Part shown: in pieces, positions 1 through 64,000 of the stretch
How the letters are laid out: every line of letters starts with the position of its first letter
How positions within the stretch are numbered: position 1 is the first letter of the stretch
Origin: Thermoanaerobaculia bacterium
GTDB taxonomy: Bacteria > Acidobacteriota > Thermoanaerobaculia > Gp7-AA8
NCBI GenBank assembly: GCA_036009105.1
Contig: DASYMJ010000009.1
Coordinates: 1,239-65,238 of the forward strand
Length of the DNA: 64,000 bases
Reading direction: 5' to 3'
Notes under the pieces: generated by a model
The model's input: the letters and a program-made list of their open reading frames with translations, nothing else
Told to the model about the DNA's origin: nothing
Databases searched by the model: none
Translations under genes and position numbers: made by a program

Positions 1-9916: not shown

Positions 9917-10674
9917 CAGCGCGGGAGTGTAACCGAGAAGGCGGCCTCGAAATTGGAGGTGGTCCGGGCCGCGACCTCCTCCAGGGGCAGGCCCCAAAGC
10001 TGGCCGAGGAGCTCCGCCACTTTGATGACGTAGGCCGGCTCGTTGTCGCGGCCGCGGAAGGGGACCGGCGCGAGGTACGGCGTGTCGGTCTCGATCAGCA
10101 CGCGGTCGTGCGGCAGCGACTTCGCCGCGGCGCGCAGCGGCTCGGCGCTGCGGAAGGTGACGATGCCGGAGAAGCTGATGAAGTAGCCCAGGTCGATCAG
10201 CTTCTTCGCCACCTCTGCCGTCTCGGTGAAGGAGTGGATGATGCCGCGCGCGCCGGCCTTGCCGAGGATCTCCACCAGGTCGGCGGTCGACTCCCGGTTG
10301 TGGATGATCACCGGCTTGTCGAGCCGCCGGGCCAGCTCGATGTGCCGCTCCAGCACCGCGCGCTGCACGGGGCGGGGCGAGTGATCGTAGTGGTAGTCGA
10401 GGCCGCACTCGCCGATGGCCACCACGCGATCGGCGCGCGCCAGTTGCTCGATGGCGGCGAACGCTTCGTCGTCGCAGTCCTTCGCCTCGTGCGGATGGAA
10501 ACCGACGGCGGCCCAGACATCGGGATGTTGCTGCGCAATGCCGACGGCGGCCGGCGCATCGTCGAGCTTCGTGCCCGGCACGACGAAGCCGCGCACGCCC
10601 TGGGCCCGGGCGCGGTCGAGATTCGCCGCCGTGTCGGACATGGTGAGATGGCAGTGCGAGTCGGTGAAGATCAT
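9916..10674 (-). CDS. tatD: TatD family metal-dependent hydrolase
   Basis: Internal start [10 protein letters not shown] of ORF 9916..11565. [12 protein letters not shown] and ETDTPYLAP motifs. ATGA overlap with thiolase stop at 10671-10674. Confidence 0.9.
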
Positions 10675-11828
10675 GCGCGCTCCACCAGGAGGGAGAGGCC
10701 CATGCCGCCGCTGATGCAGAGCGTGGCCAGCCCCAGGCGCTTGCCGCGCGTTTGCATGGCGTGCAAAAGCGTGGTCGTGATCCGCGCGCCGGTGGCGCCG
10801 ATGGGGTGGCCCAGGGCGATGGCCCCGCCGTGGACGTTCAGCTTCTCGCGGTCCAGGTGCAGCTCGCGGTCGCAGGCCAGCACCTGCGCGGCGAACGCTT
10901 CGTTCAGCTCGATGAGGTCGACGTCTTCCAGGCGCACGCCGCTCTTCTGCAGCAGCTTGCGCGTGGCCGGCACCGGGCCGATGCCCATCACCTTCGGATC
11001 GACGCCCGCCTGCGCATAGCCGACGATGCGCGCCAGCGGCTGGAGGCGGTGTTGCTTCACCGCGGTTGCCGAGGCCACGAGCATCGAAGAAGCGCCGTCG
11101 GTGACGCCGGAGGAGTTGCCGGCGTGCACCGTCCCATTCTTGCGGAAGACCGGCGGCAGCTTGGCGAGCGAGCCGAGGTCGGTGTCGAAGCGGGGATGCT
11201 CGTCCTGTTCGATGCCGTTCAGCGGCACGAGCTCGTCCGCGAAGCGCTGCTCGGCGTAAGCGACGGCGGCGCGGCGCTGCGTTTCCAGCGCGTACGCGTC
11301 CTGCTCCTCGCGCGTGATGACGTAGCGGTCGGCCAGCGTCTCCGCGGTGGCGCCCATCATCTCGTCGGCGAGCGGGCAGAGGAAGCCGTCGCGGTACATG
11401 CCGTCGACCACTTCGTCGTGCCCCATCTTCCTGCCCCAGCGGGCGCGGGTCAGCAGGTACGGCGTGTTCGACATCGACTCGGCGCCGCCCGCCAGCACGA
11501 CCGCGGCGTTGCCGAGGCGGAGCTGATCGGCCGCGTTGATGATGGCGCGCAGGCCGGAGCCGCAAGCCTGATTGACGGTGTACGCCGGCACCTCGTGGCG
11601 CAATCCGCTCTTGATGGCCACCTGCCGCGCGAGGTTCGGTCCGACCCCCGCCTGGCGCGCGTTGCCGAAGATGACTTCATCCACCGCGGTGGGATCGATG
11701 CCGCTCCGCTCGAGCGTGACCTGCGCGCTGGCGGTGCCAAGCTGGGCGGCGGTGAGGGAAGCCAGGCCGCCGCCGAATTTGCCGATGGGCGTGCGGACGG
11801 CGGCGATCAGGTAGAGGTCTTCGTTCAT
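10671..11828 (-). CDS. acetyl-CoA C-acetyltransferase (thiolase II)
   Basis: Internal start [20 protein letters not shown] of ORF 10671..12143. [10 protein letters not shown] active-site Cys region, C-terminal [11 protein letters not shown] and CISGGMG. ATGA overlap with M20 gene. Confidence 0.9.
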
Positions 11829-12832
11829 GAGGTAAGTTGCAGCACGGTCTGGTGATACGTCTCCACCGCCTGCAACAATTCCTGCTTGCCGATCTTTTCC
11901 TTCGCGCCGTGCGCGTCGAGGATGGAGCCGGGGCCGAAGAGCAGCGGCTTGCCGAGGTTGCCCAGGTGGGGGACGTCCGTGTTGAAGGCGACCACGGTCG
12001 AGGGCGCGCCGTCCGGCACGTGCATGAACTGCGGCGGATTGCCCCGCCGCAACACGATGCGGCCGCCGTGGCGGGCCGCGATCGCGGCGAGATGATTCTC
12101 CACGTCCTGCTCCGGGCCGGCGGTGCGGAAGATCATCTCGCACTCGGCCGTGGCGGGGATGATGTTCGGCTTCTCGCCGCCGCGCACCACGCCCACGTTC
12201 ACCGTCGCCTTACCGAGCACGTCATGCCAGCCCCAGTCGGCCGCATTGATCTCCGCGATCGCCGCCACCATCCTGGTGATGGCCGAGTCGCCGCGCTCCG
12301 GATAGGCGGAGTGCGCCGCCACGCCGTCGAAGCGGACGAAGCAGGTCAGCGCGCCTTTCGAAGCGCGCGCGAACCGCGACTCGGTCGGCTCGCCGACCAG
12401 CACGTATTCACTGCCGAGGTCTTTGAAGGCGACGTTTGCCGACTTGGCGCCGATCGAGTCGGTCTCCTCCCCCACCACGAAGAGGAAGGCGAAGTCGCGA
12501 TGGCCCTCGTCGCGCAGGCGCACGCCGGCCGCGAGCATGGCGGCGATGATCCCTTTCGTATCGCACGCGCCGCGGCCGTAGATGTGCTCGTCGTCTTCAT
12601 ACGAGGCGAACCACGGCGGCACGGTGTCGATGTGCGAGTTGAGCACCACGCGCGGCCGCCCGCCGGCGGAGGCGAAGAGGTTGAAGCGCGTGCCGGTCAC
12701 TTCCTGGCGCCGGGTGGTGAAGCCGAGGCGCTGCAGCTCTTCGTCGAGAAAGACGCCGACGTGGTGCTCCTGGTCGGTGGGCGACGGGATCTCGATGAGC
12801 CGGCGGGCGAAGGCGATGGGAGCGAAGGGCAT
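11825..12832 (-). CDS. M20 family metallopeptidase (ArgE/DapE-like deacylase)
   Basis: ORF track 335 aa. HIDTVP, GRGACDTKG and VGEETDS motifs. Confidence 0.85.
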   Translation of the reverse strand: MPFAPIAFARRLIEIPSPTDQEHHVGVFLDEELQRLGFTTRRQEVTGTRFNLFASAGGRPRVVLNSHIDTVPPWFASYEDDEHIYGRGACDTKGIIAAMLAAGVRLRDEGHRDFAFLFVVGEETDSIGAKSANVAFKDLGSEYVLVGEPTESRFARASKGALTCFVRFDGVAAHSAYPERGDSAITRMVAAIAEINAADWGWHDVLGKATVNVGVVRGGEKPNIIPATAECEMIFRTAGPEQDVENHLAAIAARHGGRIVLRRGNPPQFMHVPDGAPSTVVAFNTDVPHLGNLGKPLLFGPGSILDAHGAKEKIGKQELLQAVETYHQTVLQLTS

Positions 12833-12852
12833 GGCGGTGGATTGTAGTGGCG

Positions 12853-12921
12853 AGTTGTCAGTTGTCGGTTGTCGGTAGCTCTACTGACAACCGACAACCG
12901 ACCGCTGACAACCGACAACTG
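12853..12921. repeat. REP-like imperfect palindrome built from CAGTTGTCGGTTGTC units (family 1, copy A) in divergent promoter region
   Basis: Seen directly: AGTTGTCAGTTGTCGGTTGTCGG ... TGACAACCGACAACCGACCGCTGACAACCGACAACTG. Confidence 0.7.
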
Positions 12922-12952
12922 CGCAGGCCCCTCCTTTGCACTACACGCAAAC

Positions 12953-13519
12953 ATGAAAAAGACAACTCTTCCGCTTGCGCTTCTGTCCATCGCGCTGCTG
13001 CTGACGGTCTCGTGCGCGACCCAGCATCAGCAGGCTGCCGTCAATGAAACCCGGACCATGACGTCGTCCGGGCTCGACCCGCTCACGGACGTCGAGGCGG
13101 GCGCCATCGCCCACACCCTCAACGACGGCGAGATCATGCTGGCCCGCATGGCCGTCGCCAACGCGACGAACCCGGCCGTACGCGACTTCGCGCAGATGAT
13201 GATCACCGACCACACGAACGCGAATGCGATGCTGGAGCGGGAAGGCTATGCCGCCAAGCCGAACTCCGCCGTGAACGCGCTCAACCAGCAGGTCGACCAC
13301 ATGCGCAACATGCTCCAGTCGAGCAGCGGCCCCGGCTTCGACCGGGCGTACATCTCCGGCCAGATCGACATGCACCAGAACGCGCTGGCCATGGTCGGCA
13401 AGAACCTGCAGCCGAGCGCCCAGGACCCCGACCTGCGCAACATCCTCGGCAATATGCGCAGCACGGTGGAGATGCACCTCCAGCACGCCAGGGACCTGCA
13501 GAATCAGATCGGCAGGTAG
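12953..13519 (+). CDS. DUF4142-like lipoprotein
   Basis: Internal start MKKTTLPLALLSIALLLTVSC (lipobox) of ORF 12869..13519. DFAQMMITDH and FDRAYISGQIDMHQNAL fit the DUF4142 D..F..M...H pattern. Confidence 0.65.
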   Translation: MKKTTLPLALLSIALLLTVSCATQHQQAAVNETRTMTSSGLDPLTDVEAGAIAHTLNDGEIMLARMAVANATNPAVRDFAQMMITDHTNANAMLEREGYAAKPNSAVNALNQQVDHMRNMLQSSSGPGFDRAYISGQIDMHQNALAMVGKNLQPSAQDPDLRNILGNMRSTVEMHLQHARDLQNQIGR

Positions 13520-13528
13520 TTGGCGGAC

Positions 13529-13624
13529 CAGTTGTCGGTTGTCAGTTGTCGGTTGTCCGTCAGTTGTCAGTCGTACGACGGCGTACGACGGCACTGATAA
13601 CTGACAACTGACCACCGACAACTG
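13529..13624. repeat. REP-like palindrome, family 1 copy B (CAGTTGTCGGTTGTC units) in convergent terminator region
   Basis: Seen directly. Same unit as 12853..12921, with central CGTACGACGG x2. Confidence 0.7.
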
Positions 13625-13627
13625 CTT

Positions 13628-15202
<1,575 letters not shown>

Positions 15203-15281
15203 GGAAGGACACATTGTACCCCCCGGAGGGCAACCCACAGAATCGAAATACCTTACGCCGCGCGTCCGGTTTGCTTCCGAT

Positions 15282-16325
15282 GTGCGCCCGGCCTTTCTGT
15301 CGCTGCTGCTCGTCGCGCTGCCCGCCCTGGCGCGCGTGACGTTCGTCTCCCCATTGCAGGGCGCGCAGGCGGTCGGACCGCAGTGGCTCGAGGTGACGAC
15401 GGATGCCGCGAACGTCGATCGCGTGGAGCTTTCGGTGGATGGCGTGCTGGTCGGAGTCGCGCGCAAGGCACCGTGGCGCGTGGCGCATGACTTCGGCGCC
15501 GCGCTCGCGCCGCACGTGGTGACGGCGAAGGTGCTGTCGAACGGCTACCGCGGCAGCGAATCGGCCTCCATCACCACGGCGGTGGGTGAGACGTTCAACG
15601 TCGATCTGGTCGAGGTGCCGCTGCGGCTCCGCTCCTCGCGCACCGTTCGCGCGGAGGACCTGCGCTTGACGGAGAACGGCATCGAGCAAACCATTCGCGA
15701 GCTCGCGCCCGATCGCGGCCCGGCGCGCTTCGTCTTCGTGATCGACCGCTCCCTGAGCATGGGCGAGGGGCGCCTCGCCGCCGCGCTGCGCGCCGTCGAC
15801 TCCGAGACGCGATTCCTGCGGCCAGGCGACAGCGTTTCGGTGATCCTCTTCAACCACAACGTCGCCGCGCCGCGCGAGGTGGGCAAGGGCGAGAAGGTGG
15901 CCACGCTCTTCGCCGGCACGACGCCGAGCGGCGGCACCTCGCTGCGCGATGCGCTCGCCTCGATCCCCTCCCGCCCACGCACGTACGCGATCGTGATCAC
16001 CGACGGCGGCGACCGCAACAGCGAGCTCTCCGAGGAGGCGGCGCTGCGCCGCATCAGCAACACCAAGACGGTGGTCGATGGGCTGGTCCTCGGCGACCGG
16101 AGCCGCTTCCTGGAGACCGCCGCGAAGAACACGGGCGGGCGGGCGGTGGAGGTGGAGCGCGACGAGCTCGGGACCGCGCTGCACGAGCTGATCGAGGACA
16201 TCAACAGCCGCTACACGCTCGCCTATCAAAGCCACGGTGCGAAGCCGGGCTGGCGAGCCATCACCATCACGGCGAAGAAAGGGGTGACGGTGGGCGACGC
16301 GAGGAGGGGCTACTTTGCCGAGTAA
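15282..16325 (+). CDS. von Willebrand factor A domain protein (secreted)
   Basis: ORF 15201..16325. FVFVIDRSLSM, GGTSLRDAL and IVITDGGD vWA/MIDAS motifs. Probable GTG start at 15282 giving signal peptide RPAFLSLLLVALPALA. The ATG at 15201 would overlap the kinase start. Confidence 0.7.
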   Translation: MRPAFLSLLLVALPALARVTFVSPLQGAQAVGPQWLEVTTDAANVDRVELSVDGVLVGVARKAPWRVAHDFGAALAPHVVTAKVLSNGYRGSESASITTAVGETFNVDLVEVPLRLRSSRTVRAEDLRLTENGIEQTIRELAPDRGPARFVFVIDRSLSMGEGRLAAALRAVDSETRFLRPGDSVSVILFNHNVAAPREVGKGEKVATLFAGTTPSGGTSLRDALASIPSRPRTYAIVITDGGDRNSELSEEAALRRISNTKTVVDGLVLGDRSRFLETAAKNTGGRAVEVERDELGTALHELIEDINSRYTLAYQSHGAKPGWRAITITAKKGVTVGDARRGYFAE

Positions 16326-17760
16326 AGCGATCAGCGATCGGCGATCGGCGGTCAGGAGCGCCGGCCTCGTACTGGCACTCGTTCTCCTGATCGCTGATCG
16401 CCGATCGCTGCTCGCTCAACAGCGCATCGCGTCGGACTTCGAAATCGCCCAGATGGAGCGCCAGGCCGCCGGGCAGCGCGACTTCCTGGCCCAACTCTCC
16501 GCCCATCTCAACCTGGGCGACCTTCGCCTCACCCGCAACGAAGCCGCGCTCGCCCGCGCCGAGTATGCGCGAGCGGTGGACATCGCGATGAAAGGCCGGC
16601 TCGAAGCCCGCCGCGACTCCGACTACACCCGCTACGCCTCGGCCACCGCCTACGCCGGTCTGGCCCAGGCGAAGCTCGGCGACAAGGCGCAGGCCTTCGC
16701 CCTTCTCGAAGAAGCGCTGCGCTATGCCAGCGACGACGCGAAGAGCTGGAACCTCTACGCCACGGCCATGTCGCTGCTGCGCCAGCCGAAGAAGGCGGTG
16801 AGCGCGGCGCGCAATGCGGTGGCCATCGGCGGCGAGCCGCTCGACCTCGCCGTCTACCGCTACTCCCTCGCCTCCGCGCTGATCGAAGCGGGCGAGCGTG
16901 CGGAGGCGGAGCAACTGCTGGCCCGCATCGTGGCCGACCTCCGCTCCCCTTCCTTCGATCCGCTGCGGCGCTCGCTGGCGAAGAAAGAACAGTTCGAGAT
17001 CTACTCCACGGCACGCGGCGACGAGGCGGCGTACCTCTCCCTGCTCAACCGCTCCCAGCTGCGCCTGGCCGCGCTTTACGAAGCACGGGGCAACGTGGCG
17101 AAAGCGCGCGCCACGTACGAAGGCGTCCTCGAAGCGCGCAGCGACGACGCCACCGCGCTGGCCGCCCTGGCCCGGCTGACCAAGGGCGACGAGCGGGACC
17201 GCTACTTCGCCGAGGCTTTCGATGCGAATCCTTTCTCCCTCGCTTTGATCGAAGAGTACCGGCGGACGCCGCACGCCGCGCCCACGGGCACGTCCACCGG
17301 CGCGCGGATGCGGATGGCGATCGACCAGATGACGCGCAGGGAACACATCGCGGCGCGGGAAACGCTGAACGCGCTGGCCGCGAAGTTCCCGGAGAACGAA
17401 ACGCTGCGCTCCCTCCTTGCCGCGAACGAGCACGACATGGAGGGGGAGATCGCCACGAACGAGCTGCGCGGCCTGCTCCTCACCTGGAACAGCATCGCGC
17501 CGGAGAACCGCGCCGCGCTCGATCAGCGGACGTTCACCTACCCGGCGACGTTCGACAGCGCCCTGCCCGGCCAGCCGGGCCAGACCGTGTTCGAGTCCGG
17601 CACTGTCGACGAAGTGCCGTTCCGCTTCTCCGAGCCGACCGCGTTCAACGGCCAGTTCGGCACGACCGCGCGCCTCACCTTCCACATCCTCGGCGTGACC
17701 AAGCAGCACGGCGCCGACGCGCTGCTGCTCGAGCCGCTGCGCCTGGAGGCCCTGCCGTGA
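16315..17760 (+). CDS. TPR-like repeat secreted protein
   Basis: ORF track 481 aa. Helical repeat composition. Start region coincides with a palindromic repeat, so the exact start is uncertain. Confidence 0.55.
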   Translation: MPSKAISDRRSAVRSAGLVLALVLLIADRRSLLAQQRIASDFEIAQMERQAAGQRDFLAQLSAHLNLGDLRLTRNEAALARAEYARAVDIAMKGRLEARRDSDYTRYASATAYAGLAQAKLGDKAQAFALLEEALRYASDDAKSWNLYATAMSLLRQPKKAVSAARNAVAIGGEPLDLAVYRYSLASALIEAGERAEAEQLLARIVADLRSPSFDPLRRSLAKKEQFEIYSTARGDEAAYLSLLNRSQLRLAALYEARGNVAKARATYEGVLEARSDDATALAALARLTKGDERDRYFAEAFDANPFSLALIEEYRRTPHAAPTGTSTGARMRMAIDQMTRREHIAARETLNALAAKFPENETLRSLLAANEHDMEGEIATNELRGLLLTWNSIAPENRAALDQRTFTYPATFDSALPGQPGQTVFESGTVDEVPFRFSEPTAFNGQFGTTARLTFHILGVTKQHGADALLLEPLRLEALP

Positions 17761-18743
17761 TCCGGCGCGCGAGCGTCGCGCTCGCTTTCCTGCTCCTGCT
17801 CGCTGCGCCGCTGGCCGCGCAGCAGGTGGCGAGCACCGGGAAAGGCGTCCTCGTGGCGCACGACGGTGTGATCGAGCTCGGCAGCTGGAAAACGGCAGGG
17901 GTGGCGAACGCCACGGCGATCGTGGTCGGCACCGAGCGCGGGGCGGTTCTCGACGCGCTGGCGAACGAGGTGCGCATCGTCGATTTTGCAAAACGGAAAA
18001 CAGAGTCGCGCAAGGTCAACGAGACGCCCATCGCGGGCGTATTCATAGGGAACACGCTTTATATCCTCGAGCGGGATGCTCGAGCCCTCGAAAGGATCGG
18101 CGCGGATGGTGCGGGGGCGTCCGTGGTACTCGCCGCCGATCCGGCTTTTCTCCGCCAGGCGAACGGCATCCTCTACGCGTACTCGCGCTCCGCGGGCATC
18201 GTGCAGGAGATCACCACCGCGCCGTTCGCCATCCGCCGCACCTTGCGCGTCGCGCCGTTCGCTTCGGACTTCGAAACCGACGGCCGAAGCGGCTACCTGG
18301 TCTATCCGCGCGAAGCGAAGATCCGCACCTTCGATCTGGGCCGGATGATCACGAACGGCGAGCTCGCCGCCGGCGCGGTGCCGGTGGATCTCGCCTTCGC
18401 CGGCCGCACCCTCGCGCTCGCCGATCCATCCGCCAAGCGGGTCTGGCTCCTGGAAGGCTCCCAGTCCGTCAGCCAGGCCTTCGCCCGCGGTTTCCTCCGC
18501 GGCCTCCTCGGCCTGGGGCTCGGCGGCGACCGCGACTCCGCCTTTCCCACCGGCATCGACCGCGTGCTGATCCGCGGCTCGCAGTGGCTTGCGTACGATT
18601 CGAGCTCGGGCACGCTCTACCGTTTCACGAAAGCGAAGAGCTCGGTGATCGCCCGCGGCGTGGCGCCCGGCAGCTTCGCCCTCACGGCGGAGGGCGTCGT
18701 CCTCTGGCGGAACGGTATGTTGGTTGCAGAAAAGGATCACTGA
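17757..18743 (+). CDS. secreted hypothetical protein (beta-rich)
   Basis: ORF track. GTGA overlap with upstream gene. Signal peptide ALAFLLLLAAPLAAQ. Confidence 0.5.
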   Translation: MIRRASVALAFLLLLAAPLAAQQVASTGKGVLVAHDGVIELGSWKTAGVANATAIVVGTERGAVLDALANEVRIVDFAKRKTESRKVNETPIAGVFIGNTLYILERDARALERIGADGAGASVVLAADPAFLRQANGILYAYSRSAGIVQEITTAPFAIRRTLRVAPFASDFETDGRSGYLVYPREAKIRTFDLGRMITNGELAAGAVPVDLAFAGRTLALADPSAKRVWLLEGSQSVSQAFARGFLRGLLGLGLGGDRDSAFPTGIDRVLIRGSQWLAYDSSSGTLYRFTKAKSSVIARGVAPGSFALTAEGVVLWRNGMLVAEKDH

Positions 18744-19627
18744 TGAGCGAACGAAGACCGTGTATCCGCTGCGGGCGTGCCATCGACGCCTGGGCGAAGA
18801 TCTGCCCCTATTGCAATCAGGACCAGACGGCGCCGGTGCCGTCCGACGATCCGGCCCATGCTGCTTCGACGTACGTGCCGAAGGCGGAAAACAAGTTGAG
18901 GAAGCGCCTGCTGATGGCGGGCGGCGCGGTGGTGCTGGTCATCGCCATGTTCGCGGTCGGCTTCGCCATCATCAACCACAAGACCTCCCTGGCCAAGGAG
19001 CCGGAGGTGAAGGAAGAGGTGCCGGAGGTGGCGCCGCCGCCGGCGCGGCCGAGCTCGGACGTGAAGCTCGTGCCGACCAGCGAGATGCCGACCTCGACGG
19101 AGCTGATCGAGGCGCCGATCACCAGCGCGCCGGCCACCAACTCCGCGGAGAACGTCCCCACCGAATACCAGCGCACCGACGCCACCGCCGTCGCCTCGGA
19201 TGAATACGCGCAGATGGCCGCCCGCGACAAGGCGGCGAGGAAGAAGAAGATGGATGCGCTGATCGATCCGCGCACGCTCAGCGGCGCCGCGTACAACCAG
19301 GGCGCGGCTCCGCCGCCGCGGCCGATGATCTCCGCCGCCCCGCCGCCGCCCGCCCCGGTGGCCCGTCCCGCGGCGGTCACGCGTCCCATTCCGGAGTACC
19401 AGCCCATCCCGCGCATCCGCGTCTCGCACAACGTCACGGCCCGGCTCGACCTCATGATCGGCGCCGACGGCCGGGTCACCGAAGTCAACCTGCGGGAGGC
19501 GATCCCCGGCGAGAGCGCGCGCCTCATCGCCGCCATCCAGTCCTGGCGCTTCAAGCCGGCCACCGAGAACGGCGTGCCGGTTGCCGCCCCGTTCACCGTG
19601 GATATATCGTTCCATGCGGATGAGTAA
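18743..19627 (+). CDS. zinc-ribbon / TM / Pro-rich / TonB C-terminal-like domain protein
   Basis: Internal start MSERRPCIRCGRAIDAWAKICPYCNQ (CxxC...CxxC). TM LLMAGGAVVLVIAMFAVGFAII. C-terminus RFKPATENGVPVAAPFTVDISF is TonB_C-like. TGATGA coupling at 18741-18746. Confidence 0.65.
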   Translation: MSERRPCIRCGRAIDAWAKICPYCNQDQTAPVPSDDPAHAASTYVPKAENKLRKRLLMAGGAVVLVIAMFAVGFAIINHKTSLAKEPEVKEEVPEVAPPPARPSSDVKLVPTSEMPTSTELIEAPITSAPATNSAENVPTEYQRTDATAVASDEYAQMAARDKAARKKKMDALIDPRTLSGAAYNQGAAPPPRPMISAAPPPPAPVARPAAVTRPIPEYQPIPRIRVSHNVTARLDLMIGADGRVTEVNLREAIPGESARLIAAIQSWRFKPATENGVPVAAPFTVDISFHADE

Positions 19628-20117
19628 AGCCGTTTGCGCGCACTGCCGCCGGAAGATCGACGCGGCGGCCAAGCTCTGCCCGTATTGCGGCGCCGATCCG
19701 GAGACCGGACTGCGCGTTGATACGCAGGCCATCCTGCAGCAGGTCTTCCGCCCGAAGAAGCTGTCGACGGGGGAGAACGTCCTCGAATACGCCCGGCAGC
19801 GGCAGGGCATCGTGGTCGCCATCGGCATCGCGGTGGTCTTCCTGATCCTGGCCGCCGCGCACTCCTACATCAGCGCGCGCAATGCGACGTCGGACGCGAG
19901 TGGCCCCGCCGTTCCGCTGACCGAGGTGACGGACCTGAGCAGCCAGCCGGAGGAGACTCGCGGACAGGCCATGCCGGAGCTGCAGGTGCAGATGGACGGC
20001 AACCCGCAGCGCCTGCGCCAGTTCGTCGTGGAGCCGGGCGCGATCGCCCCGGCCGCCCCTCCCGCCGCCACCACCACCGCCCCACCCGCCGCCCCGGCCC
20101 GCCCCGCCGCGCGATGA
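19614..20117 (+). CDS. zinc-ribbon membrane protein (paralogous in architecture to upstream gene)
   Basis: MRMSKAVCAHCRRKIDAAAKLCPYCGADP zinc ribbon, TM, Pro/Ala-rich tail. Overlaps upstream stop. Confidence 0.55.
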   Translation: MRMSKAVCAHCRRKIDAAAKLCPYCGADPETGLRVDTQAILQQVFRPKKLSTGENVLEYARQRQGIVVAIGIAVVFLILAAAHSYISARNATSDASGPAVPLTEVTDLSSQPEETRGQAMPELQVQMDGNPQRLRQFVVEPGAIAPAAPPAATTTAPPAAPARPAAR

Positions 20118-20698
20118 TCGGCGTCGCGGTGCTGCTGATCGCCCTGGTGCTGATCGGCTGGGGGGTGTCGTGGATGCTGGCCCAGAAGCCGGTCACCTCC
20201 GCGCAGCAGCTCATCCAGCAGCATCGCTACGAGGAGGCCGTCGTCGCCGCGGCGAAAGATCCGCTCCATCGGGCCGAGGCCCTGAAGCTGCTGGGCCGGT
20301 TCGAGGAGGCCATCGCGTCGTACGAGCGCTCGGACGATCCCGCCGCAAAAGAAGGCATCGCGCTGTCGCTGGCCCACCTCGGCCGCGACCTGGACCGGGC
20401 CAAGGCGCTGATGGAGCAGACCATCGCCCAGCATCCTCAGATCATGGAGTTCCAGGCCCTGGGGCTCGCCTTCGTGCTGCTCGAACGGGGCGAGCGGGAG
20501 GCGGCGCTGCGCCTCTTCACCGACAACGCGGTGCTGCTGGAGACCCGCTTCCATGACGACTACACCGATCCCGACCCGCTGCTCGCCGAGACGCTGGTGA
20601 TGTACGCCGCGCTGATGGCGGCCATGGGCGACGAGGGGCGGGCGGAGGCTCTGCGGGGGCGGGCGGCGGAGTGGGCGCCGCGCAGCGTGTGGAGCTAG
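20114..20698 (+). CDS. membrane-anchored TPR-like protein
   Basis: ORF track 194 aa. N-terminal TM MIGVAVLLIALVLIGWGVSWML, helical repeats. Confidence 0.5.
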   Translation: MIGVAVLLIALVLIGWGVSWMLAQKPVTSAQQLIQQHRYEEAVVAAAKDPLHRAEALKLLGRFEEAIASYERSDDPAAKEGIALSLAHLGRDLDRAKALMEQTIAQHPQIMEFQALGLAFVLLERGEREAALRLFTDNAVLLETRFHDDYTDPDPLLAETLVMYAALMAAMGDEGRAEALRGRAAEWAPRSVWS

Positions 20699-20699
20699 C

Positions 20700-20819
20700 C
20701 GTTCCCTCAATTCCGGAACAACTTTGACCGCATTTCGTGACCGCGTCTATGTGTAGTAGCACTAATGTATATGCATGCTACTGCACATCCACCTATCCGC
20801 TGACCAAAGGAGAGTCCTC
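20700..20819 (+). promoter_or_regulatory. AT-rich promoter/operator region with inverted repeat (GTAGTAGCA...TGCTACTGC) and strong SD (AAAGGAGAG) for metalloprotease gene
   Basis: Seen directly. Locally AT-rich relative to ~68% GC background. Confidence 0.45.
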
Positions 20820-21959
20820 ATGTACCGACGCGCTTCCGCAGTCCTGGCCGTGCTCTGTCTGCTCGCCGTCCCCCGCGCCTTCGCCCAATGCTCTTCCATG
20901 CTCTCGGGAGGGTCGGGCTTCAACAACATCCACTTCCTCAACGTCACCAGCGCGGGCACGCCGTACGACGGCTCGATCGGCGGCGCGATGAGCATGTGGA
21001 ACGGCGCCTGCGGCGGGATGTCCGGCTCGGACTACCCGGCCTTCCAGTTCGGCAACCAGAGCGGCGGCGGCATCCAGTTCCTCTACGTGAGCGGCCACGA
21101 GAGCACGCCGCACTGCGGCGGCTACTGCGGCTCGCTCTACGACCGCGGCACGCATACCGTCACCCTGTACGAGGATTACGGCCCCGATCTGGGGCACCTC
21201 GCCCACCTTCGCGACCTCAACGCGCAGCAGATGCGCAACCTCATGGCACACGAGCTCGGCCACGGCCTCGGCCTGGCGGACGACTTCTGCAACAACGGCC
21301 TGATGAACCAGACCGTCCCCTTCAACGCGACCATCACCGGCGAGGAGTGCGTGACCGCCGATCAGGGCTCGCACGTCATGTACGAGGGGACCCAGAACCA
21401 AGGCTGCGAGAGCCTGCAGGACTGCCACATGAGTCCGATCATCCTCGACCTCGACCGCGGCACCTTCCAGCTGACCAGCGTGGCGGGCGGCGTGCTGTTC
21501 GATCTGAACGGCGACGGCCTGCCGGAGGAGACGGCCTGGACGCGCGCCGACCGCAACGAGGCGTTCCTCTGGCTCGACCGCAACGGCAACGGAGTCGTGG
21601 ACGACGGCACGGAGCTCTTCGGCTCCTCGTTCGGCGACAACGGCTTCATCCAGCTCGCGTCGTGGGACAAGCGCAGCGAGGGCGACGTCCTGATCGGCGG
21701 CAACGAGAACGAGCGCATCGACGCCGGCGACGCGATCTGGCCGCGGCTGCGCCTCTGGATCGACCGCAGCCACGACGGCATCTCGCAGCCGGATGAGATC
21801 TTCACGCTGGCCCAGAAAGGCGTGACCTCGATCGATCTGCGCTACTACACCACGCGCATTCACGACGCGAACGGCAACTACTACCGCTACGGCTCGATCG
21901 CCATCGCGAACGGCCGGCCGCTGTTTGCCGTGGATGTCTACTTCAAGGTCGGGCAATGA
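20820..21959 (+). CDS. secreted zinc metalloprotease, HExxHxxGxxD (snapalysin/M7-like motif) with EF-hand-like Ca-binding loops
   Basis: Start MYRRASAVLAVLCLLAVPRAFAQ (signal peptide) inside ORF 20775..21959. MAHELGHGLGLADDF. DLNGDGLPEE and DRNGNGVVDDGTELFG loops. Confidence 0.7.
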   Translation: MYRRASAVLAVLCLLAVPRAFAQCSSMLSGGSGFNNIHFLNVTSAGTPYDGSIGGAMSMWNGACGGMSGSDYPAFQFGNQSGGGIQFLYVSGHESTPHCGGYCGSLYDRGTHTVTLYEDYGPDLGHLAHLRDLNAQQMRNLMAHELGHGLGLADDFCNNGLMNQTVPFNATITGEECVTADQGSHVMYEGTQNQGCESLQDCHMSPIILDLDRGTFQLTSVAGGVLFDLNGDGLPEETAWTRADRNEAFLWLDRNGNGVVDDGTELFGSSFGDNGFIQLASWDKRSEGDVLIGGNENERIDAGDAIWPRLRLWIDRSHDGISQPDEIFTLAQKGVTSIDLRYYTTRIHDANGNYYRYGSIAIANGRPLFAVDVYFKVGQ

Positions 21960-21993
21960 CCGCAACGAGGGGCCGGCTTGGTGCCGGCCCCTT

Positions 21994-23385
21994 TCACGAC
22001 CGCCCCTTGAACGTCACCGCGATCTTGTTCTCCCCCGCCCGCACGTTCACCTGGATCGGCGCGGCAAAGGTGGCGCCCGAGGCGACGATCGACGCCGCTT
22101 CGTCTTCCGTGCGATACGGCCAGAACTCGTAGCTGCCGGCCGGGATGTTGCGCAGAGTCGCCTCGCTGTCGGCCGCGGTGGCCAGCTGCAGCCCCTGGAT
22201 GGAGCTCAGCGCCTCCGCCACTTCCGGCGGCACCAGCTCGCCGTTGTAGCGCATGAGGAGGGAGAAGGGCGGCATCGGCTTGCCGTCCGTGGTCCGGGCG
22301 CGGATGAGCAGGGAGGAGGCGGCGGTGGGCAGCTCGATGCGCACCCGGTCCCTCCCCTCCTCCCGCCCGATGCGCCGGGCGGTGAAGCCGCCGCCCGGCG
22401 CGATGGCGAAGAGCGTCGCGCTCTCCCCTTCCGGCACGGCGATGCTGGCCCGCCCGTCCTCGTCCGTGTAGGTGCGCGCGCGGAGCGCGCCGTTGGCGAG
22501 GGAGAAGACGAGCGCGCGGTCGAGCGGCTCGTGCCCCGCGCCGAGGACGAGCAGGGGGATGGTGCGTCCGGCGTCGAGGCGGACGTCGAGATTGCGCGAG
22601 CGGCCGGCCGGCCCGAGCTCGAAGACGAACGGGGGCGGCTCGAGATGATCGCCCGCGCTGATGGTGACCGTCTGCTTGCCGTCGCGTACGCCGGTCAGGC
22701 GGAACGCGCCGGCTTCGTCGGTCCGGAGCTGCAGGTGCCGCTCCGTCTCGCCGGCGCGCGTCATGAGGTCGATGTCGAGGCCGGCAAGCGGCGCGCCGCT
22801 CTTCGCATCGCGCACCACGCCCGCGATCTCGCCGCCCGGCACGTCGATGGCCAGCCGCGGCGAGACGCCGCCGATGCGCGCGCTGTCTCCGTACGGCCTG
22901 GTCAGCCGCGGCGACTTGACGCTGTACAGGTAGTCGCCGCGCTGCCACAGCCGCGCGCGGAACGTGCCGTCCGCCGCCACCGGCAGCGTCGCCGCCCACT
23001 GGAATTCGGTATTGCGCAGCACGAGCGCCGCGGGGCCGAGGACCGCGCCGCCGTGGGTCACCCGTCCGGCCAGCTCGAAGGGGGCGACGTCGATCTGCAC
23101 CCGCCGCGCGTCGGCGCTGCCGATGATCACCTTCGCCGCAATCTGCTCGTTCTCCTTCCCGCCCCGGACGCGCACCTGGTAGACGCCCGCTTCCAGCCCG
23201 TCGAAGCGGACCCGCCGCTCGGCGGTGGTGAGGCCGCGCTGCTCGAGGCCCTGCCACTTCTCCTCCTTGTCCCGCACCAGCAGCTCGACGCGCAACGGCT
23301 CCGCCGTGCCGCGGATGGTGGTCTCGATGGAGGCGGCCGGCCTGGTGGAGGAAAGGACCGCGGCGAGCAACAGCAGGATGTGCAT
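21994..23385 (-). CDS. secreted protein with repeated carboxypeptidase-regulatory-like beta-sandwich domains
   Basis: ORF track 463 aa. Signal peptide MHILLLLAAVLSS. Repeated G.V.D..G.PL.G motifs. Confidence 0.55.
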   Translation of the reverse strand: MHILLLLAAVLSSTRPAASIETTIRGTAEPLRVELLVRDKEEKWQGLEQRGLTTAERRVRFDGLEAGVYQVRVRGGKENEQIAAKVIIGSADARRVQIDVAPFELAGRVTHGGAVLGPAALVLRNTEFQWAATLPVAADGTFRARLWQRGDYLYSVKSPRLTRPYGDSARIGGVSPRLAIDVPGGEIAGVVRDAKSGAPLAGLDIDLMTRAGETERHLQLRTDEAGAFRLTGVRDGKQTVTISAGDHLEPPPFVFELGPAGRSRNLDVRLDAGRTIPLLVLGAGHEPLDRALVFSLANGALRARTYTDEDGRASIAVPEGESATLFAIAPGGGFTARRIGREEGRDRVRIELPTAASSLLIRARTTDGKPMPPFSLLMRYNGELVPPEVAEALSSIQGLQLATAADSEATLRNIPAGSYEFWPYRTEDEAASIVASGATFAAPIQVNVRAGENKIAVTFKGRS

Positions 23386-23425
23386 ATATGGTTTTCTCCT
23401 CGAGAGCGCGGCGCCCGGGCGAAGG

Positions 23426-23764
23426 TCAGCGCGTGGTGGGAAGGGGGGCGTCGAGGCTGGCCACGAGCGCTCGGCTCGCGGACGGCTGCGCCTCGTCGAG
23501 CCGCTCGACGGAGGCCACCGTGAACTCGGAAGCCAGGGTGGCGGTGGCGGCGGCCTGAGCCTGACAGGCCGGGCCGAGGATGCAGGTGTCGTTGTCGTAG
23601 TCTTCGATGCAGGTCACCCAGCCGAAGTGCAGCGCCGCAATGCACTGCGGCGGCTCGGTATGCGGTTCCGCCCGGATCTTGCACCGGACGCACGCCGCCA
23701 TGGCGGACGGCGCCGCGAGGAATGCGGCGACGACGAGGAACAGAGGAATCATTCGTTTCATCAT
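23426..23764 (-). CDS. small secreted cysteine-rich protein (paralogue 1)
   Basis: ORF track 112 aa. Signal peptide MMKRMIPLFLVVAAFLAAPSAMAA, 6 Cys, C-terminus EFTVASVERLDEAQPS. Confidence 0.55.
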   Translation of the reverse strand: MMKRMIPLFLVVAAFLAAPSAMAACVRCKIRAEPHTEPPQCIAALHFGWVTCIEDYDNDTCILGPACQAQAAATATLASEFTVASVERLDEAQPSASRALVASLDAPLPTTR

Positions 23765-23895
23765 CAGAGAGATCTCCTTTTCTATGCCGATACGGCCCGG
23801 GCTCCGCGTCTCGGAGAGGGATGATCCCTGACGGCAGGACTACCGTCTAGCGTTACTTCTTTCATTCGGCAGGGCGAGACGCGGGGCCGCCGGTG

Positions 23896-24240
23896 TCAGT
23901 GGATGTTGGATTGGGTGAGGCTGGCCGAGGCGACGAGCGGCGTGGACGGCGAAGGCTGCCCGTCGTCCAGGCGCTCGACCGCGGCGACGGTGTACTCGGA
24001 CCCGAGCGCGGGAGTGGCCGCGGAAGCGGCGGCCGTCGCGCACACGATGTCGAGCTCACAGGTGCAGTCGGAGGGGTTCTCGAAACAATCCTCGTACCGC
24101 GTTCCGAACGTGACCTGCCGGCAGTGTGCGCACGGATCCGGCGGGAAGACCCGGCAGCGGTAACAGACGGCCGCCATGGCGGCCGGCGCCGCCGAGAAGG
24201 CGGCAAGAATGACGATGAGAGGAACAATCCGTTTGAGCAT
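23896..24240 (-). CDS. small secreted cysteine-rich protein (paralogue 2)
   Basis: ORF track 114 aa. Signal peptide MLKRIVPLIVILAAFSAAPAAMAA, 8 Cys, C-terminus EYTVAAVERLDDGQPS. Upstream region is also duplicated. Confidence 0.55.
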   Translation of the reverse strand: MLKRIVPLIVILAAFSAAPAAMAAVCYRCRVFPPDPCAHCRQVTFGTRYEDCFENPSDCTCELDIVCATAAASAATPALGSEYTVAAVERLDDGQPSPSTPLVASASLTQSNIH

Positions 24241-24329
24241 GAGAGCGATCTCCTTTCCGGCCCGGTCCCGCGTCTCTGGAAGGAATCTCGGCGCCGGAAA
24301 GGCGGAGCGCTAGAGTGATTTCTTGCCGG

Positions 24330-24421
24330 CCAGCGCCAGCCGGTGGAACTCCCCCCGGATCGCCCCCATCCCGATCGGCGCCGCGCACGGATGCACCCGG
24401 TTCGTGAGCAGCACCATGAGC
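24330..24421. repeat. 92-bp direct repeat copy A (relic original 3' end of beta-lactamase-family gene)
   Basis: Identical to 24903..24994 except 2 mismatches. In frame it continues ...EFHRLALAGKKSL-stop. Confidence 0.8.
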
Positions 24422-24431
24422 GCGGAACCCG

Positions 24432-24653
24432 CTAAAGGAGAGCGAGAAAATCGTCCACTGTCATGCCCGCGGCGCGGATGAGCGCGCGGAGGGTGCCGGT
24501 GGCGAGCTCTTTGTGCAACGGAATCGCCAGGTTCGCGCGCTGGCCCGCCTTCGTCAAAATGAGATGGCTTCCGACCTGCCCGGCGACGCTCCAGCCCGCG
24601 CGCTGAAACGCCCGAGCGGCGTCACGGCCGGAGATATTGCCCAGAGCGCCCAA
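24432..24653 (-). CDS. hicA: type II toxin HicA family
   Basis: ORF track 73 aa (TTG start). GWSVAGQVGSHLILTK...KELATGTLRALIRAAGM is HicA-like. Confidence 0.75.
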   Translation of the reverse strand: MGALGNISGRDAARAFQRAGWSVAGQVGSHLILTKAGQRANLAIPLHKELATGTLRALIRAAGMTVDDFLALL

Positions 24654-24656
24654 GCT

Positions 24657-24863
24657 TCAGATCGCGACGACGATCGGTTGTTCGTCCGCGGCCAGCCCGG
24701 CCACGGCTTTCTGATCTTCCGCCCAGAGCCAGCCGACGATTGCCTCTTTGATGTTTTCGAGCGCTTCCTTTTCATCGTTTCCCTGCGAAACGCAGCCCGG
24801 AAGCGCTGGGCACTCGACGACGTACATGCCGTCGGACTCCGACACTTTGACGTGAAAGATCAT
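24657..24863 (-). CDS. hicB: type II antitoxin HicB family (UPF0150)
   Basis: ORF track 68 aa. MIFHVKVSESDGMYVVECPALPGCVSQGNDEKEALENIKEAI. Confidence 0.75.
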   Translation of the reverse strand: MIFHVKVSESDGMYVVECPALPGCVSQGNDEKEALENIKEAIVGWLWAEDQKAVAGLAADEQPIVVAI

Positions 24864-24870
24864 GGCGGCG

Positions 24871-25914
24871 TTATACAGCGGCTGCCGTGGTTTCGGAATT
24901 CCCCAGCGCCAGCCGGTGGAACTCCCCCCGGATCGCCCCCATCCCGATCGGCGCGGCGCACGGATGCACCCGGTTCGTCAGCAGCACCATGAGCTGCTCG
25001 CGCCGCTTGTCGAACCACACGGACGTCCCGGTGAACCCGAAGTGTCCGAACGAGCCCTCGGACAGCATGCGCGTCGCGGGGCTGCTGTCGATGCGGAGGT
25101 GCCAGCCGAGGCCGCGGTTCTCGCCCAGGCCCTGCGTGTAATTGCGGGTGGCGAGATCGACCAGCGGCAGCGGCACCAGCTCGCCGCGGATGAACGCCTG
25201 GGCGATGCGGAAGACGGCGCGGGCGGTGGCGAAGAGGCCGGCATTGCCGGCCGTGCCGCCCAGGTGATGCGAGTTGCCGTCGTGCGTCTCGCCCCAGATC
25301 AGGCCGTCGCGGAAGCCGGTGATCGGCGCCAGGCCCCGCTCGGCGCACATCTTCCTCTCCCACGCCTGCGTCCACTCCGTCGCCGCGATGCGCGGCTTCA
25401 ACCCGGCCGGCGGGCGGAAGAGGGCATCCTGCAGACCGAGCGGCTGGAAGATCTGCGATTCCGCCAACGAAAGGTAAGGCCCGAGCGCGAAGTAGAGCAG
25501 GAAGAAGTTCAGATCGGAGTAGACCACGCGCGAGCCCGGCTCGTACTCCGGCCCATGCTCGAGGATCGCGCCGAGCGGATCCTGGTACGCGTACAACGGC
25601 AGCCAGGCGCGCAAGCCGGAGGTATGCGTCAGCAGGTCGCGATACCGATAGCCATGAAAGCGGTCCTCCAAAGAGAGGCCGGACTGCAGAAACAGCGTCG
25701 TGGTGATCAAAGCCTTGGTGGTCGACGCGCAGTCATAGATGGTGTCGATGGTGGCGGGCACCCGGAACGGCACGGCGACCGCGTTTCCGAGCGCCCCGAG
25801 GTGCGGCGGACCGGACAAAGGCCCGAAAGCGTACGAGGCCGAGGCGAAGCTTCCCAGCTCGATCTCGCGGCGCAGGAAATCGTCGATGGTCACCGCCCGC
25901 GGATTGTAGTGCAC
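24871..25914 (-). CDS. beta-lactamase family serine hydrolase (class C / esterase-like)
   Basis: ORF track 347 aa. SxxK motif CASTTK, YSD. 3' end lies within repeat copy B. Confidence 0.85.
   Translation of the reverse strand: MHYNPRAVTIDDFLRREIELGSFASASYAFGPLSGPPHLGALGNAVAVPFRVPATIDTIYDCASTTKALITTTLFLQSGLSLEDRFHGYRYRDLLTHTSGLRAWLPLYAYQDPLGAILEHGPEYEPGSRVVYSDLNFFLLYFALGPYLSLAESQIFQPLGLQDALFRPPAGLKPRIAATEWTQAWERKMCAERGLAPITGFRDGLIWGETHDGNSHHLGGTAGNAGLFATARAVFRIAQAFIRGELVPLPLVDLATRNYTQGLGENRGLGWHLRIDSSPATRMLSEGSFGHFGFTGTSVWFDKRREQLMVLLTNRVHPCAAPIGMGAIRGEFHRLALGNSETTAAAV
24903..24994. repeat. 92-bp direct repeat copy B (current 3' coding end of beta-lactamase-family gene)
   Basis: See copy A. 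Confidence 0.8.
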
Positions 25915-26037
25915 AGGAACGGCTGCGCACGCTCGCTGTCAACGGCGAATATCCCTTGTGGCTCAGCGGTTTAGAGCGTGCAAATAAGGGTGCTGGATGC
26001 CCTCCTCTTTCCTGTTAGCATCCGCACCGTCCAAATC

Positions 26038-29000
26038 ATGCTTCGTCTAGAAAAACTGGAAATCCACGGCTTCAAGTCCTTCTACGACCCTGCCCAACTC
26101 GCCTTCCCCTCGGCCATGACGGCCGTGGTCGGCCCGAACGGCTGCGGCAAATCGAACATCTGCGACGCCATCATCTGGGTCCTCGGCGAGAACCGCGCCT
26201 CCCACATCCGCGGCGAGACGATGGAAGACGTCATCTTCCAGGGCTCCGCCCGCCGCCGCCCCCTCTCCATGGGCGAAGTCACCCTCACCCTCGGCACCTC
26301 CAACGGCCACAGCGATCATCCCATGGCCGACGAGGGCCGCATCGTGATCAACCGCCGCGTCTTCCGCACCGGCGAGTCCGAGTTCCGCCTCAACGGCAAA
26401 CGGGTCCGGATGAAGGACATCTCCGACATCCTGATGGACACCGGCCTGGGCATCCGCAACTACTCGGTGATGGAGCAGGGGAAGATCGACCTCATCCTCT
26501 CCAACAAGCCGCAGGACCGCCGCCGCCTGATCGAAGAGGCGGCCGGCATCACCAAGTACAAAACGAAGCGCCGCGCCGCGGAGCTGAAGCTGGAAGAGAC
26601 CCAGCAGAACCTGCTCCGCATCGACGACACCCTCTCCGAGGTCACGCGCAACCTCAACTCCCTCAAGCGCCAGGCCGGCAAGGCCCGCCGCCACAAGGAG
26701 CTCTCCGAGCAGCTCTCCACCGCCAAGCGTGCGCTGTACAAAGGCCGGATTGTGCTAGCACAAACCGAGCAGGAGGCTGCCGGTCAGGCCGTGGCCGAGG
26801 CGCAGGCACGAGAGAGCGAGCTCGCCGCGCAGCTCGGCACGGACGAAGCCGAGCTGGCCGAGACCCGCACCTTCCACTCCGGCCGCGCCTCGCACGCCTC
26901 GAAAGTGCGCGAGGAGATGGCCGGCCTGACCGCGGACGTGGAGCGCCTCCGCTCCTTCCTCCAGCAGTCCGAAACGAACCTGGGCGACCTGATGCAGCGC
27001 ATCGAGAACGGCCGCGGCCAGATCGGGCAGCTGGAAGCGGAAGGCGCCGAACAGCAGCAGCTGCTCGATGAAAAGACGCAGCAGCTGGAGGCCGCGCGCG
27101 GCGAGCGCAACCGCCTGCGCGAGATCGCCGACCAGCTGGAGCGCGACCGGCAGGAGAAGTCGGATTCGGTGCGCCAGCACGAGAAGTCGCTGGCCGATGC
27201 GCGCGAGGCGCTCATGCGCACCATCGCCCGCATCTCCGAGTCGCGCAACCAGGTGCACCAGATCGAGATCGCCGTCGAAAAGTGCGAGTTCTATCTCTCC
27301 AAGCTGACCGAGAGCGCCCGCCGCGCGCTGGAGCATCGGGACGGCGCGAAGGCGACGGTCAACGACTGGAACGAGCGGGTGGCCGAGGCCGAGCAGGCCC
27401 TGCTCGAAGCGCAGCAGACCGCGCGCGAGGCCATTCAACTCCGCGACGAGCTCACCCGGCGCCGAGACGGCATGCGCGACTCGCTCGCTTCGACGCGCGA
27501 CCGCGTCTCGCAGATGAGCTATAAGATCGACTCGCTGCGCACGCTCCTCACCTCGCTGGAAGCGCAGGATGAAGACGTCCGCCGCGCCGTCCTGGAGCTG
27601 ATCCCGAACGCCACCTCGGCCGCCGAGGCCGTCCGCGCCGCGGAAGGTTTCGAAGCGGCCCTCGATACGCTGCTGCGCGAGCTCGCCAAGGCCTCCGTGG
27701 TGGACACCGCCGAGACCGCCATCGAAGCGGTCTCCCGTCTGCGCGAGCGCGGCGCGGGCCGCGGCGCCTTCATCACGCTCGATTACGAAGCAGCCGGCGA
27801 AGGGACGCGTCGCGGAGACGCGGCGTTCTCCATCGTCGGCGAAGGCCCCATCGCCGATGCCGTCCGCGCCGCCATCCCCGAGGCGTACATCGTGGGCGAT
27901 CTGCGCGAGGCGACGGTGCGCGCGAAGGAACGGCCGCACGCGACCTTCGTCACCCTGGACGGCGACGTCGTCCGCGGCCCGCTCATCATCGGCGGCAAGA
28001 CGGAAGGCGCAACGCCGGGCGTCTTTTCCATCAAGCGCCAGCTCTCCGATCTGGAGCAGGCCCTCGGCTCGGAAGAGACGCGCGCCAGCGGCATCGCCGC
28101 CCAGCTGCAGACGGTGGAAGAGGAGCTGCGCGCTGCTGACGACGCGCGCATCCTGGCCGAGGAACGGGCGCGCGGCGCGGAGCAGGAGCTGCGCGAGCGG
28201 CGCACCGAGCGCGAGCGCGCCGGCACCGAGCTGCAGCGCTTCGACCGCGAGCTCGCCGCCGCCTCGGAAGAGCAGACGTTGTACGCCGAGGAGAAGGAAC
28301 AGCTCCTCGCCCGGAAGAACGCGGCGATCGACGACCTGCGCCAGCTGGAAGAGAAAGAGCAGGCCCTGCACGAGCAGATCCGCCTGCACGAGGAGGAGCT
28401 CGGCACCTCGCGCGCGGCCTTCGAGGAAGTGACGGAAGTCGCCTCCAAGGCGCGGGTCGACGTGGAGACGGCGGCCGGCAACGTGAACTCCATCCAGCGC
28501 GAGCACGAGAACCTCTCCCGCATCGTCCTCTCCCTCGGCGCGCGCGCCACGCAGCTGCAGCAGGAGCTGGAGTCGCTGGCCCGCAAGCGCGCGGACACGG
28601 AAGTGGCGGTGGAGAACGCGCGCGGCCAGCTCGACGCCTCCCTGCAGAAATTGCACGAGCTGTCCGAGGCTCGGGTGTCTTTGGAAGCCGAGGTTGCGGA
28701 CCTCGCCGTCCGCGTGCAGGAGCTCGATGCGCGCGCCATCGTCTCGCGCGAGCAGTGGAACACGGCCAAGGACGCGCTGTTCGAGTCCGAGCGGCGCCGC
28801 GACCGCGCCGCCTCCGCCTTCGAGCTGCTGCGCGAGCAGATCTCGCTCGATCTGCATGCCGGCATCGACGCGCTGGCCGAGGTCGAGCCGCCCTCTTCCG
28901 ATGATGCGCGCGCGTGGCTGGAAGCCGAGGTGGCCAGGGTCGCCGATCAGATCGAGAAGATCGGACCGGTGAACGTGCTCGCCATCGATGAGCATCAGGA

Positions 29001-29565
29001 GCTGGAGCAGCGCGAGTCGTTCCTCCGCACGCAGCGCGACGACCTGGTGCAGGCCATCGAGTCGCTGCGCCAGACCATCCGCAAGATCAACATCACCTCC
29101 CGCGAGCTGTTCCGCGAGGCGTTCAACGCCGTGAACGACTGGTTCGGCCAGCTCTTCACCTCCCTCTTCGGCGGCGGCGCGGCGCGCATGCAGCTGCTCG
29201 ACGAGGACGACGTGCTGGAGTCGGGCATCGAGCTGGCGGCCCAGCCGCCGGGCAAGAAGAACCAGTCCATCGCGCTGCTCTCGGGCGGCGAGCGGGCCCT
29301 CACCGCGCTCGCCCTTTTGTTCGCCATCTTCCGCTACAAGCCGTCGCCCTTCTGCATCCTGGACGAGGTCGACGCGCCGCTGGACGAGGTGAACAACGAA
29401 CGCTTCGTCCGCCTGGTGCGGGACATGTCCCGCGACACGCAATTCATCGTCATCACCCACTCCCGACGCACCATGGAGGCGGCCGACGCGCTGTACGGCG
29501 TGACGATGGAAGAAGCGGGCTGCTCGCGCCTGGTCTCGGTGCAGTTCGCGGACATGGAGGGTTAG
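26038..29565 (+). CDS. smc: chromosome segregation protein SMC
   Basis: Start MLRLEKLEIHGFKSF within ORF 25978..29565. Walker A GPNGCGKSN, long coiled coils, hinge, C-terminal LSGGERALTALALLFAI (signature) and ILDEVDAPLD (Walker B). Confidence 0.95.
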   Translation: MLRLEKLEIHGFKSFYDPAQLAFPSAMTAVVGPNGCGKSNICDAIIWVLGENRASHIRGETMEDVIFQGSARRRPLSMGEVTLTLGTSNGHSDHPMADEGRIVINRRVFRTGESEFRLNGKRVRMKDISDILMDTGLGIRNYSVMEQGKIDLILSNKPQDRRRLIEEAAGITKYKTKRRAAELKLEETQQNLLRIDDTLSEVTRNLNSLKRQAGKARRHKELSEQLSTAKRALYKGRIVLAQTEQEAAGQAVAEAQARESELAAQLGTDEAELAETRTFHSGRASHASKVREEMAGLTADVERLRSFLQQSETNLGDLMQRIENGRGQIGQLEAEGAEQQQLLDEKTQQLEAARGERNRLREIADQLERDRQEKSDSVRQHEKSLADAREALMRTIARISESRNQVHQIEIAVEKCEFYLSKLTESARRALEHRDGAKATVNDWNERVAEAEQALLEAQQTAREAIQLRDELTRRRDGMRDSLASTRDRVSQMSYKIDSLRTLLTSLEAQDEDVRRAVLELIPNATSAAEAVRAAEGFEAALDTLLRELAKASVVDTAETAIEAVSRLRERGAGRGAFITLDYEAAGEGTRRGDAAFSIVGEGPIADAVRAAIPEAYIVGDLREATVRAKERPHATFVTLDGDVVRGPLIIGGKTEGATPGVFSIKRQLSDLEQALGSEETRASGIAAQLQTVEEELRAADDARILAEERARGAEQELRERRTERERAGTELQRFDRELAAASEEQTLYAEEKEQLLARKNAAIDDLRQLEEKEQALHEQIRLHEEELGTSRAAFEEVTEVASKARVDVETAAGNVNSIQREHENLSRIVLSLGARATQLQQELESLARKRADTEVAVENARGQLDASLQKLHELSEARVSLEAEVADLAVRVQELDARAIVSREQWNTAKDALFESERRRDRAASAFELLREQISLDLHAGIDALAEVEPPSSDDARAWLEAEVARVADQIEKIGPVNVLAIDEHQELEQRESFLRTQRDDLVQAIESLRQTIRKINITSRELFREAFNAVNDWFGQLFTSLFGGGAARMQLLDEDDVLESGIELAAQPPGKKNQSIALLSGGERALTALALLFAIFRYKPSPFCILDEVDAPLDEVNNERFVRLVRDMSRDTQFIVITHSRRTMEAADALYGVTMEEAGCSRLVSVQFADMEG

Positions 29566-29733
29566 TAGACGCTCGCCGAATCGGCAATCCGCAAGCTCAT
29601 CTCCCGCCGGACGGCGGAGCGTGGCGACGACTATTTCGCCCGCGGCCGCGTCCGGCGCATCGAGCAGATCGAGCCGGGCCTGATCGAGGCGACGGTCCAG
29701 GGCAGCCGCCAGTATCTGGTCGGCCTCTCCGTC

Positions 29734-32736
<3,003 letters not shown>

Positions 32737-32741
32737 ACCCT

Positions 32742-32762
32742 TCTCCCCGCCGGGCGGGGAGA
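32742..32762. terminator. 10-bp perfect GC hairpin (TCTCCCCGCC g GGCGGGGAGA) between convergent genes
   Basis: Seen directly, immediately after helicase stop. No T-tract, as is usual for a high-GC genome. Confidence 0.5.
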
Positions 32763-32791
32763 AGGTGCGGAAGGCGGACGAGAGGCACCGT

Positions 32792-33547
32792 TCACGGCAC
32801 CGTGAGGGAGTACGTCGCCAACTGCTCCTCGCGCGTGCCGTCGATGCCGTACAACACGACCTGGTGCTTGCCGGATTTGAGGAACGCGCGGGGGACGAGG
32901 ATGGCGAAGGTGTCGTCGTCGCGAAGATGCAGCGGCTCGCTCGTCCAGATCACCGCGCCGCTCTCGTTGCGGATGCGCAGCCGATAGCCGTCCATCGACT
33001 CGGAGCCCACCAGGGGGGCCACGAGCATGGTCGAGTCGGCGTTCGGCGCGAGCCTGACCGGCCGGTGCGGGCGGCCGCGCTGCCCGTCCGGCATCAGCAC
33101 GACGTATTCGGACGCCGCGCGCGGCCTGGCCAGCTCGGCCTGCAGACGGTGCGCGCTCCACCGGGCCTGCCCGAGCAGGCCGCCGATGGCGAGTACGAGC
33201 GCCGCCGCGATCGCCAGCGATGCCCGCCGCCAGAACTGCACGACGCTGCCTCCATCGCCATGAATGCTGCGGCGCAGCTCCGTCCAGCGGCGGGTCAGCT
33301 CTTCCGGCGGCAGGTGACCGTCCTCTCCCGGCGCGGCGTCCTCCTCGGGCAACGGCGCGGTCAGGGCGTGCGCGAGCTCGGGATGGAGCACCAGCAGGCG
33401 GCGCACGCGCTCTTCGTCTTCTGGCGAGAGCTCGCCGCGCGTGTAGGCGAGCATCTCTTCGACCGTCGGCGGGTCGCCGAGCGGGTGTTGCTGATCCACA
33501 TCGAGCAGCTCGTGCTGGATGGTATCCCAATCCGATTTCGTGATCAT
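32792..33547 (-). CDS. putative membrane-anchored anti-sigma factor (paralogue A)
   Basis: Internal start MITKSDWDTIQHELLD. ATGA-coupled to ECF sigma. TM LAIAAALVLAIGGLL. Paralogous to 43399..44052. Confidence 0.6.
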   Translation of the reverse strand: MITKSDWDTIQHELLDVDQQHPLGDPPTVEEMLAYTRGELSPEDEERVRRLLVLHPELAHALTAPLPEEDAAPGEDGHLPPEELTRRWTELRRSIHGDGGSVVQFWRRASLAIAAALVLAIGGLLGQARWSAHRLQAELARPRAASEYVVLMPDGQRGRPHRPVRLAPNADSTMLVAPLVGSESMDGYRLRIRNESGAVIWTSEPLHLRDDDTFAILVPRAFLKSGKHQVVLYGIDGTREEQLATYSLTVP

Positions 33548-34095
33548 CGATCGTCTCCCAGCCGCGCGCGGAGGTGTTTCTTCGCGTCTCGCAGCCGCGA
33601 CTTGACCGCGTCGACGCTGACTCGCAGCGTCTCCGCGATCTGCGTGTACTTCAATCCCTGAACCCACAGCCGCAGAACCTGCTGCTGCCCTTCCGTGAGC
33701 TCGGCCACGGCCTGCCGTACGCGGTTTCGCCGAAGCGTCTGATGCTCGCGCTCCGCATAATCGGGCTCCTCCGGCGCAGCGAGCTCGAATGCAAGATCCG
33801 GATCGTCGAGGTCGACGTGCAGCCCATTGCGCTTGCCGGTCAGCCGGGCCCGGATGCGATTGAGCAGAAGCCGGCGCGCCGTCACCTGCAGAAATGACCA
33901 GACCGCCTCGGTTTCACCCCGGAATTGCGGCATGTGCTCATAGAAACGCTTGAAGGTGTCCTGGGCGAGATCGTGCGCTTCGTCGTCCGCTACCTTGGAG
34001 GAGCGATACAGCCGCCACACCCGCGCATAATACTTTCGGTAAATCGCCTCGAACAATTCGTCGCGACTCCCGCCGCCGGCCTTCCAAATCGTCAT
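33544..34095 (-). CDS. ECF (sigma-70 family) RNA polymerase sigma factor (paralogue A)
   Basis: ORF track 183 aa. Region 2 DLAQDTFKRFY. Region 4 YTQIAETLRVSVDAVKSRL. Confidence 0.85.
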   Translation of the reverse strand: MTIWKAGGGSRDELFEAIYRKYYARVWRLYRSSKVADDEAHDLAQDTFKRFYEHMPQFRGETEAVWSFLQVTARRLLLNRIRARLTGKRNGLHVDLDDPDLAFELAAPEEPDYAEREHQTLRRNRVRQAVAELTEGQQQVLRLWVQGLKYTQIAETLRVSVDAVKSRLRDAKKHLRARLGDDR

Positions 34096-34137
34096 CGTCC
34101 GATCCTGTGCCCGCGAAACGCGTATCGTTGCTGATGC

Positions 34138-37100
34138 ATGAAGAAACTCGTCGTCATGGCCATGGCCCTGTGCAGCTTCTCAATCGGCTGCCATAGGGAA
34201 GACACGAAAGCAGCGGCGGTGTGGCGGACGGTGGAGCCGCGGCTGACGGCCGCCACGAAATGGCAACCGTGCACCCGCCCTCAATGCGGCGCCGGGCCCT
34301 CCGCATCCATTGCGAGCACCTGTACTGTCGATATCCGCACCCACGAGCAGGCCCTGTACGCCATTGCGCATCAGCCGGAATGCCTCGGATCGGCGATCGA
34401 CGTGTTGAGCCGTCTCGCGAAGCACGATCTACGCGCCCGAAGCGACCTCGCCGCGGCGTATTACGTCCGCGCGCAGGTGGAGGACCGCCCGATTTACCTG
34501 CTGATGGCCTGGGAGCAGATCAAAGACCTGCCCGGCCTGCCCGAGGCGCAATTCAATGTTGCGTTGATTCAGGAGAAGCTGGGCCGTACGGAGGATGCAA
34601 GGCGCTCCTGGGATGCATACCGTGCGCGCGACGTCTCGCCATGGGGGAATGAGGCCCGCCAGCACGGCGACCGGTTGAACGAGGAGTTGCGCCATGCGGC
34701 GTACAAGGAGTGGCCGGTCAATCGGCGCCTGTTGCGCGCGGCTCTTGCCGGCCAGGACCACGCCAGGGTAGTGAGCCTGATCCGCGCGTTTCCCACTCCG
34801 GCGCAGACGTATCTGGAGGACGAGGTCATCCCGCAATGGGCAGCCTCCGGTGCCCAAAAGGATCTGGACGCCGCAAGACTGCTGGCCGAGGCGGTGTCGG
34901 AGGTACAGCAGGACCCATTCGCCAGGGACGTCGTCGCGGCCATTACCAATGCATCCGATCGGAGCGTATTGAGGAATGCGCACAAGGCGTATGCAAGGGC
35001 GCGACGGGCGGAGCGTGGATTCGACAGAAAGAACGCGCTCGCGCGTTATGACAGAGCGGTGACGCTGCTCACCCGCGGGCATAGTCCCTTGCGGTTCAAC
35101 GCGGAGCTCGGACTGGCAGTCAATCGCTTCCTCGAGAAAAAGGGACGGCCTGAAGGTGCGCTGGAACGCCTGAAACGCGAAATTCCGTCCATTTACCCGC
35201 ACACCGCGGCACGGGTCATGGCCACCGTCGCGTTCGCGCAGAACTTCAGTGGCAATCACCTCGGGGCTCGCGAGCAGTACGAGAGGGCAACGAACGCCTA
35301 CAGGCGCCTGCACGACTACGAGTACATGACTGCAGTGCAGAGCGCCGCGTCCGGCGTCTCCCTGGAACTCGGCGACAAAGAGCGCGCCTGGCACGAAGCT
35401 TTGGAGACGAACGAGCACGCCGCGGAGATCGCCGACCCGCGCCGCCGCCATGTTCGCCTGGGGGCGCTCTCCGATGCCGCACAGGCGCTCGGGCATCCCG
35501 ATGTCGCGCTGCTCTATCAAAGCGAAGCGGTCGAAGCCATGCAGCAGGAGCTGGTCAACGAGCCCGTTCAGAACCTGGATGTGATCCAGGGACTGCAGCA
35601 TCACTTGAGCGTTGCGCTGCGGAATCGGGCCAAGGTCAGGCTTGCGCTTGACCCCGAACAGCGCGAGAAGGCCTCCGCTGATCTCAGGGACGCTTTAGGT
35701 CTGGTGGAGACCAAAGAGGACGCGGACACACAGAACAGCAGGGACCTTCGATCGAGCATCTATACGGTGGAAGGCTCGCAGCTTCTGCGCGCCGACCCGC
35801 AAGGCGCGGTCAAAGCCTTCACCAAGGCCATCGAGCTGCTGCCGGAAAACGAGCTGCCGAACCTCCGCACCTCGCTGCTCACCCGGCGCGCAAGAGCGTT
35901 CCGGCTGGCCAAACATCCGAAGGAAGCCGAAGCCGACCTGGAAGCGGCGCTTGCGGAGTTGGATCGCGAGGAAGCGATTCAGCTGGAGAACCGGCGCAGT
36001 GGAAAAGAAGAGGAGATCTGGAGCTTATTTTTTGAACGCTTTCAAGACACCTATCGGGAGCTGATCGACCTGCTCGCCGCGCGTGGCCAATACGAACAAG
36101 CGTTCGCCTATGCCGAGCGAGCGAAGGCTTTCGAGCCGCTCGATCTCATTCTTCACCTCCCCTATGCGCCGCAACGATTCCGGGAGTTGACGAAAGGCCG
36201 TGAGCCGATCGCATTGCACGAGATTCAGGCCGCTTTGCCGGCGGAGACGTACCTCCTGGAGTACTCCGTGCTGGAGGACAGGACCATCGTCTGGATCATC
36301 GGCCGGCGGTTGTCCCGTTGGATGTCGCTCCCCGTGGGCCGCAATGAAATCGCCTCGTGGCGCGCGAGAATCCAGGAGGCGGTCGAGCAATCCGACGACC
36401 ATGGTCTCAAGAGCAATCTGGCATTGGCTTACGACGGATTGTTGCAGGAGCCGTGGAAGCTGATTCCGAAAACGGCGAGCCGTGAACCGCGGATCGTGAT
36501 CATTCCGGACGGCGAGATGCGCGGGCTGCCGTTCAATGCGCTGCGACATCCCATCAGGGGCTACTTCGTCGAACACGCGATCGTCAGCGTCCACGGCAGC
36601 GCCACGCTTTATGTTTTCTCCTTGTTGCGCGACGGCGAGTTGAAGACGGGCAATGCGTCCGCGCTGCTGATCGGTGATCCGGAATTCGACGCGACCCTTC
36701 GAGAGGCCAGGGAGCTGCTCCGCCTCCGCGGTGCGCGAAACGAGGTAAACAACATCAGCCAGTTCTACGCGCCGAACGCCACGGTGAGAAAAGACAAGGA
36801 CGCCACAATTGCTGATTTCCTACAAAGAGCAGTCCATAGCGAGATCATCCACATCGCGGCGCACGGCGTGGTCGATGAGGAGCACCCTTCCAGGTCGGCA
36901 ATCCTGCTGGCCAGGACGGCCACCGACTCCGGCAGGCTCGACGCGCAGACGCTCTCCGGATTGCGCCTGAAGCTGGCGCGGCTCGTCGTGCTGGCCAGTT
37001 GCAGCAGCGCGGGCGGCGTTCCTGTAGGTCCGGAAGGAGTCGCGCCGCTGGTGCGGCCATTCATCGGCGCCGGCGTGCCGGCTGTTGTGGGCAGCCTCTG

Positions 37101-37320
37101 GGAATTCGCCGACGCCACAGCGGAACCTCTCCTCGTGTCTTTTCATCGGCACTATCGGGAACCAGGCCAGGACGCGGCAACAGCGCTGCGCGCGGCCCAA
37201 CTCGAAGCGCTCGATGAAAACAAACCCTTGCGCGCATGGGCCCCGTTCGAGGTGATCGGCTACGCATCGTCACCCGTCCCGGCTCCGGCAGCAGGCACGA
37301 AGGAGAAACGACCACCATGA
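34138..37320 (+). CDS. CHAT domain (caspase-like clan CD peptidase) TPR-repeat lipoprotein
   Basis: ORF track 1060 aa. Lipobox MKKLVVMAMALCSFSIGC. TPR-like helical repeats. C-terminal CHAT with IIHIAAHGV and LVVLASCSSAGG (His/Cys dyad). Confidence 0.8.
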   Translation: MKKLVVMAMALCSFSIGCHREDTKAAAVWRTVEPRLTAATKWQPCTRPQCGAGPSASIASTCTVDIRTHEQALYAIAHQPECLGSAIDVLSRLAKHDLRARSDLAAAYYVRAQVEDRPIYLLMAWEQIKDLPGLPEAQFNVALIQEKLGRTEDARRSWDAYRARDVSPWGNEARQHGDRLNEELRHAAYKEWPVNRRLLRAALAGQDHARVVSLIRAFPTPAQTYLEDEVIPQWAASGAQKDLDAARLLAEAVSEVQQDPFARDVVAAITNASDRSVLRNAHKAYARARRAERGFDRKNALARYDRAVTLLTRGHSPLRFNAELGLAVNRFLEKKGRPEGALERLKREIPSIYPHTAARVMATVAFAQNFSGNHLGAREQYERATNAYRRLHDYEYMTAVQSAASGVSLELGDKERAWHEALETNEHAAEIADPRRRHVRLGALSDAAQALGHPDVALLYQSEAVEAMQQELVNEPVQNLDVIQGLQHHLSVALRNRAKVRLALDPEQREKASADLRDALGLVETKEDADTQNSRDLRSSIYTVEGSQLLRADPQGAVKAFTKAIELLPENELPNLRTSLLTRRARAFRLAKHPKEAEADLEAALAELDREEAIQLENRRSGKEEEIWSLFFERFQDTYRELIDLLAARGQYEQAFAYAERAKAFEPLDLILHLPYAPQRFRELTKGREPIALHEIQAALPAETYLLEYSVLEDRTIVWIIGRRLSRWMSLPVGRNEIASWRARIQEAVEQSDDHGLKSNLALAYDGLLQEPWKLIPKTASREPRIVIIPDGEMRGLPFNALRHPIRGYFVEHAIVSVHGSATLYVFSLLRDGELKTGNASALLIGDPEFDATLREARELLRLRGARNEVNNISQFYAPNATVRKDKDATIADFLQRAVHSEIIHIAAHGVVDEEHPSRSAILLARTATDSGRLDAQTLSGLRLKLARLVVLASCSSAGGVPVGPEGVAPLVRPFIGAGVPAVVGSLWEFADATAEPLLVSFHRHYREPGQDAATALRAAQLEALDENKPLRAWAPFEVIGYASSPVPAPAAGTKEKRPP

Positions 37321-38393
37321 GCACGTTCATTTTGCGCATTCTCTTCAGCGGCTTGATCAGCTTCGTCCCCAATCAGGACGGCACCGAGCTGACGGTCCTC
37401 CTGGTCAACGTCGACCACACCTACCACACCTCCGACGGCACCCACCTCGATCACCACAAACCGCTCCTCCTCGCCCGCGGCGGCGGCTGCACCGGCACCT
37501 GTCCCACCGACGACGACGCAATCGCCCGGTTCATCTATCCCGATCAGGCGCAGTCGGCAAGACTCGATTCGCTGGCCACGGCGGTCAGCGGCGGCGGCGC
37601 GTGGCTCCTCGACAACTCCAAGCTCACCCTGCAGAAAGGCAGCACCAACGACCCCAACCTCCCCGCCCTCAGCATCGTGCGCAATGCGCGCGGCTCGACC
37701 AACAACGTGCTGGACCTCATCCCCACCACCTCCGCCGAGCGGGAGGACTACAGCTGGGTCGCCGATCTGAAATCGATCTGCTCATCCTGCGACCTCAAAT
37801 CCGCCGTGCACGACGCCGAGCCGCCGGCCGGCCTCGTTGCCGCGCGCTTCAAGCTGCGCAACGGACGCGTCTTCACCTACTCGGTGGCGCGCATCGGCAG
37901 CGACGTCACGCCGGTGCAGTTCAAGCGCCTCAACGGCCAGGGCTCGGTCTCGCCCTACTCGCAGGCCGTCGCCACCTGGGTCGCGGCGGACATCGAGGTC
38001 AGCGGCGACAGCATCGAGATGATCGACCAGAAGTTCGACGGCAGCTCCAGCCGCTCGATGACCCTCACCCCCGATGAAAACGGCCGGGTGGAGATGGCCG
38101 TGCTGAACCTGCCGACCTTCGCGCCGCCGCCGGCCGCGCGCGTCAGCGCGCCCGGCATCGGCAAGCACTTCGAACGGTACTACGACCTCGTCGACACGCC
38201 GCCCTCGAGCGGCGACCGCCTCGTCCCCTGGGCCGGCGCGGCGCCCAACACGCCGTCGTATCCGCAAGTCGCGTGGGATGACATCCACCCCACCGAAGAG
38301 CTCTGGTCGGAGCTCCTCAACCAGCTGCGGCTCAACATCGGCCGCACCACCTACGACCGGACCATCTGTCCGCCCTTCAACGGCACCCCGTAA
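37317..38393 (+). CDS. hypothetical protein (358 aa) within caspase operon
   Basis: Start MSTFILRILFSGLISFV with SD AAGGAGAAACG. ATGA overlap with CHAT gene stop. Confidence 0.55.
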   Translation: MSTFILRILFSGLISFVPNQDGTELTVLLVNVDHTYHTSDGTHLDHHKPLLLARGGGCTGTCPTDDDAIARFIYPDQAQSARLDSLATAVSGGGAWLLDNSKLTLQKGSTNDPNLPALSIVRNARGSTNNVLDLIPTTSAEREDYSWVADLKSICSSCDLKSAVHDAEPPAGLVAARFKLRNGRVFTYSVARIGSDVTPVQFKRLNGQGSVSPYSQAVATWVAADIEVSGDSIEMIDQKFDGSSSRSMTLTPDENGRVEMAVLNLPTFAPPPAARVSAPGIGKHFERYYDLVDTPPSSGDRLVPWAGAAPNTPSYPQVAWDDIHPTEELWSELLNQLRLNIGRTTYDRTICPPFNGTP

Positions 38394-38453
38394 CTCCTTC
38401 GACGGTCCGCCGCACCCCGCGGCGGGCCGTCCCTTCCGCTGGAGATCACGACG

Positions 38454-38888
38454 ATGAGAACGAACTTCTTCCTGGTGATGCTCGTCGCCTGCGCGGCTCT
38501 GACCAGCTGTACGAGCGATGCCGCCCCCGCGACCACCATCCCTCCTCGCATGGCCAAGAATCATGGCCGGAGCGATCGCATCCGCGCCGCAGCCGCATTC
38601 ACCAGCCGCTACGCGAGCTCGCCCTTCGCCGGTTGGAAAGTGCGTGCCGAGGCGGCCGGGCCGCTTTGCAATGTGCTGGTCATCCGGACGCCGATCGTCA
38701 TGGAAGGCGCGATGGTCGATGCGATGCATCACGGCGATGGCGAATACGAGATCGACGACGGCGGCGTGCAGCGTTTCTATCTGGAAGAGACGTTCCGCGG
38801 CGTCGCCTACCGCGACGGCTCCGACCGCATCTGGACTTACGGCGCGGTGAAGGAGGCGGAAGTCGAGGAGCTCGAGCCATGTCACTGA
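38454..38888 (+). CDS. hypothetical lipoprotein (144 aa)
   Basis: ORF track. Lipobox LVACAALTSC. Confidence 0.5.
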   Translation: MRTNFFLVMLVACAALTSCTSDAAPATTIPPRMAKNHGRSDRIRAAAAFTSRYASSPFAGWKVRAEAAGPLCNVLVIRTPIVMEGAMVDAMHHGDGEYEIDDGGVQRFYLEETFRGVAYRDGSDRIWTYGAVKEAEVEELEPCH

Positions 38889-41029
38889 TGGCTCGTCTCA
38901 CCATGGTTCTCGCGCTGCTGGCGTTCGCGCTTGATGTCGATGCGCAGGTGCATCGGCGCGCGCTGCTGATCGGCATCAACGACTACAGCGCCTCGCGCTT
39001 CACCGCCCGCCCCCCAACCGACCGCGATTGGCCGAACCTCGGCGGCGCCGTGCGCGATGCCGGCATCCTGCGGGAGCTGCTCGTCCTGCTCTACGGCTTC
39101 GAGGAGCGAGACATCGTCACGCTCAGCGATCAGGCCGCGACGCGCGAGGCCATCCTGCAATCGACCGAGGAGCAGCTCGTCCGCGGCGCGGCGAAGGACG
39201 ACGTGGTCTTTTTCTACTTCGCCGGCCACGGCTCGCAGGTGGCGAACTCGCTCTCCGCGGAGCCGGATCAGCTCGACGAGTCGATCGTACCGGCCGACTC
39301 GCGAGCCGGCGCGCCGGACATCCGCGACAAGGAGCTGCGCGCGCTCTTCAACCAAATCCTCGACCGCGGCGCGCGGCTGACGGTGATGCTGGACAGCTGC
39401 CATAGCGGCTCCGGCGCACGCGGCCTGGCGACGGGCGCGCATCCACGCGGCGTGCGGCCTGATCTGCGCGACATCCGCGATGGCGCCGAGGCCGGTCCGC
39501 GTCCGGAAGATCGCGGCGCACTGGTGCTGACCGCGACGCGGGACGACGGCATCGCGCTCGAGACGCGCGACGCGGATGGGCTGCACGGCGCTTTCTCGCT
39601 CGCCTGGATCAAGGCCATGCGCGACGCGGCGCCGGGCGAGCCGGCGAGCGAGACGTTCCTCCGCGCGCAGGCGCGGATGCGCGCCGGGATGCCGTTCCAG
39701 GAGCCGGTGATGGCCGGCGACGCCGCGGCGCGAGCCCGCCCCTTCCTCGGCACACGCATCGATCGGAGCGGCGGCCGCAATGCGGTCGGCGTGGAGCGCG
39801 TGCTGAAAGACGGGACGGTGCTGCTGCAGGGAGGGTGGGCGAACGGTCTCGCCGTGGGGGCCCAGCTCCGCGCCGCGAACGGCACGCGGTTGACCGTGAC
39901 CACCATGCTCGGCCTCGGCCGCAGCGAAGCTCGCGTCGAGGCGGGGCCGGCCGCCATGCAACCCGGCTCGCTGCTGGAAGTGGTCGGCTGGGCCGCCCCT
40001 CCCGGCCGCCCCCTGCGTGTTCATGTGCCGAAGGCGCCGCACGTGGCTGCTCTCGCCTCCCGGCTGTTCGCCGCCGCGAACCAACGCGGCATCCGCTGGA
40101 TCGACGATCCCTCCGAAAGCACGCCGACCCATCAGCTCCGCCTCGGCGCCGGCGGCTGGGAGCTCATCAGCCCGGACGGGGATGCGCAACGTTTCGGCGC
40201 CGAGGAGGCGGTGGAGCACGTCCCTGCCGGCTCGTCGCTGTTCGTTCAACTGCCCGCGCCCGCGGCCATCGACATCGCGTCGACGGCGAGCGCCGAAGAG
40301 GCGGACTACATCCTGGTGGGGCGTTACGTGAAGCAGCGGCTCGAATACGCCTGGGTGCGGCCGGGAGTGCGCAAGCGCGACCAACGCGGCAGCGGCCTGC
40401 CGGTGCGCTCGGACTGGATCCGCAACGGCCGCGAAACGGCCGCCATCCTTCGCGACACGCTCCTCCGCCTGCGCCGCATCCACGCCTGGCAACATCTGCA
40501 GTCGCCGCCCGAGTCGCGCTCGCCGTACCGGCTGGCCTTGCGCGGTGCGCGCAGCGGTGAGCTCGTGCAGGACGGCGTCGTCATCGGCGGCCAGTCATAC
40601 CGGCCGGTGCTGCGGCCGCCGGCGACCGCCACCGATATCCAGCCGCGCTTCTTCTACGTCTTCATCGTCGACCGGCACGGCAAGAGCTATCTCGCCTTCC
40701 CCGGCGGTGCGGTGGAGAACCGCTTCCCTCTCGGCGCGCCTGCGAAAGAGGTCGCGCTCGACCGGTTCCGGGTGCTGCCCCCCTTCGGAGTCGACACGTA
40801 CTTTCTACTGTCCACGGACGAGCCGCTCCCCAACCCCTGGATCCTGGAGTGGGACGGCGTCCGTGCGCGGTGCCCGCGGGCTCCCACCGCGCTCGAACAG
40901 ATGCTCATGCTCACCGCGTCCGGCGAGCGGGCCGGGAGGGGGGTGACGCCGGTCGGCTGGTCGCTGGAGCGCGTGGTGTACCAGTCGGTTCCACCTCCGG
41001 TGAAACGGAAACCGAAGAAACGCCACTAA
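38879..41029 (+). CDS. caspase-family (peptidase C14) secreted protein with ~500-aa C-terminal extension
   Basis: Start MSLMARLTMVLALLAFALDVDAQ (alternative ATG at 38888, which is ATGA-coupled). ALLIGINDY...FYFAGHG...DSCHSG caspase His/Cys dyad. Confidence 0.8.
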   Translation: MSLMARLTMVLALLAFALDVDAQVHRRALLIGINDYSASRFTARPPTDRDWPNLGGAVRDAGILRELLVLLYGFEERDIVTLSDQAATREAILQSTEEQLVRGAAKDDVVFFYFAGHGSQVANSLSAEPDQLDESIVPADSRAGAPDIRDKELRALFNQILDRGARLTVMLDSCHSGSGARGLATGAHPRGVRPDLRDIRDGAEAGPRPEDRGALVLTATRDDGIALETRDADGLHGAFSLAWIKAMRDAAPGEPASETFLRAQARMRAGMPFQEPVMAGDAAARARPFLGTRIDRSGGRNAVGVERVLKDGTVLLQGGWANGLAVGAQLRAANGTRLTVTTMLGLGRSEARVEAGPAAMQPGSLLEVVGWAAPPGRPLRVHVPKAPHVAALASRLFAAANQRGIRWIDDPSESTPTHQLRLGAGGWELISPDGDAQRFGAEEAVEHVPAGSSLFVQLPAPAAIDIASTASAEEADYILVGRYVKQRLEYAWVRPGVRKRDQRGSGLPVRSDWIRNGRETAAILRDTLLRLRRIHAWQHLQSPPESRSPYRLALRGARSGELVQDGVVIGGQSYRPVLRPPATATDIQPRFFYVFIVDRHGKSYLAFPGGAVENRFPLGAPAKEVALDRFRVLPPFGVDTYFLLSTDEPLPNPWILEWDGVRARCPRAPTALEQMLMLTASGERAGRGVTPVGWSLERVVYQSVPPPVKRKPKKRH

Positions 41030-41067
41030 TGCACGGGTCCCGTGTCCTGAGAGAGAGGGTACCGCCC

Positions 41068-42810
41068 ATGAATGCTCGGAAGCTGCTGGTCGTCTTCGTT
41101 CTGACGCTCCTGCTCACGCCACCGGCCTGTGATCACACTCGCTCCGCGGGGCCCGCGGACGAGGAGAGTGCGGATGGGGCGGGCCTCTTCGATCGCACCC
41201 GATCGGCCGGCCTGTTCGTCGGCATCAACCGTTTCGACGACAAGACCATCGCGCGCGTCGACTATGCGGTGGATGACGCGGTCGATCTCGCCTGGAACTT
41301 CTCGCTCAATCCGCGGATCAACCTCATCGCCCCCACACGCATCGTGCTCGCCCTCTCCGGATCGGCGAATAAGAAGGAGTCGAAGGAACGGCTCGCCGAT
41401 CTGAAACGCGCCGGCGCCGTGGTCAGCCGCGCCACGCGCGATGACATCGCGGCGCTGCTCCAGCAACAGGCAGCGGCCGCCGGCAAGCAGGGAGTCTTCA
41501 TCGCGGCCTTCGCCACGCACGGCTACAGCGAAGAAGGCGTCCCCTACGTCCTGGCCTCGTCCTCCATTTACGGGGTTCCGGCGACGGCGCTCTCCGCGGC
41601 GAAGGTCTTCGAGATCGCATCCGATGCGGGCGCGCAGCGCTCGCTGATCTTTGTCGACGCCTGCCGGGAGCGTTTGAAAGCCTCGGCGCGTTCCGGCGAG
41701 GCCGATCCGGATGCCGCCGCGGCATTGCTCGCCGCGATGAACCCGGTGGAGGGGCAGGCGGTCTTTTTCGCGGCCGCGGCAGGTAAATACGCCTACGACG
41801 ACAGCGTGCGGAAGAACGGCGTCTTCTCCGCGGCGGTGCTCGACGGCCTGCGGTGCGGCGCGGCCACCGATGCGCGCGGCTTCGTCACCGTCGATACGCT
41901 TTCCACCTTCGTGGAGCAACGCGTCCACAGCTGGCTGGTGGCCCATCGCCGCGGCAGCAGCGGCAGCGCGACGCAGACGAACATGGATGGCGGTACGAGG
42001 GACATGCCGCTCGCGCAGTGCAGGGCGCCGCAATCGAACATCGCCAGCCTGGTCAGCGTACCGCCTGCCCGCAATCCCGATCACTTCGCCATCGACGGCA
42101 CTTCGATCGAGGTACTCGGCAAAGACGGGACGTCGCTCTGGAAGCACGAGGTGGCAGGTCGCATTGCCCGCGTCGAAGTGGTCGACCTGGACGCGGATGG
42201 CTTGAACGAAGTCGTCGTGAACGTCGGCCGAATCATCGTTTTCCATCCCTCCGGCGAGGAGTGGTGGCGCTCTCCCACCGACCCACGGCTGGCGGTGACC
42301 GCGTTCAGCACCGCGAATCTCTTCCGCAACCAGAAGCAGGAGATCATCGCCATCTACGCAGCCGATGACGGCTCGGCCGGCTCGCGCCTCACCATCTTCC
42401 AGCCCGATGGGAAAAACCGTGGCGACTATCCGTATGCCGGCCGCCTCCAGTCCATCGCAACCGGGAAGGAGACTTCCCATCACTGGCCCAGGCTGGTGGT
42501 TTACGGCACGGACGACAGTCTGGACGAGCAGCTCGACGTCGCCGGTCCGCTCGGAAATGTGTTCATGCTGAATCCGAACAAGCTTGCCAAGCCGCTCTGG
42601 TCCGTGGCAGTCCTTCCCCAAACGCAACGGATCGCAAGCGTGAAGTTGATCGATTACGACAATGACACCCATCAGGACATCTCCATCACCATGGCGGATG
42701 GATCGATGGTCTACCTCGACTTCGCCGGCGAATTCCTCTCCGGCGACAGCAGCGCCCGATTCGTGCGGATGAAAAAGGAAGTCAGCAGGCAGGCCACCAT
42801 TCGGCGATGA
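41068..42810 (+). CDS. caspase-family lipoprotein with C-terminal FG-GAP/beta-propeller-like repeats
   Basis: Start MNARKLLVVFVLTLLLTPPAC (lipobox) with SD GAGAGAGGG. LFVGINRF...AFATHG...FVDACRE dyad. VDLDADGLNEVVV and IDYDNDTHQDISI repeats. Confidence 0.8.
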   Translation: MNARKLLVVFVLTLLLTPPACDHTRSAGPADEESADGAGLFDRTRSAGLFVGINRFDDKTIARVDYAVDDAVDLAWNFSLNPRINLIAPTRIVLALSGSANKKESKERLADLKRAGAVVSRATRDDIAALLQQQAAAAGKQGVFIAAFATHGYSEEGVPYVLASSSIYGVPATALSAAKVFEIASDAGAQRSLIFVDACRERLKASARSGEADPDAAAALLAAMNPVEGQAVFFAAAAGKYAYDDSVRKNGVFSAAVLDGLRCGAATDARGFVTVDTLSTFVEQRVHSWLVAHRRGSSGSATQTNMDGGTRDMPLAQCRAPQSNIASLVSVPPARNPDHFAIDGTSIEVLGKDGTSLWKHEVAGRIARVEVVDLDADGLNEVVVNVGRIIVFHPSGEEWWRSPTDPRLAVTAFSTANLFRNQKQEIIAIYAADDGSAGSRLTIFQPDGKNRGDYPYAGRLQSIATGKETSHHWPRLVVYGTDDSLDEQLDVAGPLGNVFMLNPNKLAKPLWSVAVLPQTQRIASVKLIDYDNDTHQDISITMADGSMVYLDFAGEFLSGDSSARFVRMKKEVSRQATIRR

Positions 42811-43421
42811 TCGTGTCGGTATTGGCGCAGATGACCGCACCGATCGATTCATCGCGGCATGACGAACTGGTCCGCCGCTACCGCGAAGCCATCGTCCGCC
42901 ATCTCATGCGGCAATTCCGGTTTCCGCGCGAGGACGCGGAGGACATCGCGCAGGAGACGTTCCTCAGCGTGTATAAAAGCATGGACCGGTACCGCGGCGA
43001 ATCGGAATGGATATACCTGAGAACGGCCGCGCACAACTTCGCGAAGAACTGGTTCCGGCACAGGCAGACGCAGATGCGGAACGAGGCACTGAATACGCCC
43101 ATTGACGTCATGCCCGATCAGGGTGATGGCAAGTCATCCATCGAGGACGAGCTCGTACGCAAAGAGCAGAAGAAGCGCTTCAACACGAGCTACCGCGACG
43201 CGCTGGCGAAGCTGCCCGAGCTCACCCGCAACTGCGTCCTCCTGCTGCTGCGCGACACCAGCTACAAGGACATCGCCACCATCACGAAGCTGACCATCGA
43301 CGCGGTACGCTCGCGCCTGCGGGACGCGAGGAAGCGGCTGCGCAACGAAGCCGGCGCGGCGGCGGAGGGGCTCAACTGGCCGGAGGTGGCCGAAGAGGAT
43401 GACGATGAGCACGAGAACTGA
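42807..43421 (+). CDS. ECF sigma factor (paralogue B), ATGA-coupled to caspase gene
   Basis: ORF track 204 aa. DIAQETFLSVY region 2. YKDIATITKLTIDAVRSRL region 4. Confidence 0.8.
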   Translation: MIVSVLAQMTAPIDSSRHDELVRRYREAIVRHLMRQFRFPREDAEDIAQETFLSVYKSMDRYRGESEWIYLRTAAHNFAKNWFRHRQTQMRNEALNTPIDVMPDQGDGKSSIEDELVRKEQKKRFNTSYRDALAKLPELTRNCVLLLLRDTSYKDIATITKLTIDAVRSRLRDARKRLRNEAGAAAEGLNWPEVAEEDDDEHEN

Positions 43422-44052
43422 TTGGGAAGCCGCGGCCGAGGACTTCATGGCCGCCGAACGCGGGCGCCTCGGCGGACCGCCGACGCCGGAAGAAGTCGTC
43501 GCCTACGCGCGCGGCGAGCTGTCGGAGGCCGATGCGTCGCGCGTGCGCTCGCTGCTCGTCTGCTATCCCGAGCTGACCTCGGTGCTCACCGAGCCGCCGC
43601 CGCGATTCGCCGCGCGCCGGCGCATCACCTCGACGCGGCTGTTCGCGCTGGCCGCGAGTGTGCTGCTCATCATCAGCGCCGGCCTCGGCATCCAGCTGCG
43701 GCGCCAGAGTCAGGAGTTGAACACGCCGCACGTGATGTCGGTTCACGACCTGACGCCGAGCCTGCTCACGCGCGGCCCGCGGCAGCCGCCGAACCGTCTG
43801 GTCGCGGACGAGAAGAATTCGGTGCTCGTATTCAACTACCTGCCGGAAGCGCCTCGCTATCGCATCGAGCTGCTGGAGGGAGCGCAGAGCCTGTGGACGG
43901 CAAGGGTTGCCAACAAGAACGGCGAGCCCATCCAGCTGTCCCTGCGGCGCGGCCTGGCGCCGGGCAACTATCGCGTCGATGTCTACGGAGCGGACGACTC
44001 GACGCCGCTGGCCACCTACGAGCTCCGCGTCAGCGAACCACCGCAGGAATGA
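43399..44052 (+). CDS. putative anti-sigma factor (paralogue B)
   Basis: ORF track 217 aa. Conserved with 32792..33547: TPEEVVAYARGELSEADASRVRSLLVCYPEL versus TVEEMLAYTRGELSPEDEERVRRLLVLHPEL. TM LFALAASVLLIISAGLGI. Confidence 0.6.
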   Translation: MTMSTRTDWEAAAEDFMAAERGRLGGPPTPEEVVAYARGELSEADASRVRSLLVCYPELTSVLTEPPPRFAARRRITSTRLFALAASVLLIISAGLGIQLRRQSQELNTPHVMSVHDLTPSLLTRGPRQPPNRLVADEKNSVLVFNYLPEAPRYRIELLEGAQSLWTARVANKNGEPIQLSLRRGLAPGNYRVDVYGADDSTPLATYELRVSEPPQE

Positions 44053-44185
44053 CCAGCAGCAGCACCGCGATGGGCAGCGCGCATCCCAACGGTGGTGCGA
44101 TGGACGTCCGGCCGCTCGGGTCTGCGCACGAGGAGCAGGATGAAACAGGCGATGCCGGCCGCGGCGGCGATGATGGAGAAGAGGA

Positions 44186-46687
44186 TCACAGGAAGGTCTC
44201 CTCGGGGTTGGACGCGATCGGCTTGGCGGGCAGCAGATCGGGAGCGGCCGCGGACTCCGCATGGCGCGAGGGGTCGTACTGCGAGCGGTAGTAGTCGAGC
44301 TGCCCGAGGATGTAGGCCGGGTAGTGCAGGACCCGGGTGAAGACCTGGATGCGCAGCGGATCGGCGGCGGGTTCCCGGTGCGCATCGGGAAAGCGGCGTT
44401 GCAGTTGCGCGGCGAACGCGGCGTCGGACGGGTCAGCCCAGAGCGTCGCGTCGCGCTGCATGGCGAGCTGCGCCTCCGGGTCGTCGTCGCGCAGGTCGAC
44501 CAGCGGCGCGCTGTGATCAGCGAGCCGCTTGAGGCGCTGCCCGGCGTCCCCGCTGAGCTGCGCCGCATGGGCGATGGTCAATTTGCGGAAGGGATCGATG
44601 GCGCGCGCGGCGAAAGCGGTCACGCGCTGCCTCAGCTCCTCGAGGGAGAGGCGCAGTGATTGCGAACGGCTCACGCACGTCTCGAAGAATTCGCGGAACA
44701 GCGGCTTGCGATCCTCCGAGGTGCGCTCGAACCAGCGGTCGACGTCCGCATCGTCGAGGATGGCGATGGACAGATGGTCGGATTGGATGGAGGGCGGCGC
44801 GAGCGACAACGCGAACTGCTCCAGCTCGACCGTGCGCGCGCGCAGCGCGTCGAGCATCTGCTTCGCGGCGTTGCGAGTGTCGTGCAGCACGCGCAGCGTG
44901 GCGCGGCGATGCGCCATGTCGCACTCGAACTGCAGCTCTTCCTGATGCGCGGTGTTCTTCGCCCGGTCGGTCAGCTCGATCTGGACGCGGATGCGCTCCA
45001 GCTCCTCGCGGGCGAGGCGGATGGGCGGCGCGATGTCGCGCACGTAGCGCACGGCGGAGTAGAGCGCGAAGAGGCCGAGAGCCATCGCGGCGGTCCAGTG
45101 GATGCGCTCCAGGTTCGGGCCCAGGACGCCGAACGCGAACGGCACCCCGTAGACCGCCGCAAAGCCGAACGCGGCCCACAGAATGGTGCGCCAGAGAAAT
45201 GCACGCCTCGCTTCCAGAGCCTCGCGCAGCGCCTGCTCCGCGCGCGGCCGGCGCGCGAAGAGCTCGCGCAGCCGCTGCTCCGCCGCCTCCGTCTCCCCCG
45301 CCAGCCGTGCCGCTTCGGCATCGCGCGCCGCGTGACGCGCCGTGTTGTTCGCCGTCTCCTCCGCGAACAACAGTTCGGGCAGGCGGCGCGCGAGCTCGTC
45401 GCGCTCCTCCTCCAGCGCCGCCAGTTGCTCCGGCGCGCTCTGCGCATCGAGCACGCCTGCGATCGGCTTCTGCTCGACGACGAGGTGGTCCAGCTCGCGG
45501 GCGCGTTTGCGGCCGGCGTCGCTCGCGGCGGTGTTCGGCGTGAAGCGCAGCCGCGCATCGAGCGCCGCCGTGGCGGCGTTGATCTCGGTGACCAGATTGC
45601 GCGGCGCGACATCCGTTTCGGCGTGCAAGTCCGGCAGCGGATCGACCAGCGCTTCGACCAGGCGGATCGCGGCCGCGTAGCCGTCGCGATCGAGCGATTC
45701 GTTCACCGTGCGGCCGAGCAGCGTGGCGAACTCGGTAGTGGTCTGCTCGCTCTGCGCGTGCAGCGTTTGCAGGTTCTGCGCATGGGTCGTATCGCGATGC
45801 ACCATCAGCTCGTGACGCACCGCGGCGATCACCTCCTCCGCCGTGCGGGTGTGCTCCGTCACCCGCGTCCTGGCCTGGAAGCGCTGGAACAGCGAGCGGC
45901 CGGCGTCGAGCCCGATGCGCGAGAGCGGCAGGGCGAAGGCCTCGCCAACGACGAACTGCCTCGCCGCCAGTTGCGGCTGCGGTGCCGCACCGGCGGCCAG
46001 CAACTTGCCGCGCACGAGCTCGGACGCGAAGCGCGTCTCCAGGCGCTGCGCGGCCACGTCGCGCGGGAAGAAGAGCTCCGCGCAGCCGAAGGAGCTGAAC
46101 GTCGGATCCATCCCGCGGGGACGCCGCCCTGCCGGCGCGCCGCTCATCTCCGGCTCCAGCAATACCGCGCCGGCAACGGCCTGCGCGTATGCGTCCTGCG
46201 ATTGCTCGAGATGGCCGAAGCGGACGCGGCTCGCGTTCATCGCGTCGAGAAGCCAGAACACGTCGAACGGCCGGGGCCGCGCGGCGCTGGCCAGCTTCAG
46301 CAGCGAATAGGCGGCGCCGTAGTCGGCCCCGGCGAAGAGATCGGGAAGCAGGCAGAGGATCTCGACGGTGAAGTAGGCCGCCAGGCGCCGCATGTCGTAG
46401 AGCTCACGCACCTGCCGCGCAACCTCGAGCACCTTCCCGCTGGTGGCGGACGTCACGAGCAGCACCAGCTCGCGCGTCTTGATGTCGTCCCGCGCGCGCA
46501 ACGGACTGTCCGGCGCCTGCCGACGCGCATGCACCGAAGCCACCGCCTCGGCGAGCGGCTCGCTGAAGATGGCGCGCATCTGCACCAGATCGTCGAGGCC
46601 GCACGCGGCGGCGACGCGCTGCTGCACGGCGGCGGCAAGCGACGCCGCCGCCTGGTCGAGAGCAAGGATGGTGACCGGCTTGAGCAT
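44186..46687 (-). CDS. large coiled-coil membrane protein whose N-terminal domain is a degenerate (GTP-motif-less) paralogue of the adjacent tubulin-like GTPase
   Basis: ORF track 833 aa. VTILALDQAAASL / LVLLVTSATSGK / PFDVFWLLDAMN align to VVIGLGGTGHGAL / VYIVGSVAGGTGSG / PFDLIYLLDNIN of 46691..49423. Two TM helices, LWRTILWAAFGFAAVYGVPFAFGVLG and WTAAMALGLFALYSAV. Confidence 0.6.
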   Translation of the reverse strand: MLKPVTILALDQAAASLAAAVQQRVAAACGLDDLVQMRAIFSEPLAEAVASVHARRQAPDSPLRARDDIKTRELVLLVTSATSGKVLEVARQVRELYDMRRLAAYFTVEILCLLPDLFAGADYGAAYSLLKLASAARPRPFDVFWLLDAMNASRVRFGHLEQSQDAYAQAVAGAVLLEPEMSGAPAGRRPRGMDPTFSSFGCAELFFPRDVAAQRLETRFASELVRGKLLAAGAAPQPQLAARQFVVGEAFALPLSRIGLDAGRSLFQRFQARTRVTEHTRTAEEVIAAVRHELMVHRDTTHAQNLQTLHAQSEQTTTEFATLLGRTVNESLDRDGYAAAIRLVEALVDPLPDLHAETDVAPRNLVTEINAATAALDARLRFTPNTAASDAGRKRARELDHLVVEQKPIAGVLDAQSAPEQLAALEEERDELARRLPELLFAEETANNTARHAARDAEAARLAGETEAAEQRLRELFARRPRAEQALREALEARRAFLWRTILWAAFGFAAVYGVPFAFGVLGPNLERIHWTAAMALGLFALYSAVRYVRDIAPPIRLAREELERIRVQIELTDRAKNTAHQEELQFECDMAHRRATLRVLHDTRNAAKQMLDALRARTVELEQFALSLAPPSIQSDHLSIAILDDADVDRWFERTSEDRKPLFREFFETCVSRSQSLRLSLEELRQRVTAFAARAIDPFRKLTIAHAAQLSGDAGQRLKRLADHSAPLVDLRDDDPEAQLAMQRDATLWADPSDAAFAAQLQRRFPDAHREPAADPLRIQVFTRVLHYPAYILGQLDYYRSQYDPSRHAESAAAPDLLPAKPIASNPEETFL

Positions 46688-46690
46688 GGC

Positions 46691-49423
46691 TCAGATCTCG
46701 ATCTGGCGCATGTAGTCCTCGATGGCCACGATCTCGCTCTCCACCTGATCCTTCACCGCCGCATCGACCGCGCCGGACATCTGCCGGGTGAGCGAGTCGC
46801 TGTAGTCCTTCAGGATCTGGATCACCTTCGCCGCTCCCTCGCGCGTGACGATCGCGTCGATGACCTCCTTCGCCTCCTGCACGCAATCGCGGTTCTTCTC
46901 GAAGGCCGCGTAGGCGGGCACGCGTCCCTGGGCGAGGCGTACGAGGTTGCCTTCCACGCGCTTGCCGTTCTTCGACTTCATCGAGTACCAGGCGCCCTCC
47001 CGGCGGATGAGCGCGAACGGTTCCGGCGCCTGGGCCACGGCGAACCAGCGCAGCGCCTCGCCATCGCCGCTGCGCGGCACGAGGTTCGGCACGTCCTGCC
47101 AGCGACGGTCGACATGATTGGAGATCGCCTTGTTCGGATCGAGGTAGGCGCGCTCCATGTCCTCGATCTCCGCCAGTGCGAAGAGCGGCACGCCGGTCTT
47201 GACCTTGAAGAGGAGGATGCGCCGCGGGTCGCGCGTGGAGACCATGCCCGCTTCCTTGTTGCCCGCGGGGACGCCGGCCTTGTACTTCGATTCCTTCAGG
47301 ATGGTCGTGTCGGCGTCGGCCACGCCGTAGTGGTAGAACTCGTTGATGACGGTCTGGCTCACCACCGGGATGCGGCCCACGTCGTAGCGCCACAGCGGCA
47401 CGGCGAGGTTGTCCAGCCGCTTGAGCTGCTGCGAGACTCCCTCCGGGGAAAGCCGCCGCAGGATGTCGTCCATGGTGAGCGACGTCAGCGCCTCATAGCG
47501 GCTCTCCACGAACTGGTTGATGTCCGCATGCACTTCCGCCGCGCGCAGGCCGGCCCACTGTGAGAGCGAGCCGTTGTGGTGATCGGCGTACCACTTGATG
47601 AAGTCCTCGCCCGTGACCTTCGGCCGGTGCTCGCCCGGATCGAAGCCGACGACCTGCTCGAAGAGGCGCGCATTGCCGCGGCTGTTCGTGGCATCGAGGT
47701 GCTGCTGCTCGAACTGCTTGCGCGCGGCGTTGAGGTTCTCCCGGATGCGATAGCAGTGGTCGAGGACGGATTGCGTGTGCGCGTGCAGCGACGAATAGAG
47801 CTCGGCCGCCTTCTCCAGGCGGGCCACGACGATGGTCAGCTCCGTCTCGCGATCGACGATGCCGCCGTAGACTTCGCAGGCGGTCTTGATGCGCGCCTCG
47901 CGCCTCAGAAACGCCCCCACCGCCTCCCCGATCTGCTCCTCCGCCGTCCTGAAATTGAGCGCCTTCAGTTTGGCGCGCTCCTCCTTCGCCTCGCCATCCA
48001 TCATGTTGCGGTACCACTCCAGCTTCGCCTGCAGCTTCTCGAAGAAGCGTTCCGCGCGGGTGAAGCCGTTCACGCGGTTGACCGCCGTTTCCCACCAGGC
48101 GTCAACGGCCCGCACCGATTCGTGGCACAGCTTCGCGAAGTTCGTGGCCATGGCCTGTGCAATCTGCCGCTCGGCCTTGGAGCGGTGGACGGCGTGCAGG
48201 TTCTTGACGGTGCCGAGCGCCTTGTTGTCGTACTTCATCTGGCCGAGGGGCATGGGGAAGCGGAGCTGGCCGCCGCCTTCCCGCTGGCTGAGCGCTTCGA
48301 TGACCTGATCGGCGTTGTCCTCGCGCAGGCGATGCTGGTCGATGAACTGCTGCACGTCCTGCTCGACGTCGGAATCGGCCACCGTGCCGTTGAGGAGATC
48401 GTCGATGACGAGGCGCTTTGCATCCTCGTACATCAGCGCATCGAAGGTGGGCATGGTCAGCGACGCAACGCCGAAGCTGCAGTACTGCGGCGAGCGCCCC
48501 TTCACCCGGCCGACGGTGGCGAGCTGGGTCTTGATGTTGTCGACGGCATTGGCGTTGTCGGTCCCGATCTGCGAGCCGATCTGGACGTACATGCCGTCCG
48601 CGATCACGTTGTGAATCTCCCCCTGCTCGGTGACCACCCGGCCCTGCTCGTTGATGTTGTCGAGGAGGTAGATCAGGTCGAACGGCGGGCGCGAGACTGC
48701 GACCTTCCGCATGCCGTAGTCGATCTCGAAGCGGGCCTTCGTGGTGGAAAGGTATTCGAGCTCTTTCAGCGCGCCGTATCCGTTCGGCTTGACCAGCCCC
48801 ACGCCCGCCTTGCTGCCGAAGACGCCCGGCAGGAGCAGCACGGCGGTGAAGTTCGATTGCTCGTCGTTCCCGATGAGGTCTCGGGCCATGAAGGCGACGT
48901 CGAGAAAGAGGCCGCTGCCGGTGCCGCCCGCGACGCTGCCGACGATGTAGACCTCGACGCCGGAGCGCTGGGAGACCTGGAACTGATCGGCGTACATCTG
49001 CTTCTGGTTGCGGATGCCGCGCACGTCGTCGACGGCTCTGCGGATGCGGCCGTACACGTCCGGCGCCCTGGCGAAAAGCGCGAGCCTGCCGCGAGCGCGG
49101 ACCTGACCGGCGCCGGCGATGATGGCCATGGTGGGGATGTCGGAGGGGAACCACTCGTCGATGTGCGGGTTCGTGCCGTTCACCAGGCCGGCCGGGTTGC
49201 CGACCTGCAGGACCAGGACCTCGCCGTGATCGAGCTCGCCGTCGTGCGGGGCTTGGCCCGTCCCCTCGGCGTTCTCGGTGGTGTCGATGGAGAGGAAGCG
49301 GATGATGGGCGGCACGAAGCCGTAGGCGTCGACGAAGCGCTTCTTGAGCTTGCGCAGCGCGCCGTGGCCGGTGCCGCCGAGGCCGATGACGACGGTGGGG
49401 CGAAACACGACGTTGTTCTTCAT
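46691..49423 (-). CDS. tubulin/FtsZ-superfamily GTPase (FtsZ-like-1 / Tubulin_2-type) with large helical C-terminal domain
   Basis: ORF track 910 aa. N-terminal G-box VVIGLGGTGHGAL. AGGTGSG matches the tubulin signature [SAG]GGTG[SA]G exactly. ATGA overlap with the upstream vWA-FHA gene. Confidence 0.75.
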   Translation of the reverse strand: MKNNVVFRPTVVIGLGGTGHGALRKLKKRFVDAYGFVPPIIRFLSIDTTENAEGTGQAPHDGELDHGEVLVLQVGNPAGLVNGTNPHIDEWFPSDIPTMAIIAGAGQVRARGRLALFARAPDVYGRIRRAVDDVRGIRNQKQMYADQFQVSQRSGVEVYIVGSVAGGTGSGLFLDVAFMARDLIGNDEQSNFTAVLLLPGVFGSKAGVGLVKPNGYGALKELEYLSTTKARFEIDYGMRKVAVSRPPFDLIYLLDNINEQGRVVTEQGEIHNVIADGMYVQIGSQIGTDNANAVDNIKTQLATVGRVKGRSPQYCSFGVASLTMPTFDALMYEDAKRLVIDDLLNGTVADSDVEQDVQQFIDQHRLREDNADQVIEALSQREGGGQLRFPMPLGQMKYDNKALGTVKNLHAVHRSKAERQIAQAMATNFAKLCHESVRAVDAWWETAVNRVNGFTRAERFFEKLQAKLEWYRNMMDGEAKEERAKLKALNFRTAEEQIGEAVGAFLRREARIKTACEVYGGIVDRETELTIVVARLEKAAELYSSLHAHTQSVLDHCYRIRENLNAARKQFEQQHLDATNSRGNARLFEQVVGFDPGEHRPKVTGEDFIKWYADHHNGSLSQWAGLRAAEVHADINQFVESRYEALTSLTMDDILRRLSPEGVSQQLKRLDNLAVPLWRYDVGRIPVVSQTVINEFYHYGVADADTTILKESKYKAGVPAGNKEAGMVSTRDPRRILLFKVKTGVPLFALAEIEDMERAYLDPNKAISNHVDRRWQDVPNLVPRSGDGEALRWFAVAQAPEPFALIRREGAWYSMKSKNGKRVEGNLVRLAQGRVPAYAAFEKNRDCVQEAKEVIDAIVTREGAAKVIQILKDYSDSLTRQMSGAVDAAVKDQVESEIVAIEDYMRQIEI

Positions 49424-50568
49424 GCGGGATCCTCCTGGAGCGACGGCCGCTTGTGGCCGAGGCGGTTGAAGCGCAAGGTGGCGTCGCCGATGCGGATGGT
49501 GTCGGCGTCGTAGAGCTGGGTCTCGGGGACTTCGATGTCGTTCACGCGCAGCGTCCCGCTGCCGGCGGCGATCCAGATCTTCTTCTCGCCATTACGGCGG
49601 CGGCAGAAAAGGCGCGCGTCGGAGCCGCCGAGGGCATCCGGCGGGACGATCGCGCTCAACGCCACGTCCTTGATTTTCAGGCGCGGCAGTCCGACATAGG
49701 CCGCGTCCGCGCCCACTGGCGGCGCCACGATCTCCAGCTCGCCCTCCAGCGTGTTGCGCTCGGTGATCGCCGCGAGGAGCTCGCCCGGCGATTTGCCGCT
49801 GTAGAGGACCAGGGCGATGGAGGCGAGGAGGAGGAGGACGGTGAGGGCGGCGAGCCACTTCCAGGAGGAGCTGCTCTTCGCCACCGGCGGTGGCTCCGGG
49901 AGCTTCTGCACCACCTTGGGCGGCGGTGGCGGCGGCTTCGGCGGCGGCTGCACCGTCTGCCGGATGCTGCTGACCGCCTCGGCGATGTCGTGCGGCTTGA
50001 GGATCTTCGTGCGCTCCGAGGCAAAGGCATCGAGCTGCTGCTCGTGCTCGCCGAGAGAGACGAAGAAGACGTACGGCTTGCTCGTCGCCACGCGCTGGAT
50101 GTTGGAGGCGATGGTGATCGGATCGGGGATGCCACGCACGTCCTCCTTGCCGTCGGTGAAGAGGACGATGGCCCGCTCGCGCGTGGGGTCTTTGCGGCGC
50201 ATCGACTGCTCCGAGGCGTCGAGGCCCTTCGCGATGGCGCCGCCGAGGTAGGTGCGCTTGCCGTTCGCGCGCAGAGCGCGGATCAGATCGTGCAGCCGGT
50301 CGCGATCCACCGGCCCGCGGATGTCCACCGACCCGCGAAGCTCGACCTCGCGAGCGAACGAGTAGAGCGTTACCGAGTCGCCGACGCTCGCCTCGTTCAC
50401 GAACGTGCCGATGGCGGACTTTACGTCTCCGAAGATGTTCCTCGTCCCGCCCACTCCCCGCATCGACTGCGAGGTGTCGACGAGAAAGATCCAGTCGACG
50501 GCGCCGCGCGTCTGGGCGCGCGCCGTCCCTGCCAACAGCAACACGACCGCAACGACGAGTCGTTTCAT
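49420..50568 (-). CDS. vWA - TM - FHA domain protein (secreted vWA, C-terminal FHA)
   Basis: Internal start MKRLVVAVVLLLAGTARAQ with SD GGAGGAG. vWA IFLVDTSQSM ... IVLFTDGKED. Pro-rich linker, TM LAALTVLLLLASIALVLY. FHA-like GSGTLRVNDIEV...TIRIGDATLRF. Confidence 0.75.
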   Translation of the reverse strand: MKRLVVAVVLLLAGTARAQTRGAVDWIFLVDTSQSMRGVGGTRNIFGDVKSAIGTFVNEASVGDSVTLYSFAREVELRGSVDIRGPVDRDRLHDLIRALRANGKRTYLGGAIAKGLDASEQSMRRKDPTRERAIVLFTDGKEDVRGIPDPITIASNIQRVATSKPYVFFVSLGEHEQQLDAFASERTKILKPHDIAEAVSSIRQTVQPPPKPPPPPPKVVQKLPEPPPVAKSSSSWKWLAALTVLLLLASIALVLYSGKSPGELLAAITERNTLEGELEIVAPPVGADAAYVGLPRLKIKDVALSAIVPPDALGGSDARLFCRRRNGEKKIWIAAGSGTLRVNDIEVPETQLYDADTIRIGDATLRFNRLGHKRPSLQEDPA

Positions 50569-51003
50569 CGCTCCTCCGTGGTGGTTCGTTGGAAAGACAC
50601 GGAGGGGTTCCATTTGTGGCGAAACACTTTTTCCGGCGCCGGATGGCTCGACCTCCTCTCCTCCATCCCCACCTTGGATCTGGCGCGATGGAGGGCGGCT
50701 CTCGCGGATGGGCGGTGGTGATGGTGGCGAAAGCCCACCACACGGCGTCGTCGCGAGGAGATCGCATCGCTGGGGCGATGGAAAGTCATGGCCTGGAAAC
50801 TGACCCGCCGCAGTAGCCATCATTGGTGGTGTGGATTTCCTTTAGACCCACCCTCCGTAGGGAAAGGAGTCCATTTATCCGTAACAGTGGAAATGCCTCG
50901 GCGCGCGCGCCGCCTGTGCCGCCGCTGTGAAGGTGAAGGCCGCGTCGACCTATCGCCTCAGCCCCGGTGTCTCTCTCACACCCGGCATGATGGAGGTTCC
51001 CCA

Positions 51004-52398
51004 ATGGTCTACCAACGAGTGACCAACCGTGTGGTTCCGATCGCCCTCGTCCTCACGATCCTCTTCCCCCTCCAGACTTTCGCCCAGGTCGATCCCGGCG
51101 TCCGCGGCGGCGCGGCCGGCGCGGGTGCTCCGCTGGCGTCGGTCGCAGCGAACAACCCGCTCACCATCCTCAACTTCTTCAACGACGCGAAGGACCGCTT
51201 CCAGGAAGTCGACTCCGTCTCCGGCACCGTCGCCGGAGAAGAAGGCTTCGGCCTCGGGCCGCGCTACAACTCGCGCAGCTGCGTCGCCTGCCACTCCCAG
51301 CCGGCGAGCGGCGGCTCCGCCCCGGCCACGAACCCGCAGGTCGGCGACGCCAGCGCGGACGGCGCCATCAACACCATCCCCTCGTTCATCACCCTGAGCG
51401 GGCCGGTGCGCGAGGCGCGCTTCATCTTCTTCACCGTCAACGGCGTTCCCGATCAGAACCAGCCGAACGGAGGGGTGGAAGACCTCTACACCATCCGCGG
51501 CCGCGTCGATGCCGGCGCCTGCAACCCGGGCCAGCCGGACTTCGCGGGGAACTTCGCGAACAACAACGTGATCTTCCGCATCCCCACCCCCACCTTCGGC
51601 TCCGGCCTGATGGAGAACATCGAAGAGGCAACCCTGTTGGCGAATCAGCAGGCGCAGGCCGGCAACGGCGTGGGCATCTCCGGCACGTTCAACCACAACG
51701 GCAACGACGGCACCATCACCCGCTTCGGCTGGAAGGCGCAGAACAAGTCGCTGGAGATCTTCGCCGGCGAGGCCTACAACGTGGAGATGGGCGTCAGCAA
51801 CGAGCTCTTCACCCAGGAGCGCCCGCTCCCGCGCGAAGACACGCTGAGCGGACTGCCGGCCAACTGCCGCATCAACCCCACCCCGGAGGACCGGACGAAC
51901 TTCAACACCACGGCCGTGGGCACGCTCAGCGACACCGTGCAGTTCGCGATGTTCATGCGCCTGCTCGCGCCGCCGACGCCCTCCACCACCGTCCCGGGCG
52001 GCGCCACCTCGATCGCGAACGGGCGCAGCCTGTTCAACGCCATCGGCTGCAACGTCTGCCACACGCCGACGCTGCGCACGAACCCCTCGCGCATCACGCC
52101 CGGCCTGGGCAGCGTGAACGCGAACCTGTTCAGCGACCTGGAGATCCACCACATGGGCACCACCCTGGCCGACAACGTGTCGCAGGGGGTCGCGGGCGGC
52201 GACCAGTTCCGCACCGCACCGCTGTGGGGCGTGGGGCAGCGCATCTTCTTCCTGCACGACGGCCGCACGAAGAACATCGTCTCGGCCATTTTCGCCCACC
52301 GCAGCTCCGGCTCGGAAGCGAGCACCGTGGAGTTCAACTTCGAGCTGCTCTCCACGTCCCAACGTCAGGACGTGGTCAACTTCCTTCGCTCACTCTGA
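51004..52398 (+). CDS. di-heme c-type oxidoreductase (DUF1111-like putative peroxidase / thiol oxidoreductase)
   Basis: Start MVYQRVTNRVVPIALVLTILFPLQTFAQ with SD GGAGG. Two CxxCH motifs (CVACHS, CNVCHT). RFGWKAQ motif. Confidence 0.75.
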   Translation: MVYQRVTNRVVPIALVLTILFPLQTFAQVDPGVRGGAAGAGAPLASVAANNPLTILNFFNDAKDRFQEVDSVSGTVAGEEGFGLGPRYNSRSCVACHSQPASGGSAPATNPQVGDASADGAINTIPSFITLSGPVREARFIFFTVNGVPDQNQPNGGVEDLYTIRGRVDAGACNPGQPDFAGNFANNNVIFRIPTPTFGSGLMENIEEATLLANQQAQAGNGVGISGTFNHNGNDGTITRFGWKAQNKSLEIFAGEAYNVEMGVSNELFTQERPLPREDTLSGLPANCRINPTPEDRTNFNTTAVGTLSDTVQFAMFMRLLAPPTPSTTVPGGATSIANGRSLFNAIGCNVCHTPTLRTNPSRITPGLGSVNANLFSDLEIHHMGTTLADNVSQGVAGGDQFRTAPLWGVGQRIFFLHDGRTKNIVSAIFAHRSSGSEASTVEFNFELLSTSQRQDVVNFLRSL

Positions 52399-52403
52399 TT
52401 CAT

Positions 52404-52441
52404 CCCGCGGGCCGCTGATGCGAAACGTCAGCGGCCCGCGG
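52404..52441. terminator. 14-bp perfect GC hairpin (CCCGCGGGCCGCTGA...TCAGCGGCCCGCGG)
   Basis: Seen directly, 6 nt after stop of the di-heme gene. Confidence 0.5.
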
Positions 52442-52455
52442 CTCCTGGAGGACTC

Positions 52456-53298
52456 ATGCTTCGACGCGCATTGCTGTTGTTGATGATGGCGTTGCCCGCG
52501 CTCGCCCAGAAGCTGCCCGAGGGCGTGATCCTGATCAAAGGCGCCGAGCCGAGCGCCAGCGATACGAAGACGCCACTTCCCGAAAGGGGCGCCGTGGCCG
52601 GCCGCATCTATCGCAACGACTACTTCGGCCTGACCTGGACCCTCCCCGCCGGCTGGACCCAGCAGAACGAAGGTCCGCCCCCTTCGGACCATGGCAACTA
52701 CGTGCTGGCCCAGTTCGGCCAGGAAGGGCACGGCACGCTGCTGATCACGGCGCAGGATCTCTTCTTCGCGCTGACGCCGCCGCGCAACGCGATCGAGCTG
52801 GTGAAGTACAGCAAGGACAACCTCCAGCCGTACTACACGGTCGAGCGCGAGCCGTCCGAGGTGCGCATCGGCGGCCGCGCGTTCGGCCGCTTCGAATACG
52901 GTTCGGCCGCGGCGCAGCTGCACTGGGCCGTGCTCGCCACGCGGGTGCGCTGCCACCTGCTGCAGTTCATGATCACCACGCGCGATCCGAAGCTGCTGGC
53001 CAGCCTGATCTCCGATCTCGACGGGATGAAGATCGCGGACGCCGACGCGCCGCAATGCGCCGCCGACTATGCCGCGCTGTCGCATGTCGAGCCGAGGCTG
53101 TACGACCACCGGTTCAACCCGATCCCCGCGCGCGTGATCGTCGGCAAGGACGGGAAGGTCAAGCACGTGCACGTGATCAGCGCGTTCCCCGACCAGGCGC
53201 GCAACATCACCGAGGCGGTGATGCAGTGGCAGTTCAAACCGGCGGAGACGGAGATGGAGACGGGGATGTGGTTCGGAGCTAAGCCGGGCGCGCAATGA
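52456..53298 (+). CDS. secreted protein with TonB C-terminal-like domain
   Basis: ORF track 280 aa. Signal MLRRALLLLMMALPALAQ. C-terminus GKDGKVKHVHVISAFPDQARNITEAVMQWQFKP is TonB_C-like. Confidence 0.5.
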   Translation: MLRRALLLLMMALPALAQKLPEGVILIKGAEPSASDTKTPLPERGAVAGRIYRNDYFGLTWTLPAGWTQQNEGPPPSDHGNYVLAQFGQEGHGTLLITAQDLFFALTPPRNAIELVKYSKDNLQPYYTVEREPSEVRIGGRAFGRFEYGSAAAQLHWAVLATRVRCHLLQFMITTRDPKLLASLISDLDGMKIADADAPQCAADYAALSHVEPRLYDHRFNPIPARVIVGKDGKVKHVHVISAFPDQARNITEAVMQWQFKPAETEMETGMWFGAKPGAQ

Positions 53299-53515
53299 GC
53301 GGCACGATGACCACTTCGCCGTTCGACTGGGTGACCAGCCGGAAGATCGACGTGTCGCTCACATCGGCCAGCTTCGCCTCGGAGCCGCACTTGCGGCAGG
53401 CGCCCGTGGCCGGCTCGGTGCCGAGCGGCACGAAGTGGAACCGCTCCCCGCGGCAACGGCTGCACAGCTCCCGCAGGACGTCGTAGTTGATGAGGGACAG
53501 GCGCTCGCGCATCAT
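53279..53515 (-). CDS. small zinc-ribbon protein (CxxC...CxxC)
   Basis: ORF track 78 aa. CSRCRGERF ... CRKCGSEA. Convergent 20-nt overlap with the upstream gene. Confidence 0.4.
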   Translation of the reverse strand: MMRERLSLINYDVLRELCSRCRGERFHFVPLGTEPATGACRKCGSEAKLADVSDTSIFRLVTQSNGEVVIVPLIARPA

Positions 53516-53524
53516 CGGCGCACT

Positions 53525-54391
53525 CTAGTCGAGGGCAGGAACGGGCTTTGTGACCGGCGTCACGAGGCGGGCCACCACCAGACCGAGGACCGCCGAGGCC
53601 ACCACGTCCGACGTCCAGTGCCGGAAGGCGAGGATGCGGGAGAGACCGACCGCCGCGGCAAGCAGCAGCGCGACGATGCGCAAGGTGCGCGACGGCGAGG
53701 CGAAGACGAGCACACCGGCCAGCGCGAACGCGCCGACGGTGTGGCCGCTGGGGAACGACGTCGCGGAGGGGCCGGCGCGGTGGAAAGGGCCGAGCCAGAG
53801 CTCGGGGCGGGTGCGGCCGACGAGCGCCTTCACGATCTGGGCGAGCAGCCCCGCGCCGAGGCCGGCCAAGGCCATGGCCATGGCATACGAGGTCCAGCGG
53901 CGGTGGCGGTAGACGACGCCGGCGATGAGGAAGAAGAAGACGAGCAGCGCCGGGTTCATGCCGCCGCCGAGACGGTTCGCGATGCGGATGGCGTCTTCGA
54001 TGGTGTCGGATTGGATGCGCTCCGCCCAGGCGGTGACCGCCGCGTCCGCGAAGATCCAGATGATGGCCACCAGCGCGGCACCGATCATCAGGGCGACGGC
54101 GGCGGCACGCACGTGCGAGAAGCGCGAGGCGCGGAGCTGCTGCCACGGTTCGCGGAAGTCGCGGCCCTCGCCGCTCTGCAAGAGGGCGATGAGGAAGAGG
54201 CCGGCCAGGCACCAGAAAGCGATGTCCCACGAGGGCGCCTCGCGGCCGAGGAAGGAGAGCTCGTCCACGGCGAGGTCGGCGTTGCAGCAGAGGCGGTTGA
54301 TGGAGACGAGGGGCGAGGGCCACCAGACGGAGAGGAGCAGCAGGGCCACGAAGGCGATGGCGGCGATGCGGCGCTTAGCGTCGGTAGACAT
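53525..54391 (-). CDS. PAP2 family phosphatase (membrane)
   Basis: ORF track 288 aa. KALVGRTRP, PSGHT and SRILAFRHWTSDV (PAP2 motifs 1-3). Confidence 0.8.
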   Translation of the reverse strand: MSTDAKRRIAAIAFVALLLLSVWWPSPLVSINRLCCNADLAVDELSFLGREAPSWDIAFWCLAGLFLIALLQSGEGRDFREPWQQLRASRFSHVRAAAVALMIGAALVAIIWIFADAAVTAWAERIQSDTIEDAIRIANRLGGGMNPALLVFFFLIAGVVYRHRRWTSYAMAMALAGLGAGLLAQIVKALVGRTRPELWLGPFHRAGPSATSFPSGHTVGAFALAGVLVFASPSRTLRIVALLLAAAVGLSRILAFRHWTSDVVASAVLGLVVARLVTPVTKPVPALD

Positions 54392-55895
54392 CGAACCACT
54401 TTCCGATCATCCGCACCTCGTCCACCTTGCGATAGCCGCGCAGGTCGATGTTCGCCGCGTACTTGCGCGCGGTGACGATCACCGTCGGGTCGCCCTTCCG
54501 CTCGTATTGCACCCGCTCCAGCTCGCGCGGCATGTCCCGGGTGAAGAGGTAGGGCGAAGTGTAGAGCCAGATCTGTTCGGCGGGGACGCGCTGGCGGACG
54601 ACCGCCTCGACCAGCGGCTTCGTGCTGGCCATGGCATTCGCTTCGTTGATGAGGGCCGTTGCCGCGAACACGAGTGCCGCGATGGGGGTCAGTCCGACCG
54701 CTAACGTGGAAGCGATCGGCGAACGGCGGGCGGCGAGCAGACCGGCCGCCATGCCGCCGATGATGAAGATGGCGAACAGGATCTTCACCGCCACCAGCCG
54801 CATCAGCGCATCCTCGGGCGGCTTGATTTTGAGGAACGGGCCGGCGAGGCCGATGGCGATGAACACGATGCTCATCGCGACGTTCGCCATGCGCGTGAAG
54901 CGGCCCTCCAGCGAGTGGGCAATCAGCAATGCCACGGGCGGGATGAGCGCCATCATGTAGACATCGAGCTTGCTGGCCAAAAGCGAGTACGGGATGAGCA
55001 CGGCCAGGATCCAGTTCAGCTCGAAGCGGCGCTCGCGCCAGCGCGTGGCGATCGCGGCCACGGCGAGGAGGAACCAGGGAAAGAGGAAGGCGGGCGAGCG
55101 GAGGAGGTAGAACCAGGGCGGCGCGTTGTGGGTCCAGGTGCTGACCGCGCGCCCGACGGTCTGCTTCATCAGGACGTCGTGCGCGTAGGCGTCGCCGCCG
55201 ATGGAGAGCGCGGGGATGAGCCACAGCAGCGGAATGACGATCAGCGCCGCGAGCGCGGGCAGGTAGTTGCCGCGCGGCACACGCCGCCTTCGCCACCACT
55301 CCAGCGCGAAGAGAAGCAGCGCGATGACCGGCGCCATCGGCCCTTTGATCAGCGTCGCCACGGCCAGCGCCAGCGCGGCGCCGAGGAGCGCGCGGAAGTC
55401 GTCGCGGTCGAAGAAGCGCTGCAGCAGCCACGCGGCGAGGGTGATGAAGGCGGTGAACGAGACGTCCATCCGCGCCGTTTGCGCGGAGCCCCAGATGAGG
55501 AGGGAGGTGCCGCAGATGAAGGCGGCGATGCCCCTCACCCGGCCTTCGGCCACCCTCTCCCCGCCCGGCGGGGAGGGTGGCTGGGGGTGAGGGGCGTCCA
55601 TCCTCCACATCAGCCAGAGCAGGAAGGCGTACCCGAGCAGGGAAGGGATCACGAACGCCCAGGTGGAGTAGAGGCCGAAGAGGTACGTGAGCAGATCGAT
55701 GAGCCAGAAGTGGACGGGCGGTTTGTGCGTGAACGGCGTGCCGTTCAGGGTGGGGAGAAAGAACGCGCCGGTGGTACGCATCTCGCGTACGACCTGGCCA
55801 TACTTCGTCTCGTCGCCGACGAAGAGCTCGCGGCGCCACGGCGAGGCGACGACGGAGAGGAGGAGAACGGCGCCGAGGAGGCGCGCCCGCGGCAT
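54375..55895 (-). CDS. GT-C glycosyltransferase family 39/83 (ArnT/PMT-like)
   Basis: ORF 54375..55931. FVGDETKYGQVVREM ... PFTHKPPVHFW is characteristic. Multiple TM segments. Start at 55895 (MPRARLL) or 55931. Confidence 0.8.
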   Translation of the reverse strand: MPRARLLGAVLLLSVVASPWRRELFVGDETKYGQVVREMRTTGAFFLPTLNGTPFTHKPPVHFWLIDLLTYLFGLYSTWAFVIPSLLGYAFLLWLMWRMDAPHPQPPSPPGGERVAEGRVRGIAAFICGTSLLIWGSAQTARMDVSFTAFITLAAWLLQRFFDRDDFRALLGAALALAVATLIKGPMAPVIALLLFALEWWRRRRVPRGNYLPALAALIVIPLLWLIPALSIGGDAYAHDVLMKQTVGRAVSTWTHNAPPWFYLLRSPAFLFPWFLLAVAAIATRWRERRFELNWILAVLIPYSLLASKLDVYMMALIPPVALLIAHSLEGRFTRMANVAMSIVFIAIGLAGPFLKIKPPEDALMRLVAVKILFAIFIIGGMAAGLLAARRSPIASTLAVGLTPIAALVFAATALINEANAMASTKPLVEAVVRQRVPAEQIWLYTSPYLFTRDMPRELERVQYERKGDPTVIVTARKYAANIDLRGYRKVDEVRMIGKWFDVYRR

Positions 55896-56026
55896 GGGCG
55901 GGGATTGTAAACCAGCCTCAACTCTTTCCATTTTATGAATTTAGGCGTTTGCGCGGATGTTGAGCCCGGACGCGGGGGGAGTGATAAAATTATGCTCGCG
56001 AATGGTACTTCGAAGGAGGGAAATCG

Positions 56027-56257
56027 ATGTCGAATCGTACCGGCGATATTCAACAGGTTCTCAGTCAGGAAGACCCCGAGTTCCGTCAGTGGATCGAAGA
56101 ACATCATCAATGTGAACATCGCCTCATCGAGCTCGCGGCGAAAAAAGAAGTGACCACGGACGAAGAGCTCGAAGAGAAAACGTTGAAGAAGCGCAAACTC
56201 CATTTGAAGGATCAGATGGCGGCCCGTATCCGGTCCTACGAGGGCGCCACCGTTTAG
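56027..56257 (+). CDS. DUF465 (YdcH-like) small protein
   Basis: ORF track 76 aa. HRLIELAAKKEVTTDEELEEKTLKKRKLHLKDQ. SD GAAGGAGGG. Gene and upstream region AT-rich (~52% GC). Confidence 0.7.
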   Translation: MSNRTGDIQQVLSQEDPEFRQWIEEHHQCEHRLIELAAKKEVTTDEELEEKTLKKRKLHLKDQMAARIRSYEGATV

Positions 56258-56295
56258 CGCTCGGCGATCAGCAATCAGCGATCAGGGCTCCGTGA

Positions 56296-56355
56296 GAACG
56301 GGGCCCTTCGTGTTTCCCCGTTCCTCGTTCATCTTTCCTCGTTCATCGTTTTTGC
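56296..56355 (+). terminator. hairpin GAACGGGG...CCCCGTTC followed by T-rich tract
   Basis: Seen directly downstream of the DUF465 gene. Contains a direct repeat TCCTCGTTCATC x2. Confidence 0.45.
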
Positions 56356-56389
56356 AATAACATCCGGCGACGATGCCGAGAGTGTTTGC

Positions 56390-57196
56390 ATGAAGCGCCC
56401 GGGCGCGCTCCGCTCCAACCTCCGCCGCGGCGTCTACATCATCCCGACGTCGCTCACCGTCCTCAACCTCTTCTTCGGCTTCCGCTGCATCATCAACGCC
56501 ACGCGCGGCCTGCAGGCCATCACCCAGAACCGCGCCGATCTGGCCAGCCACTTCTTCGAGGTCGCCTGCATCTCCCTGCTCGTGGCCGCCATCTTCGACA
56601 CCTTCGACGGCCTCATCGCCCGCGCCTTGGGCGCCACCAGCGAGTTCGGCAAGGAGTACGACTCGCTGGCGGACGTCGTCACCTTCGGCGCCGCCCCGGC
56701 CGTCCTCGTCTACGCCTGGTCCCTGCACACCCTGGGCAACCTCGGCGGCGGCATCGCGTTTCTCTTCCTCACCGCCGTCTCCCTCCGCCTGGCCCGCTTC
56801 AACATCATGACCGGCAAGACCGACTACCGCTATTTCGTCGGCCTCCCCAGCCCGGCCGGCGCGCTGACCATCGCCGCGATCATCAATTACGCGCCGTCGC
56901 CCGTGACCGACAAACGCTTCGCCCTCGTGATGATCATCGTCACCGCGTGCGTGGCGTTCTCCATGGTGGCCCCCGTCCGCTACCGCAGCCAGAAGGGGAT
57001 CAACATGCAGAAGGAGCGGCCGCTGGTCGCCATCCTGGTGCTGGCCCTCATCGCCGCCATCGGCTTCGCCTGGCCGAAGGAGCTCGCCCTCCTCGCCGCC
57101 ATCCTCTATCTGACCTCCGGCCCGCTCATGCGCCTCTGGTCGATCGCCTTCCCGGCGCACAAGGAAGAGGAGCTGAAGCCGGTGGAAGTGCCTTGA
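56390..57196 (+). CDS. pssA: CDP-diacylglycerol--serine O-phosphatidyltransferase (CDP-alcohol phosphatidyltransferase family)
   Basis: ORF track 268 aa. DTFDGLIARALGATSEFGKEYDSLADVVTFG is the D(x)2DG(x)2AR...G(x)3D(x)3D motif. Confidence 0.85.
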   Translation: MKRPGALRSNLRRGVYIIPTSLTVLNLFFGFRCIINATRGLQAITQNRADLASHFFEVACISLLVAAIFDTFDGLIARALGATSEFGKEYDSLADVVTFGAAPAVLVYAWSLHTLGNLGGGIAFLFLTAVSLRLARFNIMTGKTDYRYFVGLPSPAGALTIAAIINYAPSPVTDKRFALVMIIVTACVAFSMVAPVRYRSQKGINMQKERPLVAILVLALIAAIGFAWPKELALLAAILYLTSGPLMRLWSIAFPAHKEEELKPVEVP

Positions 57197-57198
57197 AG

Positions 57199-57282
57199 GC
57201 AGTTGCTGGTTGCTGGTTGTTGGTCCGAGGCGCTTGTCGGATTTGCGGCGCGTCGTACTCGTAACCAGCAACCAGTAACTGC
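57199..57282. repeat. REP-like palindrome family 2 (CAGTTGCTGGTTGCTGGTTG ... AACCAGCAACCAGTAACTGC) between convergent genes
   Basis: Seen directly. Related in unit structure to family 1 (GTTGTCG versus GTTGCTG). Confidence 0.65.
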
Positions 57283-57287
57283 TCCGG

Positions 57288-58382
57288 TCAATGCACGAAC
57301 TTGCGCCGGTTGCGGATGTAGTCCGCCAGGATGTACTCCCCCAGCCTGTCCGGTGACGAGTAGAAGGCCCGCCCGCGGTTGATCTGCGAGAGCTGCTCCA
57401 CGAAGTTCACCAGCATGGGATCCGTGGCCAGCATGAAGGTGGTGATGGGGATGCCGGAGCGGCGGCAGCGGTCGGCCTCCTCCAGGGTCCGGTTCACGAT
57501 CTTCATGTCCAGGCCGAACGAGTTCGTGTAGAGCCGCCCTCCCTCGTTCAGGGCGGACGGCTTGCCGTCCGTGATCATGAAGATCTGCTTGTTGTTGTGC
57601 TTGCGCCGCCGCAGGATGCGCTGCGCCAGCTCGAGGCCCGCCTTCGTGTTGGTGTGATACGGCCCCACCTTCACGTACGGAATCTCGCTGATCGGAACCT
57701 CCACCGCCTCGTCGCCGAAGAGGAGCACATCGATGGAGTCCTTGGGGTACTTGGTCAGCACCAGCTCCGTCAGCGCCAGGGCGACCTTCTTGGCCGGCGT
57801 GATGCGATCCTCGCCGTAGAGGATCATCGAATGGGAGATGTCGATCATGACCACGGTGGCGCAGCCGGAGTTGTGCTCGGTCTCGAAGACTTCCAGGTCG
57901 TCCTCGACGATGCTGATCCGGCCGGCCGGGTCGTTGTGCTTCATCGCGTTCTGCAGCGAGCGGACGGAGTCGATGGACATCGGGTCGTCGCCGAACTGGT
58001 ACTGGCGCGTCTCGGTGAGCCGCTCCGTCCCCTGCCCCGGGTTCGGCACGGAGTGATAGCCGGCGGCCGATTTCTTCAGCCCGCCGAAGATCTCGTCCAG
58101 CGCGTCCCGCCGGATCTGCCGCTCGCCGCCCGCCGCCAGCGTCAGGTTCCCCTCCCCATCCTGCCCGATGATCTGCTCCTCGGTGAGCTGGGCGAAGAAG
58201 GCCTCCAGGTCGATGTTCTCGTCGATCAGGCCGCGCTGCTGGAGCATGCGCATCCAGCGCATCGCCTCTTCCACGTCGCCGCCGCTTTGCAGCAGGAGGT
58301 GGTTGAACAGGCGGCGCAGGCCCATCTCCGCCAGCATCTGGCGGATGAGTTCGGGGTCGAGCCAGGAGTAGCGGTGGCGCAT
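57288..58382 (-). CDS. vWA domain protein (partner of MoxR/ChlI-like AAA+ ATPase)
   Basis: ORF track 364 aa. VMIDISHSM ... IFMITDGKPS vWA/MIDAS. Confidence 0.8.
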   Translation of the reverse strand: MRHRYSWLDPELIRQMLAEMGLRRLFNHLLLQSGGDVEEAMRWMRMLQQRGLIDENIDLEAFFAQLTEEQIIGQDGEGNLTLAAGGERQIRRDALDEIFGGLKKSAAGYHSVPNPGQGTERLTETRQYQFGDDPMSIDSVRSLQNAMKHNDPAGRISIVEDDLEVFETEHNSGCATVVMIDISHSMILYGEDRITPAKKVALALTELVLTKYPKDSIDVLLFGDEAVEVPISEIPYVKVGPYHTNTKAGLELAQRILRRRKHNNKQIFMITDGKPSALNEGGRLYTNSFGLDMKIVNRTLEEADRCRRSGIPITTFMLATDPMLVNFVEQLSQINRGRAFYSSPDRLGEYILADYIRNRRKFVH

Positions 58383-58384
58383 CG

Positions 58385-58810
58385 CTATTGCGAACGCTGG
58401 CGCTTCAGCTTTTCAATCCACTTGGCGATGGACGGGTTGTTGGGGAGCTGCTCGCGCGCCTCTTCCAGCGAGGTCATCGCATCGACCTCCCGGCCGATCA
58501 CCATCAGCACCTGCACGCGCAGCTCGATGAGGGCCTGATAGAGCGTGAAGTCGGTGGCCTTCTGGTTGCGCAGCAGCGACAGCGCGCGGTCGATGAACTT
58601 GAGCGCCACCTCCGGCTTCGATTCGTTCAGCGCGTCGGCCGCGAAGCGATGCAGCATGCGCGGCGAGTCGCCGAGGAACGACTTGGCGTCGATGAACTGG
58701 GCGAGGGCTTCGCGGACGACGGTCTCCTGATCGGGGAACCAGCCGTCGCGGATGATCCGGTCGATCTGCCGGGCCAGCTCGTGCGGGATCTCGGTGGCGA
58801 CTTTGGGCAT
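58385..58810 (-). CDS. hypothetical protein (141 aa) between AAA+ and vWA genes
   Basis: ORF track. Helical protein with no recognised domain. Confidence 0.45.
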   Translation of the reverse strand: MPKVATEIPHELARQIDRIIRDGWFPDQETVVREALAQFIDAKSFLGDSPRMLHRFAADALNESKPEVALKFIDRALSLLRNQKATDFTLYQALIELRVQVLMVIGREVDAMTSLEEAREQLPNNPSIAKWIEKLKRQRSQ

Positions 58811-58855
58811 TTTGTGGCGTCATTCTATCGCTGCGCAAGGGCGGACCGGTTGCAA

Positions 58856-60442
58856 CTACTTCACCGTCCTCAACACATTGAACTTCATCAGTTCCTGGAA
58901 CGTGATGGTCGAGTCGAGGTCCTCCCGGGAGAGGCGCAGCGACTGGTGCATGGCCTCCAGGATCATCTCCATCCAGAGGGCCAGCTCCTCGTCGCGCGAG
59001 GCCTGCACGTACTTGCGGGCGGTCTCGGCCAGCTTCGGCACGCGGTTCAGCTCGCGGAAGTATTCGGCGAACGGCTGCTCGTCGGAGAGCGTGATCTTGT
59101 TCCCTTCCACGAACCAGGCGAGGATCGACTCGTAGGCCGGGTCGCCTTTCGGCGCGTTGCCGCCCCGAGGCTCTTCCTCGCGCTTCGGCTGCTTGCGCTG
59201 CTTGCGGCCGGCGAACATGTCTTCCAGATCGTCCTGCTCCATCTCGCCGTAGCCGCGGCGGTCGCGGTCGCGCCCCGTCGTGCCGGCGCGCTCGACCGGC
59301 GGCAGCTTCGACTCGAACAGCTTCGCCACCGCCTGCCCGATCAGCTTCCTGGCCACCACCTCGGCGCCCTGTTGCTCGCCCTCGTACACCATCTCCACCT
59401 TGCCGGTGATGGCGGGCAGGAGCATGGAGAGGTCGGAGAGGCGGGGGAAGATGAAGCGCTCGCCGGTCAGCGCGGCGCGGCGCTCCAGGTTCGACTGCAG
59501 GAGCTCCATCGCGGCGATGGTCAGGCGCGCGGAGACGCCGGAGGATTGGTCGACCAGCTCCGAGCCGCGGGCGACGAAGGCGATGTTCTCGACCAGGTCG
59601 CGCAGATACGGCGGGATCTCGATGGTGGCGCGGTTCTCCCGGTCGGTCCACGCCTCCTGGTCGGTGATGCGGCGCGCGGTCTCGATCTGCTGCGGATAGT
59701 GCGTCAGGATCTGCGAGTCGATGCGGTCCTTGAGCGGCGTGATGATGTTGCCGCGGCTGGTGTAGTCCTCCGGGTTCGCGCTGAAGACGAGGACGACGTC
59801 CATGGGGATGCGCACCGGGAAGCCGCGGATCTGCAGGTCGCGCTCTTCGAGGATGTTCAGCAGCGCCACCTGGATGCGCGGCGCGAGGTCGGGCAGCTCG
59901 TTGATGGCGAAGATGCCGCGGTTCGTGCGGGGGATGATGCCGTAGTGGATGACTTCTTCATCCGCGTAGGTGAGCCGCTGGTTCGCGGCCTTGATCGGGT
60001 CGATGTCGCCGACGAGGTCTGCCACGGTCACGTCCGGCGTGGCCAGCTTCTCGCGGTAGCGCTCCTCGCGATGCAGCCAGGCCACCGGCAGCTCATCGCC
60101 CTTTTCGGCGGCGAGGCGGCGGCAGCGCTTGCAGGTCGGCTCGAGCGGCGAGTCGTTGATCTCGCAGCCTTCGATGACCGGCACCTTCTCGTCGAGCAGG
60201 GCGGTGAGGGAGCGGAGGATGCGCGTCTTGGCCTGGCCGCGGAGGCCGAGGAGGATGATGTCGTGGCGGGAGAGGACGGCGTTGTGGATGGCCGGAATGA
60301 CGGTGCGCTCGTAGCCGTGGATGCCGGGGAAGGTCGTTTCGCGGCGCGCGATCTTCTCGAGGAGGTTGGCGCGCATTTCGTCTTTGACGGAGCGGATGCG
60401 GTAGCCGGAGGCGCGCAGCTCGCCGAGGGTGTGGATGTTCAT
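58856..60442 (-). CDS. MoxR / Mg-chelatase ChlI-like AAA+ ATPase
   Basis: ORF track 528 aa. Walker A LLGLRGQAKT. Walker B/sensor region IFAINELPDLAPRIQVALLNILEE. Overlaps pth stop at 60439-60442. Confidence 0.75.
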   Translation of the reverse strand: MNIHTLGELRASGYRIRSVKDEMRANLLEKIARRETTFPGIHGYERTVIPAIHNAVLSRHDIILLGLRGQAKTRILRSLTALLDEKVPVIEGCEINDSPLEPTCKRCRRLAAEKGDELPVAWLHREERYREKLATPDVTVADLVGDIDPIKAANQRLTYADEEVIHYGIIPRTNRGIFAINELPDLAPRIQVALLNILEERDLQIRGFPVRIPMDVVLVFSANPEDYTSRGNIITPLKDRIDSQILTHYPQQIETARRITDQEAWTDRENRATIEIPPYLRDLVENIAFVARGSELVDQSSGVSARLTIAAMELLQSNLERRAALTGERFIFPRLSDLSMLLPAITGKVEMVYEGEQQGAEVVARKLIGQAVAKLFESKLPPVERAGTTGRDRDRRGYGEMEQDDLEDMFAGRKQRKQPKREEEPRGGNAPKGDPAYESILAWFVEGNKITLSDEQPFAEYFRELNRVPKLAETARKYVQASRDEELALWMEMILEAMHQSLRLSREDLDSTITFQELMKFNVLRTVK

Positions 60443-61026
60443 GTTCTGGGGTCTTCCTGTGGGTCGCGATTGAAATCGTTCATCGCCCGCTTGAGGTCGC
60501 CGCGGGCGAAGAGAAGGAGGGCGTCGACGCTGCGCTCGATGCCGCGGCCGACCAGCGGCAGCTCGTCTTCGGCAAAGGGATCGAGGACGTAGTCGCGCAG
60601 GCGGCTGTCGGTGTAGGTCTCACCACGCACGCCGAATCGTAAGCGCGCGAAGCGCTCGCTCGCAAGCGAGCTCACGATGGAGCGCATCCCGTTGTGCGTC
60701 CCGGCCGACCCGTTCGGCCGGATCCGCAACTTGCCGAGCGGCAGGTCGATCTCATCAAAGACGACGAGGAGGTCGTCGGTGCTCTCCAGGTACGCATTGG
60801 CGAGCAGCTTCACCGCGTCCCCGGAGGCGTTCATGTAGGTGAGCGGCTTGGCGATGATGACGCTCCCCCCCGCCACCCGCCCCTCGCCGGTCATGGCGTT
60901 CTTCTGATGATGGTCGAGGTCGATGCGGAACTTCTTCGCAAACGCATCGACCACCATCCACCCGACGTTGTGCCGCGTGGCGGCGTATTCGCGCCCCGGA
61001 TTGCCCAATCCCACGATCAACTTCAT
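60439..61026 (-). CDS. pth: peptidyl-tRNA hydrolase
   Basis: ORF track 195 aa. MKLIVGLGNPGREYAATRHNVGW ... GTHNGMRS. Confidence 0.9.
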   Translation of the reverse strand: MKLIVGLGNPGREYAATRHNVGWMVVDAFAKKFRIDLDHHQKNAMTGEGRVAGGSVIIAKPLTYMNASGDAVKLLANAYLESTDDLLVVFDEIDLPLGKLRIRPNGSAGTHNGMRSIVSSLASERFARLRFGVRGETYTDSRLRDYVLDPFAEDELPLVGRGIERSVDALLLFARGDLKRAMNDFNRDPQEDPRT

Positions 61027-61053
61027 GCGAGGGCGAAGGGTACAATGCCGCCC

Positions 61054-61374
61054 ATGCCCGCGCTACCGGACGTGATCACGGAGAACATGGAGGAGATCCG
61101 CGCGCTGTGCGTGAAGCACGGCGTGAAGCGCCTCGCGGTTTTCGGGTCGGCGGTGAAGGGGACGTTCGATCCGGAGCGAAGCGATCTCGATTTCGTGGTG
61201 GAACTGGAATCGCCCGACCCGCTCGAACGCGGCCGCCGCTACCTCGAGTTCTGGGACTCGCTGGAAGCTCTCCTGGGCCGGCGCGTCGATCTCGTTACCG
61301 GGTCGAAGATTCGCAACCCCTATTTCCGTGAGTCGATCGCCGCGGCTCACCTCGATCTCTATGCCGCCGCTTGA
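61054..61374 (+). CDS. MNT-type nucleotidyltransferase (type II TA antitoxin-like), copy 1
   Basis: MPALPDVITENMEEIRALCVKHGVKRLAVFGSAVKG..DPERSDLDFVVE. Start conserved with copy 2 at 61632. Confidence 0.65.
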   Translation: MPALPDVITENMEEIRALCVKHGVKRLAVFGSAVKGTFDPERSDLDFVVELESPDPLERGRRYLEFWDSLEALLGRRVDLVTGSKIRNPYFRESIAAAHLDLYAAA

Positions 61375-61621
61375 AGTTCGGAAGCTGCTCTGGGACGTCA
61401 TCGACTACGCCAGCTACATCGAAGAAGCGATCGCCGGCCGAACCGCGGATGACTACGAGACCGATCGCAACCTGAGGTTCTCTGTCTTCTACGCGCTGCA
61501 AACCGGCTCGTGCATGGCTATGGCGCAATCGACCCGGACATCGTCTGGCGCATCATCCACACCCACCTCCCCCTCCTCCTCCGCGAAGTCCGCGCCCTGC
61601 TCGGCGATGATGACGGCGTAA
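61361..61621 (+). pseudogene. HepT (DUF86) toxin remnant, copy 1: internal deletion/frameshift
   Basis: MPPLEVRKLLWDVIDYASYIEEAI... In another frame, RAANRLVHGYGAIDPDIVWRIIHTHLPLLLREVRALL (HepT C-terminus). The central RLEIIGEA...PW segment is missing. Confidence 0.55.
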
Positions 61622-61631
61622 AATAGCGCCC

Positions 61632-61951
61632 ATGCCCGCGCTACCGGACGTGATCACGGAGAACATGGAGCAGATCCGGCGCCTCTGCCGCGAGTACCAC
61701 GTGACGAAGCTGACCGTGTTCGGATCCGCCGCGCAGGGGATGTTCGATCCGGAAACGAGCGACCTCGATTTTTGGTGGCGTTCGAGTGGGATGACGATCC
61801 GCTGGTAACGGGCCGCCGGTACAACGAATTGTGGAGCAAACTGCTGGATCTTTTCGACCGGCACGGCGATCTAATTGAAGTGACGACGATCAAAAATTCC
61901 TACCTGGCTGACGCAATCGACGAGACGCAGCAACTGCTTTATGCAGCGTGA
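61632..61951 (+). pseudogene. MNT nucleotidyltransferase copy 2 with +1 frameshift at a T-run
   Basis: MPALPDVITENMEQIRRLCREYHVTKLTVFGSAAQGMFDPETSDLD. Frameshift at GATTTTT. Then FLVAFEWDDDPLVTGRRYNELWSKLLDLFDRHGDLIEV... Confidence 0.55.
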
Positions 61952-62150
61952 AGTTCGCTCACTGCTAGGTCACGTCGCCGAAGCGGCCGACGGCATCCTT
62001 CGCTACACCGCCGCGAAGACGTTTCAGGATTACCAGGCTGACGAGATGTTGTGCCGCGGTCTGGGACAAGATCCACTCCCACCTCCCCCTCCTCCTCACC
62101 GAGGTCCGCGCGCTGCTCGGCGAGTGATCGGTGGTGAACTTCCTGCATAA
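61941..62150 (+). pseudogene. HepT (DUF86) remnant, copy 2: internal deletion
   Basis: MQREVRSLLGHVAEAADGILRYTAAKTFQDYQADEML, then out-of-frame IHSHLPLLLTEVRALLGE. Confidence 0.5.
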
Positions 62151-62168
62151 TTCGCCGCGCATACGACG

Positions 62169-63302
62169 ATGGAGAAGAGGCAGCAGCGGATCGTCATCAT
62201 CGACGACAACGCGAACGACCTGGCGGTGACGCGGCGGTTCCTCGAGCGGCGAGGGTACGACGTCATCCCCGCCCTCTCGGGGGAAGAGGGGCTGCGCCTC
62301 GCCCTGCAGGTGATGCCGGATGCCATCGTGGTCGATTACCGCATGCCGGTCATGGACGGCTTCGAAGTGGCGCGCAGGATCAAGACCGATCCGCAGTTGC
62401 AGACCATCCCCGTGTTGATGCTGACCGGCGCCGACTCGGCGGAGCACATCGTGGACGGGTTGGGGGCGGGGGCGGACGACTTCGTCACCAAGGGCTCCGA
62501 CACCGAGGTGTTGCTGGCGAGACTGAGGGCGCTGCTGCGGGTGAAGACGTATCAGGACCAGCTGCGGCGCATCAACCAGCAGATGCAGCGCGACCTGCAG
62601 ATCGCGCGGAGGGTGCAGGAGGCGCTCGTCCCCCAGGGCGTCTTCCGCGGGCCGCGCACGGAGATGCGGTCGGCGTACATCCCCAGCGAGACGCTCTCCG
62701 GCGACTTCTACGACTACTTCCTGCAGGACGACACGACGTATCTGTTCGTCGCCGACGTCTCCGGGCACGGCCTGCCGGCGGCGATCCTGGTCTCGCTGCT
62801 CAAGAGCTACATCCACACCGAAGCGGAGCCGCGCGGATCGCTCGCCACGCTGATGGCGCGGCTCAACGACTTCCTCTTCGCGGTCAGCCTCCCCACCCAG
62901 TTCGCCACGGCGCAGGTCTTCCGGGTGAACGGCACCGGCATGCTGACCTACTCCAACGCCGCGCATCCGGGGTTCCTCCTCTTCAGCCGCGAGAGCGGCA
63001 AGACCACCCTCCACGAAGACCCCTCCAACCTCCTCGGCGCGCTGCCGGGGCTCGAGTACGAGGAGCAGTCGCTCAGCGTCGCGCCGGGCGACACGCTGTT
63101 CGTTTACACCGATGGCCTGACCGACCGCAGGAACGAGGCCGGCGAGTTCTACGCCATCGACCGCATCGCCAGGCTGCTGGAAGAATCAAAGGACGCGGAT
63201 CTCGACACGGTCTACGAGAGCATCCGCGGAGACGTGAACAACTTCTCCGCCACCGAGGAGTTCAAGGACGACATCGCGTTCGTGGTGACGCGGTTCCATT
63301 GA
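62169..63302 (+). CDS. response regulator receiver domain fused to PP2C/SpoIIE-type Ser/Thr phosphatase
   Basis: ORF track 377 aa. REC domain IVIIDDNANDL ... DYRMPVMDG ... LTG. PP2C-like GDFYDY ... VADVSGHG ... YTDGLTD. Confidence 0.85.
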   Translation: MEKRQQRIVIIDDNANDLAVTRRFLERRGYDVIPALSGEEGLRLALQVMPDAIVVDYRMPVMDGFEVARRIKTDPQLQTIPVLMLTGADSAEHIVDGLGAGADDFVTKGSDTEVLLARLRALLRVKTYQDQLRRINQQMQRDLQIARRVQEALVPQGVFRGPRTEMRSAYIPSETLSGDFYDYFLQDDTTYLFVADVSGHGLPAAILVSLLKSYIHTEAEPRGSLATLMARLNDFLFAVSLPTQFATAQVFRVNGTGMLTYSNAAHPGFLLFSRESGKTTLHEDPSNLLGALPGLEYEEQSLSVAPGDTLFVYTDGLTDRRNEAGEFYAIDRIARLLEESKDADLDTVYESIRGDVNNFSATEEFKDDIAFVVTRFH

Positions 63303-63321
63303 GCGCGCGACGCGGCGGCGC

Positions 63322-64000
63322 TCAGGCGATGCGCTGCAGCAGCTCCACCGCCTGCGGCTTCTTCTCGTAGCGCACGTCCGTCGCGGCGATCTTCTCCAGG
63401 TAGGGCTTGGCCCGCGTCGCGTCGTTCCGCTTCAGGTGGGCGCGGGCGATCCAGAACCAGGTGTCGAGGATGTACTCGTTCTCGCTGAACTTCTGCGTCT
63501 GGACGGCCTTCTCCAGCGCGGCCACCGCATCGTCGTAGCGACCCTGCGCGTAGTGGATCCGCCCCAGATGCGAGAGCGCGTCGAAGAAGTCGTACGAGTT
63601 CTGCTCCACGCTCTCCAGCACCTGGCGGTAGAAGCGCTCCGCCTCGTCGTACTTTTTGCGGTCGAACCAGATCGCGCCGCAGAACAGCAGCGCGTTCCGG
63701 TAAAAGTAGGAGTTGAAGAACGGCTGGTTCGGATCGAAGAGCTCGAGGGCGTCGCCGAAGAGGTGCAGCGCCTCCTCGTGATCGTTCAGGGCGTAGGAAT
63801 TGAGCGCCTTCAGCGCCAGCGCCTGCGCCGTCACGTTGTTGTTCGGCGAGTAGCGCAGCGACTGGTCGTGCAGGTCCTTCGCCTTCTGGTAGTCGTGCTC
63901 CTCGTGCGAGAGGTGCCCCAGGATCACATAGGACTTGTACTTGATGTCATTCGCCTCGTCCGACTCCTCGGAGGCGCAGGCCGCGCTGAAGCCCTCCCGC
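63322..64000 (-). CDS. TPR repeat protein (5' end beyond window)
   Basis: ORF 63322..63927 (GTG). Frame stays open to 64000, so the gene probably extends past the window. TPR-like Y/A/L repeats. Confidence 0.55.
   Translation of the reverse strand, partial: REGFSAACASEESDEANDIKYKSYVILGHLSHEEHDYQKAKDLHDQSLRYSPNNNVTAQALALKALNSYALNDHEEALHLFGDALELFDPNQPFFNSYFYRNALLFCGAIWFDRKKYDEAERFYRQVLESVEQNSYDFFDALSHLGRIHYAQGRYDDAVAALEKAVQTQKFSENEYILDTWFWIARAHLKRNDATRAKPYLEKIAATDVRYEKKPQAVELLQRIA

Follow-up and report, generated by a model that had tools for sequence, protein, structure and literature searches.

A hicBA toxin–antitoxin cassette and a displaced hydrolase gene end in Thermoanaerobaculia, a probable scar of host recombination

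A hicBA toxin–antitoxin cassette of 481 nt lies directly behind a hydrolase gene in the 64,000-nt stretch of Thermoanaerobaculia DNA analysed here (the window), enclosed by two 92-nt copies of that gene's 3′ end. We consider it rather likely that this structure is the scar of host recombination between an allele occupied by the cassette and an empty one, in which one side was exchanged by homology and the other was joined illegitimately or by a single crossover. All three genes, and the features described below, are on the minus strand. The hydrolase (PF00144, beta-lactamase-fold or CubicO-type; 24871..25914, Pfam E 2.7e-30) points away from smc, which lies on the plus strand (25978-29565), and forms an open reading frame of 347 aa from a GTG; the NCBI call is 340 aa from an ATG at 25893, and this protein with the shorter start (P0001) is 100% identical to the window hydrolase. 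The gene ends in copy B (24903..24994, LMVLLTNRVHPCAAPIGMGAIRGEFHRLAL), its functional coding 3′ end, and then reads GNSETTAAAV-stop within the cassette leader (24864..24902, GGAATTCCGAAACCACGGCAGCCGCTGTATAACGCCGCC). This is followed by hicB (24657..24863), hicA (24432..24653) and a 10-nt spacer (24422..24431, CGGGTTCCGC), which links the hicA stop to copy A as the right-hand joint and which we infer to be illegitimate. Copy A (24330..24421; 573 nt from copy B, start to start) represents a hydrolase allele whose 3′ end has been displaced, and it continues in frame into a native tail of its own, AGKKSL-stop (24310..24329, with TAG at 24312-24310). The tail runs into an intergenic motif, AAGAAATCACTCTAG, that is also found 3′ of the hydrolase in relatives both with and without hicBA (TGAAAGAAATCACTCTAG in L001 and TGAAAGAAATCACTCTAC in L004).

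This anatomy bears out an earlier note on the same DNA, which had described a 92-nt direct repeat with two mismatches around hicB and hicA, with one copy forming the coding end of the hydrolase and the other its displaced native end. The repeat is also not a generic genome-wide one, as the note had required of its reading; in the 64-kb window a 52-nt core of it matches at these two places only (0/100 in shuffles). A search for a tandem repeat at 60.5-63 kb found none, the control matches there being paralogous toxin–antitoxin genes. The low GC content of about 58% ascribed to the DNA between the copies applies to hicB (58.9%), the only clearly GC-poor part, but not to hicA (66.7%) or to the cassette as a whole (63.2%, compared with 67.8% for the window).

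By domain content the pair is an ordinary HicBA system, and the toxin and antitoxin functions are predicted from this. HicB (68 aa) consists of the N-terminal HicB fold only and scores above the cutoffs for PF15919 (30.5 bits, cutoff 27) and PF21748 (27.9 bits, cutoff 27.3); it matches the HicB of PDB 6G1C (E 0.005), and 2338 HicB homologues were recovered. HicA (73 aa, TTG start, intact) matches PF07927 over its full length (positions 1-58 of 58, 51.9 bits, cutoff 27, E 8e-14) and carries G-S-H at residues 28-30, aligning with PDB 1WHZ and 4P78 (HicA3). The two genes are separated by 3 nt. Both Pfam domains, the adjacency of the genes and the G-x-H motif are shared with the HicAB systems of Yersinia pestis (HicA3-HicB3, 4P78), Burkholderia pseudomallei (6G1C) and Thermus (TTHA1913, 1WHZ), whereas here the antitoxin gene precedes the toxin gene, HicB lacks a DNA-binding domain, and translation apparently starts on a leaderless message, with a conserved TATAAC box 6 nt before the start.

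The cassette has its own leader, and the arrangement GGAAT..GCTGTATAAC-N6-ATG is kept together with hicB in unrelated flanks at seven other loci (L007, L009, L011, L014, L021, L023 and L025). Recurrence of the same leader-hicB-hicA unit in such different surroundings agrees with the earlier suggestion that the insert is a minimal and discrete hicBA module. The leader is probably the promoter of hicBA. Its −10-like box stands at a constant 6 nt before the hicB ATG and there is no Shine-Dalgarno sequence, which together suggest that the mRNA is leaderless; both of these putative assignments are drawn from conservation, and a simple sigma-70 scanner did not call the leader as a promoter. Insertion of the cassette also accounts for the unusual C terminus with which the hydrolase ends. 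In an alignment with 18 homologues the conserved part of the protein stops at ...EFHRLAL, and the final 10 codons and the stop come from the leader, the TAA falling within the conserved TGTATAAC box, such that the hydrolase terminates inside the −10-like box of hicBA.

Related genomes contain occupied, empty and inverted versions of this site. In L001-L003, whose hydrolases are 85-86% identical to that of the window, the left junction is the same (CTGG abutting GGAATTCC) and the 10-codon tail is homologous, and the tail is thus not novel as had been proposed. None of the three contains a second copy of the 92-nt segment and hicA, intact in the window, is frameshifted in all of them; in L001 the ancestral TGA stop and the motif stand directly behind hicA, with no remnant of a lost copy. 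Since these relatives share the junction without copy A, the association of hicBA with the hydrolase is old in this subclade, and the duplication appears to be a separate or later recombination footprint. Comparison with orthologous loci lacking the insert, for which the earlier note had called, identified the empty site in L004 and L019, which read ...HRLAL, a short tail and AAGAAATCACTCTA, and in P0005, the closest empty-site relative, where the absence of hicBA was scored from the gene table. In different genomes, and in both orientations, the cassette enters the hydrolase at nearly the same point (after ...HRL-A/G). A scan of genome contigs returned relatives at 56-62% identity, a partial match of 82% in L019 and one distant match at 41%.

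The two flanks of the cassette differ in their affinities, as expected for a product of one-sided homology. With L001 the window forms a single aligned block of 88.7% identity that runs from smc up to window position 24430, no more than 2 nt from the hicA stop, after which similarity drops. The hydrolase gene places the window with L001 and L002 (86-87%, versus 79% for L004 and L019), whereas the downstream CarboxypepD_reg gene places it with L004 and L019 (75.7%, versus 69-70%). The conflicting groupings could nevertheless reflect a different and older event, because the DNA downstream, where the discordance lies, is variable and contains paralogous genes. Within the repeat itself, 3 nt separate copy B from the corresponding segment of L001, with which copy A shares 94.6% identity.

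Similar structures surround related cassettes elsewhere. Of 64 other non-redundant hicBA loci, 5 (~8%) have direct repeats lying no further than 150 nt from either end of the cassette, compared with 11 of 5006 control placements (0.2%; Fisher p 1e-6), an enrichment that may not be specific to toxin–antitoxin genes since the controls were random positions as opposed to other accessory genes. The 3′ end of gatA is repeated at two of the five, as 76 nt with 100% identity in L047 and as a 45-nt pair with about 15% divergence and no long identical core in L082. At L067, the 3′ end of parB lies between two different hicBA pairs; at L031, the 3′ end of the same hydrolase as in the window flanks an inverted cassette; and at L080 it is the upstream region of recA that is duplicated. 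The duplications range from 26 to 120 nt and the end points of the cassettes differ. Repeat boundaries differ even between the window and L031, which are independent insertions at the same gene. A 145-nt repeat at L076, whose distances from the cassette are 175 and 355 nt, was not counted and looks like a dispersed intergenic repeat.

The differences between the paired copies indicate how they arose. In the window there are two, both synonymous (CTG/CTC Leu and GCC/GCG Ala), which by itself is weak evidence, as two neutral changes would both be synonymous by chance in about 8% of cases; the two variant bases of copy A occur in no other available relative. Taking the window, L031, L067 and L082 together, 12 differences between the copies fall in conserved coding sequence, and all of them are synonymous (12:0), against a random expectation of 26.5% synonymous (P 1e-7 with every change taken as random; 4e-3 to 7e-5 for models of in-situ duplication). 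Such synonymous-only differences at four loci imply that the copies had been separate functional alleles, and the pattern fits two alleles joined by recombination better than in-situ duplication of a target. The earlier description of the locus as an integration that duplicated the 3′ end of its target is thus upheld in part, for there was an insertion-type event and the native end was displaced, but duplication in situ is disfavoured by the nature of the differences.

On the reading that we favour, that of a recombination scar, the hicBA module has resided for a long time directly behind the hydrolase in part of the Thermoanaerobaculia and is polymorphic there among relatives (present, absent or inverted). 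In the window lineage, DNA of a cassette-bearing strain would then have recombined with that of a cassette-free strain, by ordinary homologous recombination within conserved sequence on one side and, on the other, either by an illegitimate joint or by integration of a small re-circularised fragment through a single crossover, with this joint falling 92 nt upstream of the hydrolase end. The allele end in copy B would have stayed joined to the gene and cassette, while copy A with its AGKKSL-stop was stranded behind hicA. An illegitimate joint is favoured over a crossover within the repeat because 92 nt, and above all the 45 nt at 15% divergence in L082, is short for a RecA crossover. The exchange may have run in either direction: the cassette could have been imported by DNA anchored in smc and the hydrolase, or empty-site DNA could have replaced the downstream region in a failed deletion of the cassette. 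Addiction would presumably select against recombinants or repeat-mediated pop-outs without hicBA, allowing the repeat-flanked state to persist.

Several other origins must be weighed against this one. A duplication that dates from the first entry of the cassette, in an ancestor shared by the window, L001 and L002, and was then maintained by gene conversion in the window lineage and lost elsewhere, would account for the left junction and tail common to all three, which point to one ancestral insertion, and for the conservation of the 92-nt region (copy B 3 nt from L001, copy A 94.6% identical); the gatA clade likewise has a degraded displaced copy (L082) beside a perfect one (L047). We nevertheless regard this origin as unlikely. 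A non-coding copy of the age implied by the ~13% divergence of the hydrolase DNA would be expected to have decayed, and gene conversion acting on 92-nt repeats at a spacing of 573 nt would be in competition with loss of the cassette. In L001 the TGA stop and motif follow hicA directly and show no sign of a lost copy, the contrast between intact and frameshifted hicA suggests different histories, and the topological conflict of the flanks is left without explanation. Duplication in situ, whether by staggered-cut, transposition-like insertion, replication slippage or template switching and with no second allele, is very improbable: direct repeats do immediately flank a compact insert, and long duplications of variable length are known for some non-LTR retroelements, but the 12:0 synonymous bias (P 4e-3 to 7e-5) is not expected of copies born identical, one of which then drifted, and relatives hold the insert without the duplication. 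Moreover, the inverted repeats, transposase and short fixed target-site duplication of a transposon or IS-type element are all absent, neither terminal inverted repeats at the cassette ends (24422/24902) nor a transposase in the region tested having been found, and 92 nt is far above the length of any target-site duplication that we know of for a bacterial transposon. A tandem duplication of the 573-nt unit with precise loss of the second cassette was rejected as unparsimonious.

The layout is formally identical to attL and attR at the 3′ end of a gene, with an element that completes the gene and displaces its native end. It could accordingly belong to a remnant or non-autonomous integrative element of the CIME or tRNA-island type, in which the attP of the circular element held the last 92 nt of the hydrolase, copies B and A are attL and attR, and a tyrosine or serine recombinase acted from elsewhere or has since been deleted. 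Use of the same entry point in the hydrolase in both orientations and in different genomes would suit such an element, and synonymous-only divergence is expected of an element-borne gene end too. We think this origin rather improbable. No integrase or transposase Pfam domain was found in 26 ORF translations from 11.8-41 kb of the window (~29 kb), and no recombinase in the syntenic relatives; the neighbourhood of the locus consists of syntenic core genes; the occupied loci L001-L003 have no second att-like copy; and the L082 copies are ~15% divergent with no long identical core. Related cassettes duplicate gatA, parB and recA-upstream targets over 26-120 nt with varying end points, and a product of one site-specific enzyme would not vary in target, length and end point in this way. 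On the same grounds (no recombinase, no terminal inverted repeats, duplications of variable length at other targets) the integrase-driven, tRNA-island-like integration proposed in the earlier note is not supported. Finally, an assembly artefact arising from a strain mixture deserves mention because the source is a contig of a metagenome-assembled genome, and because the contigs of two close relatives (L005 and L006) end exactly at the hydrolase end, a sign of strain heterogeneity. It is scarcely credible, as assemblies from two other JGI metagenomes (L101 and L102) match the window at 100% identity across 5.8 kb and 3.2 kb and contain both copies, including their two mismatches. Five unrelated assemblies also contain similar structures, the 92-nt repeat is below typical final k-mers, and an assembler could lead from the hicA end back into the repeat only if genuine reads did so.

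In its classical form, homology-facilitated illegitimate recombination (HFIR) usually yields an insertion with a deletion and not a duplication. HFIR was reportedly described in 2002 by de Vries and Wackernagel and by Prudhomme and colleagues. The window resembles HFIR and single-crossover integration in its one homologous flank, its one non-homologous joint and the cassette size of its insert, and it resembles the single-crossover class of E. coli in that a direct duplication of the homologous segment flanks the insert. When homology was one-sided in E. coli, 56 of 60 products contained duplications of a homologous segment of 109-950 bp, assigned to re-circularised DNA that had integrated by a single crossover (Amarir-Bouhram et al. 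2011, PMC3240628). By comparison, ours is a natural event in an uncultured acidobacterium for which we infer the mechanism, the duplications are shorter (26-120 nt), and the insert is a chromosomal toxin–antitoxin cassette at the 3′ end of a housekeeping gene.

C-terminal displacement and orphan arrays in Rhs loci have reportedly been described by Jackson and colleagues in 2009. As at Rhs, CDI and T6SS effector-immunity loci, the module here enters behind conserved sequence and the old 3′ end is pushed downstream as an orphan, and the two hicBA pairs stacked behind parB in L067, with the displaced parB end between them, recall Rhs-type stacking. Modules of T6SS and Rhs loci have been suggested to undergo displacement of the HFIR type (Kirchberger et al. 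2017, PMC5361080). In our case, however, it is an unrelated housekeeping gene, and not the toxin gene, whose end was displaced, and the toxin–antitoxin pair of the module is intracellular and of type II. Integrative elements that target gene 3′ ends, such as tRNA-gene islands and ICESt1/CIME at the 3′ end of fda, share with the window the direct repeats derived from the target's 3′ end and the use of insert-borne sequence to keep the gene intact, but here there is no integrase in the region tested and no fixed att core, repeat length and target vary, and there are occupied relatives without a second repeat. The toxin–antitoxin cassettes of chromosomal integrons are comparable in their minimal, toxin–antitoxin-only content and in possibly stabilising their neighbourhood. 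Integron cassettes do not duplicate their target, though, and the window cassette, with 10 nt from the hicA stop to copy A, has no attC-like inverted-repeat site at its ends and no intI or other integron integrase in the region tested.

The movement of small chromosomal toxin–antitoxin pairs is poorly understood, and most of them have no mobility genes. The cassette-sized module analysed here bears a readable footprint in the form of a displaced neighbour-gene end of allelic origin, which is seen again at several conserved genes among related loci, and a recombination footprint of this kind is apparently undescribed; our literature search for toxin–antitoxin cassettes together with HFIR, flanking direct repeats or 3′-end duplications returned nothing relevant. 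We raise, as a tentative extension, the possibility that stand-alone chromosomal toxin–antitoxin cassettes need no recombinase of their own in order to spread, to stack and to be maintained behind conserved genes, at their 3′ ends, with host recombination between occupied and empty alleles leaving gene-end fragments behind and addiction killing recombinants or pop-outs in which the cassette is lost. If so, flanking duplicates would be a general and datable footprint of toxin–antitoxin gain or of failed recombinational 'curing', usable to measure toxin–antitoxin mobility across genomes. As a simple sequence signature of gain or cassette stacking, they would also permit a test of whether addiction shields cassettes from deletion by cassette-free DNA. 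The displaced end has a consequence for annotation as well: gene callers report copy A as a 35-aa ORF in both L101 and L102, and the spurious ORF behind hicA is accounted for by the stranded end of the hydrolase.

The 92-nt segments at 24330–24421 (copy A) and 24903–24994 (copy B) form a direct repeat pair with two mismatches, their starts lying 573 nt apart, and comparison of the two bears out the duplication described in the earlier note. A 52-nt core of the repeat has two matches in the 64-kb window, both at these sites (0/100 shuffles matched), and so is not a generic repeat there. Three genes on the minus strand make up the locus: a PF00144 serine hydrolase (25914→24871), hicB (24863→24657; PF15919) and hicA (24653→24432; a full-length match to PF07927). 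As had been read by eye, the hydrolase end encoded by copy B (...LMVLLTNRVHPCAAPIGMGAIRGEFHRLAL) runs on into GNSETTAAAV-stop, and copy A, which lies 10 nt past the hicA stop, reads through in frame to AGKKSL-stop. The hydrolase has a match at NCBI, a protein whose annotation gives a Thermoanaerobaculia MAG as its source. The structure is reproducible, since both copies, with the two mismatches in place, recur in contigs of two further metagenome samples that match the window at 100% identity over 5.8 kb and 3.2 kb. The lower GC content (~58%) ascribed to the insert holds for hicB (58.9%), which alone is clearly GC-poor, but not for the whole cassette (63.2%, against 67.8% for the window).

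A 39-nt leader (GGAATTCCGAAACCACGGCAGCCGCTGTATAACGCCGCC) separates copy B from the start codon of hicB. In relatives whose HicB is at least 75% identical, the pattern GGAAT...GCTGTATAAC-N6-ATG accompanies hicB in unrelated flanks (L007, L009, L011, L014, L021, L023 and L025, all metagenome loci); more distant relatives have an ordinary TATAAT...AAGGAG...ATG leader instead. That the pattern travels with hicB argues that leader, hicB and hicA make up one self-contained block of about 481 nt (24422–24902), in keeping with the earlier view of a minimal hicBA-only insert. The module probably has its own promoter in the leader, where a simple sigma-70 scan called none, and the hicB start would be leaderless; the hydrolase stop codon falls within the TATAAC box of the leader. 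Both proteins are similar to HicA/HicB proteins of solved structure, HicB being short and lacking a DNA-binding domain, and the pair is a new HicAB member of the ordinary kind.

The same hydrolase–hicBA junction is found in L001 and L002/L003, whose hydrolases are 85–86% identical to that of the window. Behind their tails (GNSEIAAGAV and ENSTFSAGAV, respectively) come the same leader, an intact hicB and a frameshifted hicA, and the hydrolase end does not recur in them; L001 carries TGAAAGAAATCACTCTAG 17 nt downstream of hicA. Orthologous loci, which the earlier note had proposed to compare, include empty sites: L004 (79% identity) reads ...HRLAL-SARKY-TGA-AAGAAATCACTCTAC, and the cassette is also missing from L019 and, according to the gene table, beside the database protein P0005 (86% identity). 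The copy A tail leads into the same AAGAAATCACTCTAG motif as the native hydrolase ends of relatives, which supports its reading as the ancestral 3′ end and marks copy A with its tail as the displaced end of a native gene. In other members of the class the same hicBA subfamily is convergent with the hydrolase and abuts its end (L008, L014, L021, L023, L031), or lies 1–3 kb away or persists as fragments only (L007, L009, L011, L025). Given these occupied, empty and other arrangements, the association is old and polymorphic rather than the fresh arrival of a foreign island.

In the relatives with the shared hydrolase–hicBA junction the toxin has decayed and the antitoxin has been kept, hicA being frameshifted or internally deleted with no gene called (L001 1826–2052, L002 7259–7470) beside an intact hicB. 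L005 and L006, independent contigs from one close relative (87% hydrolase identity), both end 6 nt past the hydrolase stop, suggesting that strains in natural populations differ at precisely this point. REP/MITE-like GC-rich palindromes (e.g. GTGGGGGCGGGCTTCAGCCCGCCTAAAGCCGGCCCCCAC) are inserted at a shared intergenic position, after the hydrolase or hicA (L002 7460–7530; L007 1860–1930 and 3600–3700), one of which lengthens the hydrolase ORF in L007.

We screened hicBA loci from metagenomes for direct repeats flanking the cassette (150-nt flanks, score at least 18), using 5006 placements of the same length within the same sequences as controls. Flanking repeats were found at 5 of 64 non-redundant loci, the window excluded, against 11 of the 5006 controls (Fisher p 1e-6). 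L047 repeats the last 20 codons of gatA with the stop and 9 nt (76 nt, 100% identical), the second copy lying 2 nt past hicA, and L082 holds a diverged, displaced gatA end. L067 has a displaced parB end with a TATAAT box between one hicBA pair and a different second pair, and L080 about 120 nt from upstream of recA. L031, where the cassette is oriented the other way round, duplicates the end of a hydrolase of the window's family, and its displaced native end (...HRLGR-stop) adjoins a PIN-domain gene. Across the five, cassette end points vary (13–62 nt before the ATG, 2–51 nt past the hicA stop), as do repeat lengths (26–120 nt). In L067 (463–1500) the two hicB-hicA pairs, with 54% identity between their HicB proteins, follow parB one after the other, and the same segment of parB end plus TATAAT stands ahead of each.

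In the window, L031, L067 and L082 together, the copies differ at 12 codons of conserved coding sequence, all 12 synonymously. The synonymous share expected of random changes is 26.5%, giving P = 1e-7 if all changes were random, and P = 4e-3 to 7e-5 for copies born identical with the non-coding one drifting afterwards; the pair thus resembles two functional alleles joined at one locus. In the window by itself (2/2 synonymous) the evidence of allelic origin is weak, and none of the relatives compared shows the two variant bases of copy A. The alignment of window and L001 runs unbroken at 88.7% from smc up to window 24430, no more than 2 nt from the hicA stop, beyond which similarity falls to about 70%. 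The hydrolase is closer to L001/L002 (86–87%) than to L004/L019 (79%), whereas the downstream CarboxypepD_reg gene is closer to L004/L019 (75.7%) than to L001/L002 (69–70%); this gene is 77% identical between L001 and L002 and 91% between L004 and L019. The conflict puts a recombination breakpoint at copy A or close to it, although the downstream zone is variable and another event could underlie it.

The layout mimics the attL/attR of gene-3′-end-targeting islands, and the earlier note had likened it to tRNA-island integration, but no integrase or transposase was detected among the 26 ORF translations tested (11.8–41 kb), and there is no fixed att. No inverted repeats bound the cassette, and the neighbourhood consists of syntenic core genes. 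The locus is best explained by host recombination that joined an occupied allele with an empty (or differently occupied) one. One side of the exchange would be homologous, and the other either an illegitimate joint or the single crossover of a re-circularised fragment; the cassette may have been imported, or the downstream region replaced with the cassette kept. The 15% divergence of the L082 pair argues for an illegitimate second joint rather than a RecA crossover inside the repeat. Addiction to the toxin-antitoxin pair would select against cassette loss and so preserve repeat-flanked arrangements. The closest mechanistic relatives are products of homology-facilitated illegitimate recombination (HFIR) or single crossover, and likewise C-terminal displacement in polymorphic toxin loci. 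With one-sided homology in E. coli, 56 of 60 products carried 109–950 bp duplications of the homologous segment, the classical HFIR outcome being insertion plus deletion (PMC3240628), and a displacement model of HFIR-like type has been put forward for loci of T6SS effector-immunity pairs and of Rhs (PMC5361080). Our literature search, partial in coverage, returned no description of such a footprint for toxin-antitoxin cassettes.

Downstream of copy A lie two paralogous minus-strand genes (23426–23764 and 23896–24240) for small Cys-rich proteins (112 and 114 aa) with signal-peptide-like N-termini and no Pfam match. They have in common an 87-nt 5′ region (78% identical) and an upstream GAGACGCGGG motif, and number 1 to 4 in L001, L002 and L004. 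The intergenic motif (TG)AAAGAAATCACTCTAG is conserved behind the hydrolase with and without hicBA (window 24310–24324, L001 about 2065–2085, L004 about 1675–1692) and might be a promoter or operator of these genes. At 61040–62123, adjoining pth (60439–61026), two tandem paralogous nucleotidyltransferase/HEPN-like (MNT-HEPN type) pairs, assigned by eye from translations, appear as direct repeats of 154 nt (77%) and 65 nt (86%), a further stack of toxin-antitoxin-like modules at a conserved gene. On the plus strand (34138–41029), a CHAT-domain protein (1060 aa) is encoded close to a caspase-like Peptidase_C14 protein (798 aa), and the two might form a defence- or cell-death-type module.

Follow-up and report, generated by a model that had tools for sequence, protein, structure and literature searches.

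Exported CHAT and caspase homologues encoded with ECF sigma factors in Thermoanaerobaculia: a likely split-gene relative of the DdvS/DdvA system

A conserved cluster of exported peptidase homologues and ECF sigma factors

In a Thermoanaerobaculia bacterium (GCA_036009105.1, contig DASYMJ010000009.1), nine clustered genes specify three exported clan-CD peptidase homologues, two further proteins, unk358 and lipo144, and two pairs of ECF sigma and anti-sigma-like factors. The window, that is the whole stretch of DNA analysed, comprises 64,000 nt, and the cluster was studied from position 32792 to 44052. One of its products is a TPR-CHAT lipoprotein whose homology to the periplasmic domain of DdvA, an anti-sigma factor of M. 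xanthus, is evident in structure and sequence alike and covers the full length. The cluster is explained best, and with moderate confidence, as a split-gene relative of Myxococcus DdvS/DdvA envelope signalling, in which CHAT or a caspase would cleave an anti-sigma factor.

All nine genes were confirmed as ORFs, and the calls agree with independent ones on two JGI metagenome contigs bearing the same DNA. ATGA overlaps occur at three junctions, CHAT/unk358, ECF-A/anti-sigma A and casp2/ECF-B, the last of which had been noted in a first-pass annotation. The genes for lipo144 and casp1 overlap by 10 nt, and those for ECF-A and ECF-B overlap their downstream anti-sigma genes by 4 and 23 nt, respectively. 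Pfam HMMs matched CHAT, Peptidase_C14 and Sigma70_r2/r4, the domains put forward for confirmation in that annotation, above threshold, and the catalytic dyads of the peptidase homologues are invariant on alignment of homologues. The points at which the annotation might have failed were also checked: dyads are present, genes are co-conserved, and signal peptides are conserved.

Conservation was surveyed in loci from about 50 Thermoanaerobaculia species-level genomes (MAGs). The core consists of anti-sigma and ECF sigma genes divergent from genes for the TPR-CHAT protein, unk358, a small lipoprotein (31/48 loci) and a secreted caspase. It was found complete in 43 of 46 testable loci, which bears out the earlier description: exported clan-CD peptidases are encoded at a locus that is co-conserved and coupled to sigma genes. 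ECF-A is divergent from CHAT in 54/54 loci, and an anti-sigma gene adjoins CHAT in 54/54 testable loci. The casp1 gene lies 3' of CHAT in 42/48 loci or within the ECF/anti-sigma operon in 6/54; one or the other arrangement applies in 45/46. The module is often present in two to three paralogous copies per genome.

The TPR-CHAT lipoprotein and its relation to DdvA

In the TPR-CHAT protein (1060 aa, 34138..37320, plus strand), a lipoprotein signal (…FSIGC) and a Cys-rich segment at the N-terminus are combined with an alpha-solenoid/TPR scaffold and the CHAT protease domain. The Pfam match to CHAT (PF12770) is strong (E 8e-54, 183.4 bits versus a cut-off of 24), and the His/Cys dyad, H909/C955, is invariant in 35 aligned sequences. 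Lipoproteins were called by a pattern test only, [LVI..][ASTVI][GAS]C at the end of the signal peptide. FSIGC fits this pattern, and with it the original designation as a TPR-CHAT lipoprotein holds. Among CHAT-family N-termini, second paralogues included, 32/87 fit, and Cys is the majority consensus at this position.

An AF2 model of the protein (pLDDT 90) was compared with 350,542 PDB chains using Foldseek. The top two matches were DdvA 8RW5/8ROT (E 6e-20 to 1e-19; TM 0.56-0.68 over about 1065 columns), and Csx29 and separase reached clearly lower TM values. Profile A3 matched DdvA 8ROT with E 6.5e-32, covering both scaffold (DdvA 89-696) and CHAT (DdvA 832-978). The similarity extends to the linker, where a conserved R-T-V-E-P-R-L motif aligns with R109-TLEARV of the flexible TM-TPR linker of DdvA. 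The positionally fixed form E-[PAGS]-R-[LFV] is present past the membrane anchor in 39/73 CHATs versus 0.06 expected per protein, at precursor residues 23-44, about 15-25 residues beyond the anchor. Between scaffold and catalytic His, the CHAT region exceeds that of DdvA by about 55 residues, and three extra helices (735-774) were modelled there by AF2. The DdvA CHAT active site is incomplete, with three helices missing, and is completed in the dimer; judged from the model, the extra stretch may be the counterpart of these helices. CHAT proteins evolve fast, with about 40% identity between loci.

A periplasmic TPR-CHAT protein coupled to an ECF sigma factor is already known from M. xanthus DdvA/DdvS (PMC6061681, PMC11506125), and DdvA is the closest structural relative in the PDB. 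An exported, sigma-coupled arrangement is thus less unusual than the first-pass annotation had it. The published ddv operon encodes an ECF sigma factor, an anti-sigma/TPR-CHAT protein, an uncharacterised protein and a clan-CD peptidase. DdvS/DdvA signalling involves RseP-dependent intramembrane proteolysis of the anti-sigma and sigma autoregulation from GTAA-n16-CGT promoters; autoproteolysis by DdvA CHAT is still a hypothesis. Both systems combine an extracytoplasmic TPR-CHAT protein carrying a His/Cys dyad with a single-pass anti-sigma factor and an ECF sigma factor that has only sigma2 and sigma4 and whose gene lies with that of the anti-sigma. They also share an ExR-type motif conserved in the membrane-proximal linker, and an operon that contains an uncharacterised protein and a clan-CD peptidase as well. 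Fused ZAS-TM-TPR-CHAT relatives were also detected (P0018, P0019, L081). P0018 and P0019 share 27% identity with the window CHAT over 95-97% of its length, and a divergent sigma gene precedes each; a significant unk358-like gene follows P0018 and a weaker candidate P0019. Because of the DdvA homology, the fused relatives and the same operon parts, the cluster is regarded as a split-gene variant of the DdvS/DdvA kind.

There are differences as well. In the window, the anti-sigma and the TPR-CHAT protein are encoded separately, one on each strand, and CHAT has its own lipoprotein signal. The anti-sigma lacks the ZAS zinc ligands and has a periplasmic domain of its own. The clan-CD partner is a C14 caspase, in ddv a C25 peptidase; no CBASS/CRISPR genes are near the cluster; and the organism belongs to the Acidobacteriota (Thermoanaerobaculia), DdvA to the Myxococcota. 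This takes DdvA-type signalling far outside Myxococcota/Comamonas, the range given in the DdvA paper, and exported caspases are added to a module multiplied across a class of soil Acidobacteria.

Two sigma/anti-sigma pairs and a conserved intergenic element

Both ECF-A (183 aa, 33544..34095, minus strand) and ECF-B (204 aa, 42807..43421, plus strand) matched Sigma70_r2 and r4_2 above the Pfam threshold, and ECF-A matched TIGR02937 (E 4e-21). The sigma factors are 35% identical to each other (E 1e-20), and anti-sigma A (251 aa, 32792..33547, minus strand) and anti-sigma B (217 aa, 43399..44052, plus strand) are 30% identical (E 3e-19). The anti-sigma motifs quoted earlier are common to both proteins, and the proposed paralogy of the two pairs is thereby corroborated, as is the divergent orientation of pair A on the minus strand (32792-34095).

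Anti-sigma A combines an anti-sigma-like helix motif at the N-terminus with a single TM helix and a beta-rich periplasmic domain at the C-terminus, and shows a juxtamembrane L-x-x-P-R and an LxPDGxRG motif; anti-sigma B is without its 40-residue cytoplasmic insert. L-x-x-P-[RHQ] is located 7-18 residues past the TM helix in 41/61 anti-sigmas and within 40 residues in 47/61. The zinc ligands H-x3-C-x2-C are absent from the window anti-sigmas (...RVRRLLVLHPELAHAL / ...RVRSLLVCYPELTSVL), which also gave no Pfam match to zf-HC2; sequence searches with anti-sigma A against Pfam and the PDB found no match. NCBIfam anti-sigma models matched weakly (E 0.002-0.008), far below their cut-offs. The proteins are designated anti-sigma-like on the basis of gene position, the AYxRGEL...RVRxLL...PEL motif and single-TM topology.

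The downstream ECF/anti-sigma pair was present in only 2/41 related loci. B-type anti-sigmas adjoin casp2-like genes at several loci (L003, L031, L042, L128/129, L136, L139, L142), resulting in a pairing of A-type anti-sigmas with CHAT and B-type with casp2. 'Dual ECF control' of a single protease trio, as suggested before, is not borne out by these distributions. Since the B pair is rare and travels with casp2, the window contains two adjacent sub-modules.

The region between ECF-A and CHAT comprises only 42 bp (34096-34137) and contains a conserved non-coding element (34111..34129, no strand assigned), which reads CCGCGAAnCGCGTATC(T/G)T(A/T) and holds an A/T-rich hexamer (TATCTT / TAAGAT) and a CGCG-N3-CGCG palindrome. 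It recurs, near-invariant and at a constant distance from the start codon of CHAT, in about 30 loci, the CHATs of which are only about 40% identical. A search of this spacer for canonical sigma-70 or ECF promoters, GTAA-n16-CGT included, led to no assignment; the ECF -35/-10 motif looked for upstream of 34138 on the suggestion of the first-pass annotation was not found.

Proposed mode of sigma release

For the split-gene relative of DdvS/DdvA, the following mechanism is proposed. The TPR scaffold would sense an envelope signal and switch on the CHAT protease, which, directly or via an activated caspase, would clip the membrane-proximal periplasmic segment of the anti-sigma factor (site-1). An intramembrane site-2 protease would then remove the anti-sigma stub, and the freed sigma factor would transcribe both the operon it belongs to and the divergent one for the proteases. 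The exported caspases would be downstream effectors, or would perform site-1 cleavage of the B-type anti-sigma that belongs to them. Sigma release via CHAT or caspase is inferred. The missing DdvA ZAS motif, the anti-sigma models matched below cut-off, the short spacer and the lack of an assigned ECF-type promoter speak against this mechanism. Among ECF systems that use a periplasmic TPR-CHAT protein, only that of DdvA has been characterised, and the key question there is whether CHAT is the site-1 protease freeing sigma. Protease and anti-sigma are separate proteins here, and the question can therefore be addressed in trans.

Alternatively, the ECF pair could be an ordinary sensor of envelope stress or of a cue, working via the periplasmic domain of its anti-sigma, and the exported proteases its effectors, acting in surface or extracellular processing, antagonism or nutrition, CHAT having no part in sigma release. 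We regard this as possible but rather unlikely. The conserved periplasmic beta-rich domain of the anti-sigma is folded in its own right and could consequently sense signals without CHAT. Among more distant relatives, CHAT and unk358 genes are also found without any ECF pair (2/19), and the protease pair must therefore have a sigma-independent function. The two to three paralogous copies per genome with fast-evolving CHATs, as in substrate-specific loci, and the large C-terminal, possibly binding, domains of the caspases would suit effectors, too. However, the full length of CHAT is homologous to DdvA, where the same domain is part of the anti-sigma, and fused relatives exist. Each of the two anti-sigma subtypes is associated with a peptidase of its own, and transporter or TonB-type genes are absent from the conserved block. 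Moreover, characterised TPR-CHAT/separase-type enzymes cut specific sites and do not carry out bulk degradation (PMC11506125).

The preferred mechanism resembles the regulated intramembrane proteolysis known for the ECF anti-sigmas RseA (by DegS and RseP), RsiV and RsiW, in which the anti-sigma likewise spans the membrane once, with a TM helix between a cytoplasmic part that binds sigma and a periplasmic domain. As with RseA/DegS/RseP, the neighbourhood includes a gene for a dedicated extracytoplasmic protease, a candidate site-1 enzyme, but the candidates in the window would be clan-CD cysteine peptidases (CHAT/C14) instead of serine proteases or signal peptidase. The block contains no gene for a site-2 protease. 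Craspase (type III-E Cas7-11 and Csx29, Csx30/Csx31, ECF-type sigma; PMC10028731) resembles the window protein in its TPR-CHAT fold, with Foldseek E values of about 1e-12 to 1e-14, and there, too, the fold is functionally linked to the freeing of an ECF-type sigma through proteolysis of the protein that binds it. In contrast, Craspase is RNA-guided, cytoplasmic and monomeric on Cas7-11, and is structurally much more distant from the window CHAT (TMq 0.27-0.40 versus 0.56-0.59 for DdvA). In the type III-B SAVED-CHAT/PCaspase/PCc-sigma system of Haliangium ochraceum, CHAT activates a caspase that acts on sigma-related proteins (10.1101/2023.06.23.546230), a precedent for a proteolytic cascade from CHAT via caspase to sigma. 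There, too, CHAT protease, C14 caspase and sigma factor are encoded together. That system is cytoplasmic, triggered by cA3 via SAVED and CRISPR/CBASS-linked, whereas the window proteases carry export signals, the sigma factor is held by a membrane anti-sigma, and no SAVED, CARF or Cas domains were found in the nine window proteins.

The caspase homologues

The two caspase genes are casp1, for a secreted Peptidase_C14 homologue (716 aa, 38879..41029, plus strand), and casp2, for a membrane-anchored or exported one (580 aa, 41068..42810, plus strand). Both exceeded the Pfam gathering cut-off of 21.4 bits, with 71.0 bits (E 1.6e-19) for casp1 and 33.9 bits (E 3.4e-8) for casp2. They are only distantly related, by hhalign in the p20 region only (E 1e-7). 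The casp1 dyad, FYFAGHG / DSCHSG, already recognised as C14 in the initial annotation, is invariant in 44 homologues, and that of casp2, FATHG / DACR, in 27. In casp1, an SPI-type signal is combined with a p20-like domain, and the C-terminal part, about 450 aa, is conserved. The C-terminus of casp2 is beta-propeller-like, but the FG-GAP-like repeats attributed to it stayed sub-threshold (22.6-24.5 bits versus a cut-off of 26.9; FG-GAP_3 24.5). Its designation as a lipoprotein is also uncertain: 'TPPAC' does not fit the canonical lipobox pattern and represents a signal or anchor. Export signals had been claimed for all three peptidase homologues; they are conserved in homologues and thus no artefacts of start choice. 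Bacterial caspase and CHAT proteins are accordingly not only cytoplasmic death effectors. A CHAT gene shares its locus with casp2 in 26/44 independently anchored metagenome loci.

An anti-phage or programmed-death function, by which the module, comparable to the DdvS regulon or the SAVED-CHAT/PCaspase cascade, would belong to an envelope-triggered defence island that kills or arrests the cell, appears improbable. A CBASS/CRISPR island is under the control of DdvS/DdvA, which also makes cells resistant to phage, CHAT-to-caspase cascades give abortive phenotypes, casp1 matches the PADLOC 'caspase' model (E 4e-23), and the multi-copy, diversifying pattern fits defence. Yet the block contains no CBASS, CRISPR, SAVED, nuclease or other known defence model, PADLOC reporting only generic caspase/CHAT/HTH, and the flanking genes code for SMC, an SNF2 helicase and vWA/tubulin-like proteins. 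Structural comparison of unk358 with a viral library gave no match, and the proteases, being exported, cannot reach cytoplasmic targets. The lack of linked defence genes weakens the ddv parallel, too.

unk358 and the small lipoprotein

The gene for unk358 (358 aa, 37317..38393, plus strand) belongs to a conserved family of 626 clusters at 50% identity and accompanies CHAT in 56/58 loci. No other component is as conserved or as tightly tied to CHAT, a point that the first-pass annotation had missed; the most constant companion of these proteases has so far been overlooked. Invariant residues include H47, C58, C62, H284, E286, H324 and C351, and C155 and C158 are nearly invariant. A confident predicted model matched no solved fold in the PDB. 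No signal peptide was found in unk358; the protein is probably not exported but cytoplasmic. It would then occupy another compartment than CHAT, which the proposed mechanism leaves unexplained.

A bolder proposal, which we put forward tentatively and consider rather doubtful, is that TPR-CHAT and unk358 form an ancient two-component unit operating with or without sigma. Here unk358 would be substrate, activator or cytoplasmic output of DdvA-type proteases, and the module a cascade from CHAT via caspase to anti-sigma. If true, this three-tier cascade would be a periplasmic analogue of initiator and executioner caspases read out by ECF sigmas, the same partner protein should operate in the Myxococcus ddv system, and the split of protease and anti-sigma would offer the first in-trans test of CHAT as site-1 protease.

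The small lipoprotein lipo144 (144 aa, 38454..38888, plus strand) carries the lipobox LTSC and two conserved Cys residues; 29/39 homologues fit the lipobox pattern. It matched no model in Pfam or NCBIfam.

The neighbouring vWA/Tubulin_2 operon

Downstream, an operon on the minus strand (44186..50823) encodes a vWA protein (467 aa; VWA E 8e-14), a Tubulin_2 protein (910 aa; E 7.5e-63, both Pfam) and an 833-aa protein. It recurs as a neighbour and is a candidate member of the system. Together with this FtsZl1-type operon, the proteases might act on parts of an apparatus for membrane remodelling or vesicles, with the ECF pair reporting its state; such envelope remodelling seems highly unlikely. 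Most module copies are without this neighbour, the adjacency may reflect conserved chromosomal order in one clade, and no domain-level link joins both gene sets. Nevertheless, vWA/FtsZl1 operons have been predicted to act in membrane remodelling (PMC2875224). One or more of the three genes adjoin the module in 23/79 metagenome loci anchored on casp2, casp1 is followed by the 833-aa gene in four genome loci, and the operon occurs in varied positions, often between casp1 and casp2. In the window, the cluster is flanked by this operon and by genes for SMC and an SNF2 helicase.

Organisation of the gene block

Nine intact genes are located between positions 32792 and 44052, in a window with a G+C content of about 68% whose DNA is also present on two JGI soil-metagenome contigs. 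The genes for anti-sigma A (32792-33547, 251 aa) and ECF sigma A (33544-34095, 183 aa) are on the minus strand. All others are on the plus strand: the TPR-CHAT gene (34138-37320, 1060 aa), unk358 for a conserved protein (37317-38393, 358 aa), lipo144 for a small lipoprotein (38454-38888, 144 aa), casp1 (38879-41029, 716 aa) and casp2 (41068-42810, 580 aa) for exported caspase homologues, ECF sigma B (42807-43421, 204 aa) and anti-sigma B (43399-44052, 217 aa). ATGA overlaps at CHAT/unk358, casp2/ECF sigma B and ECF sigma A/anti-sigma A, together with a 10-nt overlap between lipo144 and casp1, indicate tight coupling.

The domain assignments of the first-pass annotation were confirmed by Pfam matches to CHAT (E 8e-54), to Peptidase_C14 in casp1 (E 1.6e-19) and casp2 (E 3.4e-8), and to Sigma70_r2/r4_2 in both sigma factors. 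Searches for a named NCBIfam or ECF group gave only superfamily-level matches, to the sigmas. That the two regulatory pairs are paralogous was also borne out, with 35% identity between the sigmas (E 1e-20) and 30% between the anti-sigmas (E 3e-19). The two caspases are related only in the p20 region, and for the FG-GAP-like repeats suggested for casp2 the match is below threshold. With hhalign, no mutual homology was detected among lipo144, unk358, the periplasmic domain of the anti-sigma and the C-terminal regions of the caspases. Within the window, no further copies of the module families were found outside the block.

The catalytic dyads are conserved throughout. H909/C955 of CHAT is invariant in 17 full-length homologues as well as in an enlarged set of 35 sequences, and so are the His of AGHG/ATHG and the Cys of DxCHSG/DACR in 44 casp1-type and 27 casp2-type proteins. 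The predicted signal peptides are not artefacts of start choice, as homologues in dozens of genomes also have hydrophobic N-termini. CHAT homologues begin with a K/R-rich n-region followed by the lipobox Cys, and the mature CHAT protein of the window would comprise residues about 19-1060; a lipobox pattern is present in 29 of 39 lipo144 homologues and an SPI-type signal in 46 of 56 casp1 homologues. For casp2, described before as a lipoprotein, the hydrophobic N-terminus recurs (25 of 28 homologues), but its 'TPPAC' is not a canonical lipobox. The predicted periplasmic location of the CHAT N-terminal region and of lipo144 fits the conserved cysteines found in both.

Conservation of the module

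A scan of GTDB with the CHAT alignment, using one genome per species, yielded 214 relatives. The best 80 all belong to Acidobacteriota, almost all of them to MAGs of Thermoanaerobaculia; two to three loci per genome were found in at least 12 genomes, a paralogous expansion across the lineage that is new. Synteny was determined by tblastn and family HMMs for the 60 loci nearest in sequence, in which CHAT is at least 31% identical; each count covers only loci with sufficient flanking DNA. The CHAT gene is strictly coupled to an ECF sigma gene and a gene for a single-pass protein of anti-sigma topology: a divergent ECF gene and an anti-sigma gene were each detected in 54/54 loci. Directly downstream of CHAT, unk358 is present in 56/58, and lipo144 occurs in 31/48. 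The casp1 gene lies downstream in 42/48 loci, within the ECF/anti-sigma operon instead in 6/54, and in either position in 45/46; the complete core was found in 43/46. Exported C14 caspases as constant members of such a module are new. Less regular are a small minus-strand caspase (13/48), a second exported TPR-CHAT (9/41), a casp2-type plus-strand gene (6/41) and a second ECF pair downstream (2/41). In L026, L028, L030, L041, L051 and L023 the order is ECF, anti-sigma, casp1, divergent from CHAT-unk358. As third gene of this operon, casp1 provides a direct operonic tie between the anti-sigma family and a caspase.

The block had been read as one peptidase trio under dual ECF control. This reading was not sustained, given the two loci out of 41 with a second downstream pair and the association of the B-type pair with casp2. 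In an independent scan of metagenome contigs, a CHAT gene was present in 26 of 44 casp2-anchored loci with room on both sides. Where an anti-sigma gene adjoins casp2 in the same orientation, it is consistently of B-type (105-115 bits to B versus 50-57 to A); anti-sigma genes divergent from CHAT are of A-type. Two sub-modules are therefore juxtaposed in the window, the A-type pair with CHAT-unk358-lipo144-casp1, and casp2 with the B-type pair. This tie of a B-type pair to a second caspase is also new.

The second TPR-CHAT is a paralogue of about 1045 aa with a signal peptide; it is absent from the window. Its gene lies downstream of casp1, some 6-8 kb past the primary CHAT gene (L015, L017, L019, L029, L035, L036, L047, L058, L059, L074). 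A further gene of about 2 kb is located between casp1 and this paralogue.

Relationship to DdvS/DdvA

A literature search on ECF, CHAT and anti-sigma led to DdvS/DdvA of M. xanthus (PMC6061681, PMC11506125). DdvA is a single-pass anti-sigma with a periplasmic part of about 900 residues, a TPR-CHAT with His/Cys dyad (DdvA paper). The ddv operon, compared by its published description, contains the four types of component that also make up the module core. The kind of system is already known, from DdvS/DdvA and from CHAT-caspase-sigma cascades. The split architecture, a lipoprotein CHAT with a non-ZAS anti-sigma, is new. In the library searched, no paper connects ECF sigmas to CHAT or caspase proteins of Acidobacteria, and none deals with CHAT, caspase or ECF proteins of Thermoanaerobaculia; the main text of the ECF re-classification paper mentions neither CHAT nor caspases.

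The AF2 model of the CHAT protein (pLDDT 90, pTM 0.86) has the DdvA structures 8RW5 and 8ROT as its top two fold matches among 350,542 PDB chains (E 6e-20 and 1e-19), with TM scores of 0.56-0.68 over about 1065 columns; those of Csx29 and separase are clearly lower. Against PDB sequences, the broader A3 family profile matched DdvA chain 8ROT (E 6.5e-32), covering DdvA 89-696 and 832-978. The A1 profile of 17 close CHATs did not reach DdvA, indicating that the sequence link runs via intermediates. When a DdvA fragment reconstructed from the PDB alignment was used as query, the matches were short metagenomic fragments only and did not include DdvA itself.

Fused ZAS-TM-TPR-CHAT proteins are also among the relatives. 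P0018 (L085:3518-6907) and P0019 (L083:8001-11279), both preceded by a divergent sigma-like gene, are 27% identical over 95-97% of the CHAT protein, and the protein from L081 (9203-12661) is 28% identical over residues 132-1041. They derive from one Thermoanaerobaculia MAG (L081) and from Logan metagenome assemblies. DdvA-like proteins had been reported in Myxococcota and one Comamonas only (DdvA paper); judged from their sequences, the fused and split forms widen this range. In L083 the genes near the fused one include two for Pkinase proteins, one for a DUF4407 protein and one for a short CHAT protein.

The unk358 protein

Of all module genes, unk358 is conserved best, with about 60% identity where CHATs have about 40%. 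The family comprises more than 530 clusters at the 90% identity level and, at the 50% level, 626 clusters, 224 of these with E ≤ 1e-10. Nearly all homologues are stand-alone proteins of 330-390 residues; among those listed no Pfam domain was found, and every source name seen was 'hypothetical protein'. Its recognition as a universal partner, without fold match in the PDB, is new. By iterative search, unk358 also adjoins almost every one of the more distant CHATs that are membrane-anchored and lack an ECF pair, and an unk358-like gene (E 3e-19 after iteration) lies downstream of the fused P0018. From these arrangements, CHAT and unk358 are the tightest and probably also the oldest pair of the module.

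The N-terminus, M-x-F-I-L-R-I-L-F-S-G-L-I-x-F-V-P, is near-invariant and its first residues are modelled as core beta-strands (pLDDT >90); unk358 thus lacks a cleavable signal peptide. The location is apparently cytoplasmic, opposite to CHAT, and no model accounts for it. H47, C58-x3-C62, H284, E286, H324 and C351 are invariant and C155-x2-C158 nearly so, which may point to a metal site or a catalytic centre.

Intergenic regions

The ECF sigma A/CHAT spacer is only 42 bp long. In about 30 loci it contains, at a fixed distance from the CHAT start, a near-invariant element of 19 nt, CCGCGAAnCGCGTATCTTA, with an A/T-rich hexamer readable on either strand (TATCTT/TAAGAT). In the minus-strand reading, the leader of the ECF gene would be about 22 nt long and include a GGA Shine-Dalgarno. 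Neither an ECF -35/-10 pair nor the DdvS motif GTAA-n16-CGT fitted the element convincingly. Other A/T-rich boxes are present in a second subfamily of loci. Between 32600 and 44300, no sigma-70-like promoter was detected and terminators were not in excess. The 60-nt unk358/lipo144 gap (38394-38453) contains a GC-rich inverted repeat, CCGCCGC-ACCCC-GCGGCGG. The repeat lacks a T-run and might thus act as a hairpin or a site of processing in the mRNA instead of a terminator.

Membrane-proximal motifs and possible mode of action

Directly after the lipobox, CHAT proteins carry R-T-V-E-P-R-L-[ST]-G. The strict form E-[PAGS]-R-[LFV] is present at residues 23-44 in 39 of 73 proteins (0.06 expected per protein), and the motif also follows the TM helix in fused and membrane-anchored relatives. 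In the alignment with DdvA it corresponds to R109-T-L-E-A-R-V, which is part of the flexible TM-TPR linker (Q95-S143); residue numbers were verified on the published landmarks Q95, Q128, V129, P140 and H862. In anti-sigmas, L-x-x-P-[RHQ]-[AV] occurs 7-18 residues past the TM helix in 41/61 proteins and within 40 residues in 47/61, followed by a conserved L-x-P-D-G-x-R-G; in anti-sigma A, with a periplasmic part of about residues 126-251, it reads ELARPR (137-142). The CHAT and anti-sigma motifs may serve as cleavage sites, as docking elements or as structural straps. Arg-directed clan-CD cleavage close to the membrane may be hypothesised. A strap packed on the domain would also fit the CHAT motif, given its moderate confidence (about 84) in the AF2 model.

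A model in which an envelope cue leads to clipping of the anti-sigma by CHAT or caspase and to release of the sigma appears somewhat favoured. The cue would be sensed by the TPR scaffold, and CHAT and/or a CHAT-activated caspase would clip the anti-sigma close to the membrane, a step with a precedent in the cytoplasmic SAVED-CHAT, PCaspase and sigma cascade of Haliangium ochraceum (10.1101/2023.06.23.546230). A site-2 protease would complete the cleavage, and the sigma would switch on both divergent operons. For DdvA, its authors made the unproven proposal that site-1 cleavage, ahead of RseP, is a cut in trans by CHAT in the linker to the TM helix (DdvA paper); that CHAT is the site-1 protease here is less likely than the general model and, taken alone, rather unlikely.

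The strict coupling, the subtype-specific pairing of anti-sigma and peptidase and the fused relatives are consistent with clipping of the anti-sigma. CHAT-unk358 pairs without ECF genes, and the anti-sigma's own periplasmic domain, point to the main alternative, that the ECF pair does no more than control an operon for exported proteases or effectors, which is considered rather unlikely. A role in defence or cell death is improbable, as linked defence genes are absent. PADLOC gave generic matches only, and assignment to a known defence system was rejected.

Genomic neighbours

Downstream on the minus strand is a three-gene operon (44186-50823). Its products are a 467-aa vWA protein (VWA match at E 8e-14), a Tubulin_2 protein of 910 aa (E 7.5e-63) and a protein of 833 aa. 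The operon is of the vWA/FtsZ-like-1 type, for which a function in membrane remodelling has been predicted (PMC2875224). Of 79 casp2-anchored loci, 23 contain one or more of the three genes, the 833-aa gene follows casp1 in L032, L037, L050 and L052, and the operon is sometimes inserted between casp1 and casp2. This recurrent adjacency is the sole basis for a joint role with the module, which is very improbable.

On the other side, an SNF2-family helicase gene (29734-32736, plus strand) is located directly upstream of anti-sigma A; this neighbour is kept in L003, L004 and L145. By eye, its Cys/His-rich N-terminus (…SCECEFF…CKH…) looks SWIM-like. The helicase gene is preceded by an SMC gene (25978-29565, plus strand), upstream of which a HicA/HicB toxin-antitoxin pair and a beta-lactamase-family gene are encoded on the minus strand (about 24432-25914, from L001 gene calls with an offset of +24137).

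Follow-up and report, generated by a model that had tools for sequence, protein, structure and literature searches.

Within the tubulin/FtsZ superfamily, the FtsZl1 (Tubulin_2) proteins are, to our knowledge, the branch that has diverged furthest and is understood least; they carry helical and C-terminal extensions of ~500 aa that are absent from tubulins. Sequence searches detected no solved structure for any member, and no experimental study of the family was found in the literature searched. FtsZl1 operons, most of them with a vWA gene directly 5' of FtsZl1, and with membrane-associated partners, were published in 2010, with a predicted role in membrane remodelling (Makarova & Koonin 2010, PMC2875224). 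Additional file 5 of that study lists Ava_4733 (vWA), Ava_4732 (FtsZl1, 910 aa) and Ava_4731 (1015 aa) and, in equal order, Cagg_1317, Cagg_1316 and Cagg_1315 (1083 aa); Ava_4731 was tagged 'coiled-coil' and Cagg_1315 'GrpE', and in neither case was paralogy with FtsZl1, degeneracy or membrane insertion noticed. Acidobacteriota were absent from the dataset, and the operons were described without mention of an FHA-fold tail or of caspase, CHAT or ECF sigma neighbours (PMC2875224). The firmicute GAP1-N2 DO-GTPase conflict systems combine two adjacent genes encoding tubulin-domain and coiled-coil proteins with vWA proteins, one vWA domain being extracellular, and regulated cytoskeleton-like assembly near the membrane was proposed for them (Kaur, Burroughs, Iyer & Aravind 2020, PMC7159879).

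The window analysed here, a 64,000-nucleotide stretch of a Thermoanaerobaculia genome, carries an operon of this FtsZl1-vWA type on the minus strand. Gene 1 (49420..50568, 382 aa, start identical to that at NCBI) encodes an exported vWA protein whose single transmembrane (TM) helix is followed by an FHA-fold domain in the cytoplasm, gene 2 (46691..49423, 910 aa) the FtsZl1/Tubulin_2 GTPase, termed A, and gene 3 (44186..46687, 833 aa) a membrane-inserted paralogue of A, full-length but degenerate in its GTP-binding loops, termed B. The vWA stop codon overlaps the A start as ATGA, and 3 nt separate the A stop from the B ATG. A lies 5' of B in 35/35 loci and the vWA gene 5' of A in all 32 loci with room for an upstream gene; the trio also occurs in Nostoc (L039) and at loci L004/L005 and L037, so that the block conservation at issue in the first-pass annotation was borne out. 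The three genes are translationally coupled and keep a constant order throughout, and the trio is a conserved, envelope-spanning module that ranges from soil Acidobacteriota to Nostoc. No family of the PADLOC-DB defence-system models matched the vWA protein, A or B at E ≤ 1.

The gene 1 product opens with a signal-peptide-like N-terminus, MKRLVVAVVLLLAGTARA, as judged from the sequence letters. The vWA domain follows (residues 27-193, 49990..50490; Pfam VWA_2, E = 4.9e-14, 53 bits; VWA, E = 2.8e-13, 51 bits) with the MIDAS motif DTSQS; the DxSxS pattern is intact in 120/120 homologues, and at NCBI the same 382-aa protein is annotated as VWA domain-containing. Behind a proline-rich linker lies a single TM helix (residues 239-257, 49798..49854; mean Kyte-Doolittle value of 2.47 over a 19-residue window). 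The vWA/TM/FHA architecture read from the sequence at first pass thus held for the ATGA coupling, the vWA domain and the TM helix, but its FHA part only at the level of fold: the tail (about residues 277-368, 49465..49740) matches an FHA beta-sandwich, whereas no Pfam FHA family matched the full protein at E ≤ 1 or the tail alone at E ≤ 10, HMMER filters discarding most matches above about 0.1. A precomputed FHA match was likewise found in 0/120 homologues. The tail is kept with the trio (E = 7e-28 at L004, E = 4e-19 in Nostoc). Its consensus reads GLPxLK, [SGTAN]DARLF and GxLRVND where GR, SxxH and NG are expected, in a comparison made by eye rather than by residue-level structural alignment, which suggests that the pThr-binding residues (Arg of GR, Ser/His of SxxH, Asn of NG) are not conserved. 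No Ser/Thr kinase was consistently linked to the trio. Unlike the canonical pThr-binding FHA domains of GarA, FhaA and Rv1747, the tail has no Pfam FHA match and no evident canonical residues; the FHA-fold cytoplasmic domains of the single-pass secretion-system proteins YscD/PrgH (T3SS) and EssC (T7SS) are a further comparison.

A matches Pfam PF13809 over residues 11-330 (profile positions 1-343 of 356) with E = 7.5e-63 and 213.4 bits (cutoff 27), which upholds its first assignment to the FtsZ-like-1 family. Both motifs named at that stage are present: the G-box VVIGLGGTGHGAL at residues 11-23, containing the T1 (G1) box GLGGTG (residues 14-19, 49367..49384), and the tubulin signature AGGTGSG of the T4 loop (residues 165-171, 48911..48931). 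The T1 box and the GGTG.G core of T4 are invariant across the A family (n = 444 homologues, many titled 'tubulin-like domain-containing protein'). A hydropathy scan found no TM segment in A. The architecture published for FtsZl1 has an FtsZ-like domain at the N-terminus, then a long coiled-coil or helical stretch and an alpha-helical C-terminal domain, with a vWA gene in the operon (PMC2875224); the N-terminal tubulin-like domain of A, its length of 910 aa and the overlapping upstream vWA gene fit this layout. By its sequence, A is a clear FtsZl1/Tubulin_2 member and is predicted to be a soluble tubulin-like GTPase, its T1 and T4 loops both being intact.

The B-type gene had gone unrecognised as a tubulin relative. 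Profile alignment of the A and B families (168 B homologues) covered the whole length of both proteins (hhalign, A6-789 with B1-828, probability 99.7%, E = 3e-26). For the N-terminal domain, the domain-wise alignment gave E = 1.1e-18, and in the control run the score was 126 (E = 1e-17), against 18.8 for the best of 30 column shuffles and 16.3 for a reversed alignment, so the block-by-block resemblance first seen by eye was reproduced. The C-terminal globular domain of B (about residues 638-822, 44222..44776) is shared with residues ~597-785 of A (probability 96.1%, E = 3.1e-9; best column shuffle E = 0.059). B is thus a paralogue of A along its entire length, C-terminal globular domain included, which goes beyond the N-domain likeness noted at first pass. 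In the N-domain of B (residues 1-231, 45995..46687), GLGGTGHG of A aligns with ALDQAAAS, VAGGTGSGLF with SAT----SGKVL, LLLPGVF with CLLPDLF, PPFDLIYLLDNIN with RPFDVFWLLDAMN and YCSFGVASLTMP with FSSFGCAELFFP. The glycine loops had been described as replaced, and they are: T1 has become ALDQAA and T4 SATSGK. All tier-1/2 B members show the same loss (T1 as ALD[DE]xx; T4 as SAAGP-A or SAT--SG), while tier-3 relatives retain partial G-boxes, e.g., GLGGYG and GLGSTG. This degeneracy is a family trait conserved across phyla, and because T1 and T4 are not intact, B is best read as a degenerate paralogue rather than a functional FtsZl1 member.

Other features are common to A and B across phyla, namely a T5-like motif (LLLP..F), a T6-like motif (PFDxxWLxDxxN) and SFG..L.FP, and 19 positions of the B N-domain are invariant, Asn N151 among them, and about 50 nearly so. 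The PF13809 search that A passed gave only 13 bits for B (cutoff 27, E = 0.061), confined to residues 121-225 and profile positions 240-355, and a precomputed match exists in 6/120 B homologues; an HMM search with B matched Tubulin_2 proteins (P0291, P0292). The predicted structure of the B N-domain was closest to the tubulin/FtsZ GTPase domain. A C-terminal tail of ~90 aa was found by motif search in 108/119 homologues and is absent from the B of the window, one of about 5/119 counted as having lost it. A evolves more slowly than B: identities on shared contigs are 88/78%, 81/66% and 80/62% for A and B, and the window proteins score 740 bits (A) and 185 bits (B) against those of Nostoc. This is the usual pattern of an enzyme and its pseudo-enzyme partner.

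Hydropathy and sequence predict a TM hairpin in B at about residues 497-551 (45035..45199), reading LWRTILWAAFGFAAVYGVPFAFGVLG-PNLERIH-WTAAMALGLFALYSAVRYV. Of the two TM helices first proposed, only one passes a strict hydropathy threshold in the window protein; the hairpin position is nevertheless conserved, with TM segments at the equivalent site in tier-2/3 B relatives and none in A-type proteins. Flanking positive charges would place both globular ends of B in the cytoplasm.

The subunits of alpha/beta-tubulin, BtubA/B and Asgard AtubA/B all bind GTP and keep their glycine loops, and none is an integral membrane protein. B differs from all of these subunits in lacking T1 and T4 and in having a TM hairpin. 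The analogy to alpha/beta-tubulin or BtubA/B drawn at first pass is imprecise, because both subunits bind GTP there and B has apparently lost its phosphate-binding loops. FtsA, ZipA and SepF anchor FtsZ to the membrane and are unrelated to it in fold, and gamma-tubulin is a nucleator that binds GTP and is not membrane-inserted; B may resemble them by functional analogy only, as a putative non-polymerising tether or seed, being itself a paralogue of the putative polymer subunit. The pairing had also been put forward as undescribed, which stands in part: vWA-FtsZl1 operons have been known since 2010 and B-like genes were listed among them, but B was not recognised. From their position and size, Ava_4731 and Cagg_1315 probably belong to the B family, the protein tested being a Nostoc homologue. 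The two-tubulin systems of Kaur et al. (2020, PMC7159879) also bear on novelty. What defines them is the presence of DO-GTPase and GAP1 genes, and no GTPase Pfam family occurred among the called genes around the trio at L001-L005, L037 and L039 or among the seven genes that precede B in the window. They are reportedly nearly absent in cyanobacteria, whereas the trio is present in Nostoc, and in the passages devoted to them the second tubulin is not described as inactivated or TM-anchored, unlike B.

A set of plus-strand genes (34138..44052) runs convergent with the trio operon. It comprises a CHAT protease (34138-37320; Pfam CHAT, E = 8e-54), a 359/385-aa ORF (37317-38393), a 144-aa putative lipoprotein (38454-38888), a caspase-like C14 protein (38879-41029), a second one with FG-GAP (41029-42810), an ECF sigma factor (42807-43421; Sigma70_r2/r4) and a 217-aa ORF (43399-44052). 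The Peptidase_C14 matches in the set had E = 1.6e-19 and 3.4e-8. The 217-aa ORF holds the anti-sigma position by its placement behind the sigma gene; its NCBIfam anti-sigma matches were far below threshold (18.7 bits vs 100). The CHAT and caspase-like genes encode export-signal-like N-termini. This set flanks the trio at many Thermoanaerobaculia loci and is absent in Nostoc, L004 and L037. In Thermoanaerobaculia the module usually sits in such company, which suggests an envelope-stress or conflict-response role rather than housekeeping cell division.

Taken jointly, we think it rather probable that the trio is a module in which B is a membrane pseudo-tubulin partner of A, with vWA/FHA coupling and a role in stress or conflict. 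B would be a nucleotide-free pseudo-tubulin seated in the inner membrane, its two globular ends facing the cytoplasm, and would act as a non-catalytic assembly partner that tethers GTP-dependent A oligomers at the membrane and possibly nucleates or caps them. The partnership could run through the retained common motifs (T5-like, T6-like, SFG..L.FP) and the C-terminal domain. Ligand binding by the vWA ectodomain, outside the cytoplasm, would be metal-dependent, and the FHA-fold tail would couple this event to A/B assembly on the cytoplasmic face. A more specific proposal, offered tentatively and with limited expectation that it will hold, is a signal-gated cytoskeletal element in which an active and a dead tubulin form an obligate pair. 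Membrane-bound B would template or nucleate FtsZl1 assembly only when the vWA sensor, through its phospho-independent FHA-fold tail, reports an extracellular ligand or proteolysis, supplied in Thermoanaerobaculia by an exported CHAT/caspase cascade that the ECF sigma factor would read in parallel.

The homology, synteny and degeneracy data fit equally if B is instead a negative regulator that caps or sequesters A at the membrane, inactive until a signal (a vWA ligand or the neighbouring proteases) frees it. Loss of the nucleotide face is expected of a chain terminator, and protease genes with export-signal-like N-termini lie near many loci. However, the trio lacks these proteases in Nostoc and at L004 and L037, and release of A therefore cannot generally depend on them; capping and anchoring are not separable computationally, and we regard this reading as possible, albeit doubtful. 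The much faster evolution of B, together with the tolerated loss of its C-terminal tail, would also suit a membrane scaffold (e.g., for the vWA protein) standing apart from the A GTPase cycle, its tubulin-like domain a vestige of duplication. A vestige would be expected to be less conserved than the N-domain positions of B, and the retention of T5/T6-like and SFG motifs across phyla and the strict adjacency to A also make such a scaffold improbable.

Retention of the T5-/T6-like motifs and N151, and the partial G-boxes of tier-3 relatives, could alternatively mean that B still binds nucleotide via non-canonical residues, the two proteins being active paralogues like alpha/beta-tubulin or BtubA/B. 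In tiers 1-2, however, T1 reads Ala-Leu-Asp-Asp/Glu, acidic at the expected phosphate site, T4 is shortened or without the GGTG core in every member, and the weak Tubulin_2 match covers only the C-terminal third of the domain, so that an active B seems very improbable. The A/B resemblance might finally be an artefact of Ala/Arg/Leu-rich composition (the window has a GC content of 64-72%) and of coiled-coil regions, as both proteins have long helical regions and a Foldseek comparison gave no clear answer. The chance of this is practically negligible: the domain-wise hhalign scores and their shuffled and reversed controls rule out compositional bias as the source of the likeness.

The preferred reading, with B as a membrane partner of A, would make the trio a prokaryotic case of the enzyme/pseudo-enzyme pairing that is widespread in eukaryotic cytoskeletal and signalling systems. 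The labels "Smc", "EnvC" and hypothetical now borne by B-family proteins would be corrected, and probably the Chloroflexus "GrpE" as well. The hypothesis is directly testable, because the trio is present in Nostoc, which is closely allied to the established Anabaena genetic model. If B is a loop-dead membrane copy, the FtsZl1 question moves beyond what an odd GTPase does. Under the tentative signal-gated proposal, B would be the first pseudo-tubulin integral to a membrane, and the trio would place a bacterial tubulin-family polymer under transmembrane-receptor control. The same logic might then reach large genes of no assigned class that lie behind FtsZl1 in Actinobacteria and Firmicutes (families B1 and B8 of Makarova & Koonin).

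The window derives from a metagenome-assembled genome of Thermoanaerobaculia (Acidobacteriota). The minus-strand genes at 44186–50568 had been described accurately by the first-pass annotation, which reported three reading frames, with ATGA coupling of the first two. Gene 1 (49420–50568, −) encodes a vWA protein of 382 aa (Pfam VWA_2, E = 5e-14; VWA, E = 3e-13), gene 2 (46691–49423, −) a protein of 910 aa, hereafter A, and gene 3 (44186–46687, −) a protein of 833 aa, hereafter B. The stop codon of gene 1 overlaps the start codon of A in an ATGA, and 3 nt separate the stop of A from the start of B. The reading of A as an FtsZ-like-1 protein, prompted by its G-box and its AGGTGSG signature, was borne out by the Pfam profile search, in which A reached 213 bits for Tubulin_2 (cutoff 27; E = 7.5e-63); the protein also carries GLGGTG and has no TM segment. 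For B, the Tubulin_2 score stayed below threshold (13 bits, E = 0.061). None of the three proteins drew a useful match from NCBIfam or PADLOC. A promoter scan of the operon found 0 promoter-like sites, and terminator-like sites occurred at chance level. A 57-codon ORF (44019–44189, −) begins with a GTG overlapping the stop codon of B (GTGA) and overlaps the 3′ end of an anti-sigma gene on the opposite strand; its product is one hydrophobic helix (VILFSIIAAAAGIACFILLLV..). This could be a chance ORF of high-GC DNA.

On profile comparison, B is a tubulin-like paralogue of A across its full length. BLASTP of A against B was marginally significant (E = 3e-4), and an initial hhalign run with shallow, low-diversity alignments gave a Prob of 81% (E = 1.2e-5), lining up the motif pairs previously matched by eye. 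The alignments were then enriched with cross-phylum relatives, and the resulting comparison, which replaces the first, aligned A 6–789 with B 1–828 (Prob 99.7%, E = 3e-26). Since coiled-coil regions can inflate profile scores, domains were compared separately. The N-domains matched with a Prob of 99.1% (E = 1.1e-18) and the C-terminal globular domains with a Prob of 96.1% (E = 3.1e-9); the helical middles matched weakly (Prob 36.6%). Cross-controls gave E = 0.29 for the N-domain of A against the C-domain of B and E = 0.027 for the C-domain of A against the N-domain of B. Column shuffling of the B alignment, repeated 30 times, gave at most 18.8 for the N-domain and 20.5 for the C-domain, where the unshuffled alignments score 126 and 67; a reversed alignment scored 16.3. 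The shuffles and the reversal therefore remove the objection that the likeness of the B N-domain to the tubulin-like domain of A, proposed by the first-pass annotation, is compositional bias.

An HMM built from 36 B N-domains was searched against 1.84 billion cluster representatives and recovered no more than 65 proteins at E ≤ 1e-3. These include P0291 (E = 2.7e-5; Pfam Tubulin_2 218 bits) and P0292 (E = 4.7e-5; 212 bits), genuine Tubulin_2 proteins in which GLGGTG is intact. No tubulin or FtsZ came up when PDB was searched by sequence with A alone, with the A profile or with the profile of the B N-domain. Foldseek of the B N-domain model against PDB gave no match of any kind at E ≤ 0.001; the B structure model, derived from a 36-sequence alignment, is weak past residue 180. 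B was not placed in Tubulin_2, as it fell below the Pfam threshold and failed the motif test.

In FtsZ and tubulin, the glycine-rich loops T1 and T4 hold the nucleotide phosphates. In the combined alignment, both loops are invariant in A-type proteins (T1 GLGGTG, T4 GGTGSG). Relatives of B fall into three tiers. In tier 1, from Thermoanaerobaculia, T1 reads [AT]LD[DE]xx and T4 SAAGP-A or shorter (SAT--SGK in the window). In tier 2, which includes Nostoc, Halothece and Pseudanabaena, the loops read ALDxxxA and S-x-DP.., and the more distant tier 3 has partial G-boxes at T1 (GLGGYG, GLGSTG, GLGDFG) and a partial T4. The replacement of nucleotide-binding glycines initially read from the window's B is seen at both T1 and T4 throughout the tier 1 and 2 alignment. 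Because the phosphate-holding loops are now acidic or shortened, GTP binding by B is, judged from its residues, very unlikely.

Other blocks are common to A and all B tiers, namely LLLP..F (T5-like), PFDxxWLxDxxN (T6-like) and SSFG..L.FP, and about 100 residues of A between strands S2 and S4 are missing from B. The hydropathy scan and the sequence place a central hydrophobic hairpin at residues ~497–551 of B; TM segments occur at the equivalent position in tier 2 and 3 relatives but in none of the A-type proteins. A is much better conserved than B, with identities on the same contigs of 88 vs 78%, 81 vs 66% and 80 vs 62%, and 740 vs 185 bits between the window and Nostoc.

The window's B (3′ end at 44186–44260) stops ~90 aa before most of its homologues (~920 aa). 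By motif search, the tail that it lacks (..AYEQVLLGRA..GDSHLAAAQ..LL.RY) is present in 108 of 119 homologues; it is not encoded anywhere else in the window and bears no similarity to the C-terminal 140 residues of A (E = 0.19). A few other natural short forms of B exist (P0018, P0054, P0077 and P0120). Residues ~768–860 of A (window ~46840–47120) weakly resemble the C-terminal domain of RecA (E = 0.0013 for Pfam RecA_C), a region with no counterpart in B. In P0292 the RecA_C score of 27.6 bits passes the cutoff of 27, precomputed RecA_C matches occur in many A homologues, and the A family profile matched RecA in PDB (3hr8, E = 0.017).

The vWA protein begins with a signal-peptide-like N-terminus, as read from its sequence, and carries the MIDAS motif DTSQS, whose DxSxS pattern is kept in 120/120 homologues. 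A proline-rich linker and one strong TM helix (residues 239–257) lead to a tail of ~125 residues. The FHA domain that had been assigned to this protein stands as a fold but not by Pfam sequence models, which gave no FHA match to the whole protein or the tail alone. In a sequence-profile search of PDB, the sole match of the tail was the Rv1747 FHA domain (E = 0.4), while its fold-search matches included the FHA-fold modules of YscD, PrgH and EssC. The canonical GR, SxxH and NG residues are not evident by eye in the tail family consensus, so the tail may be a phospho-independent FHA-fold module, as in YscD, PrgH and EssC.

Conservation of the three-gene block was examined in 36 loci, comprising 31 GTDB species representatives together with metagenomic contigs. 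A lies directly upstream of B in all 35 loci with upstream sequence, and the vWA gene upstream of A in 32/32. The trio also occurs in a Nostoc genome (L039), encoding a vWA protein of 601 aa, a Tubulin_2 protein of 915 aa and a B-like protein of 1018 aa, as well as in locus L037 and in L004/L005; in the latter, one gene encodes the vWA domain and another the TM+FHA part. Of these, L004 (E = 7e-28) and Nostoc (E = 4e-19) have a recognisable FHA-like tail, whereas L037 does not. At 5030–12780 of L036, from the Acidobacteriota MAG MFD01916.bin.2.105, the vWA, A and B frames are in many pieces, which suggests pseudogenisation or assembly indel errors.

A recurrent gene set lies convergent with the operon, in the window on the plus strand at 34138–44052 and also in L001–L003, L014, L016, L018, L019, L025, L030, L032 and L035. 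It consists of a CHAT protease, a ~360–385-aa ORF, a ~130–144-aa putative lipoprotein, an ECF sigma/anti-sigma pair and one or two Peptidase_C14 caspase-like proteins, of which one carries FG-GAP repeats. The typical downstream order is caspase ← ~130 aa ← ~360–385 aa ← CHAT, plus the sigma/anti-sigma pair; the window holds the same neighbours in a slightly different order. Thermoanaerobaculia trios often have a caspase-like gene divergently upstream, and at least one caspase-like gene was visible in 23 of 34 Thermoanaerobaculia-type loci counted manually. As the CHAT, caspase and sigma neighbours are absent beside the Nostoc, L004 and L037 trios, they form an accessory layer, not the core.

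Both caspases of the window gave a sub-threshold NCBIfam match to 'caspase, EACC1-associated type'. Neither the 385-aa nor the 144-aa neighbour matches a family in Pfam or NCBIfam, and neither is related to the similar-sized genes upstream of the L037 trio. Judged from sequence, the CHAT protein, the two caspase-like proteins and the 144-aa product each start with what resembles a signal peptide or lipobox, and the proteases may therefore work beyond the cytoplasm. In Nostoc, an ECF sigma factor and RskA-type anti-sigma (15629–17042) lie ~4.5 kb downstream of the trio; this echo of the Thermoanaerobaculia pair may be coincidence. Near the trio in L001, L002/L003, L004/L005 and L037 lie genes of the sort that conflict or defence islands carry, namely a PIN toxin with DUF6364, a Type ISP restriction enzyme C-domain, RHS/YD-shell toxins, SNIPE/T5orf172 nuclease and T6SS Tle1-like lipase. 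Such flanks on several unrelated contigs are suggestive of a defence-island setting.

The trio is a system of a known kind, since FtsZl1–vWA operons have been published: Makarova and Koonin (2010; PMC2875224) defined FtsZl1, showed its vWA linkage and predicted that the system is a machine for remodelling membranes. Additional file 5 of that paper includes Ava_4733/4732/4731, the third annotated only as "coiled-coil", and Cagg_1317/1316/1315, the third labelled GrpE and followed by 128- and 385-aa genes; the Chloroflexus aggregans neighbour of the FtsZl1 gene has 1083 aa. Additional file 6 calls the associated families merely membrane-associated or large proteins. Ava_4731 and Cagg_1315 match B in position and size and, via the Nostoc homologue, would belong to its family. 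The 128-/385-aa genes of C. aggregans correspond in size to the window's 144-/385-aa ORFs (37317–38888, between CHAT and caspase), which may therefore belong with the tubulin genes, not the proteases. Some Nostoc records of the B family are named 'Chromosome partition protein Smc' or 'septal ring factor EnvC'; these and the 'GrpE' of the Chloroflexus positional equivalent are probably coiled-coil-driven misannotations.

Kaur et al. (2020; PMC7159879) describe DO-GTPase/GAP1-N2 systems of Firmicutes that contain two vWA genes and two genes for coiled-coil proteins with tubulin domains. Pfam annotation links no GTPase family to the trio, and we did not file it under these conflict systems, since neither a DO-GTPase nor a GAP1 gene accompanies it. 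Literature searches found nothing on alr2042–2044, Ava_4731/4732 or Cagg_1315, nor on an inactive or pseudo-GTPase FtsZl1 paralogue. What appears new is the third gene as a full-length, degenerate, membrane-inserted GTPase paralogue; the FHA fold of the vWA protein's tail also appears new, as does the finding that the trio is conserved across phyla.

The domain identities, the homology, the degenerate loops, the TM segments, the coupling and the synteny are observed. We hold the structural identification with high confidence, and the overall mechanistic picture is somewhat favoured. Both globular ends of B would be cytoplasmic, given the short hairpin loop and its positive flanks. Probably unable to bind GTP, B would pair with A through retained common surfaces and tether, nucleate or cap A assemblies at the membrane. 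The role of B as anchor and partner is tentative, with chances slightly short of even; in the main rival account, B caps or sequesters A rather than anchoring it. The vWA ectodomain would use its MIDAS site to sense a ligand outside the cytoplasm, an event that the FHA-fold tail would couple to A and B. In Thermoanaerobaculia, exported proteases and the ECF sigma pair would connect the module with a response to envelope stress or conflict.
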